NCBI GenBank assembly: GCA_034432445.1
Contig: DAOUBX010000124.1
Span: 8,571-72,570, forward strand
DNA from: Anaerolineales bacterium
GTDB lineage: Bacteria > Chloroflexota > Anaerolineae > JAAEKA01
DNA: 64,000 nt
Direction: 5' to 3'
Shown: positions 1 to 64,000 of the stretch, in pieces
How the letters are laid out: the number at the start of each line of letters is the position of its first letter
Numbering within the stretch: position 1 is the first letter of the stretch
Made by a program: the position numbers and the translations under genes
Notes under the pieces: model-generated
Seen by the model: only the letters and a program-made list of their open reading frames with translations
What the model was told of the DNA's origin: nothing
Databases searched by the model: none

Positions 1-831
1 TTGAGGCCATAGGTGCGCCGCATCTCTTCGCCGTCCCACGGCAACTCGGCCAGCAGCGCCCGTTCCGACGGAGACGGCGGCCGCACATAATCCATCAAAC
101 CGTCGATCAGCACTTGGCCATCGGCGGTGCGCAACGTGTTCAACGCCTCGACCAGCCGCCAGGCGGCGTTGGGCAGGATGCCGCCGTTGCCGGAATGCGC
201 GTCGGTGTCGGCCGTGCGCACCCGCAGCTCCACGGACAGGATACCCTTGACGCCCAGGTGAACTACCGGCCGGCCCTGGCTGTCCTTGTAACCGAACTCC
301 CACAGACAGCCATCTACGCCCTGCAGCAGGTCGGCGCGCTCAGCCGCGAAGCTGGCCAGGTGCAGGCTGCCCACCTCTTCTTCCCCCTCGATGATGTAAA
401 GCAACCGCAGCGGCAGGGGACCGTTGACTTCCTGATAGGCGCGGATGGCCCACAAGCGTGAGACCAGGTCGCCCTTGTTGTCGGCAGCGCCGCGCGCGAA
501 GAGCTTGCCGTCGCGCAGGGTGGGCTCGAAGGGAGGCGAGGTCCACTCGGCCAGCGGGTCGGGCGGCTGCACGTCATAGTGGTTGTAGATCATGAGCTGC
601 CGTCGCCCGGCACCGCCGCGGCCGATGACAACGGCCGGGCCGTTCTTTTGTGGCGCGACCTCGGTCACCAGGCCGGCCGCCTGGCACAGCGCCAGCACCT
701 TCTGCCGGGCCTCCTCCATGGCCGGGCCGTTCTCGGCCGACACGCTGGGGATACGGCACAGCGCCATTAGGTCGTTCAGCATCGCTGAAGCGTGCTGGTC
801 AACAAAGGCATCGAATTGTTGCCAATTCATC
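1..831 (-). CDS. M20-family metallopeptidase (ArgE/DapE/dipeptidase-like), 5' portion; the 3' end runs off the window start
   Basis: The reverse-strand translation from ATG 829-831 (preceded by a gaggaa RBS) reads MNWQQFDAFVDQH...IYNHYDVQP...ARGAADNKG, which are typical M20 metal-binding motifs. The reading frame stays open to position 1. It is missing from the ORF track because there is no stop codon inside the window. Confidence 0.8.
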
Positions 832-1235
832 AGAAGTTCCTCGCTTTCTCTTTTCCTTCGGGACTGACAGTCCTCTAATCGACGCGACGACGCCCGTCAC
901 GCTCGCAGCCGCTCCATGCTAGGAGCAGGACTGCCAGCCCTCCGGCCGGGGTAATGGTACAGCTAGTGTAGCTTGGTCACGGCGCCCGGTCAACTTTTGT
1001 GACAGTACCTTGGTGGTTTTGCAGTTGAAAGGTGACTACGCAGGCGCCGGGCATTGAGAACCACAACCGGTTTGCAGCTTAAGTCGGCTCTGCGGACACC
1101 CTAGCAAAGGCAAACTCAAGTCCCCGGCACCAACAGCTGAGGCGAATTTGTGGCAATCTCGACCGCTCCTTAAAATACCGCTGTCGCCGTCGTGCATCAC
1201 GCAACCGTACAGCATCGCCGATCCTTAGAGGCCAG

Positions 1236-3161
1236 ATGAACCATCGCTCACCGTCAACTCTGCTCCAGCCCACCGTCGTCGCTTTGGCTTGCCTTCTCCT
1301 CCTGTCCGCATGCGCGCGACCTACATCGTCGACCTCACGCGCCAACACAGCGACGCCCATCCGTGAGACGCTGACTGCGCCGGCGGCATCGCCGACAGCC
1401 GTTGCCGCGCCAACGGTCACACAGCCATCCGCGGTGGCGTCCTCTTTGCCCGCCTTTCCCGGCGCCGAGGGGTTCGGGGCTTCGGCTACCGGCGGCCGGG
1501 GTGGCCGGGTGATCTACGTCACCACCCTCGACCCCGACCCCAACGGGGAGACGCCCGGTTCCCTCAACTGGGCGCTGCGGCAGACCGGCCCGCGGTACAT
1601 CCTCTTCCAGGTCAGCGGCGTGATCCCGGCTGCGGCCAACATCGTGCACGGCGACGTGACCATCGCCGGCCAGACCTCGCCCGGCGGCATCGTCGTGCGC
1701 GGGTTGATCTGCGACGGCCACTACGAGCGCAACACGTGCGACAACGTGATCGTGCGCCACATCCGCTCGCGGCCGGCCAGCCACATGGACGGCAGCATGA
1801 TGGCCCTCGACGACGCGCTGCGGCTGGACGGCATCCACACCTTCATCATAGACCATAGCTCCTTTGCCCACGCCGCCGATGAGGCGGCGCAGATCAGTTG
1901 GGCCTCGAACGGCACCATCCAGAACTCCATCTTCGCCGAGACGGTGGGCGACCACTGGGAGTACGGCGGGATGCTGATGAACTACTCTGCGCCCCATCAC
2001 CCCCAGGACTTCCTCTCCATCCATCACAACCTGTGGTATCGGCTGGGCGGCCGGTTGCCGGAGATCACCTGCGAAACGTCCGCCTATCCCGACGAGCCGG
2101 CCAGCGCCGCCGACTGCGCCGCCCATCCCCTGCGCCTGGAGCTCTCCAACAACCTGCTGTGGGACCCCGGCATCAACATCTGGTACAACTTGCACGTGGA
2201 CGGCGACCCCGACCTGGGCAACTACGCGCTGCACCTCAACTGGGTAAACAACTACATGGCCGCCAACCCGGCGACTTATACCTACGGCATGATCCTGCAC
2301 GCCGTGCTGGACGCGCCGGCCAACCAACTCTACTTTTCCGGCAACCGGATGAACCTCTACCCCTCCTACGCCGATTACGACCTGGCCTACTGCTGCAACG
2401 ACTTCACCGCGCCCGGCGCCAACCCCAACACCGACCTGGGGGTGGCCGTCCGCCGCACGGCCCGGCACGACTTTCCCCCCATCGCCTACACGCCCACGGA
2501 GCAGCTTGTGGCGTACGCGGCGAGCAACGTGGGCGCCTTCCCGCGCGACCCCATGGACCGGCGCTATGTCGCTTCGCTGCTGGCCGAGCAGCTCGACTTC
2601 GGCCTGCCCTACCGCGAGCCGGTGGCCAACGACGCGTTCGACCTGGACTTCGACCCTAACAACCCGCCCGCGTCGCCCCAGGACAGCGACGCGGACGGCA
2701 TGCCCGACGCTTGGGAGACCCAGCACGGGCTGAACCCGAACGCGCCGGACCACAACGGCACGGAGCTGTCGGTGCCGTTCACCGGCGTGCCGGGCTACAC
2801 CAACCTGGAGTGCTACCTGAACTGGCTGTCGGACCGGTTGGCGGCGGGCGCAGCCGCGTCCTCCATCTACCTGCCCCTGATCACTGCGGCCGGCGCCGAG
2901 TTGCACTGGACTACGGACCTCGCCAACTGCTGTTACGCCGTGCACCGCAGCGACGCGCCCCGCTTCGTGCCCTCCGATGCCACGGTGATCGCCGCCGATC
3001 TGCCGGCGGCCACCGATGCCTACCTGGACGCTGCGGCCCACATCGGCGACCCAACGGTGGAGGACTTCTACCTGGTCCGCTCATGCGGCTGCGACGGCTT
3101 TTCGACAGCCGACTCGGAGCGCGTGGGGTATATGGACTTCGCCCTACGGCGAGAAGAGTGA
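1236..3161 (+). CDS. secreted lipoprotein, pectate-lyase-like (PL1-type parallel beta-helix)
   Basis: A lipobox signal (LLLSAC) is followed by FPGAEGFGASATGGRGGRVIYVTT...GSLNWAL...IDHSSF, the canonical pectate-lyase N-terminal motifs. A DSDADGMPDAWETQHGLNPNAPD calcium-binding-like segment lies near the C-terminus. Confidence 0.7.
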   Translation: MNHRSPSTLLQPTVVALACLLLLSACARPTSSTSRANTATPIRETLTAPAASPTAVAAPTVTQPSAVASSLPAFPGAEGFGASATGGRGGRVIYVTTLDPDPNGETPGSLNWALRQTGPRYILFQVSGVIPAAANIVHGDVTIAGQTSPGGIVVRGLICDGHYERNTCDNVIVRHIRSRPASHMDGSMMALDDALRLDGIHTFIIDHSSFAHAADEAAQISWASNGTIQNSIFAETVGDHWEYGGMLMNYSAPHHPQDFLSIHHNLWYRLGGRLPEITCETSAYPDEPASAADCAAHPLRLELSNNLLWDPGINIWYNLHVDGDPDLGNYALHLNWVNNYMAANPATYTYGMILHAVLDAPANQLYFSGNRMNLYPSYADYDLAYCCNDFTAPGANPNTDLGVAVRRTARHDFPPIAYTPTEQLVAYAASNVGAFPRDPMDRRYVASLLAEQLDFGLPYREPVANDAFDLDFDPNNPPASPQDSDADGMPDAWETQHGLNPNAPDHNGTELSVPFTGVPGYTNLECYLNWLSDRLAAGAAASSIYLPLITAAGAELHWTTDLANCCYAVHRSDAPRFVPSDATVIAADLPAATDAYLDAAAHIGDPTVEDFYLVRSCGCDGFSTADSERVGYMDFALRREE

Positions 3162-3389
3162 ACTCGCCCGGTCTGCCAGCGCCACGGGCCAAACTGCAAG
3201 TCCCTCTGGGATGGTTCCCGCTGCCCGGCGCCCAAATCGCCAGCCTGCCGGCGTGATTTACAGACCACGCGCGGCTGTCACGAAAATTGACGGAGATGCT
3301 TCCGCTTCCGTTTTGGCTTTGCGTCCCTTCAGGAGGTATCCCATGCCCAAGTCGACGTCCTTCTCTCTCTCTGTCGAACTGCCATCAGC

Positions 3390-4640
3390 GTGGCTGTTCT
3401 CGTCATCTTGTCGCTTCTGGCCGGCTGGCTCGGCGTTGAACCGCCAAGTCAGGCGCAAGAGGCGCCGACCACCGACCCCGCAGCGGCCGCCGTGCAGCCC
3501 AGCGCGGCCAGCGAAAACTGGATCCGCGTGGGCTACATCGTCTACGCCTACGGCGGTTCCTGGGAGCAGTTCACCCAGCTTTTTGACGGCACCTACACGC
3601 ACATCATCTCTGCCTTCTACATCCCCGACACAGCGAGCAACCTAAGCCCTGACGCCGCTACTGAAACCTTCACGCCGGACCTGCGCGCCCAGGCCCAGTC
3701 TGCGGGATCGAAGGTGATGTTCTCCATCGGCGGCGGCACGGTGCACTACACCGTCTACGTGGCCATCGCTGACGACCCCACCGCGCGGCGGAACTTCATC
3801 AACAACACCATAGGCTTGCTGCAGAACGGGGGTTACGACGGCGTAGACTTCAACTTCGAGGGCTGGGATAGCACCATGGACGAGACGCACCGGGACAAGG
3901 TGCTTGGGCTGATGTCGGACGCCACCATCGCCGTGAAGGACGCCAACCCCGCCTACGTCACGACCTCTACCATCGCTGCGCTCTACTGGATCAACCTGAG
4001 CAACGACTGCAATCTGATCAACTCGCCGCAGATGGACTTCGCTCACCACATGGGCTACTCCTTCGGCGGCGGCCCGAACGGCCCCTGGCGCGCGCCGGGC
4101 ACCATCCAATACGTGTGGCCGGGCACGGAGTACACCGAACGCTCGGTCTACGGCGCACTGACCTATCTGCAGGGCAAGGGCTGCAATATGGCCAAGATCA
4201 CCGGCGGCCTGCCCTGCTACGCCACAAACCAGCAGCCCTGGAACAATGTGCGCAACGCAGCCAACTGGCCCAGTGTCCCCTTGCACCCCGACTACCTGGA
4301 GAAAAAGCACCCCCACGCAGAGGTACTGGGTCAACGACCCCGACGCCGTATCAGCCAAAGTGGCGGCCTACCGCAACTTCGGCTTGGCCGGCGCGATGGT
4401 GTGGCAGGTGGGCCACGAAGGACCGGCGCGCGATCTGAGCGCCGCGCTGGTGGGCGGCGCGCCGCCTCCCACGCCCACGCCCGGCACGCCGACCGCCACG
4501 TCTACGGCTGTACCACCTCCGACGGTAACGCCCACGCCAACCTCTACCGCCACCCCGCCGCCCACCCCGGTGCCGACGCCCACCCCGACCTACACCGTCA
4601 CCCCAACGCGTAGCGCTACGCCGACGCACACAATGACGCC
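3390..4640 (+). CDS. GH18 chitinase-like secreted protein with Pro/Thr-rich linker, interrupted by a frameshift near 4290-4320 (possible pseudogene or sequencing indel)
   Basis: A signal peptide is followed by the GH18 catalytic motif YDGVDFNFEGWD in frame 0 (3390-4613). The GH18 C-terminal motif YWVNDPDAVSAKVAAYRNFGLAGAMVWQ and the PTPTPGTPT...linker are in frame +1 (ORF 4246-5010). The frame switch coincides with the aaaaag/ccccc homopolymer runs at about 4296-4312. Confidence 0.6.
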
Positions 4641-4684
4641 GCTTCGTAGGCTTCGACGACTGCGCGGACGAGCGAACCTGGTCG

Positions 4685-5983
4685 ATGGCGGAGATCGAGG
4701 CGTTGAAAAGCGCAGCTGCGGTCTTGGGCGCGGCCTTTGCCCGTCAGCGCGCAGAGATGGCGGAGCGTCAACAGCGCCTGCTGGCCGAAACCCTGCGCGA
4801 CACCGCCCTGGCCCTCACCAGCACCCTCAGCTTCGAGGAGCTGGTCGATCGCGTGTTGGCCAACGCGCAGCGCTTGGTGCCCAGCGACGCGGCCAGCATC
4901 TTCTTGGTGGAGGGGGATGTGGCGCGCGTGGTGCGCACACGCAGCTATGCCGAGCGCGGACTGGAAGAGATGACGCTGTCCATGGCTTTCCGCATCGCCG
5001 ACAACTATAACCTGGCCACCATGGTCGCCACCCGCCAGCCGTGCATGATCCGCGACGTGTGGGCGGTAGACGGCTGGCTTGACCTGCCCACCTCACACTG
5101 GATAGGCTCGTATTTGGGCGCGCCGATCGAGATAGACGGGGAGGTCATCGGTTTTCTGAATCTGGATTTTGCCGAGCGCGACGCGGTGCCGCCTGAGGGC
5201 CCCCGGCTGTTGCAAGCCTTCGCTGCCCAGGCCGGCGCCGCCTTGGCCAACGCACGGCTTTACCAAGCCCTGGAGGCCCAGGTTGATCGCGCCCGGCAGC
5301 TGACCCTCGACCTGATGCGCGCCCAAGAGGCCGAGCGCCAGGTAGTGGCCCGCGAGCTGCATGACGAGATGGGCCAGGCCTTGACCGCGCTGCAGCTGAA
5401 CTTGGGCGCGCTGCACCGCAGCCTGGCCGGCGCCGCGGACGCCCGCAGCCTGGAGCGCCTGGCCGAGGCGCGCTGGCTGGCCGAAGAGACGCTCGGCCGC
5501 ACGCGCGCGCTATCGCTGGACCTGCGGCCGCCTGCGCTGGACGACCTCGGCCTTGTCCCCGCGGTTCGCTGGTATTTGGATCAGTTCGGTCAACGTAGCG
5601 ATCGAGTGGTGAGCTTTCACGTCAGCGGGGAAGAGCAGCCGATACCTCCGGCTACGGCGCTGGCTCTTTATCGCATTCTGCAAGAAGCCACTACCAACAT
5701 CGGCCGTCATGCGCACGCCGGCCGCGTGGACGTGACGCTGGACTGTGTCGCCGACGCTGTGCGCCTGCAGATCAACGACGACGGGCAGGGCTTCGATCTG
5801 GCGGCCCTGGAAGCGGCCGGCAGCCTGCACCGCAGCTCCGGGCTGCTGGGTATGCGGGAGCGCGCGGCTGCCTTGGGCGGCGAGTGTGTTATCTCTTCGC
5901 AGCCCGGCCATAGCACGCGCGTACACGTGCGTATTCCGGTGGTGGAGACGACACGAATTGTTGCCCATAAGAGTAACGGCTGA
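4685..5983 (+). CDS. GAF-domain sensor histidine kinase (HisKA_3 + HATPase_c, NarL-type partner)
   Basis: It has a GAF-like N-terminal region, the H-box ARELHDEMGQALTAL, and N/G boxes (ILQEATTNIGRHA, DDGQGF, GLLGMRERA). Confidence 0.85.
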   Translation: MAEIEALKSAAAVLGAAFARQRAEMAERQQRLLAETLRDTALALTSTLSFEELVDRVLANAQRLVPSDAASIFLVEGDVARVVRTRSYAERGLEEMTLSMAFRIADNYNLATMVATRQPCMIRDVWAVDGWLDLPTSHWIGSYLGAPIEIDGEVIGFLNLDFAERDAVPPEGPRLLQAFAAQAGAALANARLYQALEAQVDRARQLTLDLMRAQEAERQVVARELHDEMGQALTALQLNLGALHRSLAGAADARSLERLAEARWLAEETLGRTRALSLDLRPPALDDLGLVPAVRWYLDQFGQRSDRVVSFHVSGEEQPIPPATALALYRILQEATTNIGRHAHAGRVDVTLDCVADAVRLQINDDGQGFDLAALEAAGSLHRSSGLLGMRERAAALGGECVISSQPGHSTRVHVRIPVVETTRIVAHKSNG

Positions 5984-6345
5984 TGAAAGTTAAGAAAATG
6001 CTCCGGCAATAGCCGCTTGCGGCGGGTCGCCCCTTATGTGAGCCTGCCCGGCGACACCTGCACTTGCAGCGCAGATGCAAGTGTGAATCGACCGGGCTAT
6101 CAAACGGCGCCCCGTCAACGGGGCTGAAAGACGCGCCATGCACGCGCGAGCCCGTTTCAACGGGCGCTGCTATGTAGCCGGGGAACTTCATTCCCCGGCG
6201 AGATAGCATGAGGGCGAGCTCCGCTCCATTGCCGGAATATTATCTTAAGCTTCATAAGCCGTTACTACGAAGGAGTGGCGCGTGCAGGTACGCATTCCGG
6301 TGGCGGAGACGACACGAATTGCTACGTACAAGAGTAACGGCTGAA
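5921..6345. repeat. Two ~60-bp near-identical direct copies of the kinase gene 3' end (5921-5983 and 6281-6345) flanking a ~300-bp palindrome-rich insert
   Basis: Both copies encode R-V-H/Q-V-R-I-P-V-V/A-E-T-T-R-I...K-S-N-G-stop and are identical at about 50 of 60 nt. The insert between them carries the hairpins CACTTGCAgcgcagaTGCAAGTG, GCCCCGTcaaCGGGGC, GCCCGTTtcaACGGGC and CCGGGGAacttcattCCCCGG. Confidence 0.7.
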
Positions 6346-6367
6346 GCCGTTACTACGAAGGGCACCG

Positions 6368-7015
6368 ATGGCACCTATTCGCGTTTACCTGGTGGATGAC
6401 CACCCCATTGTGCGCAAGGGGCTGCGCGCCCTGCTCGAGGAACAGACCGACATGATGGTGGTCGGCGAGGCGGGCAGCGGACAGCAGGCCGTCAGCGCAG
6501 CGCTGGCCGCGCGGCCGGACGTGGTCGTCATGGACATCAGCATGCCGGACATCAACGGCATCGAGGCCACGCGGCAACTGAGCGGCCAGACGCGGGTGGT
6601 CATCCTGAGCGTGCACAGCAGCCGGGACTACGTTCGGCAGGCGCGGCGCGCCGGCGCTATCGGCTACGTCATCAAGGACGCGGTCTTGACCGACCTAGTA
6701 GCTGCAGTGCGCGCTGCAGCATCCGGCCAAAGCTTCCTCAGCCCCGCTATCTCCACATTGCTCATCGAAGAGTACGTGCGTTATAGCGAACTGGCTGCTG
6801 AATGCGATCCCCTGAATGCCCTCACTCCTCGCAAACGCCAGGTGCTGCAATTGGTAGCCCAGGGTCACACCACCCGTGAGATTGCGGCCCTGCTCACCCT
6901 CAGCCCCAAGACGGTCGAGATCCACCGCGGCAACGCCATGAAGAAGCTGGACCTGCATAGCACAGCCGACGTGGTGCGCTTCGCCCAGCGCCACGGGCTA
7001 TTGGTTGAGCCATAG
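6368..7015 (+). CDS. NarL/FixJ-family response regulator (REC + LuxR-type HTH)
   Basis: The receiver starts VYLVDDHPIVRKGL; the C-terminal LuxR HTH reads LTPRKRQVLQLVAQGHTTREIAALLTLSPKTVEIHR. Confidence 0.9.
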   Translation: MAPIRVYLVDDHPIVRKGLRALLEEQTDMMVVGEAGSGQQAVSAALAARPDVVVMDISMPDINGIEATRQLSGQTRVVILSVHSSRDYVRQARRAGAIGYVIKDAVLTDLVAAVRAAASGQSFLSPAISTLLIEEYVRYSELAAECDPLNALTPRKRQVLQLVAQGHTTREIAALLTLSPKTVEIHRGNAMKKLDLHSTADVVRFAQRHGLLVEP

Positions 7016-7212
7016 ACGCCTCAACCACACCCCAGCGCCCGGTACCTCAACAGAGATCTCTTGCCCGCATGTCGCTAGGGAACTCTGGCAATTTTGCTCG
7101 TCACTAATGCGAATTTGGGGGCAATTGAACGAAAAATAGGGGCCTCCCCTGATGTCCTCCCGCCCTGTGGCAGCGCGATACTGAACCATGGCTTCCGCGC
7201 GGATGGCTCGCC

Positions 7213-7599
7213 ATGCTCAAAGTTCTGATCGTTGATCCCAACCCCTACTTCATTCGCTGCCTACGCGCCATCCTGGCAGCCCGGACGGACCTGATCGTGG
7301 TCGGCGAGGCCTGCAGCGCCGCGGAGGCGCGGGCCAAGGCGCACACCTTGCGTCCAGACCTGGCGTTGGTAGACGTGCGCACGCCGGGGCTGGGCAGCGG
7401 CTTGTATGCTCGTCATTTGAAGCAGTGGCTGCCGGCCGGCAGGATCATCGCCTTGACCGTCTTCGACGCTGCGCCCTACCGCGCCGTCCTGGCCGCCGAC
7501 GGCGTGGATGAGTGCCTGGCCAAGGAGACGTTGGAAGGGGAGCTGCTGCCGACGCTCGCCCGCCTGTTTCCACAGCAGGTGGCGCAGGGCAGAACCTAG
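7213..7599 (+). CDS. stand-alone CheY-like receiver-domain protein
   Basis: The 128-aa protein has VLIVDPNPYF...LALVDVRTPG in a receiver-like fold with no output domain. Confidence 0.6.
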   Translation: MLKVLIVDPNPYFIRCLRAILAARTDLIVVGEACSAAEARAKAHTLRPDLALVDVRTPGLGSGLYARHLKQWLPAGRIIALTVFDAAPYRAVLAADGVDECLAKETLEGELLPTLARLFPQQVAQGRT

Positions 7600-7769
7600 C
7601 ATCGAGCACGAAGGGCGGCCGCCGTCAATCCTGCCCGAGCAACGATCTGCGTTTAGTCGCCTGCCGGATCGCCTGGGCTTGAAGCGCGCAGGGGCACTCC
7701 GGCCTGCAGGCACACCGCACCTTTCTTGGACCCCGCCGGCGAGGGTAATCGGCGCACGAGGAGGTTATC

Positions 7770-10339
7770 ATGAAAACTTCGACCACAGTAATCCGCGTGA
7801 GCCTGGTTGCCGCGTGGCTGGTAGTCGTCTGCTTGCTGGCAGTTCCCAACACAGCGTTTGCGCAGTTCGCAACGCCAACGGTAAATGGCACGATCGCATC
7901 CGGAGAATACGGTACCCACACCGACGGCCAAAACCAGCAGACCAACGGCAGCCAGGTGTGGTACATGACCTGGGACGATACCGACTTATACGTAGGCATC
8001 ACTGGCGCAACATTAGGCGAAGCCGCAATCATCTACCTCGACAAGAACCCGCTTGCGCCGATCAACGGCGGTTCTAACAGCGACGGCACCATCGTGGGCA
8101 ACGCATACGACGGCACGAACTTTGCCGCGTTGCAGTTCCGCGCCGATCTCGTCTTGTACGTCAAGAGCGGGTATCGCGAGTACCGCACTGCCAACGGCTC
8201 CAACGGTTGGTCGAGCGCCACGACCGGGTTCGGGAGCTATGCTGATAGCGGAACTACCCGCGAGTTCTCCATCCCCTGGTCCGTGGTCGGCGGCCGGCCC
8301 AGCTCCTTTGCTTGGTTTGGTTATCTGACCTCCAGCGGCGGCTTCGTGTACGGACAGGTGCCTACCGAAAACAGCGGTGGAACCATTGGCACGTCGGCTC
8401 GGTATGTGCGCTACTACATCGTCAACAACACCGGCGACGGCGCCAGCACCAAGCCTTTCTCGCGCAACAGCTTCGTGTTCAACAGCACGGGCGACGTGAG
8501 CGGCTTTGGCGCTATCTCGGTGTACGACTTCACTATGAACAGCTCCGGGCGCACCCTAACCCGTGGCAGCGGCGCGTGGACGATCACCGGCAGCTTCCGC
8601 GTGGACGCGGGCACCGTGAGCTTTGGCAACACCACCAGCGGCGCCAGCATGTCCGGAGACGTGGTAATCGGCTCTGGCGGCACCCTCACCCTCTCGTCCG
8701 CCATCGGCGGCGACCTGAACGTCGGCGGAAACTGGACCAACAACGGCGCGTTCAACGCCAATAGCCGCCTGGTGACCTTCAACGGCTCCGGCGCGCAGAG
8801 CATTGGCGGGTCGAGCACCACCACCTTCGGCTACCTCGCCATCGCCAGCGGATCGTCCACCACGCTGGCCCAGAACGCCAACGTTTGGAACGACTTCGAG
8901 GTGTACGGGGCCTTCAGCGTGGCCGACAAGACGCTCACGTTGCAGAACGGCACGGACCTGGAGATCAAGAGCGGCGGCTCAGTCAACGGCGGCAGCGGCA
9001 CCATCGTGCTAGAGGGCAACAGCAGCAACAACCCCGACTTCATCAACGCCGGCACCTTCACCGCCGGCACCGGGACGGTCCATTTCAAGGGCCAGAGCAC
9101 GGCCGGAAACTACCGCAACGGCCGCGTCTGGGGCTCCAGCGCCACCGCGTTCAAAAACGTCACCCTCACCTACAACGGCAGCGGTAGCGGGGACGAGGAT
9201 ACCTTTGGCGTGGACTTCTACGACCAGGACAGCCCGGCCGTGCGCGCCACCATCAACGGCGTGCTGGCGCTTAACAGGCGCACCTTCGTCGCCCACGCCG
9301 AGGTCGGCAGATCCGGGGGAAGCTGCTCCGCCTGCGACTGCGGCGCTCCCACCTACGACTCCGGCTCCACCCTGCGCTACAACGACCTGGAATACAAGGA
9401 ATACGAGCCGGACTCGAGTTCGTGTCCCGGCTCGCCGGAGGATAATCCGTTCCAGGTGTTCAGCGAATGGCTGAACGCGACGTCCGGCCACGGCGTGCCC
9501 TACCACGTCACCGTGGGCAGCGACTCGTGGGTCAGCCTCTTCTGCAATCCCGGCACCAACTACCGCGTCAACGGCGACTTCACCGTCGAGGCGGGCGTGG
9601 ATGGCAACAACCTTGGAGGCTCCGGCAGCACGCCCCCCGGCTTCGAGCAGAACGGCTTCACCCTGGGCGAGGTCGGCTTGTCCACGGTAACGGTCATGGG
9701 GGATGTGGTCAACAAAGGCACCTTGAAGCAGTTCGGGCCGGCCATCTACATTGCCCCCGGTAACACTGTCTCTTTTATCAGGATCCAGGACGACGCCTCC
9801 ACGATGAAATACTACGGCCTGGACATCAAGAACATCCATGCCACGCAGAGCATGGAGGTCCCTTTCGTCAAGGTCAGCGGCAACCAGACCACCTGTCCCT
9901 ACTGGGGTGATCCCCCCGACTATCCCTACGGGATAGTCAAGCGCTGTTACTTTGTTATGGCCGTGGGCGTGGGGTTGGATCCGGTAAACTACGAGATCAC
10001 CTTGTACCACGAATACGGTGAGCTGAACGGGTTCGATCCCAGCACTCTATCGCCCTGGCCTGGGAGACGGTCTCAGAGGCAGGCAATGTAGGCTTCCGGG
10101 TGCTGCGCAGCGAGGCCGTGGACGGCGAGCGGGCGCTGCTGGCCTTCGTGCCGGCAGCCGCTCCGGGGAGCACGGCGGGGGCCAGCTACCGCTACGTGGA
10201 CACGACCGCCGCTCCCGGCCGCACCTACTGGTACTGGCTGGAGGACGTGAACACGGCCGGCGGGCACACGCTCCACGGCCCGGTGAGCGCAAGGGCTGCG
10301 CTACGGCTGCGGCTGTGGCTACCGTTGATCAGGCGCTGA
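7770..10339 (+). CDS. large secreted Gly/Ser/Thr/Asn-rich beta-helix/adhesin-like protein with N-terminal CBM9/DOMON-like module; C-terminal tail continues in another frame after a frameshift near 10025-10050
   Basis: It has a signal peptide and a long run of degenerate G/N/T repeats. Frame 0 ends at 10091. Frame 2 (10022-10339) encodes a conserved C-terminal tail ...WETVSEAGNVGFRVLRSEAVDG...YRYVDTTAAPGRTYWYWLEDVNTAGGHTLHGPVSA. Confidence 0.65.
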
Positions 10340-11010
10340 CGCGGCGGTGCAGGCCGGCCTGAGTCGGCCTATCGCTTGAACTCAGGCTTCGGTCGGGCCT
10401 TGACGTCAGACCCGGCTGAAGCCTGAACTCCTGTTGTTTGCTGAAGCCTAGACTCCTGTCGTCTCTCCCTGTCGTCTGCGGCCCTGCAGAGCCCATGCGC
10501 TTGATTACTGCGTTGGCTGCCCCGGCCACGAAGGTGGCCGGGGCGCCTTGCGTCTGGCGGGCGTAGCCTACTCTCCACAGTCCACGAGGCTGACAACGGC
10601 GCAATTGCCCGGCGAACCTCCGCCTCGAACCGGCAGGTCAATGGGACACGGATGAAGGCGGACGAGCGCTGACGCCTTTGGCCTGAGCCGAGGTAACTGC
10701 TCAGGCGTGCCCCTAACCCAGGATTGGAAATCCCTGGCTGACAGTACGAAGGCCCCTCAGGGCCTGGCGGAACGTGTTCCCAGCGGCTGTGGCCGCTCAC
10801 CTGCACCTCGCCTGCGGCCCACCAGTCGCTTCGCTCCTTAAGGCTTCGTTGGCGCAGGCGCAGGTGTCGTGCTGTCAGACGGTGAACACTTGCACCTGCG
10901 ATGCAAGTGCAGGTGTTCCATTCACCGGGCTGAGTAGTTACCCCGAAAGGTCTCAACCGATCTCAAACACACCGGGTCCATTTGACTGCGCTTGCAGAAG
11001 GTAGCGTGCC
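10340..11010. promoter_or_regulatory. 670-bp repeat-rich non-coding leader upstream of the PLD-family gene
   Basis: It contains direct repeats CTGAAGCCTGAACTCCTG (10416-10433) and CTGAAGCCTAGACTCCTG (10441-10458), a CTGTCGTCT pair, and the perfect palindrome TGACGTCA inside a 9-bp-stem inverted repeat. The CACTTGCA...GATGCAAGTG...CCGGGCT motif (10887-10931) is also found at 6061-6098. The 25-mer GGTCTCAACCGAYYTCAAACACACC (10949-10973) is also found at 47945-47969. Confidence 0.5.
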
Positions 11011-13458
11011 ATGCCGGGGAAGCGGATAGCTAGGTGGTTAGGGATCGGCGGCATCGTGCTGCTGATCGTGCTAGCGGCAGTGCTCTTTTTCAGCCAAACT
11101 CAGCGCGGCCAGCCCGCTGCGCCGAGCCAGGCCGCGCCGCTGCCGGTGGTCACGGCGCCGGTGGAGCTGCTGGCCATGCCCGACGCCGGCAGCGCAGCAC
11201 TGCTGCAGGCCATCGACACCGCCGAGAGCAGCATCCGCCTCAAGATCTACCTGATCACCGATGAGGCCGTGGTGGAGGCATTGGGTCGCGCCGTGCAGCG
11301 CGGGGTGAACGTGCGCGTGCTGATCGAGGAGGCGCCCTACGGCGGCGGGGAGACCAACGCGCTGGCGACACAGGCGCTGCAGTCCGCCGGCGTGGACGTG
11401 CGCGGCCGGCCGGGCGTCTTCGTCTACAGTCACGAGAAGAGCCTAGTGGTGGACGACCGCCGCGCCTTCATCATGACGCACAACTTGACCCGCTCTTCCT
11501 TTGAGCGCAACCGAGAGTACGCGGTGATCGTCGACGATCCGGCCGTGGTGACGGAAGTGGCGCGGGTGTTCGACGCCGACTGGGAGCGCATCGAGCCAGA
11601 CCTGAGCGGGGCGCAGCTGGTGTGGAGCCCGGTCAACAGCCGGCCGCGCATCGCCGCCTTGATCGACAGCGCCCGAGTCAGCCTGGACGTGCAGCACACG
11701 TCGCTGCAGGACCCGGAGCTGATCGGCCGGCTGGCCGCCGCAGCCAGGCGCGGCGTCAGCGTGCGCGTGACCACGCCGGCCATCTACGACCCCGCCGAGT
11801 CGGAGTACGGCGCCATCGACGAGCTGTTTGCCGCCGGCGTGGCCATTCGCTTCCTGGACGAGCCCTACGTCCACGCCAAGGCAATGATCGCCGACGGCCG
11901 GCTGGCCATGGTTGGCTCGCAGAACTTGACCACCAACTCGCTGGAGAACAACCGCGAGCTGGGCATTATCTTCGACGACGCGGCCGCGGTGAACCAGTTG
12001 GCCGGTTACTTCCTGCGCGATTGGAACGCCGCCAAGCCGTGGGCCGGCCCGCAGCCCACGGCCACGCTGCCGGCCGGCGACGTCCTGCGCTGGGACCAGG
12101 TCGCCGGCTACGTGGGCCAGACCGTGACCGTCGAAGGCGATGTGATCGACACTTACGACAGCGGCAAGGTCACCTTTCTCAACTTCGACGAGGACCGCAC
12201 CTTCACCGTCGTGATCTTCGCCAGCGCTTACCCGGCCTTTCCTCAGCCGCCGGAGGACCTGTACTATCGCAAGCGGGTGCGGGTCACCGGCCAGATCAAG
12301 CTTTATCAGGACCGGCCGGAGATCATCGTCGAGTCGCCGGAGGCCATCGAAGTGGTGGCGGACCTGCTGGCGACGCGTGGCCAGCCACCGCCTACGCCTC
12401 CGGCCGACGGCGTGATCGACTGGCGCGAGGCCGGCCAGTACATCGGCCAACGGCTGGCCGTCGAGGGCGACGTCGTGCGCGTCTATAACAGCGGCAAGGC
12501 CGCCTTCCTCAACTTCGCGCAGGACTACCGCGGCCAGTTCTCGGTCGTGATCTTCGCCTCCGACTTCGACCGGTGGCCGCAGCCGCCCGAGCAGGTCTAC
12601 CTAGGCCAACGCGTGCGGGTGTCGGGCAAGATCAAGGAGTACCAGGGCGCGCCGGAGATCGTGGTCGAGTCGCCGGAGCAGATCGACATCCTGGGCCCGG
12701 CGGCAACGGCCACGCCGGATGCCGTGGCAGCCGAGCGGTCGGCGCCGGTCGACCTCGCCATCACCGTCCCGCCCACGGCCACCCTGCCCATCTCGTCCAC
12801 CGCAGCCATCACGCCCACCGCCAACCCCACACCCGCCGCCACGGCTACGCCGCTTCCGGTCATCCCCTGGCAGCAGGCCGCGGCCTACGAGGGCCAGGAG
12901 GCCACGGTGGAGGGCGTGGTGGTGGACAGCTACAAGTCCAACTCGGTGATCTTCCTCAACTTCAGCGAAGACCGCAGCGCCTTCAAGGCCGTGATCTTCC
13001 GCCGCGATTGGAGCAAGTGGCCGCAGTCGCCGGAGCTGCTGCTGCGGGGCGCAACGGTGCGCGTCAGCGGGCCGGTGCAGCTCTACCAGGGCGCGCCGGA
13101 GATCATCGTCGACGACCCGGCGCAGATCGAGGTCGTTGCCCCGCCGCCCACGCCCGCCGCGCCGCCGCCCTCGGCGCCCGTCCCCTGGCAAGAGGCGGCC
13201 GCCTACGCAGGTCAACGCGTCACGGTCGAGGGCGTGGTGGTGGACACCTACAAGTCGGACAAGGTGATCTTCCTCAACTTCGGCCCCCGCCGCAGCGACT
13301 TCAAGGTCGTGATCTTCGCCAGCGCCTGGGATCGTTGGCCGCAAACGCCCGATGCGCTCTACGACGGCAAGCGCCTGCACGTCACCGGCCAGGTCAAGCT
13401 CTACAACGGCGCGCCGGAGATCATCGTGGACGAGCCGGGGCAGATCGGTGAGCGGTGA
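11011..13458 (+). CDS. membrane-anchored phospholipase-D-family (2x HKD) protein with four C-terminal tandem OB-fold (BOF/tRNA_anti-like) repeats; putative extracellular nuclease
   Basis: An N-terminal TM helix is followed by two HxKx4D motifs (HEKSLVVD, HAKAMIAD...GSQN). Four ~95-aa repeats W..A.Y.GQ.VTVEG.V...Y.S.K..FLNF...F..VIF...WPQ.P..Y.G..V.V.G.I..YQGAPEI.V..P.QI are separated by PT-rich linkers. Confidence 0.75.
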   Translation: MPGKRIARWLGIGGIVLLIVLAAVLFFSQTQRGQPAAPSQAAPLPVVTAPVELLAMPDAGSAALLQAIDTAESSIRLKIYLITDEAVVEALGRAVQRGVNVRVLIEEAPYGGGETNALATQALQSAGVDVRGRPGVFVYSHEKSLVVDDRRAFIMTHNLTRSSFERNREYAVIVDDPAVVTEVARVFDADWERIEPDLSGAQLVWSPVNSRPRIAALIDSARVSLDVQHTSLQDPELIGRLAAAARRGVSVRVTTPAIYDPAESEYGAIDELFAAGVAIRFLDEPYVHAKAMIADGRLAMVGSQNLTTNSLENNRELGIIFDDAAAVNQLAGYFLRDWNAAKPWAGPQPTATLPAGDVLRWDQVAGYVGQTVTVEGDVIDTYDSGKVTFLNFDEDRTFTVVIFASAYPAFPQPPEDLYYRKRVRVTGQIKLYQDRPEIIVESPEAIEVVADLLATRGQPPPTPPADGVIDWREAGQYIGQRLAVEGDVVRVYNSGKAAFLNFAQDYRGQFSVVIFASDFDRWPQPPEQVYLGQRVRVSGKIKEYQGAPEIVVESPEQIDILGPAATATPDAVAAERSAPVDLAITVPPTATLPISSTAAITPTANPTPAATATPLPVIPWQQAAAYEGQEATVEGVVVDSYKSNSVIFLNFSEDRSAFKAVIFRRDWSKWPQSPELLLRGATVRVSGPVQLYQGAPEIIVDDPAQIEVVAPPPTPAAPPPSAPVPWQEAAAYAGQRVTVEGVVVDTYKSDKVIFLNFGPRRSDFKVVIFASAWDRWPQTPDALYDGKRLHVTGQVKLYNGAPEIIVDEPGQIGER

Positions 13459-13470
13459 ACAGTGAACGGT

Positions 13471-13512
13471 GAACGGGGGGGGAATATGCGGAGACTATTT
13501 GCCCCCCCGTTC
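13471..13512 (+). terminator. G8/C7 hairpin immediately downstream of the PLD-family gene stop
   Basis: GAACGGGGGGGG-19 nt-CCCCCCCGTTC forms an 11-bp stem. There is no U-tract. Confidence 0.4.
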
Positions 13513-13560
13513 CGCGCCTTCAAAGGCTTTCCCATCGGCCAGGACGAGGCGATCAATGGC
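13505..13560 (+). repeat. fragment copy (about 87% identity over about 45 nt) of the ~180-bp element that is complete at 14083-14262
   Basis: ttccgcgccttcaaaggctttcccatcggccaggacgaggcgatc here versus ttccgcgccatcgaaggcttccccatcagcgaggacgaggccatc at 14207-14251. Confidence 0.55.
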
Positions 13561-13658
13561 CCACCGGTGCGTCAATAGCCGGCGTGGCTGCGCAGACGTG
13601 CGGCGACCGGCAAGCTTGGCTTCAAATCGAGGCGGTGTCTTAATCGCCTTGACGACCA

Positions 13659-14009
13659 ATGGACATCAGCCACAAAAAAGGTACTGCGATGTTGTCACCC
13701 GAAGATCGTAGCGTAGCGAGAGCCTTCAAACGTCGCCTGCAACGAATCAGCCCCGTGTTGGACATGCGGGTCTATGGCTCACGCGCGCGCGGCGATGCCG
13801 CCCCAGACTCGGACCTGGACATTTATATCGAGATGGAGAGCGTCACACCTCAACTGCGCCGCCAAATCAGCGAGTTGGCCTGGGAGGTTGGCTTGGAGCT
13901 GGATCGGGTGATCTCGACCTTGGTGGTGACGCGTGAGCAGTTGGAGCATGGCCCGATGGGCGTCAATCCGATCATCCTCAACGTCCAGGCGGAGGGAGTG
14001 TCGCTGTGA
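13659..14009 (+). CDS. minimal nucleotidyltransferase (MNT/MntA-like, NTP_transf_2)
   Basis: The 116-aa protein has the GSRARGDAAPDSDLDI motif (GS-x9-DxD). Confidence 0.8.
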   Translation: MDISHKKGTAMLSPEDRSVARAFKRRLQRISPVLDMRVYGSRARGDAAPDSDLDIYIEMESVTPQLRRQISELAWEVGLELDRVISTLVVTREQLEHGPMGVNPIILNVQAEGVSL

Positions 14010-14350
14010 ACGAAGATCAGCTGCGCGACCTGCTGCGTTACCGTATGCGCCAGGCTGACGATAGCCTCCGCTCTCAATCGCACGCCATGCCCCAACAACT
14101 CCCCCTCCTCGCCGAAGAACGCGCTACCTACATCACTCAACGCGACGACACTGAGCGCACAGACGCCGTCGAGCGCCTGCGCGCCAAGCTGTTCGCCCCC
14201 ACCTTCCGCGCCATCGAAGGCTTCCCCATCAGCGAGGACGAGGCCATCCTGGCGCTGTCCGACCCACCGCACTACACCGCCTGTCCCACTCCCCTTCTGC
14301 CGCAGATCGTCGATCGCCGGAGGAGGGAACGAGCTTGGGCGTTGGTCTGA
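14006..14350 (+). CDS. small ORF overlapping the MNT stop (GTGA); possible MNT partner, but no clear HEPN Rx4-6H motif; spans the repeated ~180-bp element
   Basis: There is a 4-nt overlap with the upstream gene. The protein is low-complexity at both ends. Residues 29-87 are encoded by the element repeated at 13505 and 15400. Confidence 0.35.
   Translation: MNEDQLRDLLRYRMRQADDSLRSQSHAMPQQLPLLAEERATYITQRDDTERTDAVERLRAKLFAPTFRAIEGFPISEDEAILALSDPPHYTACPTPLLPQIVDRRRRERAWALV
14083..14262 (+). repeat. ~180-bp element (complete copy) recurring downstream of each TA cassette
   Basis: It begins cgccATGccccaacaactcccc and ends gcgctgtccgac. Partial copies are found at 13505-13560 and 15400-15535. Confidence 0.55.
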
Positions 14351-14363
14351 TCGGTGCTATAAT
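14335..14363 (+). promoter_or_regulatory. sigma70-like promoter for the AbiE-like pair
   Basis: TTGGGC-17 nt-TATAAT lies 50 nt upstream of ATG 14414. Confidence 0.4.
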
Positions 14364-14413
14364 CCGTCTGCCGGCAGCCGCGCCGGTATCCCAGAAGCAA
14401 ACGCCGATCAGCC

Positions 14414-14716
14414 ATGACTAGCGCCAGCATCCCCGGCGGCCTGTGGCCGCACTTCCAGGAATACGATCCCGCTCACTTGGACCGCGACCAGGACGCCGAC
14501 CTGATCATCCAGCGCACCCTGGAGTATGGCACGTGGGAGGAGGTCCGCTGGCTGTTGGCGACCTACGGCGTAGAGCGCACGCGCCAGTTCCTGCGCCTGC
14601 ACGGTGAGCGGCTGCTGTCGGCTGCGGCTTTCACCTACTGGCGCAAGCTGCTGGGTGTGCGGCGTTGGCGCCGTTCGCCGTTTGCGCAGGAGGCCCGGCA
14701 GGTATGGCCCTATTGA
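14414..14716 (+). CDS. small protein upstream of and overlapping the AbiEii-family gene; putative cognate antitoxin/partner
   Basis: The 100-aa protein has the W..FQEYD...LDRDQDADLIIQRTLEYGTWEEVRWL motif. Its stop overlaps the start of the next gene by 13 nt. Confidence 0.5.
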   Translation: MTSASIPGGLWPHFQEYDPAHLDRDQDADLIIQRTLEYGTWEEVRWLLATYGVERTRQFLRLHGERLLSAAAFTYWRKLLGVRRWRRSPFAQEARQVWPY

Positions 14717-15378
14717 CGCCCCACTGGGAGGCGCTGACACCCGACACGCGCGCAGCGTTCCACCTGGCCGCCGGACTGCCTTTCATCCGGCGCTACTACC
14801 TGGCCGGTGGCACGGGGCTGGCGTTGCACCTCGGCCATCGCTTTTCGGTCGATCTCAACTTCTTCTCCCCTGCCGCCGATGCCGTCGGGCCGGACGAACG
14901 TGCAGCAATGCAAGCGGCTTTTGCCAATCCGTCTTTGGTCATCACCCACGACAAGGACATGACCTTCGTCGCCACCTGGCAGGGCGTGGGGATTAGCTTC
15001 TTCCGGCTTGCGCTCTATCCGTTGGTGCAGGAGCCGCTCTTGCTGGAGGGCGTGCCGGTTGCCACCGTCGAGGAGATCGGCGCAATGAAGTTGGCGGCCA
15101 TCATGGCGCGGGGAACGCGTAAGGACTATGTCGATCTGTACTTCATCTTGCAGCGCACGCCGCTAGAGCGCCTGTTCGAGGTGGCGACTGTCAAGTATGC
15201 TCCGGTGCGCGCCTTTGCCGTCAGCGCCGTGCGCGCCATGACCTACTTCGTCGACGCTGAGGCCACCCCGATGCCCCAGATGATCGCACGCGCGTCGTGG
15301 ACAACCATCAAACGCTTCCTGGAACGCCAAGCCTTGGAGGCCGGCCGCCAGCACTTGGAAGACTTGTGGCCACAATAG
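14704..15378 (+). CDS. AbiEii/AbiGii-family nucleotidyltransferase (type IV TA toxin family, DUF1814)
   Basis: YLAGGTGLALHLGHRFSVDLNFF and KLAAIMARGTRKDYVDLYFIL match the family signature. Start chosen at ATG 14704 (MALLTPHWEAL); the ORF-track start at 14665 is less likely. Confidence 0.75.
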   Translation: MALLTPHWEALTPDTRAAFHLAAGLPFIRRYYLAGGTGLALHLGHRFSVDLNFFSPAADAVGPDERAAMQAAFANPSLVITHDKDMTFVATWQGVGISFFRLALYPLVQEPLLLEGVPVATVEEIGAMKLAAIMARGTRKDYVDLYFILQRTPLERLFEVATVKYAPVRAFAVSAVRAMTYFVDAEATPMPQMIARASWTTIKRFLERQALEAGRQHLEDLWPQ

Positions 15379-15399
15379 GCTCGTTGCCGGCCGCGCGTG

Positions 15400-15535
15400 C
15401 TTCCGCCATGCCTCACCAACTCCCCTCCTCGCCGAAGAACGCGCCACCTACACCACCCCACGCGACGAGACCGACCGCGCGGCCGCCATCGAACGCCTGC
15501 GCGCCAGGCTGGCCGACCCCACCTTCTGCATCATG
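15400..15535 (+). repeat. decayed third copy of the ~180-bp element (1-nt and 25-nt deletions relative to 14083-14262)
   Basis: atgcctcaccaactcccctcctcgccgaagaacgcgccacctac...gaggccatcctggcgctgtccgcc aligns with copy 2 but is out of frame. Confidence 0.6.
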
Positions 15536-15654
15536 AGGCCATCCTGGCGCTGTCCGCCCCGCTGTACGGATGGGCGCTGCCGGAGCGACTGCCAGGCTGG
15601 CCGGCAGGCTAACAGCGCTAGTCCTCAGCCTTTGACCGATCAGCCCACAGCAAT

Positions 15655-17004
<1,350 letters not shown>

Positions 17005-17214
17005 GGGGACTAGCAGCGACGCAGGCAGGTCGCTCTCCTGCCACCCGCTGGTGATGGGCTACATGGCTGGCGGTTCCCTGGCCGGCCGCCTGTGCCGCGA
17101 GCAGCACTCTGGCCTCGGCTAACCGTGACGCCGTCAAGCGCCCGGGGGCCCGCCGACGATTCGTTTATTCGTGCCCCTATTCGTGGTAGTCCTCAACTGA
17201 GCTGAGGTGTCAAG

Positions 17215-17628
17215 ATGGCCGTACAACAAGTGACGATTCGTCTGCCCGAAACCCTGTATCATCAGGTCAAAGCACGCGCCCGACGCACGCAGCGCACGAT
17301 CGAAGATGAAGTGGCGGCTGTGGTTGCAGCAGCGTTACCGGAGCTAGGCGACCTTCCGCATCCGAGCTCCGACGAGATGGAGCAGATGGCTTTAATGACC
17401 GATCACGAGTTGTGGCAGGCGGCCCGAGCCACGATGACAGTGACCGAGAGTCGGCGTATGCAAGCGTTCTTGCTCAAGCGTCAAGGAGAAGGACTATCTC
17501 TAGATCAGGAGGCTGAAGCAGAGCAACTTGTGCGGCGCCAGGAGCGACTGGTGCTGATCCGCGCCCGGGCGGCGGCATTGCTGAAGCAGCGCGGGCATGA
17601 TGTGGCAGACCTGATGAAGCTCCAATGA
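17215..17628 (+). CDS. ribbon-helix-helix (CopG-like) protein with helical C-terminal domain paralogous to the 17830 protein
   Basis: The N-terminus VTIRLPETLYHQVKARARRTQRTIEDEV is RHH-like. The C-terminus AFLLKRQGEGLSLDQEAEAEQL...LIRARAAALL aligns with SWLLEANRERQLSPQEEEELDHY...LSLLKAKA of the next gene. Confidence 0.5.
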   Translation: MAVQQVTIRLPETLYHQVKARARRTQRTIEDEVAAVVAAALPELGDLPHPSSDEMEQMALMTDHELWQAARATMTVTESRRMQAFLLKRQGEGLSLDQEAEAEQLVRRQERLVLIRARAAALLKQRGHDVADLMKLQ

Positions 17629-17733
17629 GTCGTGCTGGTCAACGCAAGGCGCTTGTAGATCGAGGCAGGATGGTATCCCGCCGGGGAGGTCGGAGGCGTG
17701 ATCAAGTTCATACCCAAAGCAGGGTGGAGACAG

Positions 17734-17766
17734 TTGACTTGACCAGACAAAGATGAGTGCTATAAT
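17734..17766 (+). promoter_or_regulatory. near-consensus sigma70 promoter (TTGACC-16 nt-TATAAT) in an AT-rich patch
   Basis: ttgacTTGACCagacaaagatgagtgcTATAATgacg lies 60 nt upstream of the 17830 start. Confidence 0.5.
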
Positions 17767-17829
17767 GACGTTAAGCCATACTGGGTTTTACGGACGGCAG
17801 CTGACCTGCGGATAGAACCGGAGCAACAC

Positions 17830-18081
17830 GTGACAACTACAGCATACTCCTTGCCTTTTTATGAGCAAGTGCTGGAATTCCTGGCGTCTGGGCCATCTTC
17901 CCAGGAAATCATGGCCTACAAGCCGCCAAAGGCGGCGCAAGCGCGCTTTAGCTGGTTGCTAGAGGCGAATCGAGAGCGCCAGTTGAGCCCTCAGGAGGAG
18001 GAGGAGCTCGATCACTACATTGCTATGGATCGCATGCTCTCTCTCCTCAAGGCCAAGGCTTCCACACGACTGGAGCAGTAA
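17830..18081 (+). CDS. small helical protein, paralogue of the 17215 C-terminal domain; candidate antitoxin/immunity partner of the HNH nuclease
   Basis: The 83-aa protein is 9 nt upstream of the HNH gene. Confidence 0.45.
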   Translation: MTTTAYSLPFYEQVLEFLASGPSSQEIMAYKPPKAAQARFSWLLEANRERQLSPQEEEELDHYIAMDRMLSLLKAKASTRLEQ

Positions 18082-18089
18082 CCAAACCC

Positions 18090-18521
18090 ATGGCTCAGGT
18101 TTCCGCTCAGCTCCGCAACTTTGTTGCGGCCCGCGCCATGGAAAGCTGCGAATACTGCCTGATACATGCCGCCTACACAGCTTTTGCGCATGAGGTTGAT
18201 CACGTCATTGCACGTAAGCATGGTGGGGCCACTGAGCCAGATAACCTTGCCTTTGCCTGCGCCCAGTGTAATCGCTTCAAAGGGAGCGACATTGCAGCAC
18301 CGGACCCAGTGAGCGGAGACATTGTCACTCTTTACAACCCAAGAACGATGAATTGGGGGGACCACTTTCGCTTGGATGAGCCGCGCATCATTCCTCTTAC
18401 TGCCTCAGGCCGAGCGACGGAACGCTTGCTCCAACTCAACCAGATCGATCGCCTGTTGCTGCGCAAGGAGTTGCTGGTCAAAGGGCGCTATCCGTTCTTT
18501 GCCGCCGGACACGCACACTAG
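18090..18521 (+). CDS. HNH endonuclease
   Basis: CEYC...HEVDHVIARKHGG...NLAFACAQCNRFKG is the HNH motif with its Cys ligands. Confidence 0.8.
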   Translation: MAQVSAQLRNFVAARAMESCEYCLIHAAYTAFAHEVDHVIARKHGGATEPDNLAFACAQCNRFKGSDIAAPDPVSGDIVTLYNPRTMNWGDHFRLDEPRIIPLTASGRATERLLQLNQIDRLLLRKELLVKGRYPFFAAGHAH

Positions 18522-18745
18522 GCATGCGATGACACCGTGGCTCGCCGGATCAGGCAACACATCCTCTGGCTCCGGCGACCGAGCGGCGCAATTGCAGGGC
18601 AAAGCGATTGTGTGCTACAATCAATGTCGGCAGGCGGTGCTCGAGAACACGGACGATACAGGCGCATACCATCGCCGTGGTTGAACTCTCCCCCTGCGCA
18701 CTAGCACAACTTCTGCCGACATCGTCAGGCTTCTGATGCTCTGCG

Positions 18746-19123
18746 TTGCGCGCAATAGGAGAGCTTATGGCTGTCTTGATGCAAGAATTACCAAGGCTGG
18801 GCAAGCTCGAAGTTGACGTCAAAGTGACTGCCGACGTCAACGTCACGGCCTTTTCAGCTCGCCAAAAGGTCGATAGCTTTGTGCTCAGCGAAATTAGCTA
18901 CATGATGCACGCTGGCGATCCAACGCTGGTTTTGGCCGACCACATCCTGTGGCGGGTGCCAGTCGTGTTGTCGCAAACGTCGCGCGGCGATGTCGGTGAA
19001 GTGGGGCACATCGATGTAGACATCGAAACGGGCCAATTGCTGGTTACACCTCAGATCGTTGCGGAGATCGAGACTCGTGCCGCAGCCATTGTTGAACGTT
19101 CCTCATCGCCAACAACAATCTGA
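18746..19123 (+). CDS. hypothetical protein (start uncertain; alternative Met at MAVLMQEL)
   Basis: The ORF overlaps the downstream peptidase gene; no recognisable motif. Confidence 0.35.
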   Translation: MRAIGELMAVLMQELPRLGKLEVDVKVTADVNVTAFSARQKVDSFVLSEISYMMHAGDPTLVLADHILWRVPVVLSQTSRGDVGEVGHIDVDIETGQLLVTPQIVAEIETRAAAIVERSSSPTTI

Positions 19124-19535
19124 CGGCGATTGCTTGGCCGCCTACGCAGCCATGGTGCTCAGCTACTGGGGACGCGAGATTTCTTACAGCTCGCTCTTGC
19201 GGCTGTTGCAGGTGCAACCTTATGGCGCACCCGCAGGCAACATCCGATTGCTGTCTAGTCTCGGTCTACGTGTCACCTATAGTACAACCAACCTGGCAGG
19301 CCTGCAATCGCTCCTCGATCAGGACAGTCCCGTAATCGTTTCCGTACGCACTGGGGAGTTGCCATACTGGGCCTACACGACCGATCATGCTGTCGTTGTA
19401 GTTGGATACGATGAAGGACACGTATACGTCAACGACCCTGACAGGTCCGAGTCTCCGATTATGGTATCAAGGGGTGACTTCGAGCTGGCGTGGCTAGAGC
19501 GCGACTACGCCTTTGCGTTGATCAAGCCGACCTGA
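19059..19535 (+). CDS. papain-like cysteine peptidase, C39-like (Peptidase_C39_2/BtrH-like)
   Basis: [20 protein letters not shown] carries the Gln/Cys active-site motif; [19 protein letters not shown] supplies the His. Confidence 0.6.
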
Positions 19536-19539
19536 TCCC

Positions 19540-20775
19540 ATGACTGCACCCATGTCCCACGACATCGAACGCCTCATCCGCCCCGAGCTGGCCACCATGC
19601 AGCCCTACACGCCCATCCACCCCTTCGAGGTGGTGAGCCAGCGGCTGGGCCGGCCGCCGGAGCAGATCGTCAAGCTGGACGCCAACGAGAACCCCTACGG
19701 CCCCTCCCCGCGCGCCGTGGCGGCCATGGCCGGCTACCCCTGGCTGCACATCTACCCCGACCCGCAGAGCACGGAGCTGCGCGCCGCGCTGGCCGACTAC
19801 ACCGGCGTCCCGGCCGAGCGCATCCTGGCCGGCAGCGGGGCGGACGAGCTGATCGACCTGCTGGGCCGGCTGCTCTTGGCCCCCGGCGACGCCCTGATCG
19901 ACTGCCCGCCCACCTTCGGCATGTACGCCTTCTGCGCGGCGGTCAACGGCGCCTGTCGCATCGACGTGCCGCGGCGGGCCGATTTCTCCGTCGACGTGGA
20001 CGCCATCGAGCGCATCATGGACGCCGAATCGGACGGCGGCTACGACGAGTGGGCGTGGCTGGACAACGTGCAGGTCGATTGTGGGGAGGGGGCTCACTAC
20101 GTCTCCTCCGAGGATGGCTATTCGACCCGCGGACAGCATGGTTTTCCCCGGCCCAAGCTGCTCTTCCTCTGCTCTCCCAACAACCCGGACGGCGGGCTGC
20201 TGGCGCCGGCCGATCTCGAGCGCCTGCTGCGCCTGCCGCTGGTGGTCGTGGTAGACGAGGCCTACATCGAGTTCGCCCGGCCGGGTGCGTCCTTTGTCCC
20301 CTGGACGGCCGAGCACGACAACTTGGTGATCCTGCGCACCTTCAGCAAGTGGGCGGGGCTGGGCGGGCTGCGCGTGGGCTATGGCGTGTTTCCCCCGGCC
20401 ATCATCGAGCAGCTTTGGAAGATCAAGCAACCCTACAACGTCAACGTGGCCGGCAGCCGCGCCGCTATCGCCTCGCTGGCCGACCGCAATTACCTCCTGG
20501 GCAACGTGGCCAAGCTAGTAGCCGAGCGGGAGCGGCTCTACGCCGAGCTGGCCCGCTTCGACTTCCTCCAGCCTGTGCCCGGCAGCCAGAGCAACTTCAT
20601 CCTCTGCCGCGTCGTCGGCCGCGACGCCCGCCAGCTCAAGCTCGACCTGGAACAGCAGGGCGTGCTGGTGCGTCACTTCGCCAAGCCCGGCGTGGACAAC
20701 TGTGTCCGCATCAGCGTGGGCCGGCCGGAACAAACTGATGTGCTGCTAGAGGCGTTAGCCAGAGTTGGCCTGTAA
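19540..20775 (+). CDS. hisC: histidinol-phosphate aminotransferase (with an ~50-aa insertion)
   Basis: …[12 protein letters not shown]…[12 protein letters not shown]…[18 protein letters not shown]… contains the PLP-lysine motif. Confidence 0.9.
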
Positions 20776-20822
20776 CCCCCTCATCGCTCGTCTTCGCGCT
20801 CGATCTCAGGTACAGATAGCCC

Positions 20823-20984
20823 CTAACAGATCTTTCTGGCGAGCTTGTCGGGTATCTTGCTGTGGCGCGGCACCGCTTCGATTTGGCCGGTCAGGGGATT
20901 GACCCACAGCGAGTGCGACCGTCCCTCCCGCTTCAGGTAACACCCATGCCTGCGCAAGTGGCGCAACAGCTCGTGGAGTTTCAT
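20823..20984 (-). CDS. hicA: HicA-family mRNA interferase toxin (53 aa; not in ORF track)
   Basis: The reverse translation reads MKLHELLRHLRRHGCYLKREGRSHSLWVNPLTGQIEAVPRHSKIPDKLARKIC. Its start overlaps the hicB stop (ATGA). Confidence 0.75.
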   Translation of the reverse strand: MKLHELLRHLRRHGCYLKREGRSHSLWVNPLTGQIEAVPRHSKIPDKLARKIC

Positions 20985-21196
20985 CCGACGGTGACCGTAG
21001 CCCGGATGGCTTCGTTCGGGACGCCGCGCAGGCCGTCTTCCCGGCGGTCGGACAAGATCAGGTCAACTGCGTCAGCCAGGCTCTGCAGACACTCTTCGTA
21101 GGTGCGCCCAAGGCCGTTGGCGCCGGAGATCTCCAGACAATAGGCGACGTACCACGGTCCATCCCGTTCGACAATGGCAGTGAACTCATTTTTCAT
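20981..21196 (-). CDS. hicB: HicB-family antitoxin (UPF0150)
   Basis: MKNEFTAIVERDGPWYVAYCLEISGANGLGRTYEECLQSLADAV matches the HicB N-terminal fold. Confidence 0.75.
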   Translation of the reverse strand: MKNEFTAIVERDGPWYVAYCLEISGANGLGRTYEECLQSLADAVDLILSDRREDGLRGVPNEAIRATVTVG

Positions 21197-21298
21197 GGTC
21201 TTTGTTCCTTAGCAAGAAACTAGTCAAGCGCTGCTAGTGCGATTATACTTGAGTTCAGCAGTCGGGCAAAGGCAGGCCAAAGCACAGGACGACCGAGA

Positions 21299-21889
21299 AT
21301 GATCACACGGCAGGCAACCATCTCCCGCACCACCAAAGAAACCTCCATCGAGCTCAGTCTGGCCATCGACGGCAACGGCCAGGCCGACGTGCACACCGGC
21401 ATCGGCTTCTACGATCACATGCTGACGCTGTTCGCCGGCCACGGGTTGTTCGACCTGCGCGTGGCGGCCAGCGGCGATTTGCACGTGGACGAGCACCACA
21501 CGGCCGAGGACGTGGCCATCTGCCTGGGCCAGGCGCTGGACCGGGCGCTGGGCGACCGCGCCGGCATTGTGCGCACGGCCCACAGCTACGTGCCCATGGA
21601 CGAGGCGCTGGGCTTCGTCGCCGTGGACCTGGGCGGCCGGCCCTACTGCGTCTTCGACGCCGACTGGCGCACGCCGCGGCTCGGCGGGCTGGGCACCGAC
21701 CTCATCGGCCACATCTTCGAGACGCTGGCCGTGCATGGCCGGCTCAACCTGCACGCGCGCGTGCTCTACGCCCGCAACGACCACCACGCCTGCGAGGCGC
21801 TCTTCAAGGCGCTAGGCCGCGCCCTGGACGCGGCCACGCAGATCGATCCCCGTCGTCACGGGGTGCCATCCACGAAAGGCACGCTCTGA
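21299..21889 (+). CDS. hisB: imidazoleglycerol-phosphate dehydratase (monofunctional)
   Basis: …[14 protein letters not shown]…[15 protein letters not shown]…[11 protein letters not shown]…. Confidence 0.9.
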
Positions 21890-22512
21890 TGGTCCCAACA
21901 TTGCCGCCGTCCCCTTCGTCCCCTCCCTCACCGACCGGCGGCGCAGCCCCAATCTACAGCGGTCAATGGCTGGCCTGGCCCGATGTCCGTGACTACCGCG
22001 CCGCGCAACTGGGCGACATCCTGGCCGAGCGGCTGGTGTGGTCCGCAACAGCCGGCCTGTTACACCGCGGCGGTGTGACCATCGCCGGCCCGGCCTACAT
22101 CTGGTTTCGCTTTTGGCTGCCGCGTGACAGCCAGGTGGTGGAAAAATACTTCGACGCCCAAGGACAGACGCTGGGCATGCAAATCGACGTGTGCATGCCG
22201 TTGGCAGCTCTCCCCGTCCACCTGCGCACCGGCCCGTTTGCCGCCGCCAAAGAGCCGCTGGCCGGCTGGTTTACCACCAACTTGCTCCTAGACATCTGGA
22301 TCACCGCCGATGGCCAGGTGACTGTGCGCAACGAGGCCGCGTTTGAGCAGGCGGTGCGCGCGGGCGCGCTGAGCGAGGCAGAGGCGGCTTGGGCCGAGGA
22401 GCGGGTGCGCACGCTGACCTCGGCCATCGCCCGGCGTCGCTTTCCGCCGGCGCTGGTGCGCAACTGGCAGGTCGACTTGCGCAGAATTCAGGAGACCCTA
22501 TCACCCTCATGA
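21889..22512 (+). CDS. DUF402-like (FomD/Ntdp-fold) protein, translationally coupled to hisB and hisH
   Basis: ATGA-type overlaps at both ends (21887-21891 and 22509-22512). The pattern YIWFRFW...YFDAQG...MQIDVCMP...NLLLDIWITADGQVTVRNEAAFEQAVRAGALSEAEAAWA resembles the DUF402 core, but the acidic DLDLD/DEDE positions are only partly conserved. Confidence 0.4.
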   Translation: MVPTLPPSPSSPPSPTGGAAPIYSGQWLAWPDVRDYRAAQLGDILAERLVWSATAGLLHRGGVTIAGPAYIWFRFWLPRDSQVVEKYFDAQGQTLGMQIDVCMPLAALPVHLRTGPFAAAKEPLAGWFTTNLLLDIWITADGQVTVRNEAAFEQAVRAGALSEAEAAWAEERVRTLTSAIARRRFPPALVRNWQVDLRRIQETLSPS

Positions 22513-23159
22513 TCGCAATCATCGACTACGGCATCGGCAACTTGCGCAGCGTGGAAAAGGCCTTCGTGCACGTCGGCGCCGACGCGCGGCTGACGGCCGA
22601 TCCCGCCGCGATCCGCTCTGCCGCCGGCGTCGTTCTGCCGGGGGTGGGCGCGTTTGGCGCCTGCGCGTTGGGCTTGCGCCGCGCCGAGTACGACGCCCTG
22701 GTGCTGGAATTGGCGGCCGCCGGCCGGCCGCTGCTCGGCATCTGCGTGGGCATGCAGCTTCTCTTCGAGGAGAGCGAGGAGATGGGCCGGCATGCGGGTC
22801 TGGGCTTGTTGCCCGGCCGCGTGCTACGCTTTCCGGAGGGACAGGTAGACTCAGCCGGTGCGCGCCTCAAGGTGCCGCAGATCGGCTGGAACCAGCTTTG
22901 GCACGACGAGAGCGACCCCTTGCTGGCCGGTGTGCCCAGCGGCAGCTACGCTTACTTCGTCCACTCCTACTACTGCGCGCCGGCGAACCCGGCCGATGTG
23001 GTTGCCACGACGGACTACGGCTTCCCCTACGCCTCCGTAGTCCATCGAGACAACCTGTGGGGCGTGCAGTTCCACCCCGAGAAAAGCCACACCGTAGGGT
23101 TGAGGATCCTGCGCAACTTTGTGGACGCGGTAATCGCTGATCGATTTGCCGACAGCTAA
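22509..23159 (+). CDS. hisH: imidazole glycerol phosphate synthase, glutamine amidotransferase subunit
   Basis: MIAIIDYGIGNLRSV…GICVGMQLLFE…VQFHPEKS carries the Cys-His-Glu triad motifs. Confidence 0.9.
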   Translation: MIAIIDYGIGNLRSVEKAFVHVGADARLTADPAAIRSAAGVVLPGVGAFGACALGLRRAEYDALVLELAAAGRPLLGICVGMQLLFEESEEMGRHAGLGLLPGRVLRFPEGQVDSAGARLKVPQIGWNQLWHDESDPLLAGVPSGSYAYFVHSYYCAPANPADVVATTDYGFPYASVVHRDNLWGVQFHPEKSHTVGLRILRNFVDAVIADRFADS

Positions 23160-23203
23160 TCTTGCGGTTATACTCCCCCAGGTAGGCACGGATTCCGCGC
23201 GAG

Positions 23204-24064
23204 GTGGTTGGCGACTTGAGCTCACGCCCTTCATTGACCGATGTGCTGAAGGCCGGCATCCTGCGGCCGCCCAAACGACCGGCGACGCTGGCTGGCCCAA
23301 CTGCGCCAACGCCGCTCAAGCAGCGTTTGCAGGCTTTCCAAATCGAGCTGCTGACCGCGGACTACACCGACTTCACCAGCCAGCCCCGCTACAAAGCGCT
23401 GCTGCACTTTTTCTTCAGCGCGCTCTACGCGCCGCAGGACTTCAGCCTGCGCAACGCCTCCTTCCGCACGCTGCACGACTGGCTGGTGAGCCTGATCGGC
23501 CATGACCCGGTGCGCGTGCTGGCGCAGGCCATCGAGCTCAACGACCTCACCGAGTCGCTGGACGACGACATGGTGATCGCCCTGCGCACCCTGGGGGTGA
23601 GCGACGCCCTCACCGTGGACGAGTGGGAGCGCGCCTATCGCCTGGTGGATCGCCGCAGCGACCGCATCCGCCAGGTCGAGATGCTGGTGCAGATCGGCAA
23701 AGTGCTGGATCAAGTGGCGGCCGTGCCGTTTGTAGACGTGCAGCTGCGCGCCGTGCGGCCGGCCGTGGCGCTGGTTGGCTGGGAGCACGTGATCGACTTC
23801 CTGGTGGAGGGCTACCGGGCCATTCGCACGGCCCGGCCCATCGACCAAGCGTTGAACGCGATCCACGAGCGCGAGCTGGCGCGCATCGATCGGCTGCTGC
23901 CCGCTGATCAGCCGCGTGCGACTGCTAGGCTGTTTTCTCCCACTCCTGCGGCCGATGACAGCACGAACGCCTTGCGCAGCAACGACGGCGCAGACGCCGC
24001 GCGATCGGCCGGTAGCGCCTACGCCACAATATCCGACAGGGACAAGGATATCCCCACACCATGA
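23204..24064 (+). CDS. hypothetical protein (GTG start uncertain); stop overlaps the start of the next gene (ATGA)
   Basis: The ORF shows coding-like GC3 bias and is translationally coupled to the M24 peptidase gene. Confidence 0.4.
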   Translation: MVGDLSSRPSLTDVLKAGILRPPKRPATLAGPTAPTPLKQRLQAFQIELLTADYTDFTSQPRYKALLHFFFSALYAPQDFSLRNASFRTLHDWLVSLIGHDPVRVLAQAIELNDLTESLDDDMVIALRTLGVSDALTVDEWERAYRLVDRRSDRIRQVEMLVQIGKVLDQVAAVPFVDVQLRAVRPAVALVGWEHVIDFLVEGYRAIRTARPIDQALNAIHERELARIDRLLPADQPRATARLFSPTPAADDSTNALRSNDGADAARSAGSAYATISDRDKDIPTP

Positions 24065-25299
24065 AACAAGACCTCGATCGCCTGATGACAGATCGCAACC
24101 TGGCGGCCGCCGTGGCGCTAGGCAGCACGCTGGAGAGCCCGACGATCTACTACCTCACCGGCGGCGTGAAGCTGGAGGGCGCGGTGATCATCCTGCGCCC
24201 CGGCCAGCGCGGTGTGCTGATCCACAGCCCCATGGAGCGCGACGGCGCAGCCCTGACCGGCCTGGAATGCCAGCCGGCCAGCCGCTGGGACCTCGCCGCC
24301 ATCGCCAAGGAGCACAACGGCGACCTGTTGGCCGCGCGCGCCGAACAGCTCCGCCGCATGCTGGCCGACCACGGCATCCACAGCGGCCGCATTGGCTTCT
24401 ACGGCCACGGCGAGATCGGCCAGGCGCACGCCCTGCTGCAAAAGCTGGCGTCGATCATGCCCGACGCCGAGATCGCCGTGGAGTTTCAGGACGACCTGTT
24501 CACCACGGCGCGCATCACCAAGGACGAGGCCGAGATCGCGCTGCTGGCCGATGTGGCCCGCCGCGCCGATGCAGTCGTGGCCGCCGTGGCCGATATGCTC
24601 AGCAGCCGACCGGTGGCCGCGGGCAACCACCTGCTGGCGCCGGACGGCGAGCCGTTGACCGTCGGCCATGTCAAGGCTTTCATTCGCGCGGAGTGCTCGC
24701 GACACCAGCTCGAGCAGCCGGGCGACAACATCTTCGCCCTGGCTGGGGACGCCGGCGTGCCGCACAACCAGGGCAACCCGGCCGACGTGCTGACGCTGGG
24801 CACACCGATCATCTTCGACTTCTTCCCGCGGCCGGTGGGCGGCGGCTACTTCCACGACATGACCCGCACGTGGTGCCTCGGGCACGCGCCGGCTGCTGTC
24901 GAGACGGCCTACGAGCAGGTGATGACGATCTTCAACCAGGTGATGGCCAACCTGCGCGCCGGCGAGCTGTGCGCCAGCTATCAGGTGATGACCTGCGACT
25001 ACTTCGCCGGCCAGGGCCATCCGACCATCCTGTCCGACCCGACCACGCAGGTGGGCTACGTGCACGGCCTGGCGCACGGCATCGGCTTGGAGATCCACGA
25101 GGCGCCTAACTTTCGCGCCGTGGCCGGCAACACAGCGACCATCCAGCCCGGCATGGTGTTCACCGTCGAGCCGGGGCTGTACTACCCCGAGCGCGGCTAC
25201 GGCGTGCGCGTCGAGGACACGGTCTATTGCGATGCCGCAGGCGGCTTTCACAGCCTGACCCCTTTCTCGAAGGACTTGATCTTGCCCGTGCGTCGGTAA
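24061..25299 (+). CDS. M24-family metallopeptidase (Xaa-Pro aminopeptidase/creatinase-like)
   Basis: …[19 protein letters not shown]…[15 protein letters not shown]…EPGLY… provides the metal-ligand motifs. Confidence 0.8.
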
Positions 25300-25306
25300 G
25301 CCGCCT

Positions 25307-26884
25307 ATGCAGCTCGCTTCAGGCCAACTCACCCAGGCAATCGAACCAGACACAACGCCCGCGGTCGCTCGACCCCGGCTGATCAGCATCTTGCTGGCCG
25401 CGGGGATCGTGTCGGCGGTCGTGGGCAGCCTGGCGACGCTGGTCTGGGGGTACGTGGCTACAGCCGCCGTAGTCACCGTGGCAGTGGACGGCCTGCCGGT
25501 GACGGTGCGCACCCACGAGGCCACGGTGGGCAGCTTGCTGGCCGAGATGGAGGTCACGCTGCAGCCGGAAGACCGGGTGTCGCCGCCGCTGGACACCCCT
25601 CTGCCCACGGGAACCGGCCGCCAGCCGCTCAACGTCAACATTCAGCGCGCCCGGCCGCTTTTGTTCGACGGCGACAGCCGCCTGCGCACCCTGCGCACGC
25701 ATGCCGCCACCCTCAGCGTGGCGCTGGCTGAGGCCGGCATCAGCCTGGGCCCGGCCGACGAGGTCGCCGTGAACGGCCAACCGGCGCGACCTGACACGCC
25801 GCTGCCCGCGCCGATCGTGCAGCAGTTTGCCAGCCGGCCCAGGGTGCGGCCCGTGTACCCGTGGCGGCAGACGACCGTTGCGCCGCTGACCGTGTCCGTG
25901 CGCCGCGCCGTGCCGTTGACACTGGACGAGGGCGGTCCGCCACTGACCGTGTGGACCACGGCCACAACGGTGGGCGAGGCGCTGGCGCGCGAGGGCATGC
26001 TCTTCTATGCCGGCGACCGCGTGCAGCCGGGCCTGGGCACACCGCTGTCGGCCGGGCTACGCGTCGAGATCCGTCGCTCGAAGCCGGTGACGATCCAGAC
26101 CAAGCAGGACGCCCTCTCCACGCGCACACTGGCCGACACGGTCGCCGATTTCCTCAGCGAACACGGGCTGGTGCTGAGCGGGCTGGACCGCGTCGAGCCG
26201 GCCCTGGCGACGCCGCTCACGGACAACCTGCGCATCCGCCTCACGCGCGTCGAGCATGCGTATGAGATCGAGGAAGACGTGACGCGCTACGCTACGGTGT
26301 GGGAGCCCGACCCCGAGAGCGAGATCGACACGGCGCGGCTGGATCAGGAGGGCGTCAACGGCATCACACGCCATCGCTATCTGGTGGTGCTGGAGGACGG
26401 CGCGCCGATCACGCGCACCCTGCAGGACACGTGGCTGGCGCAGCAGCCGATCACGCGCACCTTCAAGTACGGCACCAAGATCGTGCTGCGCGAGCTGGAG
26501 ACGCCCGACGGGCCTCTCACCTACTGGCGTAAGATCCGCATGTATGCCACATCCTATTCGCCCGCGCGCTCCGGTGTGTCGCCCGACAAGGCTTACTACG
26601 GCCGTACACGCCTGGGCCTACCCGTGCGCAAGGGCCTGGTGGCGGTCGACCCGAGCGTGGTGGCCTTGCGAACGCAGCTCTATGTGCCCGGCTACGGCCC
26701 GGCGCTGGCAGCCGACACCGGCAGCGGGGTCGATGGCCGCTGGATCGACCTGGGCTTCACCGACGACGAATACGTGCCCTGGCACCGCTGCGTCGACGTT
26801 TACCTGCTTGGGCCGCCGCCGCCGTCCTACCTGATCACCTATCGGCTGCCGAGCTATCCCAACGCCCCCTGCCTGCGCAACTAA
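25307..26884 (+). CDS. YabE-like cell-wall protein (DUF348 repeats + G5 + 3D/MltA-like domain)
   Basis: An N-terminal TM is followed by repeated ~60-aa DUF348-like units. The C-terminus YGRTRLGLPVRKGLVAVDPSVV...YVPGYGPALAADTGSGVDGRWIDLGF is a 3D domain. Confidence 0.7.
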   Translation: MQLASGQLTQAIEPDTTPAVARPRLISILLAAGIVSAVVGSLATLVWGYVATAAVVTVAVDGLPVTVRTHEATVGSLLAEMEVTLQPEDRVSPPLDTPLPTGTGRQPLNVNIQRARPLLFDGDSRLRTLRTHAATLSVALAEAGISLGPADEVAVNGQPARPDTPLPAPIVQQFASRPRVRPVYPWRQTTVAPLTVSVRRAVPLTLDEGGPPLTVWTTATTVGEALAREGMLFYAGDRVQPGLGTPLSAGLRVEIRRSKPVTIQTKQDALSTRTLADTVADFLSEHGLVLSGLDRVEPALATPLTDNLRIRLTRVEHAYEIEEDVTRYATVWEPDPESEIDTARLDQEGVNGITRHRYLVVLEDGAPITRTLQDTWLAQQPITRTFKYGTKIVLRELETPDGPLTYWRKIRMYATSYSPARSGVSPDKAYYGRTRLGLPVRKGLVAVDPSVVALRTQLYVPGYGPALAADTGSGVDGRWIDLGFTDDEYVPWHRCVDVYLLGPPPPSYLITYRLPSYPNAPCLRN

Positions 26885-26995
26885 CGCGCTGGCACGGGAG
26901 CACGATGTTGCTGAGGTCTATCCGTTCTGGCCGCCTCCGCTGCGACAGGCCCTCGCGGCCAAGCAAGCCGATCCGGCCGTGATCACGACGCTTTC

Positions 26996-29900
26996 ATGAC
27001 ACCATCGCCTGTTGACGCACGCCATTCCAGCCGCTGGCTGGTCACGTTGCTGCTGCTGTTCATCCTGCTGGCCGGCTTTGCCCTGCGCGTGTTCCACGTG
27101 GACTACGCCGACGGCCAGTTGCCCCATCCCGACGAACGGTCGACCGTCGCCTTCTACGCGCCGACCATCCGCTGGCCGGCCGAGGGCATCAGCCCGCTGG
27201 ACAAGCGCCAATCGCCGTTGAACCCGTTGTGGAGCGTGGAACGACAGGAGCGGCGCAGCTACACCTACGGTCACTTTCCGCTCTATCTGCTCGTCCTCAC
27301 CGCCAACGCGGCGCACGAGCTGGCGCCGGTCGCCGAACGGCTGGGCGCCTCGCCGGAGCTGGTGCAAAGGCTGCGCACGGCCAACGGGGTGCCGGGCTTC
27401 GCCGTGGTCGGCCGGGTGATCATGGCCGTGGCCGACACGGCCACCGTGCTGCTGATCTTCTTGCTGGCCGACCGCATCTACGGCCGACGGCGTGGGCGCT
27501 GGTGGCCCGGCCTGCTGGCCGCTGCCTTCTCGGCCTTCACCGTGCTGCAAATCCAGCTCAGCCACTTTTTCGCCGTCGACCCGATCAGCACGACGTTTAC
27601 GGTGTTGGCGCTGTACGGCGCGCTGCGCATGGTGGAGGCGGGGCGGGGGAGCGGAAAGGAAGGAAAAGAAGGAAAGAAGGGAAACGGAGGGAAAGAGGGA
27701 AAGGAGGGCACTGGCGGGCGCGGCGGGGCTGGCGCGGCTTGGGCGGTGGTGTGCGGGATTGGCGCGGGGTTGGCGATTGCCTCCAAGTTCAGCGCGCTGC
27801 CGATCTTGGCGGCGCCGGTGGTGGCCGGCTTTCTGATCTGGTGGCGCGCACGCCGGGCCGAGCCGGAGGTCGACGAGGAGCGCGCCGGCCTGGGCGCAGC
27901 GCTGCTGTGGCCGCTGCTGGCGCTGGGCGTGGCCGTGCTCACGTTTGTCGTCACCTCGCCCTTTGCCATCCTCGATTGGGCGAATTTCCGCCAGGCTGTG
28001 TTGGTGGAACAGGGCGCGATGGTGCAGGGCAAGGCCGACTTCCCCTTTACGCGGCAGTATCGCGGCACGCTGCCCTACCTATATTTCATCGAGCAGCAAA
28101 TCCGCTGGGGCATCGGCTGGCCGCTGGGCATCCTGGCCTTTGCGGGCCTGGCCTGGGCACTGCTCAAGCTCCTCATCGGTCGCGGCGAGGACGGCGAGAT
28201 CGTCATCCTGAGCTGGATCGTGCCCTACTTCGGCCTGACCGGCCTCTTCCTGGCCAAGTTCATGCGCTACATGGTCCCGGTGACGCCGCTGCTGATGGTT
28301 TTTGCTGCCGGCCTGGTGGCGGCGATTTGGTATGGCGAGGTGTTGGGAAGGCGGGAGCGGAGGCAAAGGAAGGAAACGCGGGAAAGTAGGGAAACGAAGG
28401 AAACCAGGGAAATGAGGGAAAGCGGGGAAAGGGAAGGAATGAAGGGGGCGGAAGAGGGAGAGCTGGCGCTGCTCACGGTGGACGACAGCGCGCCGTCGTC
28501 GGCGAGTGTGCCGGAGCCAGAAGCGCTGTCCCCGGCCGGCGAGCCGGAACCCACCTCACCCCCTGCCGACTACCAACCACCGCTCACCGCTGACCGTTCA
28601 CCGGCCACCGTTCACCGTTCACCGGCCACCGTTCACCGTTCACCGGTCACCGGTCACCGATCACCGGTCACCGTTCACCGTTCACCGGCCACCCTCCGCC
28701 GCGCCCTCGCCTTCGCCATCGCCGCCATCGCCCTGCTCGGCGCGCTCTTCTGGTCCCTGGCCTACGTCAACGGCGTCTACAACAACACGCATCCCTGGAT
28801 CAAGGCCAGCCGCTGGATCTACGCCAACGTGCCCGACGGCTCGACCATTGCCTGGGAGCAGTGGGACGACTCGCTGCCCTACGATCTGCCGGAGCCGAAC
28901 TCCAACCGCGGTCGCTATCGCTTCATCGACTGGGGCCCCTTCGAGGAGGACCGCGCCGAGAAGTTCGAGTGGCTCAAGAGCACGTTGCGCACCGCCGACT
29001 ACCTCGTGCTGTCCTCCAACCGCATCTACGGCGCCGTGGACAACCTACCGGAGCGCTATCCGCTCACCAACCGCTACTACGAGCTGCTCTTCGACGGTCA
29101 ACTGGGCTACGAGCTGGCGCTGAAGGAGGAGAACCGGCCCAATCTCTTCGGCATCGTGGTCGACGACGAGCACGCCGACGAGAGCTTCACCCTCTACGAC
29201 CATCCCACGGTACACGTCTTCCGCAAGGTGCGCGACCTGAGCGACGCCGAGTGGGACGCGCTGCTGGGCGGCAGTTGGGAGGGCGCCCAAGCGTGGTACG
29301 TGGGTGAGCCGCTGCTGATCAGCCGCATCTTCGCCTTGTTCGGCGACGAACAGGGACAGCCCGCCCCGCGCGAGCCCGGCCCCGGCGAGGGACGCAGCCT
29401 GCTGCTGGATCGGCCGCTGGACGAGCTGCCGGTGGTGCAGGATTTCCGCTGGAACGGCCTCGCCAGCCGGTCTCCCCTGCTCGCAGCCCTGGGCTGGTGG
29501 CTGGCCATCAGCGTAATCGGCCTGGCGGCGTGGCCGATCAGCTTTGCCCTGTTCACCAACCTGCGCGACCGAGGGTTTCTGCTCGCGCGCAGCCTGGGCT
29601 GGCTGATCATGGGCTGGGTGGTGTGGATGGCCGCCAGCCTGCGCATCGGCCGCAACGCCTTGCCGTTCATCGTGGCCGCGCTGCTCGGCATGGCAGCCGT
29701 GTCCATCCTCCTCTGGCGACGCAACCGCGACGAGATGGGCGCCTTCGTGCGGGTGCACAAGCGCATTTTGCTGTTCGGCGAGGCGCTGTTCGCCCTCGCC
29801 TACGCTTTCTTCGTTCTGATCCGCCTCTTCAACCCCGACATCTGGCAGCCCTGGAACGGCGGCGAGAAGTTCATGGAGTTCGCCTTCCTCAACGCCATCC

Positions 29901-32257
29901 TGCGCAGCGCCTACATGCCGCCCATCGACCCTTACTTCGCCGGCGGCACCATCAACTACTACTACTACGGCCACTACCTGGTCAACCTGCTGGTCAAGCT
30001 CACCGGCATCTGGTCGTCCGTGGCCTTCAACCTGGCCATCCCCACCGTGTTCGCGCTGACGGTAGCCAACGTGTTCAGCCTGGGCTATAACCTCGCCGGC
30101 CGGATGAAGCGGGCGCCGGGTGGCGCCGAACGGCCCCACGCCGGCCCTGGGCCAGAGGCGGCGCCGGCTGCCCCCCTCCAGGCCGGCGCCAGCTCGGCTC
30201 GGTTAGAAGAGCCGGACTTACCCCGCAGCGCAGAAATCACCGACGACCAACCACCGATCACCGATCACCGATCACCGTTCACCGATCCGGGGTCACCGTT
30301 CACCGATCCGGGGTCACCGATCACCGATCACCGTTCACCGTTCACCGACCACCGCCTGCTGCGCCCGCGCTGGCTGTGGCACGGGGTGAGCGGCGCGCTG
30401 TTGGCAGTGTTCTTCGTGGCGCTGCTGGGCAACGTGGACGGCGGCGGGCAGGTCCTGCGCAGCCTGGCGCAGCAGTCCCCCAGCAGCTTCAGCAGCAACC
30501 TGCCCGGCGTGCAGACGGCGGTGCGCGCGCTCAGCGGCTTCTGGCATGTGGCGACCACAGCGGCCACCCTGCCCGGCTACCGCTATTGGGACCCCAGCCG
30601 CGTGATCCCCTATACGATCAACGAGTTCCCCTACTGGAGCTTCCTCTTCGCCGACCTGCATCCGCACATGATCGCCATCCCGTTCACGGTGCTCTTCCTG
30701 GCCCTGGCTTACAACTTGCTGGCCGGCTATGGGCAGGGGACGGCGTTGCCGGCGAGCCGTGCTTCCCGGCGGCAGCAGGTCAGCTATTGGCTGCGCAGGC
30801 TGACGGGCAATGGGCTGTACGTAGCGATGGCTCTCAACCTGGGCGCGCTGGCCGTGATCAACACCTGGGACCTGCCCACCTATTTCGGCCTGGCCGTGTT
30901 GGCCTGGCTGGTGCGCGAGTGGCGGTCAGGGCAGTTCAGCGCCGCGCCTGGCCGCGCCCTGCTGCGCACCTTGCTCTTCGCCGGCGGCCTGGGCGTCCTG
31001 TCCATTGCCCTCTACCTGCCCTTCTTCCAGCACTACCAGCCCCTGGCCAGCAGCGGCGTCGGCATCGTCAAAACCAAGACCGAGCTGGGCCTCTGGCTGA
31101 ACATGTGGGGCTTCCTCTTCTTCGCTGCGCTCACGTTCGTTCTGGTTGAGCTGCGCCGCCGACCGCCCAGCCGGTGGCCCGAGGATCCGGCCATCGTGCG
31201 TTGGCTGCGCTTAGCACTGGATCACTTCGCCCGGCTCGGCCGAGCCTTGGCTTTGAGCAAGGCCGGCAGTGTCCGCTTAGGATCAGTGGCCACGACAGCG
31301 CTGCTTCTGCTGGCGGTCGGGCTGCTGGCAACGGCGGCGCTGTGGCTCCTGGGCTTCAAGGTGCCGGCGTTGCTGGTGTTGCCGTTGGCCGCGGCCGGTC
31401 TGCTGCTCTTGCGGCGCAGCGCCACCCCCGAAAACCTGTTCATCGCCATCCTGACCTTCACCGGTCTGCTGGTGCTGCTCGGCGTGGAGTTCGTGTACCT
31501 CAAGGACCACCTGCAGGGCGGCGACTGGCGGCGCATGAATACCCTGTTCAAGTTCTACATCCAGGTGTGGGTCATGCTGGCGCTGGCCGGCGGGGTAGCC
31601 TTGCCGCGCATCTGGGACTTCGTCCAGGGACGCTGGCGGCGCGGCTGGCGCATCGCCTGGTCCGTGGCGTTCGGCTGGCTGCTGCTGCTTTCCCTGGCCT
31701 TTCCGCTCTTTGGCACGCCGGCGCGGCTGGACGACCGCTTCCCGCCGGAAAACGGCCGGCCCCCCATCAGCACGCTGGACGGCATGGCCTACATGGAGCC
31801 GGGCACGTACACCTGGCACCCTGACCCGCAACAAGCGCCCAACACGCGCATCGAGCTGCGCCATGACTACGACGCCCTGCGCTGGCTGCTCGACAACGTG
31901 GAAGGTGCGCCGGTCGTGGCCGAGGCCGTGATCGGCTACTACCGCGAGGGCGGCCTGCGTGTGGCCAGCTTCACCGGCTTTCCCACCTTGCTCGGCTTTC
32001 ACCAGGAGGGGGAGCAGCGCTACGGCTGGCAAACCGGGCCACGCCGCGGCCGGGCCGAGGAGTTTTGGACCACCGTCGATCCGCAACGCGCCCAACAGCT
32101 CATCAACGAGCTGGACATCGACTACATCTACGTCGGCCAGCTCGAGCGCATCGTCTACTCGCCTGAAGCCCTGGCTAAGTTCGACCAGCTCGTGCAACAG
32201 GGCGTGCTGGAGATCGTCTACCGCAACGACGGCGTGGTCATCTATCGCGTGCTGTAG
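26996..32257 (+). CDS. giant polytopic membrane protein, Chlor_Arch_YYY (TIGR03662/DUF2298) two-copy class with PMT/GT-C-like N-terminal region
   Basis: There are dozens of TM helices. The first YYY motif is SYTYGHFPLYLL and the second is INYYYYGHYLVNLL, next to EKFMEFAFLNAILRS. Low-complexity insertions are present (KEGKEG..., RESRETKETRE..., HRSPVTV... repeats). Confidence 0.8.
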   Translation: MTPSPVDARHSSRWLVTLLLLFILLAGFALRVFHVDYADGQLPHPDERSTVAFYAPTIRWPAEGISPLDKRQSPLNPLWSVERQERRSYTYGHFPLYLLVLTANAAHELAPVAERLGASPELVQRLRTANGVPGFAVVGRVIMAVADTATVLLIFLLADRIYGRRRGRWWPGLLAAAFSAFTVLQIQLSHFFAVDPISTTFTVLALYGALRMVEAGRGSGKEGKEGKKGNGGKEGKEGTGGRGGAGAAWAVVCGIGAGLAIASKFSALPILAAPVVAGFLIWWRARRAEPEVDEERAGLGAALLWPLLALGVAVLTFVVTSPFAILDWANFRQAVLVEQGAMVQGKADFPFTRQYRGTLPYLYFIEQQIRWGIGWPLGILAFAGLAWALLKLLIGRGEDGEIVILSWIVPYFGLTGLFLAKFMRYMVPVTPLLMVFAAGLVAAIWYGEVLGRRERRQRKETRESRETKETREMRESGEREGMKGAEEGELALLTVDDSAPSSASVPEPEALSPAGEPEPTSPPADYQPPLTADRSPATVHRSPATVHRSPVTGHRSPVTVHRSPATLRRALAFAIAAIALLGALFWSLAYVNGVYNNTHPWIKASRWIYANVPDGSTIAWEQWDDSLPYDLPEPNSNRGRYRFIDWGPFEEDRAEKFEWLKSTLRTADYLVLSSNRIYGAVDNLPERYPLTNRYYELLFDGQLGYELALKEENRPNLFGIVVDDEHADESFTLYDHPTVHVFRKVRDLSDAEWDALLGGSWEGAQAWYVGEPLLISRIFALFGDEQGQPAPREPGPGEGRSLLLDRPLDELPVVQDFRWNGLASRSPLLAALGWWLAISVIGLAAWPISFALFTNLRDRGFLLARSLGWLIMGWVVWMAASLRIGRNALPFIVAALLGMAAVSILLWRRNRDEMGAFVRVHKRILLFGEALFALAYAFFVLIRLFNPDIWQPWNGGEKFMEFAFLNAILRSAYMPPIDPYFAGGTINYYYYGHYLVNLLVKLTGIWSSVAFNLAIPTVFALTVANVFSLGYNLAGRMKRAPGGAERPHAGPGPEAAPAAPLQAGASSARLEEPDLPRSAEITDDQPPITDHRSPFTDPGSPFTDPGSPITDHRSPFTDHRLLRPRWLWHGVSGALLAVFFVALLGNVDGGGQVLRSLAQQSPSSFSSNLPGVQTAVRALSGFWHVATTAATLPGYRYWDPSRVIPYTINEFPYWSFLFADLHPHMIAIPFTVLFLALAYNLLAGYGQGTALPASRASRRQQVSYWLRRLTGNGLYVAMALNLGALAVINTWDLPTYFGLAVLAWLVREWRSGQFSAAPGRALLRTLLFAGGLGVLSIALYLPFFQHYQPLASSGVGIVKTKTELGLWLNMWGFLFFAALTFVLVELRRRPPSRWPEDPAIVRWLRLALDHFARLGRALALSKAGSVRLGSVATTALLLLAVGLLATAALWLLGFKVPALLVLPLAAAGLLLLRRSATPENLFIAILTFTGLLVLLGVEFVYLKDHLQGGDWRRMNTLFKFYIQVWVMLALAGGVALPRIWDFVQGRWRRGWRIAWSVAFGWLLLLSLAFPLFGTPARLDDRFPPENGRPPISTLDGMAYMEPGTYTWHPDPQQAPNTRIELRHDYDALRWLLDNVEGAPVVAEAVIGYYREGGLRVASFTGFPTLLGFHQEGEQRYGWQTGPRRGRAEEFWTTVDPQRAQQLINELDIDYIYVGQLERIVYSPEALAKFDQLVQQGVLEIVYRNDGVVIYRVL
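28581..28700 (+). repeat. in-frame tandem heptamer repeats (CACCGTT/CACCGGT/CACCGAT) encoding (H/D)RSP(A/V)T(V/G) units inside the YYY gene
   Basis: caccgttcaccggccaccgttcaccgttcaccggtcaccggtcaccgatcaccggtcaccgttcaccgttcaccggccacc. Confidence 0.85.
30251..30352 (+). repeat. second in-frame heptamer-repeat block (CACCGAT/CACCGTT with a GATCCGGGGTCACCGTT variant) inside the same gene
   Basis: It encodes PPITDHRSPFTDPGSPFTDPGSPITDHRSPFTDHR. Confidence 0.85.
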
Positions 32258-32263
32258 TGTGCG

Positions 32264-32290
32264 CACCACGATCTTGGAAGATCGTGGTAC
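32264..32290 (+). terminator. 10-bp perfect stem hairpin just after the YYY-1 stop
   Basis: CCACGATCTTggaAGATCGTGG; there is no U-tract. Confidence 0.35.
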
Positions 32291-32356
32291 AAGCGCGATG
32301 CTCGCAGGCTCTACCATCAACCAATCTACCAATCTGCTCTACCAACCCACCCATCC

Positions 32357-35089
32357 ATGTTGCCACTCCTTGCCTTCTGGCTCATCACTCAGTTGTTCAC
32401 CCTAGCCGCGTGGCCGCTGGCCTGGCGGCTGTTCGCAGCCTTGCCCAGCCGCGGCTATGCCCTGGCCAAGCCGCTGGGGCTGCTCCTGGTCACCTACGTG
32501 CTGTGGCTGGCCGGTAGCCTGGGCTTCCTGCGCAACAGCGCGGGCGGCATCCTCTTCAGCTGGGTCGTTGTGGCGGCGGTCTCGCTGTGGCTAGGCCGGG
32601 CTGGTTGGCAGCGCGACGCAACCGGCCGACGGCCCTGGTTGGTCTGGCTGGCGGCCAACAAGCGGCTGATAGTCGTCACCGAGCTGCTGTTCTTCGTCGC
32701 GTTGGCCGGCTGGGCACTGGTGCGCAGCTACAGCCCGGAGATCACCACGGCCGGCGGCGAGAAGTTCATGGAGCTGACCTTTCTCAACGGCATCCTGCGC
32801 AGCGAGCAGTTCCCCCCCCTCGACCCCTGGCTCTCCGGCTTTGCCATTAGCTACTACTACTTCGGCTACGTCATGCTGGCTGCGCTCACGCGGCTCAGCG
32901 GGCTGGCTGCCGGCGTCGCCTTCAACGTCGGCCTGGCCACGTGGTTTGCCCTGACACTGACGGCCGCCTTCGGCGTCGCCTTTGACATGGCCGCTGCGCT
33001 CCTGGCCCGCGCTTCCGTTCCACCCGCCGCCGCGGCCTCCCAATCTCCCAATCTACCACCTTCCCAATCTCCCAGTCCACCCGCCACTGCGGCGTCCCCC
33101 TCCGCCTACGTTGCCGGCCTGCTCGGCGCGCTCTTCGTCGGCGTGGTGAGCAACCTGGTAGGCTTTCTCGAGTCGCTGCACAACCTGGGCGTGGGCCCGC
33201 TGGCCTTCTGGCGCTGGCTGGACATCAAAGACCTGAACTGCCTGGGCGGGGCGACCTACACCGAGCCGATCGCCAACTGCCCCAGCCCTGGCGGCCTGCT
33301 ACCCGACCGTTTCTTCTGGTGGTGGCGCGCCAGCCGCGTGATCAACGATCGCGATCTGTTAGGCCACGCCGTGGAAGTGATCGACGAGTTCCCCTTCTTC
33401 AGCTTTCTGCTCGGCGACATGCATCCGCACGTGCTGGCGCTTCCCTTCGTGCTGCTGGCCGTCGGTCTGGCGTTGGCGCTGGTGCTGCGCGGGGGAGAGG
33501 AAAAGCTGGGAAAGGAGGGAAAGGAAGGAAACGTGGGCCGAGCGGGCGTCCATCGAGAAGGCGGCGTAGCAGGACTGTCACCGGCCACCGGCCACCGGTC
33601 ACCGGTTACCGGTCACCGGTCTCCGGTCACCGGCCTCCTCAGCGCCTTCCCCCTGGGCGCGGTCGGCTTCGTGCTCTACGCTCTCTGCCTGGGCGGGCTG
33701 GCCTTCCTGAACACGTGGGACTTTCCCATCTACGTCTTCTTGGTGACCTTGGCGCTGGGCGCAGGGTTGGCCTGGCGGCAGGGCGGGCTGAGCTGGGGTG
33801 TGGCCGGACGGGCGCTGCTGGGCGGTTTTGCCCTGGGCGTGGCCGGCGTCGTGCTGTACCTGCCCTTCTACATCGGCTTCCAATCACAGGCCGGCGGCAT
33901 CCTGCCCAATTTCATCTTCCCCACCCGGCTGGCGCAGTTCTTGGTCATGTTCGGGCCGTTGTTGGCAGCCGCAATCTTCTTGTTGCTCGCCCTGAGCACT
34001 GACCGCCGCAACGTGCTGCGGAGCTGGCTGCGCTTCTTTTTGCTAACCGTGCTTGCGCCCATCGCCTTTCTGCTGATCATGCTCATCGTCGGCGTGGCCA
34101 CGCCCGGCGGCCAGGAGCTCATCAGCCGGCTGCGCGACCTGCCCGTGGTGCGCGAGCAAGTGGGCGACGCCTCGCTGGGACAGATCGTTGCGCAAGTGCT
34201 CAGGCTGCGTCTCGGCAGCCCGTGGACCTACCTGCTGCTCGCCGGCCTGCTCGCCTGGGTGCTCGCCTTGCTGGCCCTGTGGGTGCGCGCCTTGGCCAGC
34301 CCCCAACGCCAAGACACCCAATCTACCACTTCACCAAATCTACCAGTCCACCACTCCCCTCCCGTCGCCTTCGCGCTGTTGGCCCTCCTCACCGCCTTTT
34401 TGCTCACGTTCAGCGTGGAGTTCGTCTACCTGCGCGACACCTTTGGTGTGCGCATGAACACGGTGTTCAAGTTCTACTACCAGGCCTGGGTGTTGCTGGC
34501 GCTGGTGGCGGCCTTCGCCGTGGTCTATCTGGCCCACTTTGCCGGCCGCTGGCTGCGCGGCGTGGGGTTGACCGTCATCGGCCTGTTGACGGTCGCCGGG
34601 CTGTTCTACCCCGTGTTTGCCACCTACACCCGCGCTGAGCAGTTCGCGCGGCCGCCTACGCTCGACGGCACGGCCTACCTGGCGCGCGATAACCCCGACG
34701 ACGCAGCCGCCATCGCGTGGCTGCGCGCCAACGTGCCGGGCACGGCCACCGTGCTAGAAGCTCCCGGCGGTTCCTACTCGTACTTCGGCCGCATCTCCGC
34801 CCAGACCGGCCTGCCCACCTTGCTCGGTTGGGACGGACACGAGCTCCAGTGGCGCGGCAACACGGTCGAGCAAGACAAGCGACGGCCCGACATCGACCGC
34901 ATCTACCGCAACGCCCAGGGCGCCGAGCTGCAGCGGCTGCTCGAGACCTGGCAGATCGACTACGTGATGGTCGGCGAGCTGGAGCGGCAGACCTATGGCA
35001 TTTCGCCGCAGTCCGAAGCGCGTTTTGCCCGCGCCATGGACCTGGTGTACGATGGCGGTACTGTGCGCATCTACCGGCGTCGCGGCTAA
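32357..35089 (+). CDS. polytopic membrane protein, Chlor_Arch_YYY (TIGR03662/DUF2298) single-copy class
   Basis: EKFMELTFLNGILRSEQFPPLDPWLSGFAISYYYFGYVMLAAL. It carries the same kinds of simple-sequence insertions (KEGKEG, HRSPVTG x2, SQSPNLPP). Confidence 0.8.
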   Translation: MLPLLAFWLITQLFTLAAWPLAWRLFAALPSRGYALAKPLGLLLVTYVLWLAGSLGFLRNSAGGILFSWVVVAAVSLWLGRAGWQRDATGRRPWLVWLAANKRLIVVTELLFFVALAGWALVRSYSPEITTAGGEKFMELTFLNGILRSEQFPPLDPWLSGFAISYYYFGYVMLAALTRLSGLAAGVAFNVGLATWFALTLTAAFGVAFDMAAALLARASVPPAAAASQSPNLPPSQSPSPPATAASPSAYVAGLLGALFVGVVSNLVGFLESLHNLGVGPLAFWRWLDIKDLNCLGGATYTEPIANCPSPGGLLPDRFFWWWRASRVINDRDLLGHAVEVIDEFPFFSFLLGDMHPHVLALPFVLLAVGLALALVLRGGEEKLGKEGKEGNVGRAGVHREGGVAGLSPATGHRSPVTGHRSPVTGLLSAFPLGAVGFVLYALCLGGLAFLNTWDFPIYVFLVTLALGAGLAWRQGGLSWGVAGRALLGGFALGVAGVVLYLPFYIGFQSQAGGILPNFIFPTRLAQFLVMFGPLLAAAIFLLLALSTDRRNVLRSWLRFFLLTVLAPIAFLLIMLIVGVATPGGQELISRLRDLPVVREQVGDASLGQIVAQVLRLRLGSPWTYLLLAGLLAWVLALLALWVRALASPQRQDTQSTTSPNLPVHHSPPVAFALLALLTAFLLTFSVEFVYLRDTFGVRMNTVFKFYYQAWVLLALVAAFAVVYLAHFAGRWLRGVGLTVIGLLTVAGLFYPVFATYTRAEQFARPPTLDGTAYLARDNPDDAAAIAWLRANVPGTATVLEAPGGSYSYFGRISAQTGLPTLLGWDGHELQWRGNTVEQDKRRPDIDRIYRNAQGAELQRLLETWQIDYVMVGELERQTYGISPQSEARFARAMDLVYDGGTVRIYRRRG
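33577..33634 (+). repeat. in-frame heptamer repeats (CACCGGY) inside YYY-2
   Basis: caccggccaccggccaccggtcaccggttaccggtcaccggtctccggtcaccgg encodes ATGHRSPVTGHRSPVTG. Confidence 0.85.
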
Positions 35090-35101
35090 GCAGTCAGTTC
35101 C

Positions 35102-35152
35102 CCCCTACCCAGTTCCCCGGAAACTTCGAGTTTCCGGGGAACTGGGTAGGGG
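35102..35152 (+). repeat. near-perfect 23-bp-arm palindrome between YYY-2 and the next gene
   Basis: CCCTACCCAGTTCCCCGGAAACTtcgAGTTTCCGGGGAACTGGGTAGGG. Confidence 0.8.
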
Positions 35153-35170
35153 CAACGGCACGATAGCAAC

Positions 35171-36931
35171 ATGACTCCCACCACAGCAACCTTAGGTACT
35201 TACACCGCCCGGCGCTCCCTCCTGGCCTGGCTCACCATGGAGCGTATGGGCTATGGGCTGGCGCTGCTGATAGCGGCCGGCCTGCGCTTGACGGTCTTGG
35301 GCCAGCAGCCGTTCACCCCTGGCGAGGCGACGCAAGCCTGGACCGCCGTGGCGTGGACGCGTGGCCTGGAGACGCTGCCGCCCGCCGGCAGCAGCCCCCT
35401 CCTGCTCAGCCTGCACTATTTCACCTTCCTGTTGCTCGACGCCACCGAGGCCTGGGCGCGCTTTTGGCCTGCGCTGGCCGGTGCGTTGATGGTGCTGCTG
35501 CCTTGGGCTTTGCGCCGTGAGCTGGGCCGGCCGGCCGCGCTGACCGCGGCGCTTGTGCTGGCCATCTCCACCGTGCTCTCCTTTTGGAGCCGCAGCGCCA
35601 CGGGCGAGAGCTTTGCCTTTGCTGCGACCCTGGCGCTGCTTGTTTGCCTGATTGGCATGCAACGGCCCGGCGGGCAGCGCTGGGCCGGCTGGGCTGCCGC
35701 GGCATTGGCTGTGCTGCTCATGTCGGCGCCGGTGGCCTATTCTGCGCTGCTGGCGCTGATCCCCTTGACCGTGATTGCGTGGCGCGGCCGGCAGGCTTTC
35801 GCCGCAAGCGAAGCAGCGCGGCCGGCGTGGCTACAAGCCGGGCTGGTCTTGCTCGTTTTGCTCATCCTAGGCTCCACGGCGTTTCTGACGCAGCCGTCGG
35901 GCCTGGCCGCGCTGGCCGACCTGCCGGCGGTCTGGCTGAACCAGTGGACCCAGGCCAGCGGCTACAGCCTGACCAGCCTGCTGCTGCAGCTCGTGCTCGA
36001 CGAGGCGTTCCTCCTGGTGGTGGGCATTGCCGGGCTGGCCGTGGGGCTTTGGCGCCGCCACCCCTTGGCCCCTGGGCTGGGGGCCTGGCTGTTGGTTGGC
36101 CTGCTCGTGCTGTTGCGCCCCGGCCGCAGCCCTGCCGACCTCGGGGTGTTGGCCGTGCCCTTGGCCCTGCTGGGTGGCCTGGCTCTGTCCGAGTTTGCCT
36201 CCTATTTTCGGCGTACGGTCGTGCGCAGCCAGCCCTGGGAAGGATTTGTGCTCTTCCTCGTTGGCGTCGCGCTGCTGGGCTTCACCGCCATTTGGCTGGC
36301 CGACTACGCCGGCTCCAACCAGGCCGCAACAGACAGGGGCTTTCTCTGGTACGCCTTGTTAGGCATCGGCCTGCTGCTGGCCCTGCTTATCTTCTATGCC
36401 CTGTGGTTCGGCCGCGCGGTCACGCTGGCCACGGCGACGCTGCTCCTGTTGTTGGCCCTGCTCTTGCCCAGCCTGCGCGCCGCCTGGGAGATGACGCACA
36501 ACGTGGATGGGCTGCGCTGGGGGTCCCTGCTGCACACCACGGGCGCCGCCGATGGCCCCAACCTGCCCCCCTTCCTGGCCCAGCTCACGGCGCAAGACCG
36601 GCCCTACGGCGGCGACCTGCGCGATCTGGCTGTGTCCTTAGTCGCCCCACCGGGCACCCCGCCCTCGCCGCTCCTGCGCTGGTATCTGCGCGACGCCAAG
36701 GTGACCGAGGTTCCGGGCGCAAGCGAGAACAGCCGCATCATCGTCGCCCTGGCCGACGCGCCCCTGCCCCTCAGCGACGCCTACAGCGGCCGCAGCTTTC
36801 GTCTCGCTCAAAGCTGGACGCCCGTCGGCTTGAAAGGCGGCGCGCTGTGGCGTTGGCTGATCTTTGGTCACTACGGCCAACCGTTGCAACAAGAGCGCGC
36901 CGTCGTGTGGGTGCGTCAGACCGGCCAGTAG
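35171..36931 (+). CDS. polytopic membrane protein, TIGR03663-like (GT-C fold, PMT/ArnT-like N-terminal similarity), YYY-associated
   Basis: The protein has multiple TM helices with GT-C-like loop spacing. It is adjacent to the TIGR03662 genes in the arrangement typical for this family. Confidence 0.6.
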   Translation: MTPTTATLGTYTARRSLLAWLTMERMGYGLALLIAAGLRLTVLGQQPFTPGEATQAWTAVAWTRGLETLPPAGSSPLLLSLHYFTFLLLDATEAWARFWPALAGALMVLLPWALRRELGRPAALTAALVLAISTVLSFWSRSATGESFAFAATLALLVCLIGMQRPGGQRWAGWAAAALAVLLMSAPVAYSALLALIPLTVIAWRGRQAFAASEAARPAWLQAGLVLLVLLILGSTAFLTQPSGLAALADLPAVWLNQWTQASGYSLTSLLLQLVLDEAFLLVVGIAGLAVGLWRRHPLAPGLGAWLLVGLLVLLRPGRSPADLGVLAVPLALLGGLALSEFASYFRRTVVRSQPWEGFVLFLVGVALLGFTAIWLADYAGSNQAATDRGFLWYALLGIGLLLALLIFYALWFGRAVTLATATLLLLLALLLPSLRAAWEMTHNVDGLRWGSLLHTTGAADGPNLPPFLAQLTAQDRPYGGDLRDLAVSLVAPPGTPPSPLLRWYLRDAKVTEVPGASENSRIIVALADAPLPLSDAYSGRSFRLAQSWTPVGLKGGALWRWLIFGHYGQPLQQERAVVWVRQTGQ

Positions 36932-37043
36932 CGCCAACGCATCACCCGGAGAACAGGATGCCCGGTCGAGCTGTTCTGCCAGCTCTGGCGGTTCACGCTC
37001 CACCTGCTTTCCGTGCCTTCAGTTCAATCGACAATCAACAACC

Positions 37044-40000
37044 ATGAACGACACGTTACGTCAACCCGAAATCCCGCAGACCCAAGACCCGTCAGCCGAG
37101 CCGAGCTGGCTCGACCGCTCGCTGGCCACCCTTTTCACCTGGAACGTCGAAAAGATCGCCTGGCTGGTGCTGCTGGCCGTGGCGCTCGTGATCCGCCTGG
37201 TGGACATCGGGGCGCGCACGGCCAGCCATGACGAAAGCGAACACGCCTGGTTCGCCTATAACCTGTTCGCCGGCAAGGGCTATGAACACAACCCCATCTA
37301 CCATGGGCCGTTCATCTACCACGTCATGGCCCTGTTTTACCTGCTCTTCGGCGACGGCGACGTCACAGCGCGCGTGCCTACGGCGCTCTTTGGTTTCGGC
37401 ATCGTGGCGCTGATGTGGCCGGCGCGGCGCTGGCTGGGCAAATACGGCGCCTTCTTTGCCGCGCTGCTGATCACCTTCTCGCCTGCGCTGTTGCACTATT
37501 CCCGCCACACCCGCCACGACATCTACGAGATCTTCTGGGCGCTTGCATTCATCATCTGCACGTTCCGCTACCTGGAGTACGACGCGCAACGGCCAGCCAA
37601 GTGGCTGTATCTGATCGCCGCCGGCCTTTCGTTGGCGCTGGCCAGCAAAGAGGATGCGTTCATCCACGGCGCGCTGCTGGGCGGCTTTCTGGTGCTCTTC
37701 ATCGCCTATCGCTGGCTACTCTGGCGGCTCAACCCCGATCACCCGGCCGAGGAGCGCGAGGCGCCGCTGAGCGGCGCGCGCCCGCGGGACTGGGCCGTGC
37801 TGGCCGGCATCCTGGCGCTCTCGCTGGTCGGCGCGCTCTTCGTGCGCCTCACCGGCCTGACCAGCGGCACCTACAACAGCAGCGGCGCGGCCGGCGCGCT
37901 GCAGACTGTGCTCCGCCTGCTGCCGATGATTGCGCCGCCGGCCGCGGCGGTCGGCCTGGCGGTCTGGTACATCCGCAAGCGGGAGGCCACAGCGGATGCA
38001 CCTCTGACCTTCAGCTCCGCCACCGACGTCGCCGTGCTGCTGGCGACACTGATCCTGCCCTGGGCATCGCCACTGTTCATCCGCCTGCTGGGCTACGATC
38101 CGCTGGACTACAACTTCCCCGGCGGCATCCTCAGCTCACTGTCGGTGGTGCTGGCGGTCGCAGGCATGGCCGCAGCGATCGGTATCCTATGGAACCGCCG
38201 GCGCTGGCTGATCGCCGCCGGCATCTTCTATGCCATCTTCATCATTCTCTTCACGACCTTCTTCACCAACGGCAAGGGCTGGGCTACGGGGCTGGTAGGC
38301 TCGCTGGGCTACTGGCTGTCGCAACAGGGCGTGGCGCGCGGCTCGCAGCCCTGGTACTACTACGCCTTGATCACGCCCCTCTACGAGTTCCTGCCCATCC
38401 TGCTCACCATCCCGGTGCTGTGGCGCGCCTTCATGCGTCGCAACCTCACCAGCCTGGTGTTGCTTGCGCTCGTGGTGGCGTTCTCGGCCGGCGCCCTCAT
38501 CGCCAACGCAGCCATGCGCAGCGATCCGGCGTCGCTGCCAAGCGGTCTGCACAAGACGCTGGCCCATGGCGCCGTGATGCTCGCCATCCTAGCGACAGCT
38601 TGGGGCGGCTTGATCCGCTTCCCCGGCCGCCGGCAGGCCTTTCTGGCCTTCTTGCCCATGTTCGTCGTCGGCAGTTGGGGCATCTACTCCTGGGCCGGCG
38701 AGAAAATGCCCTGGCTGGTGGCCAGCATTACCCTGCCGATGTGCATCGCCGGCGGTTGGTGGCTGGGGCAGGTGGTAGAGCGCGTGGACTGGGCGGCCGT
38801 GCGCGCCAAGGGCGGCGTCTGGATCGCCGTGCTGGTGCTGCCGCTGCTGGCGGCTCTCGCCGCCCTGTTGGGCAGCCGGCCGTTCCAGGACCGCACGATT
38901 GCCGGCCTCAGCGAGACCAGCCAATGGTTTGGCGCGCTGCTTGTCGCCGCCGTTGCCCTTGCCCTGATCGTCTGGCTGGGGCAGCGGCTGGGCTGGCCCA
39001 ACACGCGGCGTATCATCGGCCTGACGCTTACCGCGCTGTTGGGAATCTGGATGCTGCGCACCACCTACATGCTCAACTTCATCAACTATGACTTCGTGAG
39101 CGAGTACCTGTTCTATGCCCACGCCTCACCCGACCCCAAGATGGTCATGCGCAACCTGGCGGATATGAGCCGACGCACCGTGGGCGACAAACAGCTCAAG
39201 ATCGCCTACGACGACGACTCCTCGTGGCCGTTCAACTGGTATCTGCGCGACTGGCCGAACGCCGTCTACTTCGGCGCCAACCCCACGCGGGAGGTCATGC
39301 AGGACGCGCCGGCCGTGCTGGTGGGCGACAAGAACCTCGACAAAGCCCGCCCTTACCTGCAACGCGACTACTACGAGTTCCGCCACCGGCTGATCTGGTG
39401 GCCAGACGAGAGCTACAAGAGCGTCACCTGGGAGAAGATCAAAGCCGGCATCACCGATCCCATCAAGCGCAAGGAGTTCCTGGACGCCGTGCTGTGGCGC
39501 GAATACCGCACGCCGATGTCGGAATGGCCGTTGGTGCATCGTTTCAGCTTGTTTGTGCGCAAGGACGTCGCCAACCAACTGTGGGACTTCGGCGCGCAGC
39601 CGGCCACTGCGCCGGCCTTTGTCGATCCCTACGAAAAAGGGCTGCGCCAGATAGCCGCCTATCAGACCATCGGCAGCGGCCCAGGCGCGGCGCCCGGCCT
39701 GCTCAACCTGCCGCGCAACGTCGCCGTTAGTGACGACGGCGCATTCCTCGTAGCCGACAGCGGCAACCATCGTATTCAGGTGTTCGCTCCTGACGGCAGC
39801 CTCGTCACCCAATGGGGCAGCTCCTGCGAACTGTACACCGCTGACCTGCCGGGCTGTGTCGATCCCGACGGGGCCGGCCCGCTGGAACTGGGCGACGGCC
39901 AGATGCGCGAGCCGTGGGGCATTGCCGTCGGGCCGCAAGGCAACATCTATGTCGCCGACACATGGAACCATCGCATCCTGGTGTTCGACCGCGCGGCCAA

Positions 40001-40631
40001 GCAGCTGGCCAAATGGGGCACGTTTGCTACGACCAACGGCGAAGCTGTCGGCGGAGAAAGCGCCTTCTGGGGCCCGCGCGGGCTGGCCATCGATGGGGCC
40101 GGCAACGTCTTCGTGGCCGACACCGGCAACAAGCGCATTCAGGTCTTCGACGCTGCGGGCGCGTTCCTGGGCCAGTTCGGCGGCGGAGGCGTGGTCGAAG
40201 GGCGCTTCGACGAGCCGGTCGGACTGGCGCTGATCCCGCGCCCCAATGGTGAGCCCGGCGGCACGCTGTTCGTGGCCGACACGTGGAACCGCCGTGTGCA
40301 GAAGTTCGAGGTCACGTTTGATGAATTCGCCGAAGGCGCGCCCAGCTTCACCTTCCTCAAAGAGTGGCCCATCGAGGGCTGGTCGAGCCAAAGCATCGTC
40401 AACAAGCCGTTCCTGGCTACAGACGGCAGCCGGTTGTACGTCACCGATCCGGAGAACTGGCGCGTGCTGGTCTTCGACCCGGACGGCAACTTCAAAGCCA
40501 CCTTTGGCAGCTATGGCAGCGACACGCAAAGCTTTGCGCTGCCGGTAGGCATTGCCGTTACGCCCAATGGCGACGTAGCGGTCGTGGACTCCGACAACCA
40601 CCGCCTGCTGGTGTTCCCGCCGGTGGACTAG
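37044..40631 (+). CDS. TIGR03663-like GT-C-fold membrane protein fused to C-terminal NHL-repeat beta-propeller
   Basis: The N-terminal membrane domain (…DESEHAWFAYNLFAGKGYEHNPIYHGPFIYH…) is PMT-like. The C-terminus has at least five NHL-type repeats (LVADSGNHRIQVF, YVADTWNHRILVF, FVADTGNKRIQVF, FVADTWNRRVQKF, VVDSDNHRLLVF). Start chosen at ATG 37044 (MNDTLRQ). Confidence 0.7.
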   Translation: MNDTLRQPEIPQTQDPSAEPSWLDRSLATLFTWNVEKIAWLVLLAVALVIRLVDIGARTASHDESEHAWFAYNLFAGKGYEHNPIYHGPFIYHVMALFYLLFGDGDVTARVPTALFGFGIVALMWPARRWLGKYGAFFAALLITFSPALLHYSRHTRHDIYEIFWALAFIICTFRYLEYDAQRPAKWLYLIAAGLSLALASKEDAFIHGALLGGFLVLFIAYRWLLWRLNPDHPAEEREAPLSGARPRDWAVLAGILALSLVGALFVRLTGLTSGTYNSSGAAGALQTVLRLLPMIAPPAAAVGLAVWYIRKREATADAPLTFSSATDVAVLLATLILPWASPLFIRLLGYDPLDYNFPGGILSSLSVVLAVAGMAAAIGILWNRRRWLIAAGIFYAIFIILFTTFFTNGKGWATGLVGSLGYWLSQQGVARGSQPWYYYALITPLYEFLPILLTIPVLWRAFMRRNLTSLVLLALVVAFSAGALIANAAMRSDPASLPSGLHKTLAHGAVMLAILATAWGGLIRFPGRRQAFLAFLPMFVVGSWGIYSWAGEKMPWLVASITLPMCIAGGWWLGQVVERVDWAAVRAKGGVWIAVLVLPLLAALAALLGSRPFQDRTIAGLSETSQWFGALLVAAVALALIVWLGQRLGWPNTRRIIGLTLTALLGIWMLRTTYMLNFINYDFVSEYLFYAHASPDPKMVMRNLADMSRRTVGDKQLKIAYDDDSSWPFNWYLRDWPNAVYFGANPTREVMQDAPAVLVGDKNLDKARPYLQRDYYEFRHRLIWWPDESYKSVTWEKIKAGITDPIKRKEFLDAVLWREYRTPMSEWPLVHRFSLFVRKDVANQLWDFGAQPATAPAFVDPYEKGLRQIAAYQTIGSGPGAAPGLLNLPRNVAVSDDGAFLVADSGNHRIQVFAPDGSLVTQWGSSCELYTADLPGCVDPDGAGPLELGDGQMREPWGIAVGPQGNIYVADTWNHRILVFDRAAKQLAKWGTFATTNGEAVGGESAFWGPRGLAIDGAGNVFVADTGNKRIQVFDAAGAFLGQFGGGGVVEGRFDEPVGLALIPRPNGEPGGTLFVADTWNRRVQKFEVTFDEFAEGAPSFTFLKEWPIEGWSSQSIVNKPFLATDGSRLYVTDPENWRVLVFDPDGNFKATFGSYGSDTQSFALPVGIAVTPNGDVAVVDSDNHRLLVFPPVD

Positions 40632-40662
40632 AGGCGCCTCGCCCGTTAGGAGGTAATCGACT

Positions 40663-42297
40663 GTGATCGCACTGCTCGCCAAGGAGCCGTTGCTGCTCCT
40701 GTTCCTCGTATCCGCGGTCGGCTATCTGATCGGCCGCATCAAAGTCAAGGGCATCAGCCTGGGCATCGCCGCCGTGCTCTTTGTGGGCCTGGCGGTCGGC
40801 GCGGTCGACCCTGCGCTCAAGCTGCCGGCGATCATCTTCCAGATCGGCCTGGTCGTCTTCGTCTACACCATCGGCTTGAGCGCCGGCCCGGGCTTCTTTG
40901 CCTCGTTCAAGCGCGGCGGCTTGCGCGACAACCTCTTCGTGCTCGCCATGCTGATCTTCGCCGCAGCCGTGGCTATCGTCGGCCACCTGCTGCTGAACCA
41001 GGCCCCCACCATCACCGCCGGAATGTACGCCGGCAGCCTGACCAACACGCCTGCGCTGGCCAGTGTCGTGGAGTCGGTATCTGCGGCTGCCTCGCCGGAG
41101 CTGCGCAACACCGTCGCCGCCGAGCCGGTCGTCGGTTACTCGGTTGCGTACCCGATGGGCGTGTTGGGGCCGATCCTGATGCTCTTCCTCCTGCAGAAGC
41201 TGTGGCGCATCGACTACCGCCGCGACGCCGAGCGCGTGCGCGGGGTGCACCTAGTCGAGCAGGAGATCTACAACCGCACGGCGCGGGTCACGAACCCGGC
41301 AGTCACCGGTGTGCCGTTGGATCAGCTCGTGCGGCAGCAGGGGTGGGACGTCGTCTTCACGCGCATCAAGCGCGATGGACAGCTATTCCTGGCCGACGGC
41401 AGCACCCGCCTGGCAGCCGGCGACCTCGTGAGCCTGATCGGCACACCAGAGGCCGTGGACAAGGTCTTGGCGGCCCTGGGCCAGCTCTCCTCCGAGCACC
41501 TGGAGTACGACCGCAGCGAGTACGACTTTCGCCGTGTCTTCGTCTCCAACGAAAAGCTGGCCGGCCGCCGGCTGGGCGACCTCGACCTGGTCCGGCAGTA
41601 CGGTGCATTGGTCACCCGCGTGCGCCGCGGCGACATCGACTTCCTGGCCCACGGCAACACCGTGATCGAGCTGGGCGATCGGGTGCGCATCGTGGCCCCC
41701 CGCGCCAACATGAAGGCCATCAGCGAGCTCTTCGGCGACTCTTACAAGCACCTGAGCGAGATCAACCTGCTCTCCTTTGGCCTGGGCCTGACCCTGGGGC
41801 TGCTCGTTGGGCTGATCCCTATCCCCTTCTTCGGCGGCATCACCCTCAAGCTGGGCCTGGCGGGCGGGCCGCTCGTGGTGGGTCTGATCCTGGGCGCGCT
41901 GCGTCGCACCGGCCCGGTGCTCTGGACTCTCCCATATAGCGCCAATCTAACGCTGCGCCAGTTCGGCTTGACGCTGCTGCTGGCGGCCATCGGCGTGAAC
42001 GCCGGCCGCACCTTTGTCGAAACGCTGGGGCAGGGCGGTGGTGTGCAGCTCTTCCTGGCCGGCGCCGCTGTCAGCGTCAGCACTGCGCTGCTAGCCTTGC
42101 TGATCGGCTACCGGCTGCTCAAGATCCCCTTTGGCGTGTTGACGGGCATGCTGGCCGGCTTGCACACGCAGCCGGCAGTGCTGGGTTTCGCCACCGAACA
42201 ATCGGAAAACGAGCTTCCCAACGTTGGCTATGCCTTGGTGTTCCCGATCGCAACCATCGGCAAGATCATCATCGCCCAGCTCTTGCTGCGGCTTTAG
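40663..42297 (+). CDS. YidE/YbjL-family (AAE) transporter with two TrkA-C/RCK_C domains
   Basis: It is a 544-aa protein with two 5-6-TM halves separated by cytoplasmic RCK_C-like segments. Confidence 0.75.
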   Translation: MIALLAKEPLLLLFLVSAVGYLIGRIKVKGISLGIAAVLFVGLAVGAVDPALKLPAIIFQIGLVVFVYTIGLSAGPGFFASFKRGGLRDNLFVLAMLIFAAAVAIVGHLLLNQAPTITAGMYAGSLTNTPALASVVESVSAAASPELRNTVAAEPVVGYSVAYPMGVLGPILMLFLLQKLWRIDYRRDAERVRGVHLVEQEIYNRTARVTNPAVTGVPLDQLVRQQGWDVVFTRIKRDGQLFLADGSTRLAAGDLVSLIGTPEAVDKVLAALGQLSSEHLEYDRSEYDFRRVFVSNEKLAGRRLGDLDLVRQYGALVTRVRRGDIDFLAHGNTVIELGDRVRIVAPRANMKAISELFGDSYKHLSEINLLSFGLGLTLGLLVGLIPIPFFGGITLKLGLAGGPLVVGLILGALRRTGPVLWTLPYSANLTLRQFGLTLLLAAIGVNAGRTFVETLGQGGGVQLFLAGAAVSVSTALLALLIGYRLLKIPFGVLTGMLAGLHTQPAVLGFATEQSENELPNVGYALVFPIATIGKIIIAQLLLRL

Positions 42298-42332
42298 CGC
42301 CCCGCAGAGGCGTGCGCTGCCGACGCTTGGAC

Positions 42333-42398
42333 GACTGAAGTCGTCACTACGAAGAGGCTGCTCGTATGGCCGGCGCCCGGGTAGTGGCGACTTCAGTC
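42333..42398. terminator. bidirectional hairpin between convergent genes
   Basis: GACTGAAGTCGTCACTAC-30 nt-GTAGTGGCGACTTCAGTC forms an 18-bp stem with one mismatch. Confidence 0.5.
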
Positions 42399-42408
42399 GC
42401 TCTGCGGA

Positions 42409-45400
42409 TCACTGCATCGTGCGATACACGGTGTTGACCAGGAGCCGCTGGCCTTCAGCCGTCATGGTGGCCGGGCCGTCCTGGAAACCCCATAGCATCC
42501 ACTGGCCGTTCTCCATGATCAGATTGGCGTACCGGTCGTCGTTGTCCTGCCGGCCGAAGACCAGGACGCCCGTCGGCTGGTTGCCGAGGAAGATATCCAC
42601 GCGGGGGCTGGAGCGTTCGTAGAGCGTCATCCGTCGCACATCGCGCAGATCGAACTCGTAGGGGTAGCGCCAGATCGCGTCGGTCTGGTTCCCAGGTCGA
42701 ATGGCCACGCCGCTGCTGTGCGCGCCGTTGGCATAGCCGATGTCCAGCCCCAGCCGGCCGAAGAACGCGTAACCACCCTCGCCCAGCCCCAGCACAGGCC
42801 GCTTGTAGCGCAGGATGTGGCGCAGCGCCTCCTCGGTTCCCCAGCGGTTCAACGAACCCGTGTCCGGGCCAACGACGACCAACCGGTAGCGCTGCAGGTC
42901 AAGCGACGGCACGCTGTTGACATGGGCCAGATCGATCACCATGCCGTTGTCGTCGATCAACGCCTTGTAGCGTAGCGCAGTCTGAACGTCGTCGGCGTGC
43001 ACGTACAGGGCGCGCGGCCGCAGGTGGAAGCTGACGTTCTTGAACAGGGTGAAGGGGCGTCCCAGCCGATCTTGGCCCACCGCCGCCCCACGCACGGCAT
43101 AGGGCCCGGCCGCAAAGCCTTGCCAGAAGAAATTGGCATAGATGCCGTCGTCTTTCTTCCCATCGCCGTGCTGTCCGTCGTCCAGCAATGGGAGCGACAC
43201 GGGCTCGCCGCCGCCGGGGCCAAAGATGTTGACCGTCACCAGCTGGTCGGGCAGCGGTCTGCCGGCCTGGCTGAGAAAGCCGATCAGGTGCACAGGGGCG
43301 CCAGTGGCCAGCTCGCGGGCCGGCGTGCCCACCAACAACTGGAAGCTCACCTCCGTCTTGGCGCTGGCCCAGAGCACGAATTCATTGTCCTTGCGGGTGT
43401 CTAGGTACTCCAGCGCAACCCGCCAGACGCCCGGTGCGGGATCGGGGATGATGCACGTCTCGTGCGTAGGATCCGTGCGGCAGAACCTGTTCGTGTCAGG
43501 TCGTTGCGGATCATAGCGATACACGACGCCGTTCGGATCGGTCACGATCAGCCGCAGTCGGTTGTTGTACAGCGACCAGTTGACGGCCAGGGTCAGCCGC
43601 TTCAGGCCCTCCGGCACCTCCAACCGCCACGCGCGCGGCGCGCTGCCGTCGGTGCGGCCATGCTCCTGCAACAGCCGGCTCTCGCCCAGCATATCCTCGG
43701 CGATGGTCTTGTAGATGTCGCCCAGGCGGTTGGGCAGGGTCTGCGGCCAAGAGGCGTTGCCGCTGCCCGCAGCAGTCGCCGTGTCTTCGAGCGCTTTGGC
43801 CACGCCTTCCTCGGTGACCGCAAAGAAGTCGCCGCCGTTTTCCCCGGCAATGGTCTGCACCAGGGCATGGAAACCGGCGCTGGCCGGACCGACCGCAATG
43901 CCGTCGATGATCGTGTTGGTCGGTTCGATGACGCCCCTGACAGCCGCGGTGTCGTACAGCGGATCGACGTTCTCCATGCCATCGGTCAGCAGCACGATGC
44001 GATCGGCGACGCTGTAGTCGGCCGGAGCCGCAGTGACCTGCGCCTGGCCGGCCAGCAAGCCCTTGCCGATGGCCGTCATACCGCCCGGCGTGAACGCGTC
44101 CACGGCTGCCTTGGCCGCGTTCAGCTCCGGTGTCAGCGGGCTGTCGGACACCAGGGTGATCGGATAAGGGGTGGAGGCGTTGGTACTGAAGCCAACAACG
44201 GCGATGCGGTCAGCGGGCAACGACTGATCGATGAACAGGCGAGCGGCGTTCTTGGCCGCGGCCATCTTGTCGTACTCCGACATGCTGCCAGAGTGATCGA
44301 CGACGATGGCCCGATCGGTGACCTCGCGCTCGGTGAAAAGGATGGCGCGCGTCTCCGTGTCCGCGCCGTAGCCATTCCATGTCACGGTCAGGTCGTATTT
44401 GCTGCCGGCGCTGTAGACGCCGGCCTGCGGCCGCACGTTCAGGAAGAAGCGATCGCCCACCGGCAAACCGCTGATTACTGCCGCGGCCGTGCCGCCTACC
44501 TGCACCTGGAAGTCAGCCGCAGTGGCGTCGGCCAGTGAGCTGGCGCCGCCGCTACTGGCGTTGGCCTCGAGCACCACCAAAACCACGTTGGGGTTGACCG
44601 GATCGCCGGCCTCAGCCACGTTGCCGGTCTGCGGGGAGACGATGTTCAGTTGGCGGAAATCGCCCGCCAGGCTATAGCGCTGAGCATTGCCGTTGGGCAG
44701 AGCAAAGCGGGTGACCGTGATCGTCCACACGCCTGGCGCCGGATTGGGTACCTGCACCTGCTCCACGTTGTTGAGCCGGTCCACGCCGCGGGTGGCAGGC
44801 AGCACATGGGTGGCACGCACAATGGGATCGGCGAGGCCGGTGTCCTGGTTGCTGGCGTTGAAGGTGCTGTTGTTGCGCGGCAACGCAGGCAACACCCAAG
44901 GTCGCCAGATCGTGCCGTCCGGCGCCTGCAAGGTTAGGTCGAGGTCGTTGACCAACTGCGCGGCCTGGATGCCCAGCATCGGATTGCCCGGCTCGTCGTC
45001 CCACACCAGCGTGAATTTCAGCTCGGCGCGGCCAGGCGTCACCTGGACGGTGTAGGTGTCGGTGGGATCGGCCGGGCTGACCGTGCCTTCGACGAAGTTG
45101 CGGGCGCGAATAGCGGCCACGGCGCGACGGGCGTTGACCCGGCCGTAACCGGTCGACCAATCGGGGCCGGCGTGGAAGATCACCGGTTGACCGCTGTCGG
45201 GGTCGTTCCACCCATACTCGACGAAACCGGGTTGCGCCGGCTCGTGCACGAGGTCGGTGGCGGTCTGGATCAACAACGCCTTGATCGTGGAGTTGTATGG
45301 GCGGCCTGCGCTGGGATAGGTCTGGTGGAACTGCTCGGTCATCAAGGCTGCAATGCCGCTCACGGCCGGCGCGGCCATCGAGGTGCCACACTTCGAGACG

Positions 45401-47541
45401 TAGCCCTGCGAGTCGTGATCCGTGGACATCATGCAGCCGGTGGCTGCCACGTCAGGCTTCAACCGGCCATCCCATGTCGGTCCGCGGCTGCTGGTCTGGC
45501 GCAGGTTTTGCGTGCCGGGGTTGAGAGATCCGACCGTCAGCGAGTTCTTGGCCGGGCTAAGGATCGAGTAATAGCCGCGCGGCCCACTGGTGGGATCGGC
45601 ATCGCCGCTGGGCAAGGTGGCCGTGGTGCAATACTGAGCCGCAATGCCTTGGTTGGCAGCCGCCCACACGATGGTATGGCGCGGGATGGCGGTGGTCCCA
45701 TCGGTGAGCTCGCCGCGCGCCAACCGGTCAACGGTCTGCGCGGTTGAGTCGTAGCTGCCGCAGGTCATCACATAGGAGTGGTTGCTGACCTCCATGCCAT
45801 GGGTGTTGACGGCCTCGTTCATTACGCCGGCGTCCCACCCGCCATAAGGCGCAAGACGCACGTTCGGCGCCATGCCGCGCAGTTGGAAGGGCGTGCAGCT
45901 GGCGTAGGGGCAGTTGGTCTGGCTGTTGACGCCGCTGGCGCCGATAATGCCGGCGACGTGCGTGCCATGGCCGTTGTCGTCATTCTGCGTGCGCAGCAGG
46001 CGGCCGGCGAAATCGTTGTGATCGAAGCCGGCAGCCTCGACGCCCGAATCGAACACCCCGACGACCACACCCGTGCCGTCCATGCCGGCGTAGAAGGCCG
46101 GGTTGACGCCGGTGTTGACGTTCTGCACGGCATCGACATCCAGGTCGTTGCGGGCGACATCGTTGAGCAGACGCAGAGGCGCAGGCCCTTCCTCGATCCA
46201 ACTGATGCGGTCCTCCTGGCTCAGCGCCGCAATGCGGTCGGCTGGCATGACCAGAGCCCAGGTTTGATTGGCAAAGGGGGAGGCGTTGCCATAGCGGGCC
46301 AGGATTGTACGGGCTTCGCCCGCCGACACATCGGCGAAGAAGGTAACCAGCAGCTTGACGGTGTTGGCCGTGTCTTTGGCCCAAGGCTCAAAGTTGCCTG
46401 CCAACACCTTGGGATCCACGCGATCCTGCGGCAACACCTGCCCCAGCCAGCGCACCAGCGCAGCAAAGGCCGGATCTTCCAGCCGCGGGCGGGGTGCGGT
46501 CACCGAGGCCGTGTAGAGGGTGTCGCCGACGAAGCGATCCAGCGTGACGCCCAAATCGCTGAGCACGGCGCGCTCACGCTCGCTCGGCTGGCGATAGAGC
46601 TGCACGAAGCCATGCAAGTTTGGCAGCGTGGTACTCCCCAGCGCTTGCAAGAAGTCAGGATCAACGCCCGCCGGCGGCGTGAAGGTGCGGGAACGCAGGG
46701 CCAGCTCCAGACCCTGGCTCTGGAACGACATGGCGTTGATGAACAGGTCTCGCCCTGTGGCGGTCATGGCGGCGGGCGCAGCGTTGAAGCCCCACAACAG
46801 GTAGCGAGACTGCACCTGGACGATGGGGAACGGGCTGGCGGCGCCGGCCAGCGAGGCCAAACGCACGCCGTCGGGCAGCCGTTCGGCCAGAGGGATGGCA
46901 ATTGCAGGCTGTTCGCTTTGGTAGAGCCGCAGTTGGCCGTTGCCGGGGATGCTGATCGGCCGCGGCGTCGTGTAGAAACGCTGGCTATCGCCGAAGTCGG
47001 CAACCTGGACGACGGCCGACTGCGTGCGTTGGCCGTTGGGATAGCCGATTTCCAGGCCAAGGCGGCCAAAGAAGGCGTGACCGCCTGCGCCAATGCCCAC
47101 GACCGGCAAGCCCGAAGCCTGCACCGCTTCCAGCAAACCTGGCTCAGGCTGCCACGTGCCATCAGCGCCCGTGTCAGACCCGATCACGATCAGATCGTAC
47201 TGGCGGAAATCGGGGATGGCGGTGAGAGCGGCTGTTTGTGCGGCACCGCTGCCGACGGCAACCAGCGGCAACCGCACCTTGAAGCGGCGATCGCCCGGCG
47301 TGCCGACGCGCACGGCCTGAGCGCTGTAGCCGTTGGCGTTGAGGAGGTCGACGAAGGATTGCGCCGCGGCGGCATCGGTAGTGTACAGGAGAGCCACGCG
47401 CACAGGGCCCTCAGTCTGGGCAGCGACCGGAGCAGGCGGCGCCAGAGGGCCGAGCAAACTCATCAGCATGGTCAAGGCGAGCAACAGCGAGAGGCTGCGC
47501 AGCCTTTTGACGGTTGGGAGCGAGCGACGGTGAGTTCTCAC
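42409..47541 (-). CDS. 1710-aa secreted subtilisin-like serine protease (S8) with vWA domain and paralogous ~250-aa domains at both termini
   Basis: The protein has a signal peptide and an S8 triad (GVFDSG; HGTHVAGIIG; GTSMAAPAVSGIAAL). The vWA MIDAS motif is VVDHSGSMS. The N-terminal and C-terminal domains both end in …L(L/M)WGF…T(A/M)T(A/E)G(R/Q)(D/R)L(F/L)(I/V)N. Confidence 0.8.
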   Translation of the reverse strand: MRTHRRSLPTVKRLRSLSLLLALTMLMSLLGPLAPPAPVAAQTEGPVRVALLYTTDAAAAQSFVDLLNANGYSAQAVRVGTPGDRRFKVRLPLVAVGSGAAQTAALTAIPDFRQYDLIVIGSDTGADGTWQPEPGLLEAVQASGLPVVGIGAGGHAFFGRLGLEIGYPNGQRTQSAVVQVADFGDSQRFYTTPRPISIPGNGQLRLYQSEQPAIAIPLAERLPDGVRLASLAGAASPFPIVQVQSRYLLWGFNAAPAAMTATGRDLFINAMSFQSQGLELALRSRTFTPPAGVDPDFLQALGSTTLPNLHGFVQLYRQPSERERAVLSDLGVTLDRFVGDTLYTASVTAPRPRLEDPAFAALVRWLGQVLPQDRVDPKVLAGNFEPWAKDTANTVKLLVTFFADVSAGEARTILARYGNASPFANQTWALVMPADRIAALSQEDRISWIEEGPAPLRLLNDVARNDLDVDAVQNVNTGVNPAFYAGMDGTGVVVGVFDSGVEAAGFDHNDFAGRLLRTQNDDNGHGTHVAGIIGASGVNSQTNCPYASCTPFQLRGMAPNVRLAPYGGWDAGVMNEAVNTHGMEVSNHSYVMTCGSYDSTAQTVDRLARGELTDGTTAIPRHTIVWAAANQGIAAQYCTTATLPSGDADPTSGPRGYYSILSPAKNSLTVGSLNPGTQNLRQTSSRGPTWDGRLKPDVAATGCMMSTDHDSQGYVSKCGTSMAAPAVSGIAALMTEQFHQTYPSAGRPYNSTIKALLIQTATDLVHEPAQPGFVEYGWNDPDSGQPVIFHAGPDWSTGYGRVNARRAVAAIRARNFVEGTVSPADPTDTYTVQVTPGRAELKFTLVWDDEPGNPMLGIQAAQLVNDLDLTLQAPDGTIWRPWVLPALPRNNSTFNASNQDTGLADPIVRATHVLPATRGVDRLNNVEQVQVPNPAPGVWTITVTRFALPNGNAQRYSLAGDFRQLNIVSPQTGNVAEAGDPVNPNVVLVVLEANASSGGASSLADATAADFQVQVGGTAAAVISGLPVGDRFFLNVRPQAGVYSAGSKYDLTVTWNGYGADTETRAILFTEREVTDRAIVVDHSGSMSEYDKMAAAKNAARLFIDQSLPADRIAVVGFSTNASTPYPITLVSDSPLTPELNAAKAAVDAFTPGGMTAIGKGLLAGQAQVTAAPADYSVADRIVLLTDGMENVDPLYDTAAVRGVIEPTNTIIDGIAVGPASAGFHALVQTIAGENGGDFFAVTEEGVAKALEDTATAAGSGNASWPQTLPNRLGDIYKTIAEDMLGESRLLQEHGRTDGSAPRAWRLEVPEGLKRLTLAVNWSLYNNRLRLIVTDPNGVVYRYDPQRPDTNRFCRTDPTHETCIIPDPAPGVWRVALEYLDTRKDNEFVLWASAKTEVSFQLLVGTPARELATGAPVHLIGFLSQAGRPLPDQLVTVNIFGPGGGEPVSLPLLDDGQHGDGKKDDGIYANFFWQGFAAGPYAVRGAAVGQDRLGRPFTLFKNVSFHLRPRALYVHADDVQTALRYKALIDDNGMVIDLAHVNSVPSLDLQRYRLVVVGPDTGSLNRWGTEEALRHILRYKRPVLGLGEGGYAFFGRLGLDIGYANGAHSSGVAIRPGNQTDAIWRYPYEFDLRDVRRMTLYERSSPRVDIFLGNQPTGVLVFGRQDNDDRYANLIMENGQWMLWGFQDGPATMTAEGQRLLVNTVYRTMQ

Positions 47542-48104
47542 AGGTCAGTTCCTTTCCATGTTGTGCAAAACTGTTGTCGTTTGGCGTCGCATCCGTAGCT
47601 ACTCAGGCTGGTGCGGCAGAGAGACTACGCACGGCGAGGCCGACTACAGCGCTTGAAAAGACGGTGTGGTGGGGCGTAGGTTAGGTCTACACCTGGGCCA
47701 GCGACTCCGCAAGCCCTGGGCAAGGTTGCTGCTCTCACTCATGTTTAACGCTTTTGCGCATCACCTCTGCGGCACAACCCGCCAGCCACCACAATCCGCG
47801 CGATCAGGGAGCAGACGCGTGGCAAGCGTATGTGTCCAAAGCTGGTTGAGCGCCAGACCCTTCGAGGTTCCTTGGTTGCTCACGCAGCGCCGCAAAAGCA
47901 GTTGCTGTGTCGATCGCGAGGCACCGTAAGCACAGACACCCAAGGGTCTCAACCGACTTCAAACACACCCATTTCAGTCTTGGGGCACGAACCCCTTTGG
48001 GTCGTGGGCTAACGGCGCGTGACAGTCACGCGTTGAGAGACTTGAAGGGTTTGCCTGAACCAGAGCATCTATGATAGACTCCATGCCCGTGCGTTGACCA
48101 CTGC

Positions 48105-48563
48105 TTGCGGAGGTTTGCCATGTCGTCATCAGAAGCACATCACCCCACCCCCACCGCTGCTGCCGAGATCATCACCGTTCGCCCTGATGCCGAAGTGCTG
48201 TCGCGCCAGCAGCTCCCCTATTTCGTTGGCATCTCCCAGGACACGGCTGGCGCTACCGGTATTTCCCTGAACCTGATCGTCATTCCCCCGGGCGGCGCGG
48301 CCGCGCCGCACATCCACCAAGGCTACGAAACGGCCATCTATATCCTGGAGGGCCAGGTGCGCACCTTGTACGGCCCCGGTCTGCGTCAGGAAACCATCAA
48401 CCAGGCCGGTGATTTCCTGTTCATCCCGGCAAATGTGCCTCACCAGCCGATCAACTTGAGCAGTACACAGCCTGCCAAGGCTCTGGTGGCGCGCAACGAC
48501 CCCAACGAACAAGAAAGCGTCGTCATCTACAACCCCGCGGCCGAGGCGGATGCCGCAGGATGA
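48105..48563 (+). CDS. cupin-domain protein
   Basis: G(x)5HxH(x)nE…PxGxxH-type cupin motifs are present ([16 protein letters not shown]…[12 protein letters not shown]). Confidence 0.65.
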
Positions 48564-49072
48564 GCGACCTGCCTCAGGTAACCATCTACACCGACGGCGG
48601 TGCGCTGGGCAACCCGGGCCCCGGCGGCTATGGTGTGGTCATGCTCTACAAGGGCCACCGCAAGGAGCTCTCTGGCGGGTATCGGTTGACCACGAACAAC
48701 CGCATGGAGTTGATGGCCGTCATTCGCGCCTTGGAGGCGCTGAACACGCGCTGCGCGGTGACGCTCTACACCGACTCGCGCTACGTGGCCGACAGCATCA
48801 ACTTGGGCTGGGCCAAGCGCTGGCGCGCCAATGGCTGGCGCAAGAACAAGAGCGAGCCGGCGCTCAACCCCGACCTGTGGGAGCGCGTGCTCGACTTGCT
48901 GGAGCAGCACGACGTGCGCGTGGTGTGGGTCAGGGGCCACGCGGGCACACCGGAGAACGAGCGCTGCGATCAGCTCTCGGTGGCCGCAGCGCGGCAGCCC
49001 AACCTTCCGGCCGACGAGATCTACGAAGCCAGCAACCCTACGCCGGGCCCGACCAAGAACTGGATGACGTAG
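48560..49072 (+). CDS. rnhA: ribonuclease HI
   Basis: [17 protein letters not shown]…NNRMEL…YTDSRYV…WVRGHAG carries the DEDD residues. The start overlaps the cupin stop (ATGA). Confidence 0.85.
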
Positions 49073-49117
49073 GACGGCGGATGGCCAAGCCGGCGAGGCG
49101 GAAAGGAACGACAAGCG

Positions 49118-49501
49118 ATGGAATACTTTCTGACCAGCGTTGATCAAAGCGGGCGAGCGTTCAAGGAACGGTTTACCGATTTGGGCGCTGTTGCTGCGCG
49201 CGCCGTCGAGTTATTCGCTGCGGCGTCGTCCACAGGTCAACGCCAGCCAACCGCCATCACCGACACGGGCGATCGACTGCTGCTGGGTCGGGCTGAGATC
49301 GCCCGGCTGGCAACCATCGTTGACAAATCTTCGCCCGTGGGAGACCAGATCGCGCAGCGCGTGTTCGGAGACCTCGATGCTGCCACGCTGGACGAGCTGT
49401 GTCGCTGGTTGCTTTTCCGGCTGCGGACTGCGGGGGTCGGCGCCCAACAGCGTCTGCACGTCATCAGCGCGATCCTGGATGCGGTCACGCCGGATGCTTA
49501 G
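49118..49501 (+). CDS. hypothetical protein
   Basis: 127-aa ORF with coding-like GC3 bias and no recognisable motif. Confidence 0.35.
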   Translation: MEYFLTSVDQSGRAFKERFTDLGAVAARAVELFAAASSTGQRQPTAITDTGDRLLLGRAEIARLATIVDKSSPVGDQIAQRVFGDLDAATLDELCRWLLFRLRTAGVGAQQRLHVISAILDAVTPDA

Positions 49502-49560
49502 CAACGACAAAGACCGCGCCGTTGGTCTCGCCGATGCGACTCTGTGGTATCCGCAGAGGT

Positions 49561-49750
49561 AACTACTCAGCCATAGGTGCCGGGCATTTGGATTCTAACC
49601 TAAAAGTCGCTCGGGCCGGTCTCCGACCGTGCCCGCCGCGCTTTCATTGACGGTTGTGCGCCCAGCGCATGGGCATCTGGTTTGCAAGCGTGTCTGCGAA
49701 GCCAACCTAGGTCGCAAATCGCCTACAAATGCCCGGCACCTGAGCAGTTA
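49561..49750. mobile_element. candidate MITE-like element or long structured RNA: ~25-bp imperfect terminal inverted repeats around a ~135-nt core
   Basis: The left arm is TAACTACTCAGccatagGTGCCGGGCATTTG (49561-49590). The right arm CAAATGCCCGGCACCTGAGCAGTTA (49726-49750) is its reverse complement except for the 6-nt insert. Confidence 0.35.
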
Positions 49751-49848
49751 CGCGCAGAGAAAGAATGTGCCGGTGAGCGATCTGAGCGCACCACGTGGAT
49801 TCGCTCGCTCTATCAGTCCATTTCGTTGCGTAACCTGCAGGAGGACGT

Positions 49849-50805
49849 ATGCTTCAGCATAACCCCCCACGACGGAGCGTACTTGCCTCGGTGTTTGTCG
49901 CCGTAGTGCTGTTGGCGCTGGCGCTCTTTCAGTCTGTGTCGGCCGCTGCGACTGCGCCCCAGTCCACCGGTCCGGAACGGTGCGCTGTCTGTCATCGCGC
50001 TGAAACCCAGGACTGGCAGAACTCGCCCCACGCGCAAGCCATCGACCCGCTTCATCATGATGCCTTGATCCGGGAATGCAACACTGCGGCGGGCGAAGAT
50101 TGCACCTGTTTGACCTGCCACACCACCAACTTCGACACCACTACCGAGCAATTTGCCACAGCCGGTGTCACCTGTGAGGCGTGCCACGGCGCCTATGTGG
50201 AAGGCCACCCGGAAAACGGCGTGATGCAGCTGAGCGTAGACTCGTCGGTGTGCAGCAATTGCCACGTGGACACCTATGAGGATTGGCGGCAGACACCCCA
50301 CGCGCAGGCCGGGGTCCAGTGCATCGGTTGCCATCGCTCCCATTCACAAGATCTACGCCTGCAAGACGAGGTGTTGTGCAGATCCTGCCACCGCGACAGA
50401 CTGGAAGACCCTGGTCACGTGGCTCACACCCGCACCGGCGTTAACTGCATCGACTGTCACACAACGCCGTCGGCCACCCATGGTGTAGCCCAAGCCGCCG
50501 CAGAGGGCGGCAATGCCCCCGTCCACGACTTCACCGTGGTTACTGACGTGTGTGCTGAGTGTCACCAGGACATGTTTCGCACCGCAAGCAGCGCAACAGC
50601 CCAGCAGGCATTCTACATCAGTGGCCCACCTGCAACCGTCAGCGAGGCTGCGACGGTGGTGGCTGCGGAAGCAAACCGACGCTGGCTGCAGAGCGCTACG
50701 GCCATCAGCTTCGGGCTAGGGCTGGGCATCGGTGGCATGGGTGGCATTGTATTCGTCCTCATCGTGGCGTTCATTCTGCAGCGACAACGGAGCGCCAAGA
50801 TATGA
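49849..50805 (+). CDS. membrane-anchored octahaem c-type cytochrome (NrfB-like)
   Basis: A signal peptide is followed by eight CxxCH motifs (CAVCH, CLTCH, CEACH, CSNCH, CIGCH, CRSCH, CIDCH, CAECH). There is a C-terminal TM helix. Confidence 0.85.
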   Translation: MLQHNPPRRSVLASVFVAVVLLALALFQSVSAAATAPQSTGPERCAVCHRAETQDWQNSPHAQAIDPLHHDALIRECNTAAGEDCTCLTCHTTNFDTTTEQFATAGVTCEACHGAYVEGHPENGVMQLSVDSSVCSNCHVDTYEDWRQTPHAQAGVQCIGCHRSHSQDLRLQDEVLCRSCHRDRLEDPGHVAHTRTGVNCIDCHTTPSATHGVAQAAAEGGNAPVHDFTVVTDVCAECHQDMFRTASSATAQQAFYISGPPATVSEAATVVAAEANRRWLQSATAISFGLGLGIGGMGGIVFVLIVAFILQRQRSAKI

Positions 50806-51719
50806 GCACCCGCAAAGATACCTCCTCCCGCCGTGAGTTTCTCAAAACCGCCGGCGCTGGTGTTGCAACCTGGGTCATTGCCGGCGTTGCCGCCGACCCG
50901 GCTCAGGCCAGCAGCGAGCCAGCGTCAGACGCCTATGGGATGTTGATTGACGTCACACGCTGCACGGGCTGCAACTCATGCGCGTTGGCCTGCAAGGAGA
51001 CCAATGCGCTTCCGGATCCTGAGACCGTGCCTATCAAGCTGGACAGCGGCGCCTATTCCTACGTCGACGAACGCGAGGCCGCGATTGCTGCTTATCAGCG
51101 CCAATCCCAGTTTGTGAAGCGCCAGTGCATGCACTGTGTGCATCCGGCCTGCGCTTCAGCCTGCACAGTGGGCGCGCTGCACAAGACGCCTGCAGGCCCC
51201 GTGGTCTATGACAGTCACAAGTGCATTGGCTGCCGTTATTGCCAGTACGCCTGTCCGTTCGGTGTGCCCACTTTTGACTGGAACAATCCTTTGGGGCTGA
51301 TCCACAAGTGCCAGATGTGCGTCGAACGGCTGGCGCAAGGGGAGAAACCGGCCTGCGTGGCGGCCTGTCCGGCCGGTGCCATTCAGTTTGGATCGCGGCA
51401 GGAGTTGCTCAACCGGGCGCATGCCCAGATCGCCAGCAACCCGGGCCGTTACATCGACCACGTGTATGGTGAGCACGAAGCCGGTGGCACGTCGGTTCTC
51501 TACCTGGCCGGTGTTCCCTTTGCCAGCCTTGGCCTGCCCGAGCTTGGCCCTGAGCCGATCTCGCGCTACGCGGAACCCGTGATGCGCGCCACGCCGTTCG
51601 TGGCTGCCACGGTAGCTTCAATGGCCGTGGCGCTCAACTGGCTAATGAAACGGCGTGAGCTTCATATGGCAGAAGTAGAAGCAGACGCCGTCAGGCAGGA
51701 TGGAGGAACACGGCAATGA
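50802..51719 (+). CDS. Tat-exported 4x[4Fe-4S] ferredoxin-type subunit (NrfC/HybA/PsrB-like) with C-terminal TM anchor
   Basis: The twin-arginine signal is SRREFLK. Four cysteine clusters are present (CTGCNSCALAC, CMHCVHPACASAC, CIGCRYCQYACP, CQMCVERL…CVAACP). Start at ATG 50802, overlapping the cytochrome stop. Confidence 0.8.
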   Translation: MSTRKDTSSRREFLKTAGAGVATWVIAGVAADPAQASSEPASDAYGMLIDVTRCTGCNSCALACKETNALPDPETVPIKLDSGAYSYVDEREAAIAAYQRQSQFVKRQCMHCVHPACASACTVGALHKTPAGPVVYDSHKCIGCRYCQYACPFGVPTFDWNNPLGLIHKCQMCVERLAQGEKPACVAACPAGAIQFGSRQELLNRAHAQIASNPGRYIDHVYGEHEAGGTSVLYLAGVPFASLGLPELGPEPISRYAEPVMRATPFVAATVASMAVALNWLMKRRELHMAEVEADAVRQDGGTRQ

Positions 51720-52888
51720 CCACGAGCATCGTCACAGAACGCAAACCGGCCACAGACATTGGGCTGCCGGCTTTGGATAGCGGGATCGTCGTTGTCTTGT
51801 TGGCCTTGCTCACACTCGTCGGTGTCGTAGCCGGCGTTGTCCGTCTTCTCTTGGGTCTAGGGCCCACGACCAACCTGTCAGACGCTTACACGTGGGGCAT
51901 TTGGATCGGCTTCGACTTCACCCTCATCGCATTTGCCGGCGCAGGCTTCACCATGGCGTTCATTGTCCACGTCCTGCGCCAGCATCAGTACGGCGACGCA
52001 GTACGCCCCGCTATTCTGACCGGCCTGCTGGGCTATGTGGCTGTGCTTCTGCTTCTGGTCCTTGACCTGGGCCGCCCGGATCGTTTCTACAACTTCCTCT
52101 TGTATTGGAACGTCCACTCGCCCCTGTTTGAGATCAGCTGGTGCATCCTGCTCTACACAACGGTGCTGGTGATCGAGAGCAGCCCCTTCGCTCTGGAACG
52201 CTTGCAGCGGCACAAGCTGCTCCGGCTGGCCTTCAAGGTGCTGTTGCCCGTGTCAATCGTGGGCGTCATGCTGTCCACTCTGCATCAGTCCACCCTGGGC
52301 ACGCTCTACCTGAACATGCCACACCGGCTCCACCCCTTGTGGTTCACGCCTATCTTGTCTCTCTTGTTCTTCGTCTCCTCGGTCATGTCCGGCCTCAGCA
52401 TGGCGATCCTGGTGTACATGGCCGCAGCGCGCATCACCGGCCGTCCGATCAAAGAGGCGATCGTGCTGGGGTTGAGCCGCATTGTGGGCTGGGTCAGCGT
52501 TCTCTATGTGGCGCTAAAGGTTGCCGATCTGGCAATTGCCGGTGAACTCTCTCTGCTGTGGAACTCCGGCGTGCTTGGTTGGCTGATGGTGTTGGAACTG
52601 GCGGTTTTCGCTGCGTTGCCTGCGCTCTTGCTGTTGATGCCACGCTTGCGCTCCCGTCGCAGCGTGCAGATCGGCGCCCCCTTGCTCATTCTAGCCGGCG
52701 TGTTGTTGAACCGCTTCAGCGCCACGATGTTCGCCCAGAAGCTGCCGCCAGGAACCACCTACGTCCCCCACTGGCTGGAATGGCTATCGACTATCGGTGT
52801 CCTGGCCGGAGTCGCCCTGGCGTGGTATTTTGGTGTACGCTACTTAGTGATCTTCGACAGCCAGGCGGAGGCTAAGTATCACACGTAG
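51716..52888 (+). CDS. NrfD/PsrC/HybB-like integral membrane quinone-interacting subunit
   Basis: The 390-aa protein has about 10 TM helices. Its start overlaps the stop of the Fe-S gene. Confidence 0.75.
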   Translation: MTTSIVTERKPATDIGLPALDSGIVVVLLALLTLVGVVAGVVRLLLGLGPTTNLSDAYTWGIWIGFDFTLIAFAGAGFTMAFIVHVLRQHQYGDAVRPAILTGLLGYVAVLLLLVLDLGRPDRFYNFLLYWNVHSPLFEISWCILLYTTVLVIESSPFALERLQRHKLLRLAFKVLLPVSIVGVMLSTLHQSTLGTLYLNMPHRLHPLWFTPILSLLFFVSSVMSGLSMAILVYMAAARITGRPIKEAIVLGLSRIVGWVSVLYVALKVADLAIAGELSLLWNSGVLGWLMVLELAVFAALPALLLLMPRLRSRRSVQIGAPLLILAGVLLNRFSATMFAQKLPPGTTYVPHWLEWLSTIGVLAGVALAWYFGVRYLVIFDSQAEAKYHT

Positions 52889-52978
52889 ACAGTGCCTGCC
52901 AAGCAGCAACAGGGAGTGCGGCGGAGTTAGGCCGGCGTGCCAACGTTGGCTAGCCGCGTAGAGCGCGTAGAGATGGCA

Positions 52979-53021
52979 AAAGACCTCTTGCTCCGGCCCA
53001 ATGCCGGGGCAAGAGGTCTTC
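52979..53021. terminator. bidirectional hairpin between convergent genes
   Basis: AAAGACCTCTTGCtccggcccaatgccggGGCAAGAGGTCTT forms a 13-bp stem. Confidence 0.5.
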
Positions 53022-53027
53022 TTGCAC

Positions 53028-55328
53028 CTATTCCTCCAGCAATTGCAACCATTCTCCGCCCAGATCGGCCCAGCGCGCGCCGTAGAAGATGTGATCTTGC
53101 CCGCTAGGCGCACGATAGACAAGATCGACGGTCGTGTACGAGCGGCGCAGTGATCCCAGATTGCCCACCCATGTTACGGCGTTGTCGTCGAGCGGCCGGT
53201 CGTGATCGATGTGCATGCGCAGGGCATAATGGCGGAGGCTGCCCTCCTTGAGCATATCGGGGGACCACAGCCGGCTTTCCACATGTTGATTGCCGAGGTT
53301 GTGGAACTTGAACAGCGGATCGGCGCCGTTTTCGCGCACTTCGACCACTTCTAGCCCGGAGCGTGGCAGCTCCACGCGCAGCAGGCTGGCCCAATCGTCG
53401 GGTAAGCTCTCGCAGGGTACGCTGCGGTAGAAGAGGTCTTTGCCATAGCGATTGCGAAAGACCAGGTCGCAGTGCAGCCCGTTGCTGGTCATGTATACCG
53501 CTTCCACACCCATGTTGCCGCGCCACCGGATGCGTCGGTTGGACGGCAAGGTCTCCACCGTGGCGCCTGGAGGGGGGGCGCACTCAAAGAGCGGGTCCCA
53601 CGCGGCGCTGACCCAGCTGACAGCCACAGCAAAGAACACATGGGAGATCTTGCCCGCTTCGTCGCGGAAAAGCAAATCACATTTAACGCGGCCGCGCTGG
53701 TCGTAAACCTCGTTGGTGCGGTAGATGCGCCACAGGCCCATTCGGCCATGCCACCGCGCCAGATGGTTGAGATCATCCATGCGCTGGCGGATCGCCAAGT
53801 AGTTCTTGATCGCGTACAGCCACACGCTGGTGGCGGTCTGTTCCGATGCCTGGCTCTCGCGGTTGGTGCGCAGGTCGATCACGCGGAAGTACTCTGTGTC
53901 GCCGCGCAAGGTCTGGCCGACGATTTCCACGCCCGACTTAGGCTGTTCGATGCCGGGCGCCAACAACCGCACCTGGCCATCGGTGGGCATAGACCGGCTG
54001 GCATACTCGTCATCGGCGTGCAGCATGTCGATGATATCAGCATGAGTGGCCAGCACCGTTTTGCCGCCGCGGCGCACATAGATCGACTTAACCCCGTCTT
54101 GCACCAGAAAACAGGGCTTGCGCTGCATTTCCTGCACTTCGATCTGCACGACGTCTTGCCCCTCATACTTGAGGATGTCTACTGACCACTCCGGCTGAGG
54201 AAAGACGCTCTCGCTGATGGCTGTTTGGAAGGCGCGCATGTCGCTCGACGCATCGGCGACTCCTTGCACCGGCACGTCAGGATCAGGGTCCAGCCCCAGA
54301 TAGATGATGCCGCCGCCGCTGTTGGCTAAAGCTACCACGTGCTGGCAGGTTTCGGTCAGGTTATCGATGCAATTCGGGCAGAGGACGTGGTGATCGGAAG
54401 GGCCAGCCGTGCGTGCATCGGTAATGCGGTTGAACTGTGTCACATCGGAGACGTAGGGCACGCGCACGCGGTGGAAGTCGTTGCTGCGCAGCAGGTCGCG
54501 CAGCGCCTCGAAGGTGGGCTCTGGCAGCAGCATCTCCGTTGGACGGTCGCCAATGCCCCAGCGCCGCATCTGGGCGCCGGGGTCTTGCACCAGGCGATGG
54601 GCGTCGGAGCTTTGGATGCAATGCATGCGCCGCTCATAGCCCAGGTTAGTGCCGTCATACCAGCGCGGGCTGGCGAACCCCTGCAGGTGGGTGCTGTGAA
54701 AACCAGCGAACTCCAAGGCATCCAGATAGGGGCTTTGAGTAGCGCCTACGCGCGCAGCGCCGGTGGGCAGGTTGTTGGCAAATGCCAGCACGCCCGTGGG
54801 CGCGTTAATATGTGCGGCAATGGCAATGCCGCCGGCGTCATGAATGATTTTGTAGGATTCGAGATGGGCGCGCGTGCCGGGCAGCGAGGTCGTGCCCAGG
54901 TGCATCTTGTCGTAAGGTACGCCGAGCTCGTTGAGCACTGCTTTGATGTGCGAGATGCAGTCGGGCATCTTGGGCGAAAACAGGCCCAACACGTGAGAGC
55001 CAAAACTGGTGGTCAGCTCAAAGCCTGGCAGCAAAGTAATCTTGGCAAGAAGTCTTCTGTATTCGTTGAGCTCGGCTTGCTCTTGTTCGTTCAGCCGTCC
55101 ACGTGCTTCCAGACGCTCCAAGAATTCGATCTCGTCGAAAATCGCCTCGTAGCCGGCGATGGTGTTGTGATCCGTCAATGCTATGATGTCTAACCCGCGT
55201 CGCTCTGCCTCTCGAAGAATGTCCAGGTAAGTCACATCTTTGTCTACGTAATCTTCAGAGGCAGGCGTATGGATATGCAAGTCAACCCGACACCACCGCA
55301 TCGCCTGCTGTTCTGCCTCTTTTTCCAT
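53028..55328 (-). CDS. 766-aa multidomain protein: N-terminal PHP phosphoesterase domain (TrpH/YciV-like) + AlbA_2/Schlafen-core-like putative DNA-binding domain + three C-terminal ~80-aa repeats (WxGxxG…DLxFR)
   Basis: PHP motifs VDLHIHTP, ALTDHNT, GFELTT, AAHINAP and SSDAHRL are present. The AlbA_2 core is HVVALANSGGGIIYLGLDPD…IYVRRGGKT. The repeats are WHGRMG…CDLLFRDEAG, WRGNMG…CDLVFRNRYG and WVGNLG…VDLVYRAPSG. Confidence 0.7.
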   Translation of the reverse strand: MEKEAEQQAMRWCRVDLHIHTPASEDYVDKDVTYLDILREAERRGLDIIALTDHNTIAGYEAIFDEIEFLERLEARGRLNEQEQAELNEYRRLLAKITLLPGFELTTSFGSHVLGLFSPKMPDCISHIKAVLNELGVPYDKMHLGTTSLPGTRAHLESYKIIHDAGGIAIAAHINAPTGVLAFANNLPTGAARVGATQSPYLDALEFAGFHSTHLQGFASPRWYDGTNLGYERRMHCIQSSDAHRLVQDPGAQMRRWGIGDRPTEMLLPEPTFEALRDLLRSNDFHRVRVPYVSDVTQFNRITDARTAGPSDHHVLCPNCIDNLTETCQHVVALANSGGGIIYLGLDPDPDVPVQGVADASSDMRAFQTAISESVFPQPEWSVDILKYEGQDVVQIEVQEMQRKPCFLVQDGVKSIYVRRGGKTVLATHADIIDMLHADDEYASRSMPTDGQVRLLAPGIEQPKSGVEIVGQTLRGDTEYFRVIDLRTNRESQASEQTATSVWLYAIKNYLAIRQRMDDLNHLARWHGRMGLWRIYRTNEVYDQRGRVKCDLLFRDEAGKISHVFFAVAVSWVSAAWDPLFECAPPPGATVETLPSNRRIRWRGNMGVEAVYMTSNGLHCDLVFRNRYGKDLFYRSVPCESLPDDWASLLRVELPRSGLEVVEVRENGADPLFKFHNLGNQHVESRLWSPDMLKEGSLRHYALRMHIDHDRPLDDNAVTWVGNLGSLRRSYTTVDLVYRAPSGQDHIFYGARWADLGGEWLQLLEE

Positions 55329-55551
55329 AAGGAATCTCCTGGCTTTGGTCTTTGCGGCTTTATGCGATTGTACTGAATTTTGCTGCCAGAATAAGTAACC
55401 TACCTCCTTCTGCGGCCAAGTGGTCTGTCAAGTCCTATTTGCGTCCAGGTGTTGGCTTTCCACAGGTGCTTACATCGTCACGCCAGTCCACCGCAGTCGC
55501 CGGCTGGCGCCGGCACACCGGTCTGCTGCGGCGGCGCTGACGGATGGCATA

Positions 55552-56109
55552 TCATATCACTGCGCGCAAGCGGGTGTAGGTCTCTTCCAGCGTTTCAGGA
55601 ATGGTGCGCGTTTCGCTTACAGTGGTCATGAAGCTTGTGTCGGCGGTCCAGCGTGGCACAATGTGAATGTGGACGTGGGCTGCGATTCCTGCGCCTGCCA
55701 CCTTGCCCAAGTTGACGCCGACGTTGAAGCCCTCCGGCTGCATGGCAGCTCGCAGCGCCGCCAGCCCTCTGTTGACCAACAGCATCAATTCCAGCAACGT
55801 TTCCGGCGGCAGGTCTTCCAGGCTAGGCACGTGGGCGTAGGGCACAATGAGCAGATGGCCGTTGTTGTAGGGATAACGATTGAGGGTGATATAGGCCGTT
55901 TGCCCACGCAGTAGAACGTGCTGGGTGTTGTCATCGCCCTGCGCGATCTTGTCGCAAAAGACGCAACCCTGCGTTTTCGGGCCCAGAATGTACTCCATCC
56001 GCCAAGGCGTCCACAAATGGTCCAAGGGGGTGTCTCCTGGCACTATGTTTAACGCAATTTGGCGCAAAGCCGTACTGCCGAGACGGTCATTTTTCCAAGC
56101 GCCAGGCAT
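55552..56109 (-). CDS. HIT-family (histidine triad) nucleotide hydrolase/transferase
   Basis: The HVHIHIVPR histidine triad is present together with a CxxC N-terminal motif. Confidence 0.7.
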   Translation of the reverse strand: MPGAWKNDRLGSTALRQIALNIVPGDTPLDHLWTPWRMEYILGPKTQGCVFCDKIAQGDDNTQHVLLRGQTAYITLNRYPYNNGHLLIVPYAHVPSLEDLPPETLLELMLLVNRGLAALRAAMQPEGFNVGVNLGKVAGAGIAAHVHIHIVPRWTADTSFMTTVSETRTIPETLEETYTRLRAVI

Positions 56110-56287
56110 GTGGGATGCAGGCTCAAGGGCCCGACGCCTTCGGGCTGCATCGCTCCTGCGCCTTTTTTACGAACGCCCCGCGCGGCTGCGCGTGTGGCGC
56201 AAGTGTACCAGAAAGGCAAGACGTCGTCAAGTGAGTGCGAGCCGTCCTGGCCACTGATTGCCAGCAGGCTGCACGCCCTGTGTCGCT

Positions 56288-57481
56288 TCAGCGATCACGA
56301 GCGGGCATCCACTGGGTGTGCGCTTGCGCCTGCGCCGCTTCGTAGACCAACCGAACAGGCACGCCGTAGGCCTCGGCCAGGCGGCGGCAATCCTCGAACT
56401 CCGGCATCGCTCCCGCAATCTCCGCGCCCAGTCGTTTCAGCTTGACTTGTACCGGGCCGTACTCGGTGTCCACTGTGCGCAGCTCCCGGCCGGCCTCGTG
56501 TCGCCACACCGCATGGACGCGCACGCCCAGCGTTGTCGTCTCGCGCAGGATCAGCTCGGCTAGGCTGACTTCCTGCTCAGGAAACGCCAGGGCGCTCAGG
56601 ATGACCGCGGGCCGCCCCTTTTTCATCTGGATGGGCGTGAGCCACACGTCGCGCGCGCCGGCGGCAAACAAACGCTGGCTGACCGCCTGGTAGAGCTCAG
56701 GGTTCATGTCGTCGATGTTGGTGTCGATCTGGACCATGCGCGGCGCAGGCAAACCGTCTGTCTCATCCGCCTCGCCAAGCCACAGACGAGCTACGTTCGG
56801 CCAGGACAGATCGCGCTGTCCGGCGCCGTAGCCGATGCGCTGCACGCGCATGGCCGGCTGGCGGAACACAGCATGCTGAGCCAGCAGGGCGGCGCCGGTG
56901 GGCGTCACCAATTCGCCGGGGCCGGGCGCGGGCCGTGTGGGCGCTTGGACGCTGGCCAGGATCTCCAACGTGGCCGGAGCGGGCAAGGGCAGCGCACCAT
57001 GGGCCGACTGGGTCCAGCCCGGCCCCAGCGGCACAGACGAGGCGTAGAGGGCGGTGATGCCCAGCGCATGCAGCCCGGCGGCTACGCCGACGATGTCCAC
57101 GATGGCGTCCAGCGCGCCGACCTCGTGAAAGTGAATGTCCTCCAGCGGCAGACCATGCACCTTGGCCTCAGCCGCGGCCAGCCGCGTGAACGTCGCAACG
57201 GCAGCGCTGCGCACCGGCACCGGCAGGTCGCTGGCTTCGATCAGCGTCCGTATCTCGCTCAGGCCGCGGTGATGGTGTGTCTCGGTGGTCTCGACCGTGA
57301 CAAGGGTAGCGGCCAGCGGCCCGCGCAGCACCCGGTCGGCCTGCACCGCCCAGGAACCAGAGGGCAGCGGCAGCCGGCTCAGGCTGGCCAGCAAGGCTTC
57401 CACGGACCAGCCGGCATCGACTAGACAGCCCAAAAACATATCGCCGGACAAGCCGGATGGAAGGTCGAGGTAGGCGATCAT
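56288..57481 (-). CDS. larC: nickel-pincer cofactor nickel insertion protein LarC (DUF111)
   Basis: MIAYLDLPSGLSGDMFLGCL… and the full-length organisation match the LarC family. Confidence 0.75.
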   Translation of the reverse strand: MIAYLDLPSGLSGDMFLGCLVDAGWSVEALLASLSRLPLPSGSWAVQADRVLRGPLAATLVTVETTETHHHRGLSEIRTLIEASDLPVPVRSAAVATFTRLAAAEAKVHGLPLEDIHFHEVGALDAIVDIVGVAAGLHALGITALYASSVPLGPGWTQSAHGALPLPAPATLEILASVQAPTRPAPGPGELVTPTGAALLAQHAVFRQPAMRVQRIGYGAGQRDLSWPNVARLWLGEADETDGLPAPRMVQIDTNIDDMNPELYQAVSQRLFAAGARDVWLTPIQMKKGRPAVILSALAFPEQEVSLAELILRETTTLGVRVHAVWRHEAGRELRTVDTEYGPVQVKLKRLGAEIAGAMPEFEDCRRLAEAYGVPVRLVYEAAQAQAHTQWMPARDR

Positions 57482-57482
57482 G

Positions 57483-57598
57483 GCAATGGTTAACGGTCAA
57501 TGGTTAACGGTCAATGGTTAACGGTTAACGGTCGATGGAAGCGACTCTGCTCACCGTTCACTGTCTACCGATCACCGTTTACTGCTCACAGCACCAGC
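57483..57598. repeat. intergenic tandem repeats (TGGTTAACGGTCAA x3, then GTGAACG/GTGATCG heptamers) between larC and larE
   Basis: caatggttaacggtcaatggttaacggtcaatggttaacggttaacggtcgatgg…caccgttcactgtctaccgatcaccgtttactgctcac; same heptamer family as inside the YYY genes. Confidence 0.8.
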
Positions 57599-58434
57599 GG
57601 AATCGGCGCGGCGTGTCCGTTGGCGCCGCTGAGCGACCCGCTGCGGAATCCGGCCAGATCGAGGGTGACGAAGCGATAGCCGGCGGCGGTCACGCCGTCC
57701 AGGATCGACCGGCGCAGCTCGACGGCGCGCAGCAGGTCTTCGACGGGCAGCTCGATGCGGGCAACTTCGCCGTGGTGGCGCACACGGAACTGGCGGAAGC
57801 CGAGCGCCACGAGCACGTCCTCGGCGGCTTCGATCTGGCGCAGCAGCTGGGGCGTAATAGGCGTGCCCTGTGGCACGCGCGAGGACAGGCAGGCCATGGC
57901 CGGCTTGTCCCACACGGAAAGTCCCAAATCCTGTGCCAGCCGGCGCACCTCGGCCTTGGTCAGCCCGGCTTCGACCAGCGGCGAGCGCACGCCGTGTTCG
58001 CGCGCCGCAGCCATGCCGGGCCGAAAATCGCCCAGGTCGCTAGCGTTGTTGCCATCGACGATGGCGCGCCAGCCCTCGGCTGCCGCGATGGCGCGCAGGT
58101 GGCTGTGCAACTCCGACTTGCAGAAATAGCAGCGATCGGCCGCGTTGGCCGCGTAGCGCGGGTCTAGAACTTCCTCGGTGTTGATCAAGCGGTAGGGCCA
58201 GTGCTGCTCTTCGGCCAACCGGACTGCGCTGCGCAGCTCGCGCCTGGGGTAGCTGGGAGACACGCCGATGCAGGCCAAGGCGCGATCGCCCAGCTCCTGG
58301 TGCGCCACTGCCATCACCAGCGCGCTGTCCACGCCGCCGGAATAGGCGACCAACACTGAGCCGCACTCCCGCAACACCTGCCGCAACGCCGCCAGCTTGG
58401 CCGTCAACGCATCATCCCATGCCATTGCGCTCAT
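57586..58434 (-). CDS. larE: ATP-dependent sacrificial sulfur transferase LarE (PP-loop ATP pyrophosphatase)
   Basis: The PP-loop is SGGVDS, and CYFCK and the conserved Cys are present. Start chosen at the MSAMAWDD Met (58434); the ORF-track start at 58512 would overlap larB. Confidence 0.7.
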   Translation of the reverse strand: MSAMAWDDALTAKLAALRQVLRECGSVLVAYSGGVDSALVMAVAHQELGDRALACIGVSPSYPRRELRSAVRLAEEQHWPYRLINTEEVLDPRYAANAADRCYFCKSELHSHLRAIAAAEGWRAIVDGNNASDLGDFRPGMAAAREHGVRSPLVEAGLTKAEVRRLAQDLGLSVWDKPAMACLSSRVPQGTPITPQLLRQIEAAEDVLVALGFRQFRVRHHGEVARIELPVEDLLRAVELRRSILDGVTAAGYRFVTLDLAGFRSGSLSGANGHAAPIPLVL

Positions 58435-58453
58435 TGCCCTCCTTCTCACCAAT

Positions 58454-59212
58454 CTACCGCTCCGCCATCCCAGCATTGATGCGCGCGGCCAGAAAGCCGG
58501 CGCCAAAGCCATTGTCGATGTTCACCACGGCCACGCCCGCGGCGCAACTGTTGAGCATCGCCAGCAAGGCCGCCAGTCCGCCGAAGCTGGCGCCGTAGCC
58601 GACCGACGTGGGCACGGCGATCACCGGCGCAGCCACCAAGCCGCCGATCACGCTGGCCAGCGCGCCCTCCATGCCGGCCACCACGACCACGACCTTGGCC
58701 GCCTGCAAGATGGGCAGGTGCGGCAGCAGCCGATGCAAGCCGGCCACGCCGACGTCGTAGATGCGCTCCACGCTGTGACCCATCAGGTCGAGGGTTAGGG
58801 CAGCCTCCTCGGCCACGGGTAGGTCGCTCGTACCCGCGGCGGCGATCACGACGCCCGGCTTGCGCGGCCGGTCGGGTTGGCGGTCCAGCCAGATGGCGCG
58901 CGCAGCTTCATGGAACTGCAAGTCAGGCGTCTGGCCGCGCGCCGTCTCGAACTGCGCGCGCGTGGCGCGCGTGCCCAGAACTTGTGCGCTGCGCGCCGCC
59001 AGTTGCGCCAGAATCTGCGCCACCTGCTCGTTGCTCTTGCCGGGGCAGTAGACCACCTCGGGAAATCCCCAACGCAAAGCGCGGTGGCTGTCCAGGGTGG
59101 CAAAACCCAGTTCTTCGTAGGGTAAAGCGCGCAGGGCTTGCACGGCTTGGTCAACGGGCGTCTGCCCACCGGCAACCGCTTCCAGCAGTTGACGGATGCT
59201 GTTCTCATCCAT
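58454..59212 (-). CDS. larB: nickel-pincer cofactor biosynthesis protein LarB (PurE-like carboxylase/hydrolase)
   Basis: MDENSIRQLLEAVAGGQ…PEVVYCPGKS…PurE-like C-terminal half. Start chosen at Met 59212. Confidence 0.7.
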   Translation of the reverse strand: MDENSIRQLLEAVAGGQTPVDQAVQALRALPYEELGFATLDSHRALRWGFPEVVYCPGKSNEQVAQILAQLAARSAQVLGTRATRAQFETARGQTPDLQFHEAARAIWLDRQPDRPRKPGVVIAAAGTSDLPVAEEAALTLDLMGHSVERIYDVGVAGLHRLLPHLPILQAAKVVVVVAGMEGALASVIGGLVAAPVIAVPTSVGYGASFGGLAALLAMLNSCAAGVAVVNIDNGFGAGFLAARINAGMAER

Positions 59213-59278
59213 GCGAGCTAGGATAGCTGATTTGTCCCCCGATGTCAAAGCTGTTCCTCCCCTCATGGCTCTTGTGGT

Positions 59279-60466
59279 TCACGCAGCCAACGGATAACGG
59301 CCAAACTCTTCCACTGCGTCTACCATGGCCAGGATGTTCTCCGCCGGCACGTCGTTCATGATCGTGTGCACCGAGGCCACCATGTAGCCGCCGCCGGGGC
59401 CGAGCAGGTTGATGACGCGGCGCACCTCTTCGCGCACCGCAGCGGGCGTGCCGTGCGGCAGGATGTGGTGCGTGTCGATGGCCCCGCAGAAGACCATGTT
59501 TCTCCCGTACTGTTTCTTCAACTCGGCCAGGTTGGCCATGCGGCCGGCTGAGGTCTGGATCGGGTTGAGGATGTCGACGCCTATCTCGATGAAGTCCGGG
59601 ATCAGGTCGAACACATCGCCGTCGGTGTGGAAGAAGACCTTGGCGTGGGTGCGCTCCTTGATGAAGGCGATGAACTCGGCGTGCAGCGGCTTGAGCAGCC
59701 GGCGGTACATGCGCGGGGAGATCAGCAGCCCGCTCTGCATGCCTAGGTCGTCGCCGATCTTGATGATGTCGATCAGGTCGCCGCACTCGGCCAGAAAGTG
59801 GCCCATCAGCGTCTTGCACAGGTCGGTGATCTTGCGCAACAAGGCTGCGGCGAACTCCGGCTCGGTCGCCATGTGCATCAGGAACTTGTCCATGCCCTGC
59901 ATGGCGTGGGCGCGCTCGAAGGGGAAGAGTAGCCAGGGCGTGGCCATGATGGCGTACTCGCCTTCGTTGACAAGTTGCTGCGCCTGCATGCGCACATGGG
60001 CAACGCGTGTGGGGTCGTCCATGTCCGGCCAGGGATAGCGCTCGATCTCCTCGATGGTGGTGGCGTTGGCCAGGGGATGCACACCGGGGAACCAAGAGCC
60101 GTCCTCCATCTCGCGCTGGCCGCTGCCCCATGAGTCGACAAAGGGCGCATGAGGCGGCCGCCGGCGATTGCGCTCCAGCACCTCCGCCGGCTCCAGGTCC
60201 AGCACCCCGCGCACATCGCTGTGCAGTCGGCGCATGGTGGTCTCGTCGATGGCCGCCGTGCCCAGCTCTGGCCACTCGTAGATGTAGTTGTCCGGTGCGT
60301 CGATGCCCAACAGCCGCTTCAGCTCACGGTAAGGCTTCATCTTGATGCCGGTGGCGTTGCTCACGCCGATGCAGATCGGCACGCGATCGGGTTCTTCGTG
60401 GTTGATGGCTGCAAGGACACGGTCCCGTGGTTTCATCGCACTCAGCCTCGAAAGAAAGGACTCCAC
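59279..60466 (-). CDS. uroporphyrinogen-decarboxylase-family (URO-D/MtaA-like) protein
   Basis: A full-length URO-D-like TIM-barrel pattern is present (…RVPICIG…FHTDGDVFDLIPDFIEIGVD…). Confidence 0.6.
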   Translation of the reverse strand: MESFLSRLSAMKPRDRVLAAINHEEPDRVPICIGVSNATGIKMKPYRELKRLLGIDAPDNYIYEWPELGTAAIDETTMRRLHSDVRGVLDLEPAEVLERNRRRPPHAPFVDSWGSGQREMEDGSWFPGVHPLANATTIEEIERYPWPDMDDPTRVAHVRMQAQQLVNEGEYAIMATPWLLFPFERAHAMQGMDKFLMHMATEPEFAAALLRKITDLCKTLMGHFLAECGDLIDIIKIGDDLGMQSGLLISPRMYRRLLKPLHAEFIAFIKERTHAKVFFHTDGDVFDLIPDFIEIGVDILNPIQTSAGRMANLAELKKQYGRNMVFCGAIDTHHILPHGTPAAVREEVRRVINLLGPGGGYMVASVHTIMNDVPAENILAMVDAVEEFGRYPLAA

Positions 60467-60579
60467 AGCTCACTTGCAGCAACGCCGGCAGAACCGGGAG
60501 TCCACGGAATGGATACCGTCGCAAGGTTCCCACGAGTTCCAGTGAGTTCCTACAAGTTCCGATGGGATCCTGGACGCTT

Positions 60580-61899
60580 CTAATCCTTCGTATACGGCTG
60601 GCCGTCGGCCGCCGGCGCCACCGTCCTGCCGACCACACCGGCCAGCACGATCATGGTCACCAGGTAGGGCAAGATCAGTAGCCACTCGGAGGGAATGGGT
60701 ACCTGGGTCTTGCCCAACACCTGTAAGCGCGCCTGCAAAGCGTCGGCGAAGCCAAAGATCAGCGACGCACCGTAGGCCCCGAACGGCGTCCAGCGGCCGA
60801 AGATCATGGCAGCCAGGCCGATGAAGCCCTTGCCAGCCGTGATGGCCTCGTCGAAACGGCCCACCGAGCCGATGGTGAAGTAGGATCCGCCGATGCCGGC
60901 GATCATGGCGCCGATGATGACGTTCACGTAGCGGATCTTGAACACATTGACGCCCAGGGTGTCGGCGGCGCGGGGGTGTTCACCGACGGCGCGTGTGCGC
61001 AGGCCCCAGCGGGTGTAGAACAGCATGAAGTGAATGGCAATGACCGTGACGAAGAGGATGTAGACGATCGGCGTCTGGTTGAAGAAGACCGGCCCGAGGA
61101 TCGGAATCTGCGACAGCCCGGGAATGGCGACCTTGGGGAACACACCGCCGGAGTTCAGCGCAGGGATGGGCTGCAAAAAGCGCTGGCTGATAAAGCTGGT
61201 GATGCCCAAGGCAAAGATGTTGATGGCCGTGCCGGCAATGATCTGATCAACCCGGAAGTGGATGGCCATGATCGCCAAAAACACACCCAGGATGCCGCTG
61301 GCGATGACTGCGCTGACCAGCCCGAGCCAGAGACTGCCGCTGACGCTGGCGAAGATAACCGCCACCATGGCGCCGGTCAGCATCATACCCTCGATGGCGA
61401 TGTTGACAACGCCTGATCGCTCACACATCACGCCGCTCATGGCGCCGAAGGCGATGGGTGTGGCTGCCGCCACGGTGAAGGTGAGAATCCCCAGCAAGTT
61501 GATGGACTTGTCGCGCACCGCCCAGACCAGGAAGGCAAAGACGAACAGCAGCGCCACGAAGCCGAGGACCAGCACGACCCGCTTGAAACCGCGGATGATC
61601 TGGTAGAGCCCCAGCACGCCGACAATGGCAGCCAGCACGATCAGTGTCTGGTAGGTGGGCAGCACCCAATCGGGCAATTCCAGCACCTTCTCCTTGGTGG
61701 TTGGATTGAGTTTGAAGGTGCTCTCCATGCCCGGTGCGCTGTTGCGCACGAAGAAAAAGAAGATGGCAGCGGCTACCAGTAGGAAGAACACGCCATAGGC
61801 AATGGCCTTGCGCCGCGCGCGGCGTGCCGCATAGGAGCCCACTGAAGCAATTGGAGCTGTAGTTACGGCCATAACGATTACCTCTCTCGCAACTGGCAA
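60580..61899 (-). CDS. ABC transporter permease (sugar/nucleoside, BMP-type system)
   Basis: About 10 TM helices and a permease EAA-like loop. Confidence 0.7.
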   Translation of the reverse strand: MPVAREVIVMAVTTAPIASVGSYAARRARRKAIAYGVFFLLVAAAIFFFFVRNSAPGMESTFKLNPTTKEKVLELPDWVLPTYQTLIVLAAIVGVLGLYQIIRGFKRVVLVLGFVALLFVFAFLVWAVRDKSINLLGILTFTVAAATPIAFGAMSGVMCERSGVVNIAIEGMMLTGAMVAVIFASVSGSLWLGLVSAVIASGILGVFLAIMAIHFRVDQIIAGTAINIFALGITSFISQRFLQPIPALNSGGVFPKVAIPGLSQIPILGPVFFNQTPIVYILFVTVIAIHFMLFYTRWGLRTRAVGEHPRAADTLGVNVFKIRYVNVIIGAMIAGIGGSYFTIGSVGRFDEAITAGKGFIGLAAMIFGRWTPFGAYGASLIFGFADALQARLQVLGKTQVPIPSEWLLILPYLVTMIVLAGVVGRTVAPAADGQPYTKD

Positions 61900-61916
61900 C
61901 TAACCATTGACAATTG

Positions 61917-63188
61917 TTACGATCCCCATCCCTTGGTAAACACCGGTCCTTCTTGCACCGTTGTCTTGCGTAGGCGATAGATGGCACGGATGATCTCCGG
62001 CGCGGCGATGAAGACGATCACCAGGGCGATGACGATCGTGATGATGTCCACCGGGATCTGTGCCACCGACTGCATGCGGGTGGCGCCGTTCTTCAGCGTG
62101 CCGAAGAGCAAGGCGGCCAGCAACACGCCCACGGGGTGGTTCCTGCCCAGCAGCGCCAGCGCAATGGCGTCGAAGCCCATGCCGGCGGAGAAGCCGACGC
62201 CGACCCAGCGGTCCACGGCCAACGTTTGTACCATACCGGCCGTGCCCGCCAGCGAGCCGCTGATGGCCATGATGACGATCCACAGTCGCTTGACGTTGAT
62301 GCCGCTATAGCGGGCCGCCCTGGGGTTGGCGCCCACCATGCGTATCTGAAAGCCCAGCGTAGATTTATATAGGAGCCACCAGACCAACCAGACCGCAAAG
62401 AGGGCCAGGAAAAAGCCGGCGTGGAAGCGGTTGCCCGGCGTATCGAAGAACCGAGGAATCCAAGCCGTTGGCAGCACCGGCGGCGTGACCGGCACATCGG
62501 GTCGCGCCATGGGACCGCCCACCTTGAGCAGCCAGGAGCTCAAGATGATGGCAATCCAGTTCATCATGATGCTGTTGATCACCTCATGGGCGCCAGTGTA
62601 GGCTTTCAGTGCGCCGACGATGGCCGCCCAGATTGCCCCGCCGGCGATACCGGCCAGCATGGCCAAGGGGAGGTGTACGAGCCAGGGCAAGCCTGTAACC
62701 TTGAAGCCGATGTAGACCGAGCACAGCGCGCCCACCAGCATTTGGCCCTCGCCGCCGATGTTGAACAGGCCACCCTGAAAGGCAAAGGCCACGGCCAGGC
62801 CGGCGAAGATATAGGGCACGGATTGGGTGAGGCTCTCGGCCAAGGGCACCAGGGCGATAGACAGTTGTTGCGTGCCTTCTCCGCGCAGCATGGCGCCGAT
62901 GCCCTGGATGATTCCGCCGATGTTTAGGGAACCGTTGAACATGGCGCCGTAAGCCTTGCCCACCGTCTGCACCGTCAGACGCAGCGTGCCCAGGGGGTCG
63001 TCAAAGAAGTGTAACCAGGCGTTGACGACGTCCTTGTCGGTGATCAAGATCAGGATCGCGCCGATTACCAGCGCGGTGAAAACAGCCAACACGGGGTAGA
63101 GAATCGCATCCCCAATCCGGGCGCTTTTGACCTTGGGGGGAGTGTCTTGTGCAGCGGTGGAGGCAACGGGCGTGGTCGTTTCGGTCAT
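61917..63188 (-). CDS. ABC transporter permease (sugar/nucleoside type)
   Basis: Polytopic; paired with the adjacent permease and ATPase genes. Confidence 0.7.
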   Translation of the reverse strand: MTETTTPVASTAAQDTPPKVKSARIGDAILYPVLAVFTALVIGAILILITDKDVVNAWLHFFDDPLGTLRLTVQTVGKAYGAMFNGSLNIGGIIQGIGAMLRGEGTQQLSIALVPLAESLTQSVPYIFAGLAVAFAFQGGLFNIGGEGQMLVGALCSVYIGFKVTGLPWLVHLPLAMLAGIAGGAIWAAIVGALKAYTGAHEVINSIMMNWIAIILSSWLLKVGGPMARPDVPVTPPVLPTAWIPRFFDTPGNRFHAGFFLALFAVWLVWWLLYKSTLGFQIRMVGANPRAARYSGINVKRLWIVIMAISGSLAGTAGMVQTLAVDRWVGVGFSAGMGFDAIALALLGRNHPVGVLLAALLFGTLKNGATRMQSVAQIPVDIITIVIALVIVFIAAPEIIRAIYRLRKTTVQEGPVFTKGWGS

Positions 63189-63228
63189 AACATTGCTCCT
63201 CGAATGACCTGCAGATGAATGGGGCCCC

Positions 63229-64000
63229 TTACGTGACGATCTCGCGTTCCTTGGTCACCGACCGAGGCGCGTTGGCCAGCGCCTCTTCCAGGCAGTTGCC
63301 GGCCATCATCAGCCCCACTTGTTCCTTGGACACGTCGTCGGCGTTGACTACCGCCGTGAACTTTCCCTTGAACATGACGGCAATGCGGTCGGAAAGGCCC
63401 ATGATTTCGTCGAGCTCAGCCGAGACCAGCAACACGGCGGTGCCTTCATCGCGTTTGTGCACCAGTTGCTTGTGAATGAACTCAATCGAACCGACGTCCA
63501 ACCCGCGCGTGGGTTGATTCGCAATCAACAGCTTGATCGGCCGGTTCAGCTCGCGTGCTACGATCACCTTTTGTTGGTTACCGCCGGAGAGGTTAGAGAC
63601 GGGTACAGCGGCGCTGGGTGTGCGGATGTCGAACTGCTGGATCAAACCATTGGCCTGGTCGATAATGGCCTGTCGGTTCACGACCATGCCTTTGGCAAAG
63701 GGTGGACGATAAAAGGTGTTGATGACGAGATTGTCGTGCACCGGGAACGGCAGCACCAGACCATCTGCTTGCCGGTCTTCTGGGATGTGCGATACGCCGC
63801 ACTCGGTGATGACGCGCGGGCTGGCGTTGGTCACGTCTCGGCCGTTGATGAGCACCTTGCCGTCCTGCACGGTGCGCAGACCGGTCAGCGCCTCCACCAG
63901 CTCAGTCTGGCCGTTGCCCTGCACGCCGGCCACGCCCACGATCTCGCCGGCGTGGACCTCCAGACTGGCGCCATCCACGGCCACTTGCAGACGGTTGTCC
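63229..64000 (-). CDS. ABC transporter ATP-binding protein, second (C-terminal) ABC domain; the 5' part lies beyond the window end
   Basis: Signature LSGGNQQKV, a Walker B site and a D-loop are present, with the degenerate Walker A typical of RbsA/MglA second halves. The ORF stays open to position 64000. Confidence 0.75.
   Translation of the reverse strand, partial: DNRLQVAVDGASLEVHAGEIVGVAGVQGNGQTELVEALTGLRTVQDGKVLINGRDVTNASPRVITECGVSHIPEDRQADGLVLPFPVHDNLVINTFYRPPFAKGMVVNRQAIIDQANGLIQQFDIRTPSAAVPVSNLSGGNQQKVIVARELNRPIKLLIANQPTRGLDVGSIEFIHKQLVHKRDEGTAVLLVSAELDEIMGLSDRIAVMFKGKFTAVVNADDVSKEQVGLMMAGNCLEEALANAPRSVTKEREIVT

Follow-up and report, generated by a model that had tools for sequence, protein, structure and literature searches.

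A signal-anchored phospholipase D-superfamily protein with four C-terminal OB folds from Chloroflexota, a probable cell-surface nuclease

The PLD-superfamily endonucleases Nuc (Salmonella pKM101) and NucT (H. pylori) are homodimers of single-HKD subunits of about 155 residues and carry no accessory domains. Human PLD3 and PLD4, which are lysosomal 5'-3' ssDNA exonucleases, have a type II anchor and an extracytoplasmic compact two-HKD domain, lack OB domains, are glycosylated and undergo proteolytic release; SpPLD of Serratia plymuthica (PDB 7e0m) also lacks OB domains, and its signal peptide is cleaved. B. subtilis YhcR, S. sanguinis SWAN, V. cholerae Xds and Shewanella ExeM are extracellular nucleases that do bear OB folds: they combine an export signal, surface retention and one or two N-terminal OB folds with a non-specific, metal-dependent nuclease module of the SNase or EEP type. 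The cardiolipin synthases ClsA and ClsB belong to the same superfamily as Nuc and have two HKD motifs; their catalytic domain lies on the cytoplasmic side, and ClsA has two N-terminal TM helices.

In this work we analysed a gene in a stretch of 64,000 nucleotides of Anaerolineales bacterium DNA (the window), whose product is laid out as one signal-anchor, a compact two-HKD PLD core (residues ~50–350) and four OB repeats of about 94 residues. Its features are the following.

11011..13458, + strand: whole gene, encoding the 815-aa signal-anchored PLD-OB4 protein (ORF call, ATG start)
11035..11091, + strand: N-terminal signal-anchor (aa 9-27, WLGIGGIVLLIVLAAVLFF) after K4, R5 and R8 (Kyte-Doolittle)
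11161..11595, + strand: PLD half-domain 1, HKD motif H141-K143-D148 at 11431-11454
11623..12045, + strand: PLD half-domain 2 (Pfam PLDc_2 aa 215-338), HKD motif H288-K290-D295 at 11872-11895, then GSxN (VGSQN)
12076..12354, + strand: OB repeat 1, aa 356-448 (Pfam PF01336, repeat HMM)
12406..12690, + strand: OB repeat 2, aa 466-560
12691..12852, + strand: long Pro/Thr/Ala-rich spacer between OB2 and OB3, aa 561-614 (composition)
12853..13134, + strand: OB repeat 3, aa 615-708 (Pfam PF01336, repeat HMM)
13171..13449, + strand: OB repeat 4, aa 721-813, C-terminal end of the protein (Pfam PF01336, repeat HMM)

All these elements are present at the coordinates listed, far beyond chance, and no further OB or PLD copy lies elsewhere in the window. 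A preliminary description, made from the DNA letters, had claimed this open reading frame, which is exactly as described there, as well as an N-terminal signal-anchor and two intact HxKx4D motifs of the PLD superfamily, all of which were confirmed; the extracytoplasmic location that it predicted is reinforced by the signals across the family. It did not recognise the architecture as a described one, and our literature search on combinations of PLD/HKD, OB fold and nuclease likewise found no paper describing a PLD-OB architecture. The protein is not a homodimerising single-HKD subunit of ~150–200 residues, the form shared by Nuc, NucT and Zucchini, but has two fused HKD halves, tethered to the membrane and followed by four OB domains. 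It resembles PLD3 and PLD4 in its predicted type II anchor and extracytoplasmic two-HKD domain; it is about 22% identical to them, the profile match (E = 1e-14) covering one half only. With YhcR, SWAN, Xds and ExeM it shares the overall design, from export signal and surface retention to OB folds, its nuclease activity being predicted, but its catalytic module is a PLD core and its four-OB array is C-terminal. It differs from ClsA and ClsB by its outward-facing catalytic domain and smaller core, and misses their curated models widely.

The sole hydrophobic segment of the protein, at residues ~9–27, is the only one in which the Kyte-Doolittle window exceeds 1.6, and a Pro/Ala tether of about 25 residues joins it to the PLD core. 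The family comprises more than 140 database clusters in Chloroflexota, with zero to four OB domains, and Thermaceae loci with one. Its members all have generic database names; in JGI annotations relatives are called 'cardiolipin synthase' and their OB part is labelled 'YhcR'. A lipobox Cys, the lipoprotein signal, is present in 77 of the 115 complete relatives, while those that lack it, including the closest relatives of our protein, bear a signal-anchor at the same place as here. The Thermaceae relatives, which occur in MAGs, have a signal peptide and one OB domain, and distant relatives have no OB domain and mostly no obvious signal. Of the 121 family members, 118 have both HKD motifs intact. 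From the single anchor, the positive-inside N terminus and the lipoprotein or anchor signals across the family, the catalytic domain is predicted to face outward, at odds with the cytoplasmic-side catalytic domain of a cardiolipin synthase.

The core contains two intact motifs, H141 (HEKSLVVD) and H288 (HAKAMIAD), is matched twice by Pfam PLDc_2 (E = 9.5e-52, 174.8 bits against a cut-off of 27) and has the bilobed alpha/beta fold of the PLD superfamily. The two halves, fused in one chain, are 36% identical to each other, and in the computed arrangement H141/K143/D148 and H288/K290/D295 form one active site. The core has the size of a fused Nuc dimer, without lid loops. When its profile was compared with PDB sequences it matched SpPLD (E = 2e-30), Nuc (4e-24), Zucchini (5e-17), NucT (4e-15), PLD3 (1e-14) and K4 (1e-12), whereas the lipid enzymes PLD2, PldA and PLD1 were the weakest matches, with E values of only 2e-6 to 1e-5; judged by profile, the core is thus far nearer Nuc, Zucchini, NucT, PLD3/4 and K4 than lipid PLDs. 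The SpPLD match does not settle the function of our protein, because the authors of the SpPLD structure, who noted nuclease-like loops, did not determine its substrate. The PLD nuclease signature, HxK(x)4D(x)6GSxN (PMC5714352), is exact in half 2 (HAKAMIADGRLAMVGSQN), while half 1 has MT instead of GS (HEKSLVVDDRRAFIMTHN). This signature is not discriminating, since lipid PLDs likewise have GG or GS there, and the Met-Thr of motif 1, where PLD nucleases have Gly-Ser, counts against a nuclease. So does the fact that the protein misses every curated NCBIfam cut-off, including that of the NucT equivalog (NF010490, 61.6 bits against 211); its best NCBIfam and PADLOC match is DrmC, with 101.3 and 106 bits, below the NCBIfam cut-off of 133.

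Pfam tRNA_anti-codon (PF01336) is matched four times (E = 3.4e-31, 107 bits against a cut-off of 27), and the repeats form five-stranded OB barrels. The four OB repeats with Pro/Thr linkers of the preliminary description were therefore found, and their tRNA_anti-codon type stood, while the BOF type (YgiW-type bacterial OB fold) also proposed there was rejected, the repeats having no match to the BOF family. Nearly all structural neighbours of the OB model are nucleic-acid-binding OB folds, and the conserved aromatic (Y27/F34/F37/Y79) and basic (K31/R42/R71/K77) positions map to strands beta2, beta3 and beta5 and adjoining loops. The linkers measure 17, 54 and 12 residues; the 54-residue one, 67% Pro/Thr/Ala, varies from 17 to 89 residues among 28 four-OB orthologues, and the remaining linkers are nearly fixed. 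Recent tandem amplification of the repeats was rejected, because each is closer to its positional orthologue (73–81% identity, repeat 1 averaging 81% across the other four-OB proteins) than to its neighbours (50–60% pairwise). An exhaustive OB-profile search combined with a Pfam census found this OB subtype elsewhere in 6,927 representative clusters. An N-terminal hydrophobic segment is present in 110 of the 133 top matches, and the fusion partners in the 50 scanned were SNase (17), PLD (4), kinase (4), EEP (3) and HhH (1), so that the subtype appears to be mostly exported and chiefly fused to SNase, EEP or PLD nuclease domains. Acidic residues outnumber basic ones in the repeats (K+R 8–10, D+E 11–16) as well as in the core (K+R 28, D+E 41), and such a net acidic charge is unusual for a polyanion binder and argues against a nuclease.

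The profile and size of the core, its low cardiolipin-synthase scores, the structural neighbours and nuclease fusions of the OB domains and the export signals of the family lend indirect support to the cell-surface nuclease of the preliminary description. We consider it probable that the PLD-OB4 protein is a nuclease anchored on the outside of the cytoplasmic membrane, most likely a metal-independent one typical of Chloroflexota. The OB array would capture extracellular nucleic acid with avidity, probably single-stranded or frayed DNA or RNA, and keep it close to the core, which would cut phosphodiester bonds without a metal, through the covalent phospho-histidine chemistry known from Nuc, NucT and PLD3/4. 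The likeliest role would be scavenging of extracellular DNA or RNA for phosphorus, nitrogen and nucleotides, or remodelling of eDNA in flocs and biofilms.

The genomic context holds no functional clue, since the neighbours in six related loci are either unrelated or conserved only as a synteny of the lineage (M28 peptidase, PLD-OB, his genes); no informative operon partner was found in the window and these six loci, and the seven contexts contain no nucleotidase, phosphate/nucleoside transporter or competence genes. This bears on the possibility that the same chemistry serves natural transformation, the tethered nuclease binding incoming DNA through its OB array and degrading one strand or cutting it for uptake. 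Thermus is naturally competent, Thermaceae MAGs encode one-OB homologues, and the same OB subtype is found in a ComEA-like HhH protein, all of which would fit such a role. A precedent is H. pylori NucT, for which such processing has been proposed: this PLD nuclease is periplasmic and membrane-associated and has been implicated in both transformation and purine salvage (PMC5714352). We nevertheless regard this role as unlikely, because comEA, comEC and pilus genes lie beside none of the seven loci, competence is undocumented for these Chloroflexota, nucT has a mild phenotype in transformation (PMC5714352), and in relatives PLD-OB is paired across a short gap with a secreted M28 aminopeptidase, an arrangement more suggestive of two exoenzymes.

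It is improbable, although compatible with the results, that the protein is a processive metal-independent surface machine in which the distal OB pair, on its spacer of variable length, would fish for extracellular DNA that is single-stranded or frayed, while the proximal pair would feed it into a PLD3/4-like exonuclease site. If so, PLD-OB would be the bacterial functional counterpart of lysosomal PLD3 and PLD4; in sludge, soil and sediments it would be a major eDNA-degrading activity of Chloroflexota, uncounted by domain-based censuses such as PMC11495043.

A lipid-directed enzyme (phospholipase D, or cardiolipin- or phosphatidyl-transferase-like), with the outer leaflet or foreign membranes as its target and the OB domains as spacers or as protein or glycan binders, is quite improbable. 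The JGI names, the strong fold matches of the core to F13, PLD2 and PssA, its position only ~25 residues from the membrane and the acidity of the OB domains are in favour of it, as is the match to TIGR04265 (E = 2e-22). However, that match (79.6 bits, cut-off 290) and those to PRK12452 (61.2, cut-off 787) and ClsB (48.6, cut-off 281) are far below threshold, so the core does not cluster with cardiolipin synthases; moreover, it is predicted to face outward, is Nuc-dimer sized without lid loops and has lipid PLDs as its weakest profile matches, and the OB subtype is joined to nucleases elsewhere, with no lipid enzyme among the listed partners. We consider it very improbable that the protein cleaves phosphodiesters in some other extracellular polyanion, be it RNA alone, polyol phosphates resembling teichoic acid, polysaccharides linked by phosphodiesters or polyphosphate, given that the OB-subtype partners are classical DNA/RNA nucleases, that a Pfam scan found no PPK N-terminal or head domains in the protein, and that no glycan-related context was seen.

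The gene has a secreted ORF, TA pairs and hisD as neighbours, with MNT-type and AbiEii-type TA pairs directly downstream. The preliminary description remarked on this adjacent TA island and listed defence among the possible roles; a link with the island was rejected, and the defence role found no support. Orthologous loci, in which PLD-OB abuts hisD, lack the island, and the island has a lower GC3; the adjacency is incidental, as the orthologous loci without it indicate. An anti-phage or TA-linked part, such as a DISARM DrmC-like PLD, is barely credible and effectively refuted by this comparative context, since the DrmC similarity is generic, domain-level and below cut-off (PADLOC reporting DrmC-domain matches without partner genes), drmA, drmB and methylase genes are absent nearby, and the protein is predicted to be exported.

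Extracellular DNA is a large pool of phosphorus and nitrogen and a structural part of flocs and biofilms. A tethered nuclease with a PLD catalytic module would most likely extend the known kinds of extracellular DNase, modestly but genuinely; its novelty lies in how two well-understood modules are combined, not in a new mechanism. In a census of secreted nucleases in activated sludge, the domains used for selection were endonuclease, SNase, NUC1, SNc, HNHc and nucleotidase (PMC11495043), and because of this choice a PLD-type surface nuclease would go uncounted, at least there; the available part of the text of a marine-sediment study mentions neither phospholipase nor OB fold (PMC8289736). If the family is active on DNA, models of eDNA turnover would gain a lineage-typical enzyme class (Chloroflexota and Thermaceae). 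EDTA was present in the NucT assays, and the authors cite cation-independent activity (PMC5714352); as PLD nucleases need no metal, a PLD-OB enzyme would probably be EDTA-resistant. The natural series of zero to four OB domains on one catalytic core would also suit the study of how OB arrays tune nuclease avidity and processivity.

An Rfam scan of the whole window found no regulatory RNA in the 670-bp gap upstream of the gene, and a promoter and terminator scan of positions 10000–14000 gave chance-level sites only, including a spurious hairpin within the gene. The GC3 of the PLD-OB gene (0.91) resembles that of the neighbouring hisD (0.95), which indicates that the gene is native, and gene calls in three independent public assemblies give an identical 815-residue product.

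The open reading frame lies exactly where the preliminary description had placed it (11011..13458, + strand), starts with ATG and encodes 815 amino acids (AA); gene calls in three independent public assemblies give the identical product. The rest of the announced layout was also recovered. Both HxKx4D (HKD) motifs are intact, at H141 and H288. Far above the gathering scores, Pfam recognises two copies of PLDc_2 (E 9.5e-52) and four of the tRNA_anti-codon OB domain (E 3.4e-31). The sole strongly hydrophobic segment, the N-terminal signal-anchor, covers AA ~9–27 and follows K4, R5 and R8. The two half-domains of the PLD catalytic core are 36% identical to each other, and the four OB repeats 50–60%. 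As its GC3 (0.91) fits that of the neighbouring hisD (0.95), the gene is native. The repeats are positioned as follows:

AA 356–448, OB1
AA 466–560, OB2
AA 615–708, OB3
AA 721–813, OB4

They are separated by linkers of 17, 54 and 12 AA, the 54-AA linker being 67% Pro/Thr/Ala. The model of OB2, also a confident one (pLDDT 96.5), shows a barrel of five strands in which a helix connects strands 3 and 4. Its best 60 fold neighbours are almost all nucleic-acid binders, including the anticodon-binding domains of Asn-, Asp- and Lys-tRNA synthetases, RPA, OB domains of PolC and PolD, RecG, Pot1, Teb1, Stn1 and MCM; toxin-type and carbohydrate-binding OBs are absent from these 60. The repeats had been compared to both BOF and tRNA_anti domains, and only the second comparison holds, since Pfam and the fold neighbours both give the tRNA_anti-codon type. 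The conserved aromatic (Y27, F34, F37, Y79) and basic (K31, R42, R71, K77) positions map to strands beta2, beta3 and beta5 and adjoining loops, on what is predicted to be the usual OB binding face, and the FLNF motif aligns with the AspRS motif G-x-x-I-F-[IL]-D.

Nucleic acid is the probable substrate according to several independent lines of evidence. We regard a census of fusions as the strongest argument for this prediction. Run over 1.84 billion proteins, the OB profile recovers 6,927 representative clusters, and 110/133 of its best matches that begin with M have an N-terminal hydrophobic segment. In 50 OB-profile proteins that have a further region of 120 AA or more, Pfam identifies nuclease domains of the SNase (17), PLD (4) and EEP (3) types, together with Ser/Thr protein kinase (4), ComEA-like HhH (1) and CsgG (1) domains; the families listed in this census include none that acts on lipids or glycans. 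The nuclease fusions and the hydrophobic segments indicate that this OB subtype repeatedly serves as an accessory module in extracytoplasmic nucleases. It also occurs in stand-alone anchored proteins of 120–150 AA and in OB-only arrays of 2–6 repeats (P0121–P0268), and the kinase fusions (4/50) look like the STK_OB candidate of PADLOC.

The core was modelled with very high confidence by alignment-based AlphaFold (AA 41–352; pLDDT 96.6, pTM 0.93) as a bilobed pair of alpha/beta half-domains. Either half superposes on the Nuc endonuclease over 147/152 Nuc residues at 2.0 A, hence the 312-AA core is essentially a covalently fused Nuc dimer. According to PMC5714352, the substrate of lipid PLDs lies buried under lid loops, whereas in PLD nucleases the loops are short and the groove is open; a core of Nuc-dimer size would leave no room for such lids. 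The family profile, run against PDB sequences, gave SpPLD (2e-30), Nuc (4e-24), Zucchini (5e-17), PPK (3e-16), NucT (4e-15), PLD3 (1e-14), the K4 nicking-joining enzyme (1e-12) and PLD4 (7e-10), with lipid PLD2, PldA and PLD1 much weaker (2e-6 to 1e-5). SpPLD, the closest structure, is without an established substrate; its authors ask whether it is a nuclease, and stress its short nuclease-like loops and a positive pocket ill-suited to acyl chains. Fold scores by themselves do not tell substrate classes apart, half 1 has Met-Thr where the GSxN signature has Gly-Ser, and acidic residues outnumber basic ones in the core as in the OB repeats. The core does not classify as a cardiolipin synthase: all models for these enzymes score far short of their curated cut-offs (80/290, 61/787 and 49/281 bits) and the catalytic domain faces outward. 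No curated equivalog cut-off is reached, those of NucT and DrmC included.

In the computed layout, an N-in signal-anchor leads through a ~25-AA tether to one bipartite HKD site, which is followed by four OB barrels joined by flexible linkers. The OB array would bind extracellular nucleic acid, probably at single-stranded regions given its aaRS/RPA-type fold, and would concentrate it near the membrane-proximal core, which would cleave it as Nuc and NucT do, without metal and through a phospho-histidine. Action on nucleic acids at the cell surface is the reading that we consider reasonably probable. The physiological role is less certain: it would be nutrient scavenging or eDNA remodelling, and the main alternative is DNA uptake. 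No nucleotidase, phosphate or nucleoside transport, competence or defence partner was found at any locus examined. The defence role first envisaged finds no support, PADLOC giving only generic DrmC-type domain matches, and DrmC itself is rejected, its score being below the curated cut-off.

A database search for the family yielded 141 clusters (90% identity), and all those with an organism name are Chloroflexota MAGs (Caldilineales, Anaerolineae). They are labelled 'PLD-like domain-containing protein' or 'hypothetical', and at JGI 'cardiolipin synthase' or 'YhcR endonuclease/HKD family nuclease'. Both HKD motifs are intact in 118/121 sequences, which carry 0, 1, 2, 3 or 4 OB repeats in 1, 16, 7, 68 and 29 proteins, respectively. 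A lipobox Cys is present in 77/115 complete two-HKD sequences, and the complete lipobox-less members inspected, including the closest relatives of the query, combine a basic N-terminus with a long hydrophobic anchor, so that the family appears to be exported and membrane-tethered. The OB repeats of the query are each 73–81% identical to same-position repeats of other four-OB proteins, compared with 50–60% between neighbours, which indicates that the array is old and rejects recent amplification. The OB2–OB3 spacer varies from 17 to 89 AA in orthologues, the remaining two linkers being almost constant, which fits a flexible spacer dividing a proximal from a distal OB pair. In P0024 (849 AA) this spacer consists of about 8 tandem copies of an 11-AA unit (AALAGLPTEPA), which shows that it evolves through repeat expansion.

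A wider survey used one genome per species, with relatives reported in three tiers. Those at 40% identity or more come from Chloroflexota, where the proteins are exported and have 1–4 OB, and from Thermaceae, where MAGs of Oceanithermus and Thermus encode proteins with a signal peptide and 1 OB. Those at 35–40%, from Acidobacteriota, Proteobacteria, Mycolicibacterium, picocyanobacteria and Bacteroidota, are mostly ~340-AA proteins without OB, and an obvious signal peptide is absent from most of them; OB fusion therefore accompanies export. The OB-less two-HKD proteins may represent cytoplasmic ancestors of the exported form. They occur in many phyla (L036–L085, e.g. L051 of Synechococcus RCC307 and L064 of Mycolicibacterium frederiksbergense), and many begin with MSRSLI.

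The literature searches gave no description of a PLD+OB architecture. The OB-bearing surface nucleases YhcR, SWAN, Xds and ExeM share its design logic, but their catalytic module is SNase or EEP instead of a PLD core, and PLD3/PLD4 have a parallel topology. By the tests applied, the protein does not belong to Nuc/NucT, Cls, DrmC or BOF. The prediction for this real, recurrent and uncharacterised family is clear and testable; the family recombines familiar modules and brings no new principle. The method stated for an activated-sludge nuclease census would have missed these proteins.

Three relatives (71%, 55% and 47% identical) share the gene order dinB (opposite strand), M28 peptidase, PLD-OB gene and his genes; three more distant members have unrelated neighbours. 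The secreted M28 aminopeptidase genes are directly upstream (L086 3418–4983, L087 3727–4986, L001 6289–7863), with a gap of 15–18 bp in two of these three loci, and the two genes may form a co-transcribed exoenzyme pair. The window has no M28 gene upstream of the PLD-OB gene, whose surroundings contain:

7770–10091, 773-AA ORF with a signal peptide, no Pfam match and a TAG stop
10100–10339, 79-AA ORF, out of frame with the preceding one, ending ...LRLRLWLPLIRR
10340–11010, non-coding gap, unusually long (~670 bp)
10382–10426, 19-nt inverted repeat, within the gap
10415–10462, 23-nt direct repeat, two copies, within the gap
10886–10916 and 6054–6084 (- strand), 31-nt dispersed intergenic repeat, copies 93.5% identical
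13659–15378, two toxin-antitoxin-like pairs between the PLD-OB gene and hisD (NTP_transf_2 with a 114-AA ORF; DUF6922 with AbiEii)

The toxin-antitoxin-like pairs have no counterpart at the orthologous loci L001 and L086, and their GC3 is 0.74–0.80 versus 0.91–0.95 in flanking genes. They are therefore an insertion, and their adjacency, which had been pointed out beforehand, is incidental. Gene calls at L003 show further small insertions (HNH, HicA-like) within the downstream his cluster.

The two ORFs before the gap could represent a single gene for a large secreted protein that has been split or frameshifted; a sequencing error is another possible explanation. In relatives the corresponding gap, preceded by the M28 gene, is only 15–138 bp. 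The gap in the window has no Rfam match; a second, weak repeat match links 10940–10973 with 47936–47969. The 31-nt repeat may be a REP-like element, and three public short-read assemblies with the exact PLD-OB gene all break inside it, at position 10913.

Follow-up and report, generated by a model that had tools for sequence, protein, structure and literature searches.

Organisation of the PLD–hisD interval

In the window, the whole 64-kb stretch of DNA analysed here, two small gene modules alternating with a threefold repeated element lie between a PLD gene and hisD, a layout proposed by the sequence-only reading and recovered by repeat search and blastn. A comparison with a related Anaerolineae genome (L009), in which only ~160 bp separate the PLD stop from the hisD ATG, defines ~2.16 kb (13481-15640) of extra DNA, and the proposal that this DNA is inserted or variable holds relative to that one genome. 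The features are listed below.

13446-13476, no strand assigned: tandem repeat of the heptamer CGGTGAA, 4.4 copies, overlapping the PLD stop codon (TRF)
13471-13484 and 13499-13512, + strand: G8/C7 hairpin, arms of 14 nt around a 14-nt loop (repeat search)
13495-13570, + strand: pglXI stub A, part 1, codons ~34-62 (LFAPPFRAFKGFPIGQDEAI...), 83% identical to copy B; tblastn match to residues 34-54 of the PglXI N-terminus
13575-13611, + strand: pglXI stub A, part 2, a scrap from just past methyltransferase motif I (…GVAAQxCGD…), codons ~166-178
13612-13644, + strand: putative degenerate promoter of the MNT-HEPN cassette; -35 TTGGCT (13616-13621), 17-nt spacer, -10 CTTAAT (13639-13644)
13689-14009, + strand: MNT nucleotidyltransferase, 106-aa form (longest ORF from 13659); Pfam NTP_transf_2, E 1.4e-10
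14006-14071, + strand: HEPN′, the first 22 codons of a HEPN toxin gene, the remainder deleted
14006-14350, + strand: 114-aa chimeric ORF composed of HEPN′ (aa 1-22), five linker codons, PglXI′ (aa 28-110) and a brief tail at the junction
14087 (ATG) to ~14332, + strand: pglXI stub B, codons 1-82, which is the fullest of the three copies; tblastn match to residues 1-82
14333-14363, + strand: putative DUF6922-AbiEii promoter at the left end of the cassette; -35 TTGGGC (14335-14340), 17-nt spacer, extended -10 TGCTATAAT ending at 14363
14414-14716, + strand: DUF6922 protein, 100 aa; Pfam DUF6922, E 2.6e-13; 209 homologues
14704-15378, + strand: AbiEii-family nucleotidyltransferase, 224 aa; Pfam AbiEii, E 5.1e-15; weak PADLOC AbiEii matches
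15408 to ~15582, + strand: pglXI stub C, codons 1-40 and ~50-67 (tblastn residues 6-40 and 50-67), thrown out of frame by a 1-nt deletion and lacking a further 25 nt internally
15583-15654, + strand: spacer from stub C to the hisD start codon; no match by blastn-short against all fetched loci

Two structures at the left edge had been taken as marks of insertion. The heptamers are real but lie outside the island proper, do not mark the insertion and reflect a genome-wide habit: the genome carries many 7-9-nt tandem arrays in intergenic DNA, of which these are one instance, and 8-nt tandem arrays occupy the corresponding intergenic position in L009. The G8/C7 hairpin also exists (RNA fold of -32 kcal/mol, z -1.85, no T-tract), but its right arm simply belongs to stub A; it may provide the PLD gene with a terminator-like structure.

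A repeated element homologous to the 5′ end of pglXI

Homology identifies the ~180-bp element as the 5′ end (the first ~60-90 codons) of pglXI, which encodes PglXI (BrxXI), the PF01555 N6-adenine DNA methyltransferase of BREX type 3, present here as three decayed copies. The homologues of ORF 14006-14350 are the N-termini of PF01555 methylases, and the metagenomic matches, at least 585 in number, come almost entirely from genes of ~900-1000 aa. Full-length relatives sit in canonical brxF-brxC-pglXI-(brxHII)-pglZ-brxA loci with BrxF, BrxC, PglZ and BrxA as neighbours; the full-length gene itself matches the PADLOC PglXI model at E = 0, and residues 45-104 of the window ORF match the same model at E 1.2e-17. 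In contrast to such loci, the window keeps 5′ scraps only, with neither the methyltransferase domain nor any other BREX gene, and the copies are pseudogene fragments. Neither blastn nor tblastn finds a further copy of the element in the 64-kb window.

With copy B (14083-14272) as the reference in the repeat search and blastn, copy A aligns at 13495-13554 (83% over 60 nt, E 7e-13) and copy C at 15404-15529 (84%, E 1e-34) and again at 15535-15567 (88-96%), with the 1-nt deletion near 15429. The earlier description of three copies, the last frameshifted and internally deleted, is therefore retained, but the extents assigned to them are revised when the copies are read as pglXI: B and C reach to ~14332 and ~15582, and A gains the second scrap at ~13575-13611. 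This scrap matches full-length pglXI at ~90% in L042, L056 and L041, is collinear with L094 and L096, and coincides with the point at which, in other genomes, pglXI gives way to the MNT-HEPN cassette. Stub B is nearer to stubs of other organisms (87.7% nucleotide identity to that of L007, and 81% to a pseudogene in L008) than to A or C, and the stub copies appear to be independent lineages. The differences between stub B and the L007 stub are spread evenly by codon position (9/11/13), with no third-position excess; the stubs would code for nothing useful.

Modules in the window and in related loci

The real start of the MNT gene is probably 13689, because nearly all of its 211 homologues are 106 aa long; the match to the curated MntA_antitoxin model is weak and under the curated cut-off. 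The 4-nt overlap with the following ORF (14006-14009) is as first reported, and so is the lack of HEPN-partner status of that ORF, which carries only 22 truncated HEPN codons fused to stub B. Of these 22 residues, 19 are shared with the start of the complete HEPN protein (134 aa) of L094, where the partner carries PF05168, whereas aa 48-110 match PglXI residues 20-82, and the only full-length homologue of the ORF is itself. The suggestion of a partner gene with a decaying paralogue is ruled out by this in-frame HEPN′-PglXI′ chimera, which to all appearance is spurious and no functional partner gene. Since the HEPN toxin is cut to 22 codons, the MNT protein, the predicted antitoxin of an MNT-HEPN pair, would now be an orphan.

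Only the DUF6922-AbiEii pair survives in the island as an intact two-gene module. Its genes overlap by 13 nt (14704-14716), in agreement with the sequence-only reading, and their pairing is conserved in L104-L110; an AbiEii-type nucleotidyltransferase, the presumed toxin, would be kept in check by the small upstream DUF6922 protein, its presumed antitoxin or partner. The cassette abuts pglXI after codon ~82, and homology with a stub-less DUF6922-AbiEii cassette in L103 begins at 14333. The putative promoter at this point was not called by a generic consensus promoter scan; its motif is also present in L110 and L090, in the latter after a stub. The candidate MNT-HEPN promoter is homologous to GCGCTTGGACAC…GGTGTTATAATC, which precedes the intact modules of L094 and L096. 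The picture of compact promoter-to-stop cassettes with the repeated element between them stands, each cassette being a unit that would run from its own sigma-70-like promoter to a stop codon. Each element copy reads equally well as preceding the next module, with the promoter attached, or as trailing the previous one.

These units are found again, differently ordered, in other Anaerolineae contigs. In L094, L095 and L096-L098, an intact MNT gene and a 134-aa HEPN gene, 80-81% identical in nucleotides to 13578-14071 of the window, are preceded by pglXI fragments to about residue 173 (L021 numbering), then …QLCGDKR, and followed by fragments covering pglXI aa 803-918, with an additional brxC fragment in L094; in these loci, decayed pglXI genes enclose intact MNT-HEPN modules. 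In L099-L102 the order is stub, promoter, DUF6922, AbiEii′, stub, MNT′ and HEPN′ (88% and 81% nucleotide identity), and in L091, the locus orthologous to L099, RelB-ParE replaces the DUF6922 unit. Additionally, pglXI is often truncated by other insertions, as in L083, L092, L093, L007 (a HigA-like gene) and L046, where a 388-aa ORF, transposase-like by eye only, follows on the opposite strand. TA-like HEPN/MNT effectors embedded in BREX loci have been described (PMC12839542), and the related contigs resemble them in that their BREX-3 genes contain or adjoin small modules, MNT-HEPN among them. The window differs in that its modules interrupt and outlive the methyltransferase gene in a locus with no intact system, and in that one of them has lost its toxin.

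Origin of the island

We consider it probable that the island originated from eroded pglXI genes interrupted by small toxin-antitoxin cassettes. In this account, a BREX-3 locus with tandem pglXI paralogues would have received cassettes that took over most of each paralogue, the rest of the BREX genes would have been deleted, and the addictive modules would have persisted together with the adjoining gene scraps. The eroded copies may then have been reshuffled through homologous recombination, as the stubs are direct repeats between which ordinary homologous or unequal recombination could add, delete or permute units. Tandem pairs of full-length pglXI exist in L023, L053 and L066, and in L066 and L023 their first 450 nt are 80-86% identical, similar to the 83-84% among the window copies; however, the account needs three paralogues and only pairs are seen intact. 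Of the modular insertion hot spot or scar proposed earlier, "insertion scar" comes nearest to the truth, because the repeat is the remnant of the gene that the cassettes interrupted, but the element is not a dedicated recombination site. No brxF, brxC, brxHII, pglZ, brxA or middle or 3′ part of pglXI is left in the window, so it is not shown that a BREX locus once stood at precisely this position, and the array of relics may have decayed before it reached the site. A further point against the account is that most stub end-points fall within the first ~100 of ~930 codons, in searches baited with the N-terminus.

A second explanation, clearly less probable than the erosion of paralogues yet deserving serious weight, is that the cassettes travel with a pglXI 5′ segment. 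A circularised stub plus cassette would enter any pglXI 5′ end or stub by a single homologous crossover, or unequal crossing-over would occur between stubs, either event leaving a copy of the stub at each flank of the cassette. In that case the stubs would act as portable sites of recombination for which no dedicated recombinase is required, and would be more than the leftovers of three paralogues. The cassette borders, with pglXI to codon 82/103 at the left and a pglXI start, not the continuation of the same gene, at the right, are consistent with this, as are the layout of L037 (a 5′ stub with 82% identity to the resident gene, a 329-aa gene and an intact full-length pglXI) and the repeat-cassette-repeat structures of L096 (287 nt) and L103 (55-85 nt), whose repeats are not pglXI 5′ ends. 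In explaining these three observations, a duplicative, Campbell-type or unequal-crossover mechanism does no worse than the tandem-paralogue history. The permuted order between the window and L099, the unit swapped between L091 and L099, and the occurrence of the array at unrelated chromosomal sites (PLD/hisD in the window, brxA/aldehyde dehydrogenase in L099) point the same way. Against it, the stub copies are 12-26% diverged, which leaves no recent event visible, the DUF6922-AbiEii and MNT-HEPN cassettes mostly lack stubs (L103-L110), L037 is the only one of 80 loci with full-length genes that has a stub beside an intact pglXI, and tandem paralogues with deletions account for most of the same data.

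The two remaining explanations fare far worse. That ORF 14006-14350 or the PglXI N-terminal domain is a real gene product, acting as MNT partner, BREX decoy or regulator while A and C decay as paralogues, draws on the open frame, its TA-like overlap with MNT and the presence, in other assemblies, of short ORF calls with comparable content (P0003, 94 aa); it is very unlikely for a junction of two unrelated gene fragments that matches only itself over its full length, given the frameshifts, internal deletions and differing ends of related stubs, the even codon-position differences from L007, and the 134-aa HEPN partners of intact MNT genes elsewhere. Least credible, and largely refuted, is an integron-like, site-specific system in which the element would be an attC-like attachment site for a tyrosine recombinase, a reading whose sole support is the repeat-cassette-repeat layout with TA modules as cargo, as in chromosomal integrons. 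The element is pglXI coding sequence, its single-strand folds are no better than those of shuffled sequences (z +0.74 and -1.62), the repeat search finds no internal inverted repeat in it, and no integrase or recombinase is present among the neighbouring and mid-sized ORFs scanned; the cassette-boundary proposal is not supported. Additionally, plasmid and phage collections give no match, and the stub end-points vary between copies and loci (codons ~62, 67, 75, 82, 103 and 165).

Chromosomal integron arrays often carry TA cassettes, and the island resembles them in its compact cassettes alternating with a repeated element and in content that varies between strains, but the repeated sequence is a piece of a gene, ends at varying points and has no attC structure, IntI, attI and Pc are absent, and each cassette has its own putative promoter. 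Tandem genomic islands are bounded by duplicated ends of target genes (tRNA 3′ ends, or the icd 3′ end with e14 and phage 21), with crossover cores fixed by the integrase and a target gene that stays intact. Here too, successive inserts are bracketed by direct repeats that derive from one end of an interrupted gene, but these repeats stop at varying points, the ORFs scanned include no integrase, and the target gene has not survived. The modules share domain families and an overlapping two-gene layout with MNT-HEPN (type VII, MntA/HepT-like) and AbiE (AbiEi/AbiEii, type IV) systems; they differ in the truncated HEPN toxin and weak match to the curated MntA model, and in that the AbiEii partner is the 100-aa DUF6922 protein, not AbiEi, with a weak match to the curated AbiEii model.

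The island is ordinary biology with a modest twist. On balance it is best regarded as the likely wreck of a phage-defence (BREX type 3) locus broken up by toxin-antitoxin cassettes, of which the DUF6922-AbiEii module is probably the only working part.

Layout of the island and identity of the repeated element

The island between the PLD-family gene and hisD (window 13481-15640) and its two neighbours comprise the following features:

Features of the island and its borders
11011-13458: PLD-family gene, left neighbour of the island
13495-13570: stub A, first part, matching pglXI codons ~34-62 (tblastn)
13575-13611: stub A, second pglXI scrap
13659-14009: MNT nucleotidyltransferase gene (Pfam NTP_transf_2, E 1.4e-10)
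14006-14350: 114-aa ORF overlapping MNT
14087-14332: stub B, matching pglXI codons 1-82
14414-14716: gene for a DUF6922 protein, 100 aa (Pfam)
14704-15378: AbiEii gene (Pfam E 5.1e-15, above the gathering score)
15408-15582: stub C, matching pglXI codons 1-40 and 50-67
15655-17004: hisD, right neighbour of the island

This content agrees with what the sequence-only reading described: Pfam confirms the modules, the genes do overlap by 4 nt and by 13 nt, and the repeat element is real, with three copies recovered by sequence comparison. Copy B (14083-14272) matches copy C at 15404-15529 with 84% identity (E 1e-34) and again, past a 25-nt gap, at 15535-15567, and copy A (13495-13554) matches copy B with 83% identity (E 7e-13). 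Neither DNA nor protein comparison finds a further copy of the element in the 64-kb window. On its left side the island contains, in order, two pglXI scraps, a putative promoter, MNT and a truncated HEPN gene. Seven other contigs with the exact 14006-14350 ORF show the identical arrangement and are from the same organism.

A search with ORF 14006-14350 retrieves short proteins sharing MPQQLPLL…IEGFPIGxDEAILALSDPPYYTACPNPF…, and the two matches with a precomputed Pfam domain both have PF01555 (DNA methylase domain). Scanning metagenomes with an alignment of the N-termini yields at least 585 matches, and almost all of the 80 loci fetched from it encode proteins of ~900-1000 aa. The full-length gene and its neighbours match PADLOC BrxF, BrxC, PglXI (E = 0), PglZ and BrxA, which corresponds to BREX type 3. 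In the window ORF itself, residues 45-104 match PADLOC PglXI at profile positions 27-86 (E 1.2e-17), and residues 48-110 align with residues 20-82 of the PglXI of the reference locus L021 at 68% identity; copies A and C also match PglXI by tblastn. The profile match, together with the BREX type 3 neighbours of the full-length homologues, indicates that the repeated element is the 5' end of pglXI.

At the right end of stub A, 13575-13611 is a motif-I-proximal pglXI scrap of ~12 codons that is ~90% identical to the full-length genes of three fetched loci (L042, L056 and L041). A complete methyltransferase (motif I FxGxG, nested TRD, DPPF/Y motif IV, ~900-1000 aa) is absent, the stubs ending at codons ~62-82, and tblastn of the brxF, brxC, pglXI, brxHII, pglZ and brxA products against the window finds the pglXI stubs alone.

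Composition of the two cassettes

Residues 1-22 of ORF 14006-14350 share 86% identity with the start of an intact 134-aa HEPN protein (PF05168) whose gene comes directly after MNT in related contigs. By alignment, the ORF is a chimera: the HEPN toxin gene is deleted past codon 22, and what remains of it continues in frame into stub B. The observation that this ORF has no HEPN Rx4-6H motif is thereby accounted for, HEPN being cut to its first 22 codons, and the suggestion that it is a partner gene gives way to a fusion of two gene fragments; HEPN itself and a novel partner are both rejected as identities of the product. The MNT homologues are almost all 106 aa, which places the true MNT start probably at 13689, and the window MNT is up to 91% identical to 106-aa MNTs paired with HEPN elsewhere. 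Of the MNT-HEPN pair, the nucleotidyltransferase antitoxin is present in the window and the HEPN toxin with its Rx4-6H RNase motif is not, and MNT, a presumed antitoxin, is now an orphan.

Intact MNT-HEPN modules lie within decayed pglXI genes in the comparison contigs L094, L095 and L096-L098, with 80-81% nt identity to window 13578-14071. Upstream of these modules, pglXI fragments ending …GDIVFDGFCG.G.TGVAAQLCGDKR run straight into GCGCTTGGACAC-N-GGTGTTATAATC, after which comes the MNT gene, and the downstream pglXI fragments correspond to aa 803-876 or 897-918; L094 also retains a brxC fragment. Window 13612-13644 is a degraded copy of the same putative GCGCTTGGACAC-N-GGTGTTATAATC promoter.

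For the second cassette, homology to a stub-less cassette in contig L103 starts at 14333 with a -35-like TTGGGC, 17 nt ahead of TGCTATAAT, and the DUF6922-AbiEii promoter motif is shared by L110 and L090. The more distant copies (L104-L110) are without stubs and share the coding region alone. The cassette is therefore a unit that extends from its putative promoter to the stop codon. The upstream site may function as a promoter, as suggested by its extended -10 and its conservation; a generic promoter scan did not call the cassette promoters, because the -35 matches the consensus at 3/6 positions. Three unrelated cassettes start exactly at a -35-like GCTT(G/T)G, which may stem from selective trimming or may mark a mechanistic boundary. 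The DUF6922-AbiEii cassette abuts pglXI past codon ~82-88 in the window and in L099-L102, and probably also in L090, as judged by the promoter.

An AbiEii nucleotidyltransferase, the toxin component of AbiE modules, is present, with weak PADLOC AbiEii matches (best 1.8e-6). No AbiEi antitoxin (wHTH plus C-terminal domain) is found upstream with Pfam or PADLOC, its place being taken by the DUF6922 protein. The DUF6922/AbiEii pairing is conserved in L104-L110; AbiEii is presumed to be the toxin of the pair and DUF6922 its antitoxin or partner.

The junction common to copies A, B and L090 was considered as proof of one ancestral truncation. This argument is weakened, as the shared positions are mostly the -35 and extended -10 of cassette promoters and the spacer is not conserved. 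The junction motif GGTGCTATAATC does not recur in the window, where other matches need two mismatches and are found at the level of chance (3 versus 1.4 expected); these two-mismatch matches precede two further small modules of inserted DNA.

Variable DNA around the his genes and the integron interpretation

Among species-representative genomes, a related PLD protein (72% aa identity) occurs only in an Anaerolineae MAG (L009). In L009, ~160 bp separate the PLD stop from the hisD ATG and the spacer consists of 8-nt tandem repeats throughout; window 13481-15640 is therefore additional relative to L009, and the PLD-hisD comparison that had been proposed does delimit the inserted DNA. The window also has lower-GC extra DNA in its hisD-hisC and hisC-hisB spacers; the presence of variable inserts among conserved his genes is thus general in this region. 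Other contigs, too, carry members of the hisD 90% cluster.

The hisD-hisC spacer (17215-19535, ~2.5 kb, GC 54-60%) is absent from L009 and encodes a FitA-like RHH protein (137 aa), an 83-aa ORF with an HNH nuclease, and a 118-aa ORF with a C39-like peptidase. Two-mismatch matches to the extended -10 of copy B occur at 17756 and 18611, ahead of two of these modules, and the 118-aa/C39 pair has its homologues (42-46% aa) in a pair directly upstream of the pglXI stub in L037. Between hisC and hisB, a HicA-like toxin gene and a small adjacent ORF, presumed to be the HicB partner and without a Pfam match, occupy ~20823-21196 on the minus strand (L001 gene-table coordinates); the L009 hisC-hisB gap is only ~110 bp. 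The product of the PLD-family gene has a hydrophobic segment at its N-terminus, two PLDc_2 domains and four OB-fold (tRNA_anti-codon-like) repeats; in the DNA, the last OB units form a 318-nt tandem repeat (12863-13447). The protein matches DISARM DrmC HMMs via the generic PLD domain; because the gene is conserved beside hisD in L009, it probably does not belong to a defence system.

The integron-like interpretation of the island is not supported. No recombinase, such as the IntI-type tyrosine recombinase that accompanies attI and Pc in an integron, is found by Pfam among the ORFs scanned, namely those of the island, its neighbours to +10 kb and a selection of mid-sized window ORFs. The attC-like structure that had been suggested is not seen either: copy B has no internal inverted repeat, and on both DNA strands the copy and its junction fold no better than shuffles (z +0.74 and -1.62). 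The stub end-points vary (codons ~62, 67, 75, 82, 103 and 165), no plasmid or phage records match the island DNA, and the one viral-contig match is a full-length 908-codon gene. At the left edge, the GTGAACG heptamers form just one of the numerous 7-9-nt tandem arrays of the window, and the relative has other arrays in the same place; the G8/C7 hairpin, though stable, has stub A sequence as its right arm and lacks a T-tract after it. What stands of the modular insertion hot spot is the variable extra DNA and the compact cassettes with a repeated element between them; the attC/recombinase mechanism finds no support in the folds or in the ORFs scanned, and the heptamer and hairpin signatures fall away.

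Short tandem repeats of 7-9-nt units are frequent here and in L009 (CGGTGAA, CACCGTT, ATCACCG, GTCACCG, GGTTAAC, GAGGGAAAG and others), with arrays at 13446-13476, 27653-28693, 30236-30354, 33037-33074, 33577-33633 and 57484-57538 in the window and at 12345-12505, 13865-13890 and 14625-14665 in L009; they are similar to the STRR sequences of cyanobacteria. In L009, a 23S_rRNA_IVP/bAvd-like gene inserted between hisD and hisC is flanked on both sides by GTGAACA arrays in inverted orientation. A 1753-codon open frame with high GC3 (26996-32257) runs across several 7-, 9- and 27-nt arrays and could encode a giant repetitive protein or be an artefact of the repeats.

Permuted units and the origin of the stubs

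The same units recur in another order in L099-L102, which adjoin a type 1 BREX brxA-brxB-brxC cluster and lie upstream of an aldehyde dehydrogenase gene. At the nucleotide level they are 88% and 81% identical to the window.

Order of units in L099-L102
1: HEPN 3' end and pglXI 3' scrap
2: stub (codons ~31-87)
3: promoter, DUF6922 and truncated AbiEii (32 codons)
4: stub (codons ~37-62)
5: decayed promoter, truncated MNT and truncated HEPN

The orthologous locus in another sample (L091) has the same terminal unit of stub and truncated MNT and HEPN, with RelB-ParE, preceded by pglXI codons 63-103, in place of the DUF6922 unit. Elsewhere, a frameshifted stub is followed by a HigA-like gene (L007), a Phd-like antitoxin gene comes after a broken pglXI (L092), a related Phd-like/PIN-like pair lies just upstream of pglXI (L013; PIN by eye, no Pfam match), and a brxC tail and stub lie between unrelated genes (L093). 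pglXI is also truncated beside an opposite-strand 388-aa ORF, transposase-like by eye (L046), and beside another gene (L083).

Direct repeats surround cassettes in two contigs. In L096, a 287-nt repeat (4550-4836 and 5863-6149) consisting of the HigA 3' end and a pglXI scrap, not the pglXI 5' end, encloses truncated pglXI, promoter, MNT and HEPN. In L103, three families of 55-85 nt (409-474/1264-1329, 841-895/1370-1424 and 1416-1500/2327-2411) represent an antitoxin gene start, its 3' flank and a promoter region, none being pglXI 5' ends; at one join, the AbiEii start and the antitoxin gene start share ~19 nt of partial identity (about 15/19, ATTGACGCC exact). L037 carries a 5' pglXI stub (1081-1260) that has two small deletions and shares 82% identity with the resident gene. 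It is followed by a 329-aa ORF of no known family (1399-2388), whose end is 2 nt from the start of an intact 973-aa pglXI (2390-5275). Long near-perfect inverted repeats (MITE-like hairpins) are seen by eye beside decayed BREX/TA arrays in L094 (~2760-2900) and L099 (~3560-3670).

Two full-length pglXI genes stand in tandem in the intact BREX-3 loci L023, L053 and L066; the first 450 nt of the L066 and L023 pairs are 80-86% identical, and the window copies 83-84%. Stub B has more in common with stubs of other organisms (87.7% identity with that of L007) than with A or C, and the three copies are therefore old lineages and not recent local duplicates. The differences between B and L007 fall evenly on the three codon positions (9/11/13), the pattern expected if the protein is not under selection. 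The simplest history would start from tandem pglXI paralogues, each interrupted by a cassette replacing most of the gene; the other BREX genes would then have been lost, and the addictive modules kept with their adjoining scraps, while unequal or homologous recombination between stubs would permute the units. The right border of the cassettes, which is a pglXI start and not the continuation of the interrupted gene, does not fit this history neatly and suggests the main rival, a duplicative route in which circularised fragments integrate in the Campbell manner or crossing-over is unequal. The L037 succession of stub, 329-aa gene and intact pglXI, and the direct repeats around the L096 and L103 cassettes, also favour this route. 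It seems rather unlikely that, as a more general mechanism, small defence/TA cassettes spread and reshuffle in Anaerolineae without a dedicated recombinase, carrying a scrap of the interrupted gene (the pglXI 5' end) as portable homology for such integration or crossing-over and so producing integron-like stub-cassette arrays, permuted, at unrelated chromosomal sites.

Defence genes reduced to pseudogenes and TA modules that persist are well known. TA-like effectors of the HEPN/MNT type have been described within BREX loci (PMC12839542). The window adds a clear case in which the methyltransferase 5' end survives three times between cassettes and the units recur, permuted, in related genomes. 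The integron-like hot spot is replaced by a phage-defence methyltransferase gene that would have been colonised and destroyed by TA cassettes, which outlived it, a clear example of defence-locus decay in which scraps of the former neighbours are kept thanks to addictive modules. Annotators are warned that ORFs such as 14006-14350 can be in-frame joins of two pseudogenes, and the recurrent stub-plus-cassette units, reordered across loci, offer a tractable case for how putative promoter-to-stop TA cassettes move.

Follow-up and report, generated by a model that had tools for sequence, protein, structure and literature searches.

Stacked two-gene cassettes resembling type II toxin-antitoxin modules between hisD and hisC in a Chloroflexota genome

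We analysed a 64,000-nucleotide stretch of Anaerolineales DNA (the window), in which hisD and hisC are separated by ~2.5 kb carrying five ORFs. Comparison with related loci indicates that this island is a mosaic of three independent two-gene modules, one of which is half-deleted. We consider it probable that the hisD/hisC junction is an insertion hot spot, and that the island represents three stacked type II toxin-antitoxin-like cassettes. The features of the region are listed below by position in the window.

15655..17004, + strand: hisD (PF00815, E 1.4e-150), left flank of the insertion
17107..17186, no strand: non-coding ATTCGT-rich repeated segment upstream of P1
17215..17628, + strand: P1, 137 aa, RHH (FitA-like) N-terminus and P2-like C-terminal domain; orphan antitoxin-like gene
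17629..17682, + strand: 3'-terminal remnant (18 codons) of a deleted HNH gene, directly after P1
17679..18533, + strand: swappable cassette of promoter, P2 and HNH, 855 nt (blastn against sister-strain contig L183)
17739..17766, + strand: predicted sigma70-type promoter of the P2-HNH cassette, TTGACC-16-TATAAT with TG, 11/12 matches
17830..18081, + strand: P2, helical protein of 83 aa; putative antitoxin that would neutralise the HNH, no DNA-binding domain recognised
18090..18521, + strand: PtuB-like HNH nuclease with conserved C-terminal NPR..W..HF...GRAT domain; putative toxin
18592..18621, + strand: weak candidate promoter for P4-C39, TTGCAG-18-TACAAT with upstream TG (by eye; below the promoter-tool threshold)
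18767..19123, + strand: P4, 118-aa alpha+beta protein; putative inhibitor or antitoxin of the peptidase
19077..19535, + strand: putative toxin, a cysteine peptidase of the C39-like papain fold, cytoplasmic and stand-alone; overlaps P4 at its 5' end
19540..20775, + strand: hisC (PF00155, E 1.4e-57), right flank, 4 nt past the C39 stop codon

We examined the insertion site by comparing it with 15 related Chloroflexota loci, in which hisC directly follows hisD with a gap of ~10–350 nt (contiguous loci L007, L008, L010–L014, L018, L019 and L023–L026; in L011 and L024, counted among them, the contig holds only the 5' end of hisC). This bears out the sequence-only reading of the window, made before any database search, which had taken the two genes to be normally adjacent and interrupted here; its five ORFs, their domain calls and the low-GC patch were likewise all recovered. 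The GC content of the island is 0.53–0.60 vs 0.70–0.76 for hisD and hisC. Promoter-like sites were more frequent in the region than expected (3 observed vs 0.8), and no terminator-like site was found across 16900–19700. The non-coding segment at 17107..17186 has two direct copies and one inverted copy in L183 (85–93% identity). The his surroundings also hold further toxin-antitoxin-type modules: an NTP_transf_2 pair, DUF6922-AbiEii and HicAB.

The first module consists of P1 and what is left of its partner. Over 200 proteins of ~137 aa are homologous to P1, and PF22513 is precomputed for many of them; the window copy itself gave sub-threshold Pfam matches to FitA-like_RHH (E 5e-4) and Arc (E 3e-3). 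An HNH gene lies directly downstream of P1 homologues in L174–176, L177, L132 and L189, with a 4-nt overlap or a gap of 4–5 nt, and P1-type partners are present in Sorangium genomes too. In the window, the codons directly after P1 translate to VVLVNARRL*IEAGWYPA, which resembles the C-terminus of P1-linked HNHs (L174: MVLVNARRLWIEAGWHPP) and is recovered by hmmsearch (15.6 bits, E 2.6e-6). Homology between the window and L183 stops at 17678, near the end of this remnant (blastn). On this sequence evidence P1 has been left an orphan by deletion of the HNH gene that was its partner, a point missed in the sequence-only reading.

The second module begins with P2. Differences per codon position (0.27 / 0.20 / 0.57) indicate that P2 is a real gene under purifying selection. 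It has 103 close clusters and 1731 P2-like representative clusters (E≤1e-3), its domain often lying C-terminally in 115–140-aa proteins with RHH-like N-termini; the family has no match in Pfam, NCBIfam, PADLOC or PHROGs. The proposal that P2 is related to the C-terminal domain of P1 is upheld at the profile level. Pairwise BLASTP of P1 against P2 detected no similarity and hhalign of the two families was weak (E 0.0028, probability 11%); reciprocal HMM searches agree, the P1-family HMM matching P2-like representatives at E 1e-19 to 1e-5 and the P2-superfamily HMM matching P1-family members at residues ~72–121 (best ~30 at E ~1e-6 to 5e-5). The profile searches confirm that the two are homologous. 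Solo P2 genes, also under purifying selection, occur in L087, L089, L091, L179, L181 and L184, and the nine Anaerolineae P2 contexts sampled comprised six solo, two paired and one unresolved. P2 identity of 60–99% is unusually high for an antitoxin; together with the mostly solo occurrence in Anaerolineae, this suggests that P2 may have a function of its own.

The nuclease downstream of P2 matched PF01844 (E 6e-14, 52.3 bits vs a cut-off of 21.4) and the PADLOC PtuB models (best E 1.6e-9), several of which span most of the protein, the region after the HNH core included. It aligns with the Cas9 HNH motif E-x-DH...NL...C..CN..KG and carries the catalytic His (DH), the metal-binding Asn and the CxxC...CxxC zinc ligands. 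A degenerate motif, which the earlier reading had named as evidence against itself, was not what we found: C20, C23, H38, N52, C57, C60, N61 and K64 are invariant in the six homologous sequences compared, and the catalytic motif is intact. The gap between P2 and HNH is 9 nt in the window and 6 nt in L092, another Chloroflexota genome, where the HNH partner of P2 is 68% identical. On cyanobacterial plasmids, an HNH gene lies directly downstream of the P2 homologue in 16/16 plasmids holding one, the HNHs beside P2-like genes being 47–54% identical, and the pairs adjoin integrases. The suggestion of a toxin-immunity module made from a small protein and an HNH nuclease thus holds as far as a conserved two-gene pair is concerned (L092, 16/16 plasmids); neutralisation of one by the other we infer.

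Promoter, P2 and HNH form a discrete cassette that is exchanged as a unit. The flanks 17183–17678 and 18534–19242 are 93–96% identical between the window and L183 (blastn), and in this sister strain 17679–18533 is replaced by 605 nt that hold a ParE-like toxin gene together with an 82-aa partner on the other strand. The near-consensus TTGACC-16-TATAAT promoter proposed for the island is present within the cassette, with its TG extension, and a similar element lies 48–80 nt upstream of P2 in 6/9 Anaerolineae-type P2 loci, solo ones included.

A different role for the P1- and P2-like proteins has to be weighed here, namely that they are regulatory or specificity subunits that activate or target a PtuB-like HNH in defence, restriction-like activity or homing. 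PtuB acts jointly with another protein in Septu, an RHH-like DNA-binding N-terminus is found in many of the partners, and the pairs are plasmid-borne beside integrases, all of which this role would accommodate. However, RHH-less partners such as P2 stay linked to HNH, so the partner need not bind DNA, and orphan P1 and solo P2 outlive the nuclease while no nuclease-only remnants were seen, as would be expected of a protective partner more than of an activator. We regard subunits of this kind as unlikely and prefer putative antitoxins.

The third module is P4 and the C39-like peptidase. P4 more likely starts at ATG 18767 than at TTG 18746; the fourth gene, earlier described as encoding 125 aa and overlapping the peptidase gene, does overlap it and is probably 118 aa long. 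The peptidase has an alternative start at TTG 19059 that keeps the overlap with the P4 3' end, and the two genes overlap by 47–65 nt. Matches to PF13529 (E 4e-16, 60.3 bits, cut-off 24) and PF03412 (E 1.5e-12, 48 bits, cut-off 22) are well above threshold, and Q19, C25, H110 and D126 are at least 95% conserved among 40 full-length homologues and the window copy, whose catalytic motif is intact. The N-terminus starts straight at the peptidase domain, with the hydrophobic leader absent (read by eye). Promoter-like sites stronger than the candidate in the window lie upstream of P4 in L094, L172, L173 and L169. P4 belongs to a family without a match in Pfam, NCBIfam, PADLOC or PHROGs; its predicted structure (pLDDT 72.5) found nothing at E<0.07 by Foldseek against the PDB, where it has no sequence match, and its fold is possibly cystatin/PepSY-like.

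The neighbourhood check confirmed conserved linkage of P4 and C39. Among 58 metagenome P4 loci with room for a peptidase, 52 hold one or its remnant (39 intact, 13 truncated or remnant), and in six P4 has no peptidase beside it. Of the 19 loci where the peptidase is truncated or absent, 17 keep an intact P4, an asymmetry biased by the sampling: P4 served as the query, so peptidases without P4 are invisible. With this bias, comparison shows decay striking the enzyme gene and sparing the upstream partner. All sequences in which the pair was seen are attributed to Chloroflexota; the genes around it vary, the largest neighbour cluster other than P4/C39 occurring in 9/80 loci at variable positions.

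C39 domains classically process double-glycine leaders. P4-C39 could accordingly be a peptide-maturation pair in which C39 trims the leader of a bacteriocin or RiPP and P4 is its substrate or chaperone, a role that weak matches to NHLP/bacteriocin ABC-transporter peptidase domains and to ComA/PCAT structures would suit. Yet no ABC transporter was fused or recurrently adjacent to the peptidase in 80 loci, P4 is a highly conserved folded protein of 118 aa without a GG motif or hypervariable core, the peptidase is often decayed where P4 is kept, and the genomic contexts are scattered and variable. We find maturation quite improbable and retain a putative toxin-antitoxin-like pair.

Whether the five genes form one unit was addressed by asking where the modules occur separately. 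In a relative with a 90% identical HisD (L094, L095), only P4-C39 lies between hisD and hisC; among P4 loci whose upstream sequence reaches 1.5 kb or more, 0/32 carry P1, P2 or HNH; and P1-HNH or P2-HNH pairs without P4-C39 are found in L092, L174, L177 and cyanobacterial plasmids. A second, unrelated contig (L132) has an RHH-HNH pair directly upstream of P4-C39. The idea that all five genes make up one integrated system of defence or conflict, with nuclease and peptidase acting jointly, draws on the co-orientation and tight packing of all five genes and on L132, but it is very improbable and largely refuted by the comparative data, given P4-C39 alone at the same site, the ParE-like cassette in L183, the 0/32 P4 loci, the HNH pairs lacking P4-C39 and the deletion of P1's own HNH partner. 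The island described earlier as one unit is contradicted by L094/L095, the L183 swap and the 0/32 loci, which point to independent modules. The same separate occurrences suggest that the nuclease beside the peptidase, previously likened to defence or conflict systems, mostly reflects incidental stacking; given the one further co-occurrence, in L132, the modules may be linked to some extent in function or mobility.

We therefore favour a mosaic of three co-oriented cassettes at hisD/hisC, each at a different stage of its life cycle. In the decayed RHH-HNH module, the RHH domain of P1 would bind DNA, presumably for autoregulation, and its helical C-terminal domain would neutralise the nuclease; with the HNH toxin gene deleted down to its last ~18 codons, P1 would survive as an orphan antitoxin. 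P2 would be a stand-alone version of this helical partner domain in an intact, promoter-bearing module, binding and inhibiting the PtuB-like Zn-finger HNH DNase. Depletion of P2 would let HNH damage DNA and arrest the cell, an effect that would serve addiction or abortive infection. P4 would inhibit the overlapping, translationally coupled cytoplasmic peptidase, which if unchecked would cleave an essential cellular protein. Physical neutralisation, toxicity, targets and a role in phage defence are what we infer from these arrangements. Classical type II antitoxins usually have a DNA-binding domain; none is recognisable in P2 and P4, which counts against reading them as type II antitoxins.

A more ambitious proposal, which we put forward tentatively and hold to be possible though doubtful, is that P4-C39 constitutes a class of toxin-antitoxin or abortive-infection system, acting inside the cell, that has not been described before, and that the P2-like domain is a dedicated inhibitor of PtuB-like HNH nucleases. 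The cytoplasmic C39 toxin would then cleave an essential host protein, as Cpe1 does GyrB and ParE, and would be restrained by P4 as a small cystatin/PepSY-like antitoxin, and solo P2-like copies would be anti-addiction or anti-defence immunity genes.

The mosaic suggests that an operon for core biosynthesis can put up with being invaded repeatedly by selfish cassettes of two genes, and over a few hundred bases these have been stacked, swapped and in part lost to deletion. Natural "knock-outs", in which the putative toxin is deleted and the partner kept, suggest which gene of each pair is protective. Two widespread gene pairs unnamed in Pfam, NCBIfam, PADLOC and PHROGs emerge: P4 with C39, and HNH with a P2-like partner (sometimes RHH-fused), the latter in Chloroflexota and on cyanobacterial plasmids. 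If they prove to be toxin-antitoxin pairs, a DNase and a papain-like protease would join the type II toxin repertoire, and a protein that naturally inhibits PtuB-like HNH nucleases could be at hand.

We lastly compared the modules with known systems. The island peptidase shares Pfam C39 and C39_2 membership and the conserved Gln/Cys/His/Asp with PCAT/ComA C39 domains, but it is cytoplasmic and stand-alone, with no transporter or double-glycine substrate identified. Tox-PLC39, a C39-like peptidase toxin of polymorphic toxins with an adjacent immunity protein, has been reported in Chloroflexi (PMC3482391), and the papain-like peptidase toxin Cpe1, encoded with the adjacent immunity protein Cpi1, cleaves GyrB and ParE (PMC12136450), a precedent for toxicity of such a peptidase in the cytoplasm. 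P4-C39 resembles both in its C39-related papain fold, Cys/His/Asp triad and small protein encoded alongside; unlike them, the peptidase is a stand-alone protein of ~150 aa without a secretion or delivery domain, and the P4 gene is upstream and overlapping (toxin-antitoxin order) rather than downstream. No similarity to Cpe1 or Cpi1 was detectable in the PDB sequence search. For the nuclease, PtuB models are the best profile matches (E 1.6e-9), placing it near Septu PtuB and the retron type I-A HNH. It differs in length (143 aa vs profiles of ~200–270 positions) and in its partner, an 83–137-aa helical or RHH protein; a PtuA-type ATPase was found neither between hisD and hisC nor beside the pairs in L092, L174, L177 and L187–L189. 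Relative to type II systems with RHH antitoxins (FitAB, ParDE, CcdAB), the putative toxin here is an HNH (beta-beta-alpha-Me) DNase rather than PIN, ParE or CcdB, P2 has no RHH at all, and the helical partner domain of P1 and P2 has no Pfam, NCBIfam or PADLOC model. The modules nevertheless resemble these systems in having two small co-oriented genes with a short gap or overlap and the partner upstream, a P1-type architecture of RHH N-terminus and C-terminal partner-binding region, orphan antitoxin-like genes and toxin deletions, and a patchy mobile distribution that includes plasmids and a swap with a ParE-like module.

We confirmed the island that a sequence-only reading had described: five co-oriented ORFs fill the 2.5 kb between hisD and hisC. 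A HisD scan with one genome per species retrieved Chloroflexota relatives at 50–70% identity, and in 15 of these relatives hisC directly follows hisD at a gap of ~10–350 nt, usually with hisB next (contiguous hisD–hisC loci L007, L008, L010–L014, L018, L019 and L023–L026). The features of the island and its flanks are as follows:

15655–17004: hisD, left flank (PF00815, E 1e-150)
17215–17628: P1, RHH protein, 137 aa, FitA-like RHH and Arc matches slightly under the Pfam cut-offs
17830–18081: P2, helical protein, 83 aa, without a family in Pfam, NCBIfam, PADLOC or PHROGs
18090–18521: HNH nuclease, 143 aa (PF01844, 52 bits)
18767–19123: P4, alpha+beta protein, 118 aa, without family evidence
19077 or 19059–19535: C39-like peptidase, 152 or 158 aa (PF13529, 60 bits; PF03412, 48 bits)
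19540–20775: hisC, right flank (PF00155)

The low GC content (0.53–0.60 versus 0.70–0.76 in hisD and hisC) and a near-consensus promoter of the island's own (TTGACC-16-TATAAT, predicted at 17739–17766) were also borne out. Scanning 16900–19700 gave no terminator-like site. The Rfam scan of 13000–24000 returned zero matches at E≤1, so neither P2 nor the AT-rich patch is a known RNA, and the differences per codon position in P2 (0.27/0.20/0.57) mark it as coding. The peptidase gene begins within the 3′ end of P4 and stops 4 nt short of hisC. P4 had been described as a 125-aa protein of no recognised family; the lack of a family stood and the length probably did not, the likely start being ATG 18767, with AGGAG upstream, rather than TTG 18746. 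Eight short metagenome contigs with the window sequence have the same gene order. Public annotations of the P2 and peptidase families are likely truncated: automatic calls in contig L001 give a 56-aa P2 with 27 conserved residues cut off (5979–6149, window 17911–18081) and a 127-aa peptidase without Gln19 and the catalytic Cys25 (7220–7603, window 19152–19535).

The reading of all five genes as one system did not survive comparison with other loci. In contig L094, with a HisD 90% identical, the P4–C39 pair stands alone ~130 nt after hisD, and in L095 the pair is followed by hisC (81% identity). The sister strain, L183, has a P1 and a P4 that are 90% and 98% identical to those of the window and keeps 17183–17678 and 18534–19242 at 93–96%, with 855 nt (promoter, P2 and HNH) swapped for 605 nt encoding a ParE-like toxin (PF05016, E 3.6e-4, slightly under the Pfam cut-off) plus a partner of 82 aa on the opposite strand. 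Its peptidase gene carries a 227-nt internal deletion (window 19243–19469 missing; L183 2608). Neither P1 nor P2 nor an HNH was found in any of 32 P4-homologue metagenome loci with at least 1.5 kb of upstream sequence. An exception is L132, where an intact RHH–HNH pair lies directly upstream of P4 and the peptidase is frameshifted; there is a small chance that this co-occurrence reflects functional or mobility coupling of the HNH and C39 modules. These comparisons argue for separate modules rather than one unit.

The suggestion that the small protein and HNH form a toxin–immunity-like pair gained support from comparative genomics, as did the linkage of the two genes across genomes. In L092, P2 is followed after 6 nt by an intact HNH gene, missed by the gene caller, whose product is 68% identical to that of the window. 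Sixteen cyanobacterial plasmids encode a P2-like protein (34–46% identity), and in 16/16 an HNH homologue (47–54% identity over the aligned 75–94% of the query) lies directly downstream, as in pCC7120alpha (P2-like 64268–64642, HNH 64655–65068); in the two plasmids inspected the P2-like partner is annotated as 116–124 aa, with an N-terminal extension. The HNH motif is not degenerate: the CxxC...CxxC zinc ligands, the catalytic His of the DH motif and the Asn residues are all kept. A further HNH of 177 aa with the same NPR...LN C-terminal motif occurs in L184 (390–1234), in 4-nt overlap with a 104-aa coiled-coil-like small protein and 3 kb from a solo P2 gene; several upstream partners, unrelated to each other, seem to be combined with this HNH subfamily.

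P2 is also found without HNH. Its 103 close clusters span 49–99% identity, and solo copies occur in Anaerolineae-type genomes (L087, L089, L091, L179, L181 and L184), while in L180 P2 is followed by a 67-aa ORF. A TTGACC-16/18-TATAAT-like element lies 48–80 nt upstream of P2 in 6/9 loci. The solo genes are 60–89% identical, under purifying selection, often keep the promoter-like element and adjoin other toxin–antitoxin-type genes (ParE_like, DUF4160/DUF2442). P2 is conserved more, and is solo more often, than a typical antitoxin, and it may have an independent role, such as anti-addiction immunity or regulation.

Family profiles showed the proposed kinship of P2 with the C-terminal domain of P1. 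Pairwise BLASTP of P1 against P2 found no similarity, and a narrow hhalign of the two families (E 0.0028, probability 11%) was likewise insufficient alone. A profile search with P2 among 1.84 billion representatives gave 1731 clusters at E≤1e-3, many of them 115–140 aa long with the P2-like domain C-terminal, and some, such as clusters P0374 and P0379, joining a P1-like RHH N-terminus to it. With the P1-family HMM, both of these match over their full length (E 1e-19 and 1e-17), and P2-like proteins that stand alone score E 1e-7 to 1e-5; reciprocally, the P2-superfamily HMM matches P1-family members at residues ~72–121. Alignment A6 presents a continuum between P1-type and P2-type proteins, consistent with P2 being related to the P1 C-terminal domain.

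P1 appears in the window as an orphan. Its ~137-aa homologues number more than 200, many with PF22513 and often named 'plasmid stability protein' by JGI, and in every examined context a 141–143-aa HNH gene follows immediately, either in 4-nt overlap (L174–176, and L177 on an 11-Mb contig) or after a gap of 4 nt (L132) or 5 nt (L189, a Pseudanabaena plasmid). These P1-linked HNHs are only 34–40% identical to the window HNH. The codons straight after the P1 stop in the window read VVLVNARRL*IEAGWYPA, the C-terminus of the P1-linked HNH subfamily (L174 HNH end MVLVNARRLWIEAGWHPPDA; 15.6 bits, E 2.6e-6). Nearly the whole toxin-side gene has therefore been deleted and the RHH gene kept, and homology between the window and L183 stops where this remnant stops. 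Elsewhere, a chromosomal interval flanked by a LUD_dom gene and nadC is occupied by an RHH–HNH pair in L174 (3526–4889) and by a solo P2 gene in the syntenic L179 (2770–3419) and L091 (4153–5550); members of the P1/P2 superfamily appear to replace each other at fixed hot spots. Upstream of P1 lies an ATTCGT-rich segment of ~80 nt (17107–17186), which may be a small repeat element; L183 has two direct and one inverted copies (104–183, 222–249 and 584–662), adjoining an ORF that by eye resembles the GxxExxY type.

The linkage of P4 with the peptidase was upheld too. Homologues of P4 fall into at least 261 clusters, and all source names giving a taxon are Chloroflexi or Anaerolineae. Using P4 as search seed, we took a census of 58 metagenome loci whose sequence extends far enough downstream: a full-length peptidase overlaps the P4 end in 39, a truncated or frameshifted remnant follows in 13, and six have none, so that a peptidase or remnant follows P4 in 52/58. 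The P4 ORF is intact in 17/19 loci with a degraded or absent peptidase, an asymmetry that derives from the P4-seeded sampling. Independent peptidase deletions or truncations beside an intact P4 occur in L183, L106, L109, L110, L112, L114, L097, L111 and L119. No other gene around the pair recurs across the loci compared, ABC transporters included. Conservation of Q19, C25, H110 and D126 is 95% or higher across 40 full-length homologues and the window copy, and by eye the peptidase starts right at the catalytic domain, without a hydrophobic leader. AF2 modelling of P4 reached pLDDT 53 with 20 sequences, too low to use, and 72.5 with 116; the latter model consists of two helices, one of them C-terminal, and four strands. 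An inhibitor-like fold is only a lead, because Foldseek against PDB was uninformative and a PDB sequence-profile search gave no match.

The island is one of several insertions. In the window a HicA/HicB-like pair (20823–21196, minus strand) splits hisC from hisB, a gap of ~20–80 nt in most relatives; hisB and hisH are separated by a DUF402 gene (21889–22512); and an NTP_transf_2 pair and a DUF6922–AbiEii cassette lie immediately upstream of hisD. The his region has therefore been generally invaded, the cluster being repeatedly entered by small modules. A ~83% identical segment of 60–170 nt brackets the latter two in three copies (13495–13554, 14102–14272 and 15422–15567, the middle one within a 114-aa ORF, 14006–14350) and could be a duplicated target or recombination sequence from cassette insertion. 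Cassette borders inside the island had no convincing direct or inverted repeats (attC-like or transposon-like ends). We saw no sign of a phage origin, as P1 and P2 alignments had no relatives among viral contigs and PHROGs gave generic HNH matches only; plasmid searches with the whole island as DNA and with P4 as protein found no match. HNH matches 2.5–3 kb past hisD in the Chloroflexales loci L016, L020 and L029 were set aside; in L029, the one inspected, the match is not relevant, being an unrelated 170-aa HNH gene beside a 124-aa ORF in another context.

In architecture, mobility and pattern of decay, we read each module as a type II toxin–antitoxin-like cassette. A small gene comes first, in tight coupling with an enzyme gene downstream whose product has an intact active site; the modules occupy variable chromosomal and plasmid contexts and are exchangeable for a ParE-like cassette; and the enzyme gene is lost repeatedly with the upstream gene retained. 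On the strength of this coupling, mobility, exchange and enzyme-side loss, P1 would be a putative HNH-neutralising partner with an RHH autoregulatory domain, P2 the same without RHH, and P4 a protein that putatively inhibits the C39-like peptidase. What we infer for the modules is binding, toxicity, their targets and any role against phages.

Searches of open-access papers found no described RHH–HNH/HNH-toxin type II or C39 toxin–antitoxin system, and yielded only Septu PtuB, the HNH and C39 domains of polymorphic toxins, and Cpe1. The nearest profiles of the window HNH are Septu PtuB models (E 1.6e-9), but the PtuA-like ATPase of Septu is absent here. Tox-PLC39 in polymorphic toxins, with Chloroflexi among the reported taxa, is a precedent for a cytotoxic C39-like or papain-like peptidase with a cognate protective protein (PMC3482391), and Cpe1–Cpi1, whose peptidase cuts GyrB and ParE, is another (PMC12136450). 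The modules are of a known kind, toxin–antitoxin-like cassettes, and their P2-like and P4 partner families have no match in any library searched.

Follow-up and report, generated by a model that had tools for sequence, protein, structure and literature searches.

X402, a gene located between hisB and hisH in a Chloroflexota genome, encodes a divergent DUF402-fold protein of 207 residues that is tied to histidine synthesis. This his-linked DUF402 variant most likely acts as a ligand-binding accessory protein or as a non-canonical enzyme. A preliminary description of this DNA had put the gene forward as a candidate for the missing histidinol-phosphate phosphatase (HolPase, EC 3.1.3.15). That role is possible but unlikely, and the evidence leans slightly against it.

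The his Cluster and the X402 Gene

The window, that is, the whole 64-kb stretch of DNA that was analyzed, contains a his cluster organized as follows.

15655–17004, + strand: hisD, histidinol dehydrogenase (ORF and orthology to a gene of the related locus L001 annotated PF00815, Histidinol_dh)
19540–20775, + strand: hisC, histidinol-phosphate aminotransferase (TIGR01141, 315 bits)
21221–21249, + strand: sigma-70-like promoter match upstream of hisB (consensus match alone, 9 of 12 positions)
21299–21889, + strand: hisB, monofunctional imidazoleglycerol-phosphate dehydratase, 196 residues (IGPD, NF002116)
21889–22512, + strand: X402, divergent DUF402-fold protein, 207 residues, ATG start
22509–23159, + strand: hisH, glutaminase subunit of IGP synthase (TIGR01855, 222 bits)

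The missing phosphatase would act on the product of HisC, and its own product is used by HisD. In HisB, the Pfam IGPD domain spans residues 33–176, and the protein reaches 313 bits with the NCBIfam model NF002116 (cut-off, 269); Pfam and NCBIfam searches find no HAD domain, in agreement with the earlier view that HisB is monofunctional. Judged from its consensus, the sigma-70-like match upstream of hisB may mark where a hisB-X402-hisH transcription unit begins, and a second such match lies at 23146–23174, ahead of the next gene. Rfam and tRNA scans of the 64-kb window gave zero matches; therefore, a his leader or T-box is absent. TA-like and HNH genes sit between hisD, hisC, and hisB in the window, and L001 has different TA genes at the places of the window's insertions.

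The 207-residue ORF is present on the + strand with an ATG start, as had been claimed. The same description placed ATGA overlaps at both ends of the gene. This is correct for the X402/hisH junction, where the hisH start (22509–22511) and the X402 stop (22510–22512) overlap by 4 nt, but not for the hisB/X402 junction, which is TGATG, with the hisB stop (21887–21889) and the X402 start (21889–21891) sharing 1 nt. X402 is a genuine gene, beyond a chance ORF, and is under purifying selection. Its GC1/GC2/GC3 values are 0.67/0.55/0.79, a coding-type GC3, and its dN/dS against four orthologues is 0.25–0.49, versus 0.10–0.12 for hisB and hisH in the same genome pair; that is, X402 evolves at 2–3 times the rate of the flanking his enzymes. 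Homologues form 22 protein clusters, relatives are encoded in 102 species-level genomes, and the AF2 model of the protein has a mean pLDDT of 89.1 and a pTM of 0.85.

Two segments of the protein have a narrow distribution, as follows.

21889–21948, + strand: Pro/Ser-rich N-terminal tail of X402 (residues 1–20), predicted to be disordered (pLDDT 35–59)
22210–22254, + strand: 15-residue insertion of X402 (residues 108–122), in the loop between the D100 and N131 strands

In the alignment, the tail is shared with X402 by only its closest relatives, P0002–P0006. The insertion corresponds to gaps in 81 of the 83 genomic sequences, being present there only in the window and L001, and it also occurs in the closest metagenomic relatives, again P0002–P0006.

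X402 Has a DUF402 Fold

Single-sequence searches with X402 are nearly empty, and family profiles were needed to place it. The sequence alone has zero Pfam matches at E ≤ 1 and zero matches to PDB sequences by phmmer at E ≤ 10. Against NCBIfam it has a weak match to FomD (E = 0.0046, 16.6 bits against a model cut-off of 320), and searches of the HAD, PHP, and Inositol_P models of Pfam and NCBIfam found zero matches. At the family level, PF04167 is matched by 17 of the 22 family members (best, 5e-9), and P0001, which is identical to X402, has a precomputed PF04167 match. A profile built from the family plus intermediates detects five solved DUF402 proteins at 2.8e-15 to 1.7e-9, among them SC4828 (2.8e-15), FAU-1 (1.4e-14), Ntdp (3.9e-10), and FomD (9.4e-10). 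A fold search, which had been suggested earlier, was unambiguous, returning DUF402 alone. The predicted structure has an N-terminal antiparallel β-barrel followed by C-terminal helices, as in DUF402 (COG2306-type) proteins. Both parts of the initial observation, namely the resemblance to DUF402 and the replacement of acidic positions, are upheld.

Coupling to hisH

hisH is found directly downstream of X402 in 77 of 87 loci, 49 of which have the 4-nt ATGA overlap. Two operon layouts are involved. The window's clade has hisC-hisB-X-hisH, and the Caldilineaceae have CN-hydrolase-X-hisH-...-hisA::NUDIX-hisF-hisI-hisE. Because the hisH adjacency holds across both layouts, the tie of X402 to his genes is real. 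The adjacency survives divergence to about 40% identity and full reshuffling of the remaining operon, and an NJ tree places hisH-linked clades to either side of the root of the X402 family. By genomic definition X402 is a his-operon component, co-oriented with and tightly spaced beside his genes across divergent genomes. The proposal that it is translationally coupled within the his cluster is supported, with an association that extends across an entire order, Caldilineales. Nine loci (group C) have X402 without hisH and beside no his gene, so X402 can occur outside the HisH link.

Within the DUF402 fold, X402 is specific to one lineage, the Chloroflexota, where it occurs mostly in Caldilineales. 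Each of the 80 genome loci listed with X402 is from this phylum, mostly Caldilineales/Caldilineaceae, and just 12 representative clusters among 1.84 billion proteins reach E ≤ 1e-30. Given this confinement, X402 offers no explanation for the HolPase gap in other phyla.

Erosion of the Active Site

Residues of the active site were compared between 115 canonical DUF402 proteins and 83 members of the X402 family. The segments of interest in X402 are as follows.

22186–22188, + strand: Asp100, counterpart by alignment of N404 in RNase W (metal-1 ligand) and of N87 in Bph
22279–22293, + strand: N131-L-L-L-D135, counterpart of the canonical D-x-x-L-D metal-ligand strand (D420 and D424 of RNase W)
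22330–22335, + strand: N148-E149, at the start of helix 1, replacing the canonical D-E of the D-E-D-E metal-2 motif

At position 100, the canonical proteins have D (68) or N (26 of 115), whereas the X402 family has P (55), D (14), R (9), or H (5 of 83). The strand aligned to NLLLD of X402 is DYDLD in Ntdp and DLEVD in FAU-1, and positions 131 and 135 are both D in 107 of the 115 canonical proteins. In the X402 family, position 131 is D in 57 of 83, and position 135 is A (46), G (19), or D (12), so that A or G accounts for 65 of 83. In the metal-2 motif, D148 is found in 105 of 115 canonical proteins versus 0 of 83 family members. The window's X402 has N148, A150, and A151 in this motif, the acidic D148/D150/E151 set being absent; Glu at position 151 (101 of 115 canonical proteins) is Ala in 17 of 19 members of the window's clade, which lacks D150 as well. 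Position 98 lies two residues ahead of the N/D metal ligand and holds the substrate-binding Tyr (Y85 in Bph); it is Tyr in 86 of 115 canonical proteins but Q, H, K, or C in the window's clade and Q98 in the window. These patterns indicate that the second metal site is lost in every X402 member, and that other catalytic residues are lost in mosaic fashion.

The window's clade and its sister clade (n = 19) keep more of metal site 1, with D100 in 18, D131 in 18, and D135 in 15; the window's own residues are D100, N131, and D135. This retention suggests that a metal site, and with it catalysis, is under selection, and the window's clade may have residual single-metal hydrolytic activity. The DUF402 domain of RNase W lacks the canonical second metal and is still an enzyme (PMC11602121). 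The four clade members in which D135 is replaced keep the same synteny; the substitutes seen in close relatives with identical synteny are R (L001/P0005), N (L010 and L011), A (P0006), and E (P0003).

New invariants have appeared in the X402 family: E47, R48, R74, Y87, E149, E170, R174, T177, P186, P187, R191, and N192. All 83 members have E149. R74 belongs to a two-residue insertion in the family and aligns with T378 of RNase W, and Y87 aligns with Y391. The Caldilineaceae keep the gene, the hisH coupling, and the invariants without D/N100, D135, and D148; therefore, the conserved function is probably independent of that site.

A Proposal for X402 Function

Gene order and residue patterns suggest that X402 is a lineage-specific accessory of his operons, ligand-binding or regulatory, that is not itself the HolPase; we advance this reading tentatively, as plausible but short of probable. 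We propose that X402 was recruited into his operons, where it became fixed just upstream of hisH and translationally coupled to it, and that its function no longer requires the two-metal phosphohydrolase mechanism that Ntdp, Bph, FomD, and SC4828 use on nucleotides. The former substrate cleft would now be an Arg-rich pocket containing R74 and Y87, whose RNase W counterparts T378 and Y391 hold phosphate; R48 and E149 are placed in the cleft by assumption. Such a pocket would bind a phosphorylated metabolite of the his pathway, probably one that is ribonucleotide-like or histidinol-phosphate-like. X402 would then serve as an accessory subunit, ligand-presenting or regulatory, working with HisH/IGP synthase, with a separate phosphoesterase, or with both. 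The preliminary description had named an inactive or regulatory homologue as its alternative, and the data accord with this no less well than with the HolPase reading.

Is X402 the Missing HolPase?

The strongest competing proposal is that X402 is the missing HolPase, at least in the hisC-hisB-X-hisH clade, with a single-metal site of D100, N/D131, and D135 together with E149 retargeted to histidinol phosphate. We consider this unlikely, although it has several points in its favor. The cluster holds the flanking steps (hisB, hisC, and hisD), and its hisB is monofunctional. X402 overlaps the hisB stop, at the place where a bifunctional HisB has its fused HAD domain. Known HolPases are absent from the 64-kb window, as had been noted for the operon: there is no HAD, PHP (HisK/HisJ), or IMPase (HisN) HolPase, and the lone PHP match is weak (E = 1e-4) and belongs to a 766-residue PHP plus Schlafen protein (53031–55328, − strand). 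Within ±10 kb of 91 related loci, no canonical HolPase was found besides CysQ-like IMPases in the non-his group, and tblastn with the HisN of Roseiflexus (PMC5516325 supplement) against 92 sequences detected the CysQ-like genes of that group alone. The best 120 matches in a search for HisN homologues were all from class Chloroflexia and are uninformative for Caldilineales. Moreover, the step is notoriously replaced by unrelated families and is the top remaining annotation gap (GapMind 2026).

The active site can be read both ways. The D-D-D triad is 79–95% conserved in the window's clade, and the absence of both metal 2 and the nucleotide-stacking Tyr98 points to a different substrate. Against this, RNase W is inactivated by loss of the bridging Asp equivalent to D135, a residue that 4 of the 19 clade members and 65 of all 83 sequences have replaced. 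Mutagenesis has shown that Bph variants N87A, D105A, Y85A, and W70A are all inactive (PMC6753144) and that RNase W D424K is dead (PMC11602121). N404, D420, and D424 are universal among structural homologues (PMC11602121); the essential residues of these DUF402 enzymes are unconserved in the X402 family. The known enzymes of the fold cleave phosphoanhydride-type bonds of NDP/NTP, or CMP-phosphonate (PMC6753144, PMC11602121), and Bph is inactive on the monoester AMP (PMC6753144), which counts against a HolPase. So do the Caldilineaceae, with gene, coupling, and invariants retained despite the lost ligands, and the faster evolution of X402 relative to its his neighbors.

Sister operons carry an MBL-fold gene or a His_Phos_1 gene, the latter related to phosphoserine phosphatase; as more conventional phosphoesterases, their products are rival phosphatase candidates, and their presence weighs against X402. 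Their distribution is complementary to the state of X402, a pattern that favors the HolPase reading: at 42 of the 65 loci of the degenerate-X402 clade, the operon also includes an MBL or His_Phos_1 gene, whereas in the intact-triad clade other phosphoesterase genes are absent within about 10 kb. Fusions of X402 with an MBL domain occur in P0026 and L080, and in L003 the two are separate neighboring genes; the X402 part of the L080 protein is degenerate, with P100, S131, S135, and G148. Further fusions of the Rosetta-stone kind, sought among longer DUF402 proteins, were GrpB-DUF402, Hint/RTX, and STAND/pentapeptide, none histidine-related. In the window itself, tblastn with MBL, CN-hydrolase, HisA::NUDIX, HisF, HisI, HisE, and IMPase proteins gave zero matches. 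Taking the proposal in its wider form, in which X402 is a new DUF402-fold HolPase, single-metal or Arg-assisted, working alone or as a substrate-binding subunit with an MBL partner, leaves it similarly doubtful. Nothing found is specific to the phosphatase step, and the invariant partner of X402 is hisH (step 5), not hisC or hisD. The earlier interpretation is partly supported.

Other Readings

A somewhat less probable alternative is that X402 hydrolyzes a nucleotide-like compound, such as PR-ATP, a PRFAR side product, or AICAR di/triphosphate, maybe for clean-up or salvage with an MBL partner. The chemistry of the family is phosphoanhydride cleavage leaving NMP, Bph also cleaves ppGpp (PMC6753144), and PR-ATP pyrophosphatase is the second most frequent annotation gap (GapMind 2026). 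X402 is mostly co-operonic with hisH, hisA, hisF, hisI, and hisE, whose products have phosphoribosyl-nucleotide substrates, and it is fused or adjacent to a PhnP-like MBL phosphodiesterase. A HisA::NUDIX fusion occurs in the same Caldilineaceae operons and hints at extra nucleotide-hydrolase functions. The erosion of catalytic residues counts here as well, however, and the nucleotide-stacking Tyr98 is gone in the window's clade. In addition, these operons themselves encode HisE (PRA-PH), and so the pyrophosphatase gap needs no filling there; replacement of HisE (PR-ATP pyrophosphatase) by X402 was rejected on this ground.

Least probable of all is a passenger with no histidine role, inserted beside hisH in an ancestor and retained by operon inertia: the his cluster tolerates insertions (the TA-like and HNH genes, with different TA genes in L001), nine family members adjoin no his gene, and actinobacterial his operons also contain ORFs unnecessary for histidine synthesis, but the adjacency outlasts divergence and reshuffling, usually with a 4-nt overlap enforcing co-translation, hisH-linked clades flank the family root on both sides, and X402 is constant where TA insertions vary between close relatives.

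Significance

No gap in amino-acid biosynthesis goes unfilled more often than that of HolPase, which is missing in 42 of 208 prototrophs, or 20% (GapMind 2026). Since this is the step most often missing, a gene reproducibly wired into his operons without a known phosphatase is a concrete lead that is cheap to test. Were X402 a true HolPase, a fourth fold would be known to carry out step 8 of histidine biosynthesis. Even if it is not a phosphatase, X402 is an enzyme fold with mosaic catalytic decay whose gene is still selected and locked to hisH. The pattern points to an undescribed accessory or regulatory part of imidazole-glycerol-phosphate synthase, or of the his pathway, present in a whole order. 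The MBL-fold and His_Phos_1 proteins, unannotated phosphoesterase candidates, together with HisA::NUDIX, make a small testable set for the HolPase gap of Chloroflexota.

Comparison with Known DUF402 Proteins and HolPases

Ntdp of S. aureus (SA1684) and Bph of E. faecalis (OG1RF_10435) are stand-alone DUF402 nucleoside di/triphosphatases encoded outside his operons. They need Mn2+ and act on NDP/NTP but not on monoesters (PMC6753144). The Ntdp motifs D-Y-D-L-D and D-E-D-E compare with N-L-L-L-D and N-E-A-A in X402. The essential Y85 and N87 of Bph are Q98 and D100 in X402; most X402 family members have Pro where Bph has this Asn.

In the archaeal RNase W/FAU-1, DUF402 is the C-terminal domain of a 470-residue multidomain RNase that cleaves RNA and, unlike X402, has no link to amino-acid biosynthesis. 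RNase W cannot do without D424, the residue aligned with position 135, whereas the X402 family can, and the residues for the terminal phosphate, H326 and K328, fall outside the region aligned with X402. An RNase W-like nuclease as the conserved function of X402 was rejected, since the D424 equivalent is missing in most members.

FomD, the cytidylyl-2-hydroxypropylphosphonate hydrolase, and SC4828, a Streptomyces phosphatase, are the best sequence-level relatives of X402 among proteins with solved structures, and FomD provides a precedent for a DUF402 enzyme inside a biosynthetic gene cluster. Both retain the full acidic two-metal site and bind nucleoside diphosphate, whereas X402 is without the full site.

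The known HolPases, namely HAD (HisB-N, PA0335), PHP (HisK/HisJ), and IMPase (HisN), have folds that are all three unrelated to that of X402. What X402 shares with them is genomic logic alone, that is, a small hydrolase-fold gene in a his cluster with a phosphatase-free hisB.

The X402 gene and its junctions

X402, the divergent DUF402-fold protein encoded between hisB and hisH, is the product of a genuine gene. GC content is 0.79 at third and 0.55 at second codon positions. Its dN/dS against four orthologues is 0.25–0.49, compared with 0.10–0.12 for the flanking hisB and hisH in one genome pair, so that X402 is under purifying selection yet evolves two to three times faster than its neighbours. 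In its AF2 model (pLDDT 89.1, pTM 0.85), disorder is limited to the first 20 residues, which are Pro/Ser-rich. The layout of the region is as follows.

Features of the his cluster around X402
15655-17004: hisD, upstream of X402
17215-17628: RHH antitoxin-like gene, interrupting the his cluster (within window 17215-19535)
18090-18521: HNH endonuclease, interrupting the his cluster
19540-20775: hisC, upstream of X402
20981-21196, −: small unannotated ORF, interrupting the his cluster
21221-21249: sigma-70-like match 5′ of hisB (consensus match only)
21299-21889: hisB, imidazoleglycerol-phosphate dehydratase, 196 aa (Pfam IGPD, aa 33-176)
21889-22512, +: X402 ORF, 207 aa
22509 (start): hisH, downstream of X402 (TIGR01855, 222 bits)
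23146-23174: second sigma-70-like match, after hisH (consensus match only)

The preliminary description took hisB to be monofunctional, and this is borne out: NF002116 matches at 313 bits (cut-off 269), and neither Pfam nor NCBIfam finds a HAD domain in it. The same description placed ATGA at both ends of X402. The four-base ATGA overlap holds at the hisH junction (22509-22512), but the hisB stop and X402 start form TGATG, overlapping by one base at 21889. A single hisB-X402-hisH unit would fit the positions of the two sigma-70-like matches.

Small toxin-antitoxin-like and HNH genes split hisD, hisC and hisB apart. In the close relative L001, other modules (PhdYeFM/PIN, PemK) occupy matching intergenic positions (L001:4581-7492, 8900-9306); there the position matching 20981-21196 holds an unannotated ORF beside a HicA-toxin gene. 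The window hisC (411 aa) matches TIGR01141 in two stretches, suggesting an insertion of ~45 residues at about aa 150–200 relative to ordinary histidinol-phosphate aminotransferases.

Fold and family range

As a single sequence, X402 has no Pfam match at E ≤ 1, no match in the PDB, and in NCBIfam only a weak match to FomD (E = 0.0046, aa 131-183). A search of 5.8 billion proteins gave 22 homologous clusters, 17 of which match PF04167/DUF402 (best 5e-9). The nine best Foldseek matches of the predicted structure in the PDB are all DUF402 proteins (SC4828, 2p12, FomD, RNase W/FAU-1, Ntdp), and a family profile widened with intermediate sequences finds SC4828 (2.8e-15), FAU-1 (1.4e-14), Ntdp (3.9e-10) and FomD (9.4e-10). 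The DUF402 fold first guessed from sequence motifs is thus correct.

The family has a narrow range, largely within one order. Of 1.84 billion representative proteins searched exhaustively with the profile, those reaching E ≤ 1e-30 form only 12 clusters; past these, scores pass gradually into ordinary DUF402. Relatives are encoded at 102 loci in one-genome-per-species data; the 80 listed are all from Chloroflexota, mostly Caldilineales/Caldilineaceae.

Operon layouts and neighbouring phosphoesterases

Neighbours were annotated by BLAST with the his proteins of the window and of L006, a group B locus, and extra metagenomic contigs were examined separately. The loci fall into three groups, and an NJ tree recovers each of them as monophyletic. 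In group A (the window, L001, L007-L011, P0007 and P0015) the order is hisC-hisB-X402-hisH; next come an FFLEELY/DUF8198 gene and one for an M24 peptidase. Group B (~65 Caldilineaceae species) has CN-hydrolase-X402-hisH-[variable slot]-hisA::NUDIX-hisF-hisI-hisE. The nine group C loci lack his genes nearby, and X402 there is solitary, beside a gene for a metallo-beta-lactamase-fold (MBL) phosphoesterase (L003) or fused to one (L080). The sole constant neighbour of X402 is hisH, immediately 3′ in 77 of 87 loci; at 49 of these the two genes overlap by the 4-nt ATGA.

The group B slot between hisH and hisA holds a PhnP-like MBL gene at 14 loci (e.g., L006:11225-12091), a His_Phos_1 gene, with a Na/H exchanger, at 32 (e.g., L041:11281-11970), both at four, or nothing. 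The nearest PDB relatives of the His_Phos_1 protein, whose N-terminal motif is "AH" rather than "RHG", are Atu0299 and the Hydrogenobacter (H. thermophilus) phosphoserine phosphatase. Alternation of two unrelated phosphoesterase families in one slot is in-place displacement, as expected of the phosphatase step itself, and both genes are candidates for the missing histidinol-phosphate phosphatase (HolPase).

X402-MBL fusions occur in P0026 (466 aa) and L080:9980-11380, and L003:166-1640 carries X402 followed by the MBL gene; the MBL protein is of one type in all three, with no his genes nearby. The X402 site is degenerate in the L080 fusion, where the domain seems to behave like an accessory domain of the hydrolase.

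Two other group B features were observed. HisA carries a NUDIX hydrolase domain fused at its C-terminus (L006:12146-13522; PF00977 8.6e-75, PF00293 1.8e-9), as in ~50 other Caldilineaceae loci (e.g., L030:13629-14957), an unusual HisA architecture in an operon that also carries hisE. The CN-hydrolase gene (271 aa, nitrilase-superfamily amidase; L006:9151-9966 and ~60 group B loci) lies directly 5′ of X402-hisH, often abutting or overlapping X402, which puts another possible ammonia producer into the operon of the HisH glutaminase.

Active-site residues

We aligned 83 family members, then 68 of these with the 115 nearest ordinary DUF402 proteins, and mapped literature residues through HMM alignments.

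Active-site positions (window X402 numbering; canonical counts of 115, family counts of 83)
98: canonical Y 86; window X402 Q
100: canonical D/N 94; family P55, D14, R9, H5
131: canonical D 107; family D57, E7, N6
135: canonical D 107; family A46, G19, D12
148: canonical D 105; family never D (R36, N30, H11)
149: canonical E 61; family E 83
150: canonical D 73; window X402 A
151: canonical E 101; window X402 A

The window protein has Q98, D100, N131, D135, N148, E149, A150 and A151; acidic positions are indeed replaced, as originally noted, with N131, N148, A150 and A151 where D, D, D and E prevail. Decay across the family is a mosaic. Groups A and C retain D100 (18/19), D131 (18/19) and D135 (15/19) and lack Y98, D148, D150 and E151; group B retains Y98, D131 and E150/E151 and lacks D/N100, D135 and D148. 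Even in close same-synteny relatives D135 is replaced, by R (L001/P0005), N (L010, L011, P0008), A (P0006) or E (P0003).

Twelve residues unconserved in ordinary DUF402 are invariant in X402: E47, R48, R74, Y87, E149, E170, R174, T177, P186, P187, R191 and N192. R74, inside a two-residue insertion, and Y87 align with T378 and Y391 of RNase W, which hold a phosphate of its bound ligand (PMC11602121). The old substrate cleft may have been kept as an Arg-rich, phosphate-binding pocket, and the two-metal hydrolytic machinery would no longer be what selection preserves.

Other genes in the window

A 766-aa protein (53031-55328, −) combines a weak N-terminal PHP match (E = 1e-4, below cut-off) with a Schlafen AlbA_2 domain; nothing else in the window is PHP-like, and this protein is not recognisably a HisK/HisJ phosphatase. 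Among the matches listed in a large-database search, HisN homologues are all from Chloroflexia, which bears little on Caldilineales. A run of three genes (56291-59266, −) is similar to those of the lactate-racemase cofactor pathway, namely larC (Ni_insertion, 4e-131), a larE-like gene (NAD_synthase family, weak) and a larB-like gene (AIRC). A 1753-aa membrane protein (26996-32257, +; DUF2298 in its L001 counterpart) has short peptide repeat runs (HRSPATV..., SPFTD...) and Lys/Gly/Glu-rich stretches. Upstream of hisD, as in L001 (L001:408-2870), lies a gene whose 815-aa product combines two PLD-like domains with OB folds (11011-13458, +).

Possible roles and comparison with characterised DUF402 proteins

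X402 is a true variant of a known fold, linked to his operons and eroded at its catalytic centre. This variant is not described in the literature searched for DUF402, in which we found no link between DUF402 and histidine. Our leading, still tentative, reading is an accessory or ligand-binding protein of the his pathway, with HisH and/or a phosphoesterase as partner.

That X402 is itself the HolPase, as first proposed, is second and rather unlikely. The cluster encodes the steps before and after it, hisB is monofunctional, and Pfam, NCBIfam and tblastn found no known HolPase in the 64-kb window. GapMind 2026 reports this step as the most frequent unfilled gap, with 42 of 208 prototrophs lacking it. 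The metal-1 triad is mostly retained in the window's clade, the missing nucleotide-stacking Tyr points to a changed substrate, and another phosphoesterase is nearby in no group A loci versus 42 of 65 in group B. Against this, group B preserves X402, its hisH coupling and the family invariants despite having lost the metal site, so that site cannot underlie the shared function. X402 is tied to hisH and not to hisC or hisD; MBL and His_Phos_1 genes alternate in the group B slot; and some genomes fuse X402 to an MBL domain, its own site being degenerate in L080.

Some other nucleotide-directed hydrolase of the pathway is less probable again, and a mere passenger gene we consider the least likely of the four; a small share of the probability is assigned to none of them.

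The known enzymes also speak against a HolPase. In RNase W, N404, D420 and D424, universally conserved in DUF402 structures, hold metal 1; D424 also binds metal 2, together with D437 and a third Asp, and D424K abolishes activity (PMC11602121). Bph is Mn-dependent and acts on NDP/NTP and not on AMP, and W70A, Y85A, N87A and D105A each inactivate it (PMC6753144). Characterised DUF402 enzymes cleave phosphoanhydride-type bonds of nucleotides or CMP-phosphonate, with monoester activity undetected (PMC11602121, PMC6753144). The residues proven essential in them are dispensable in the X402 family.
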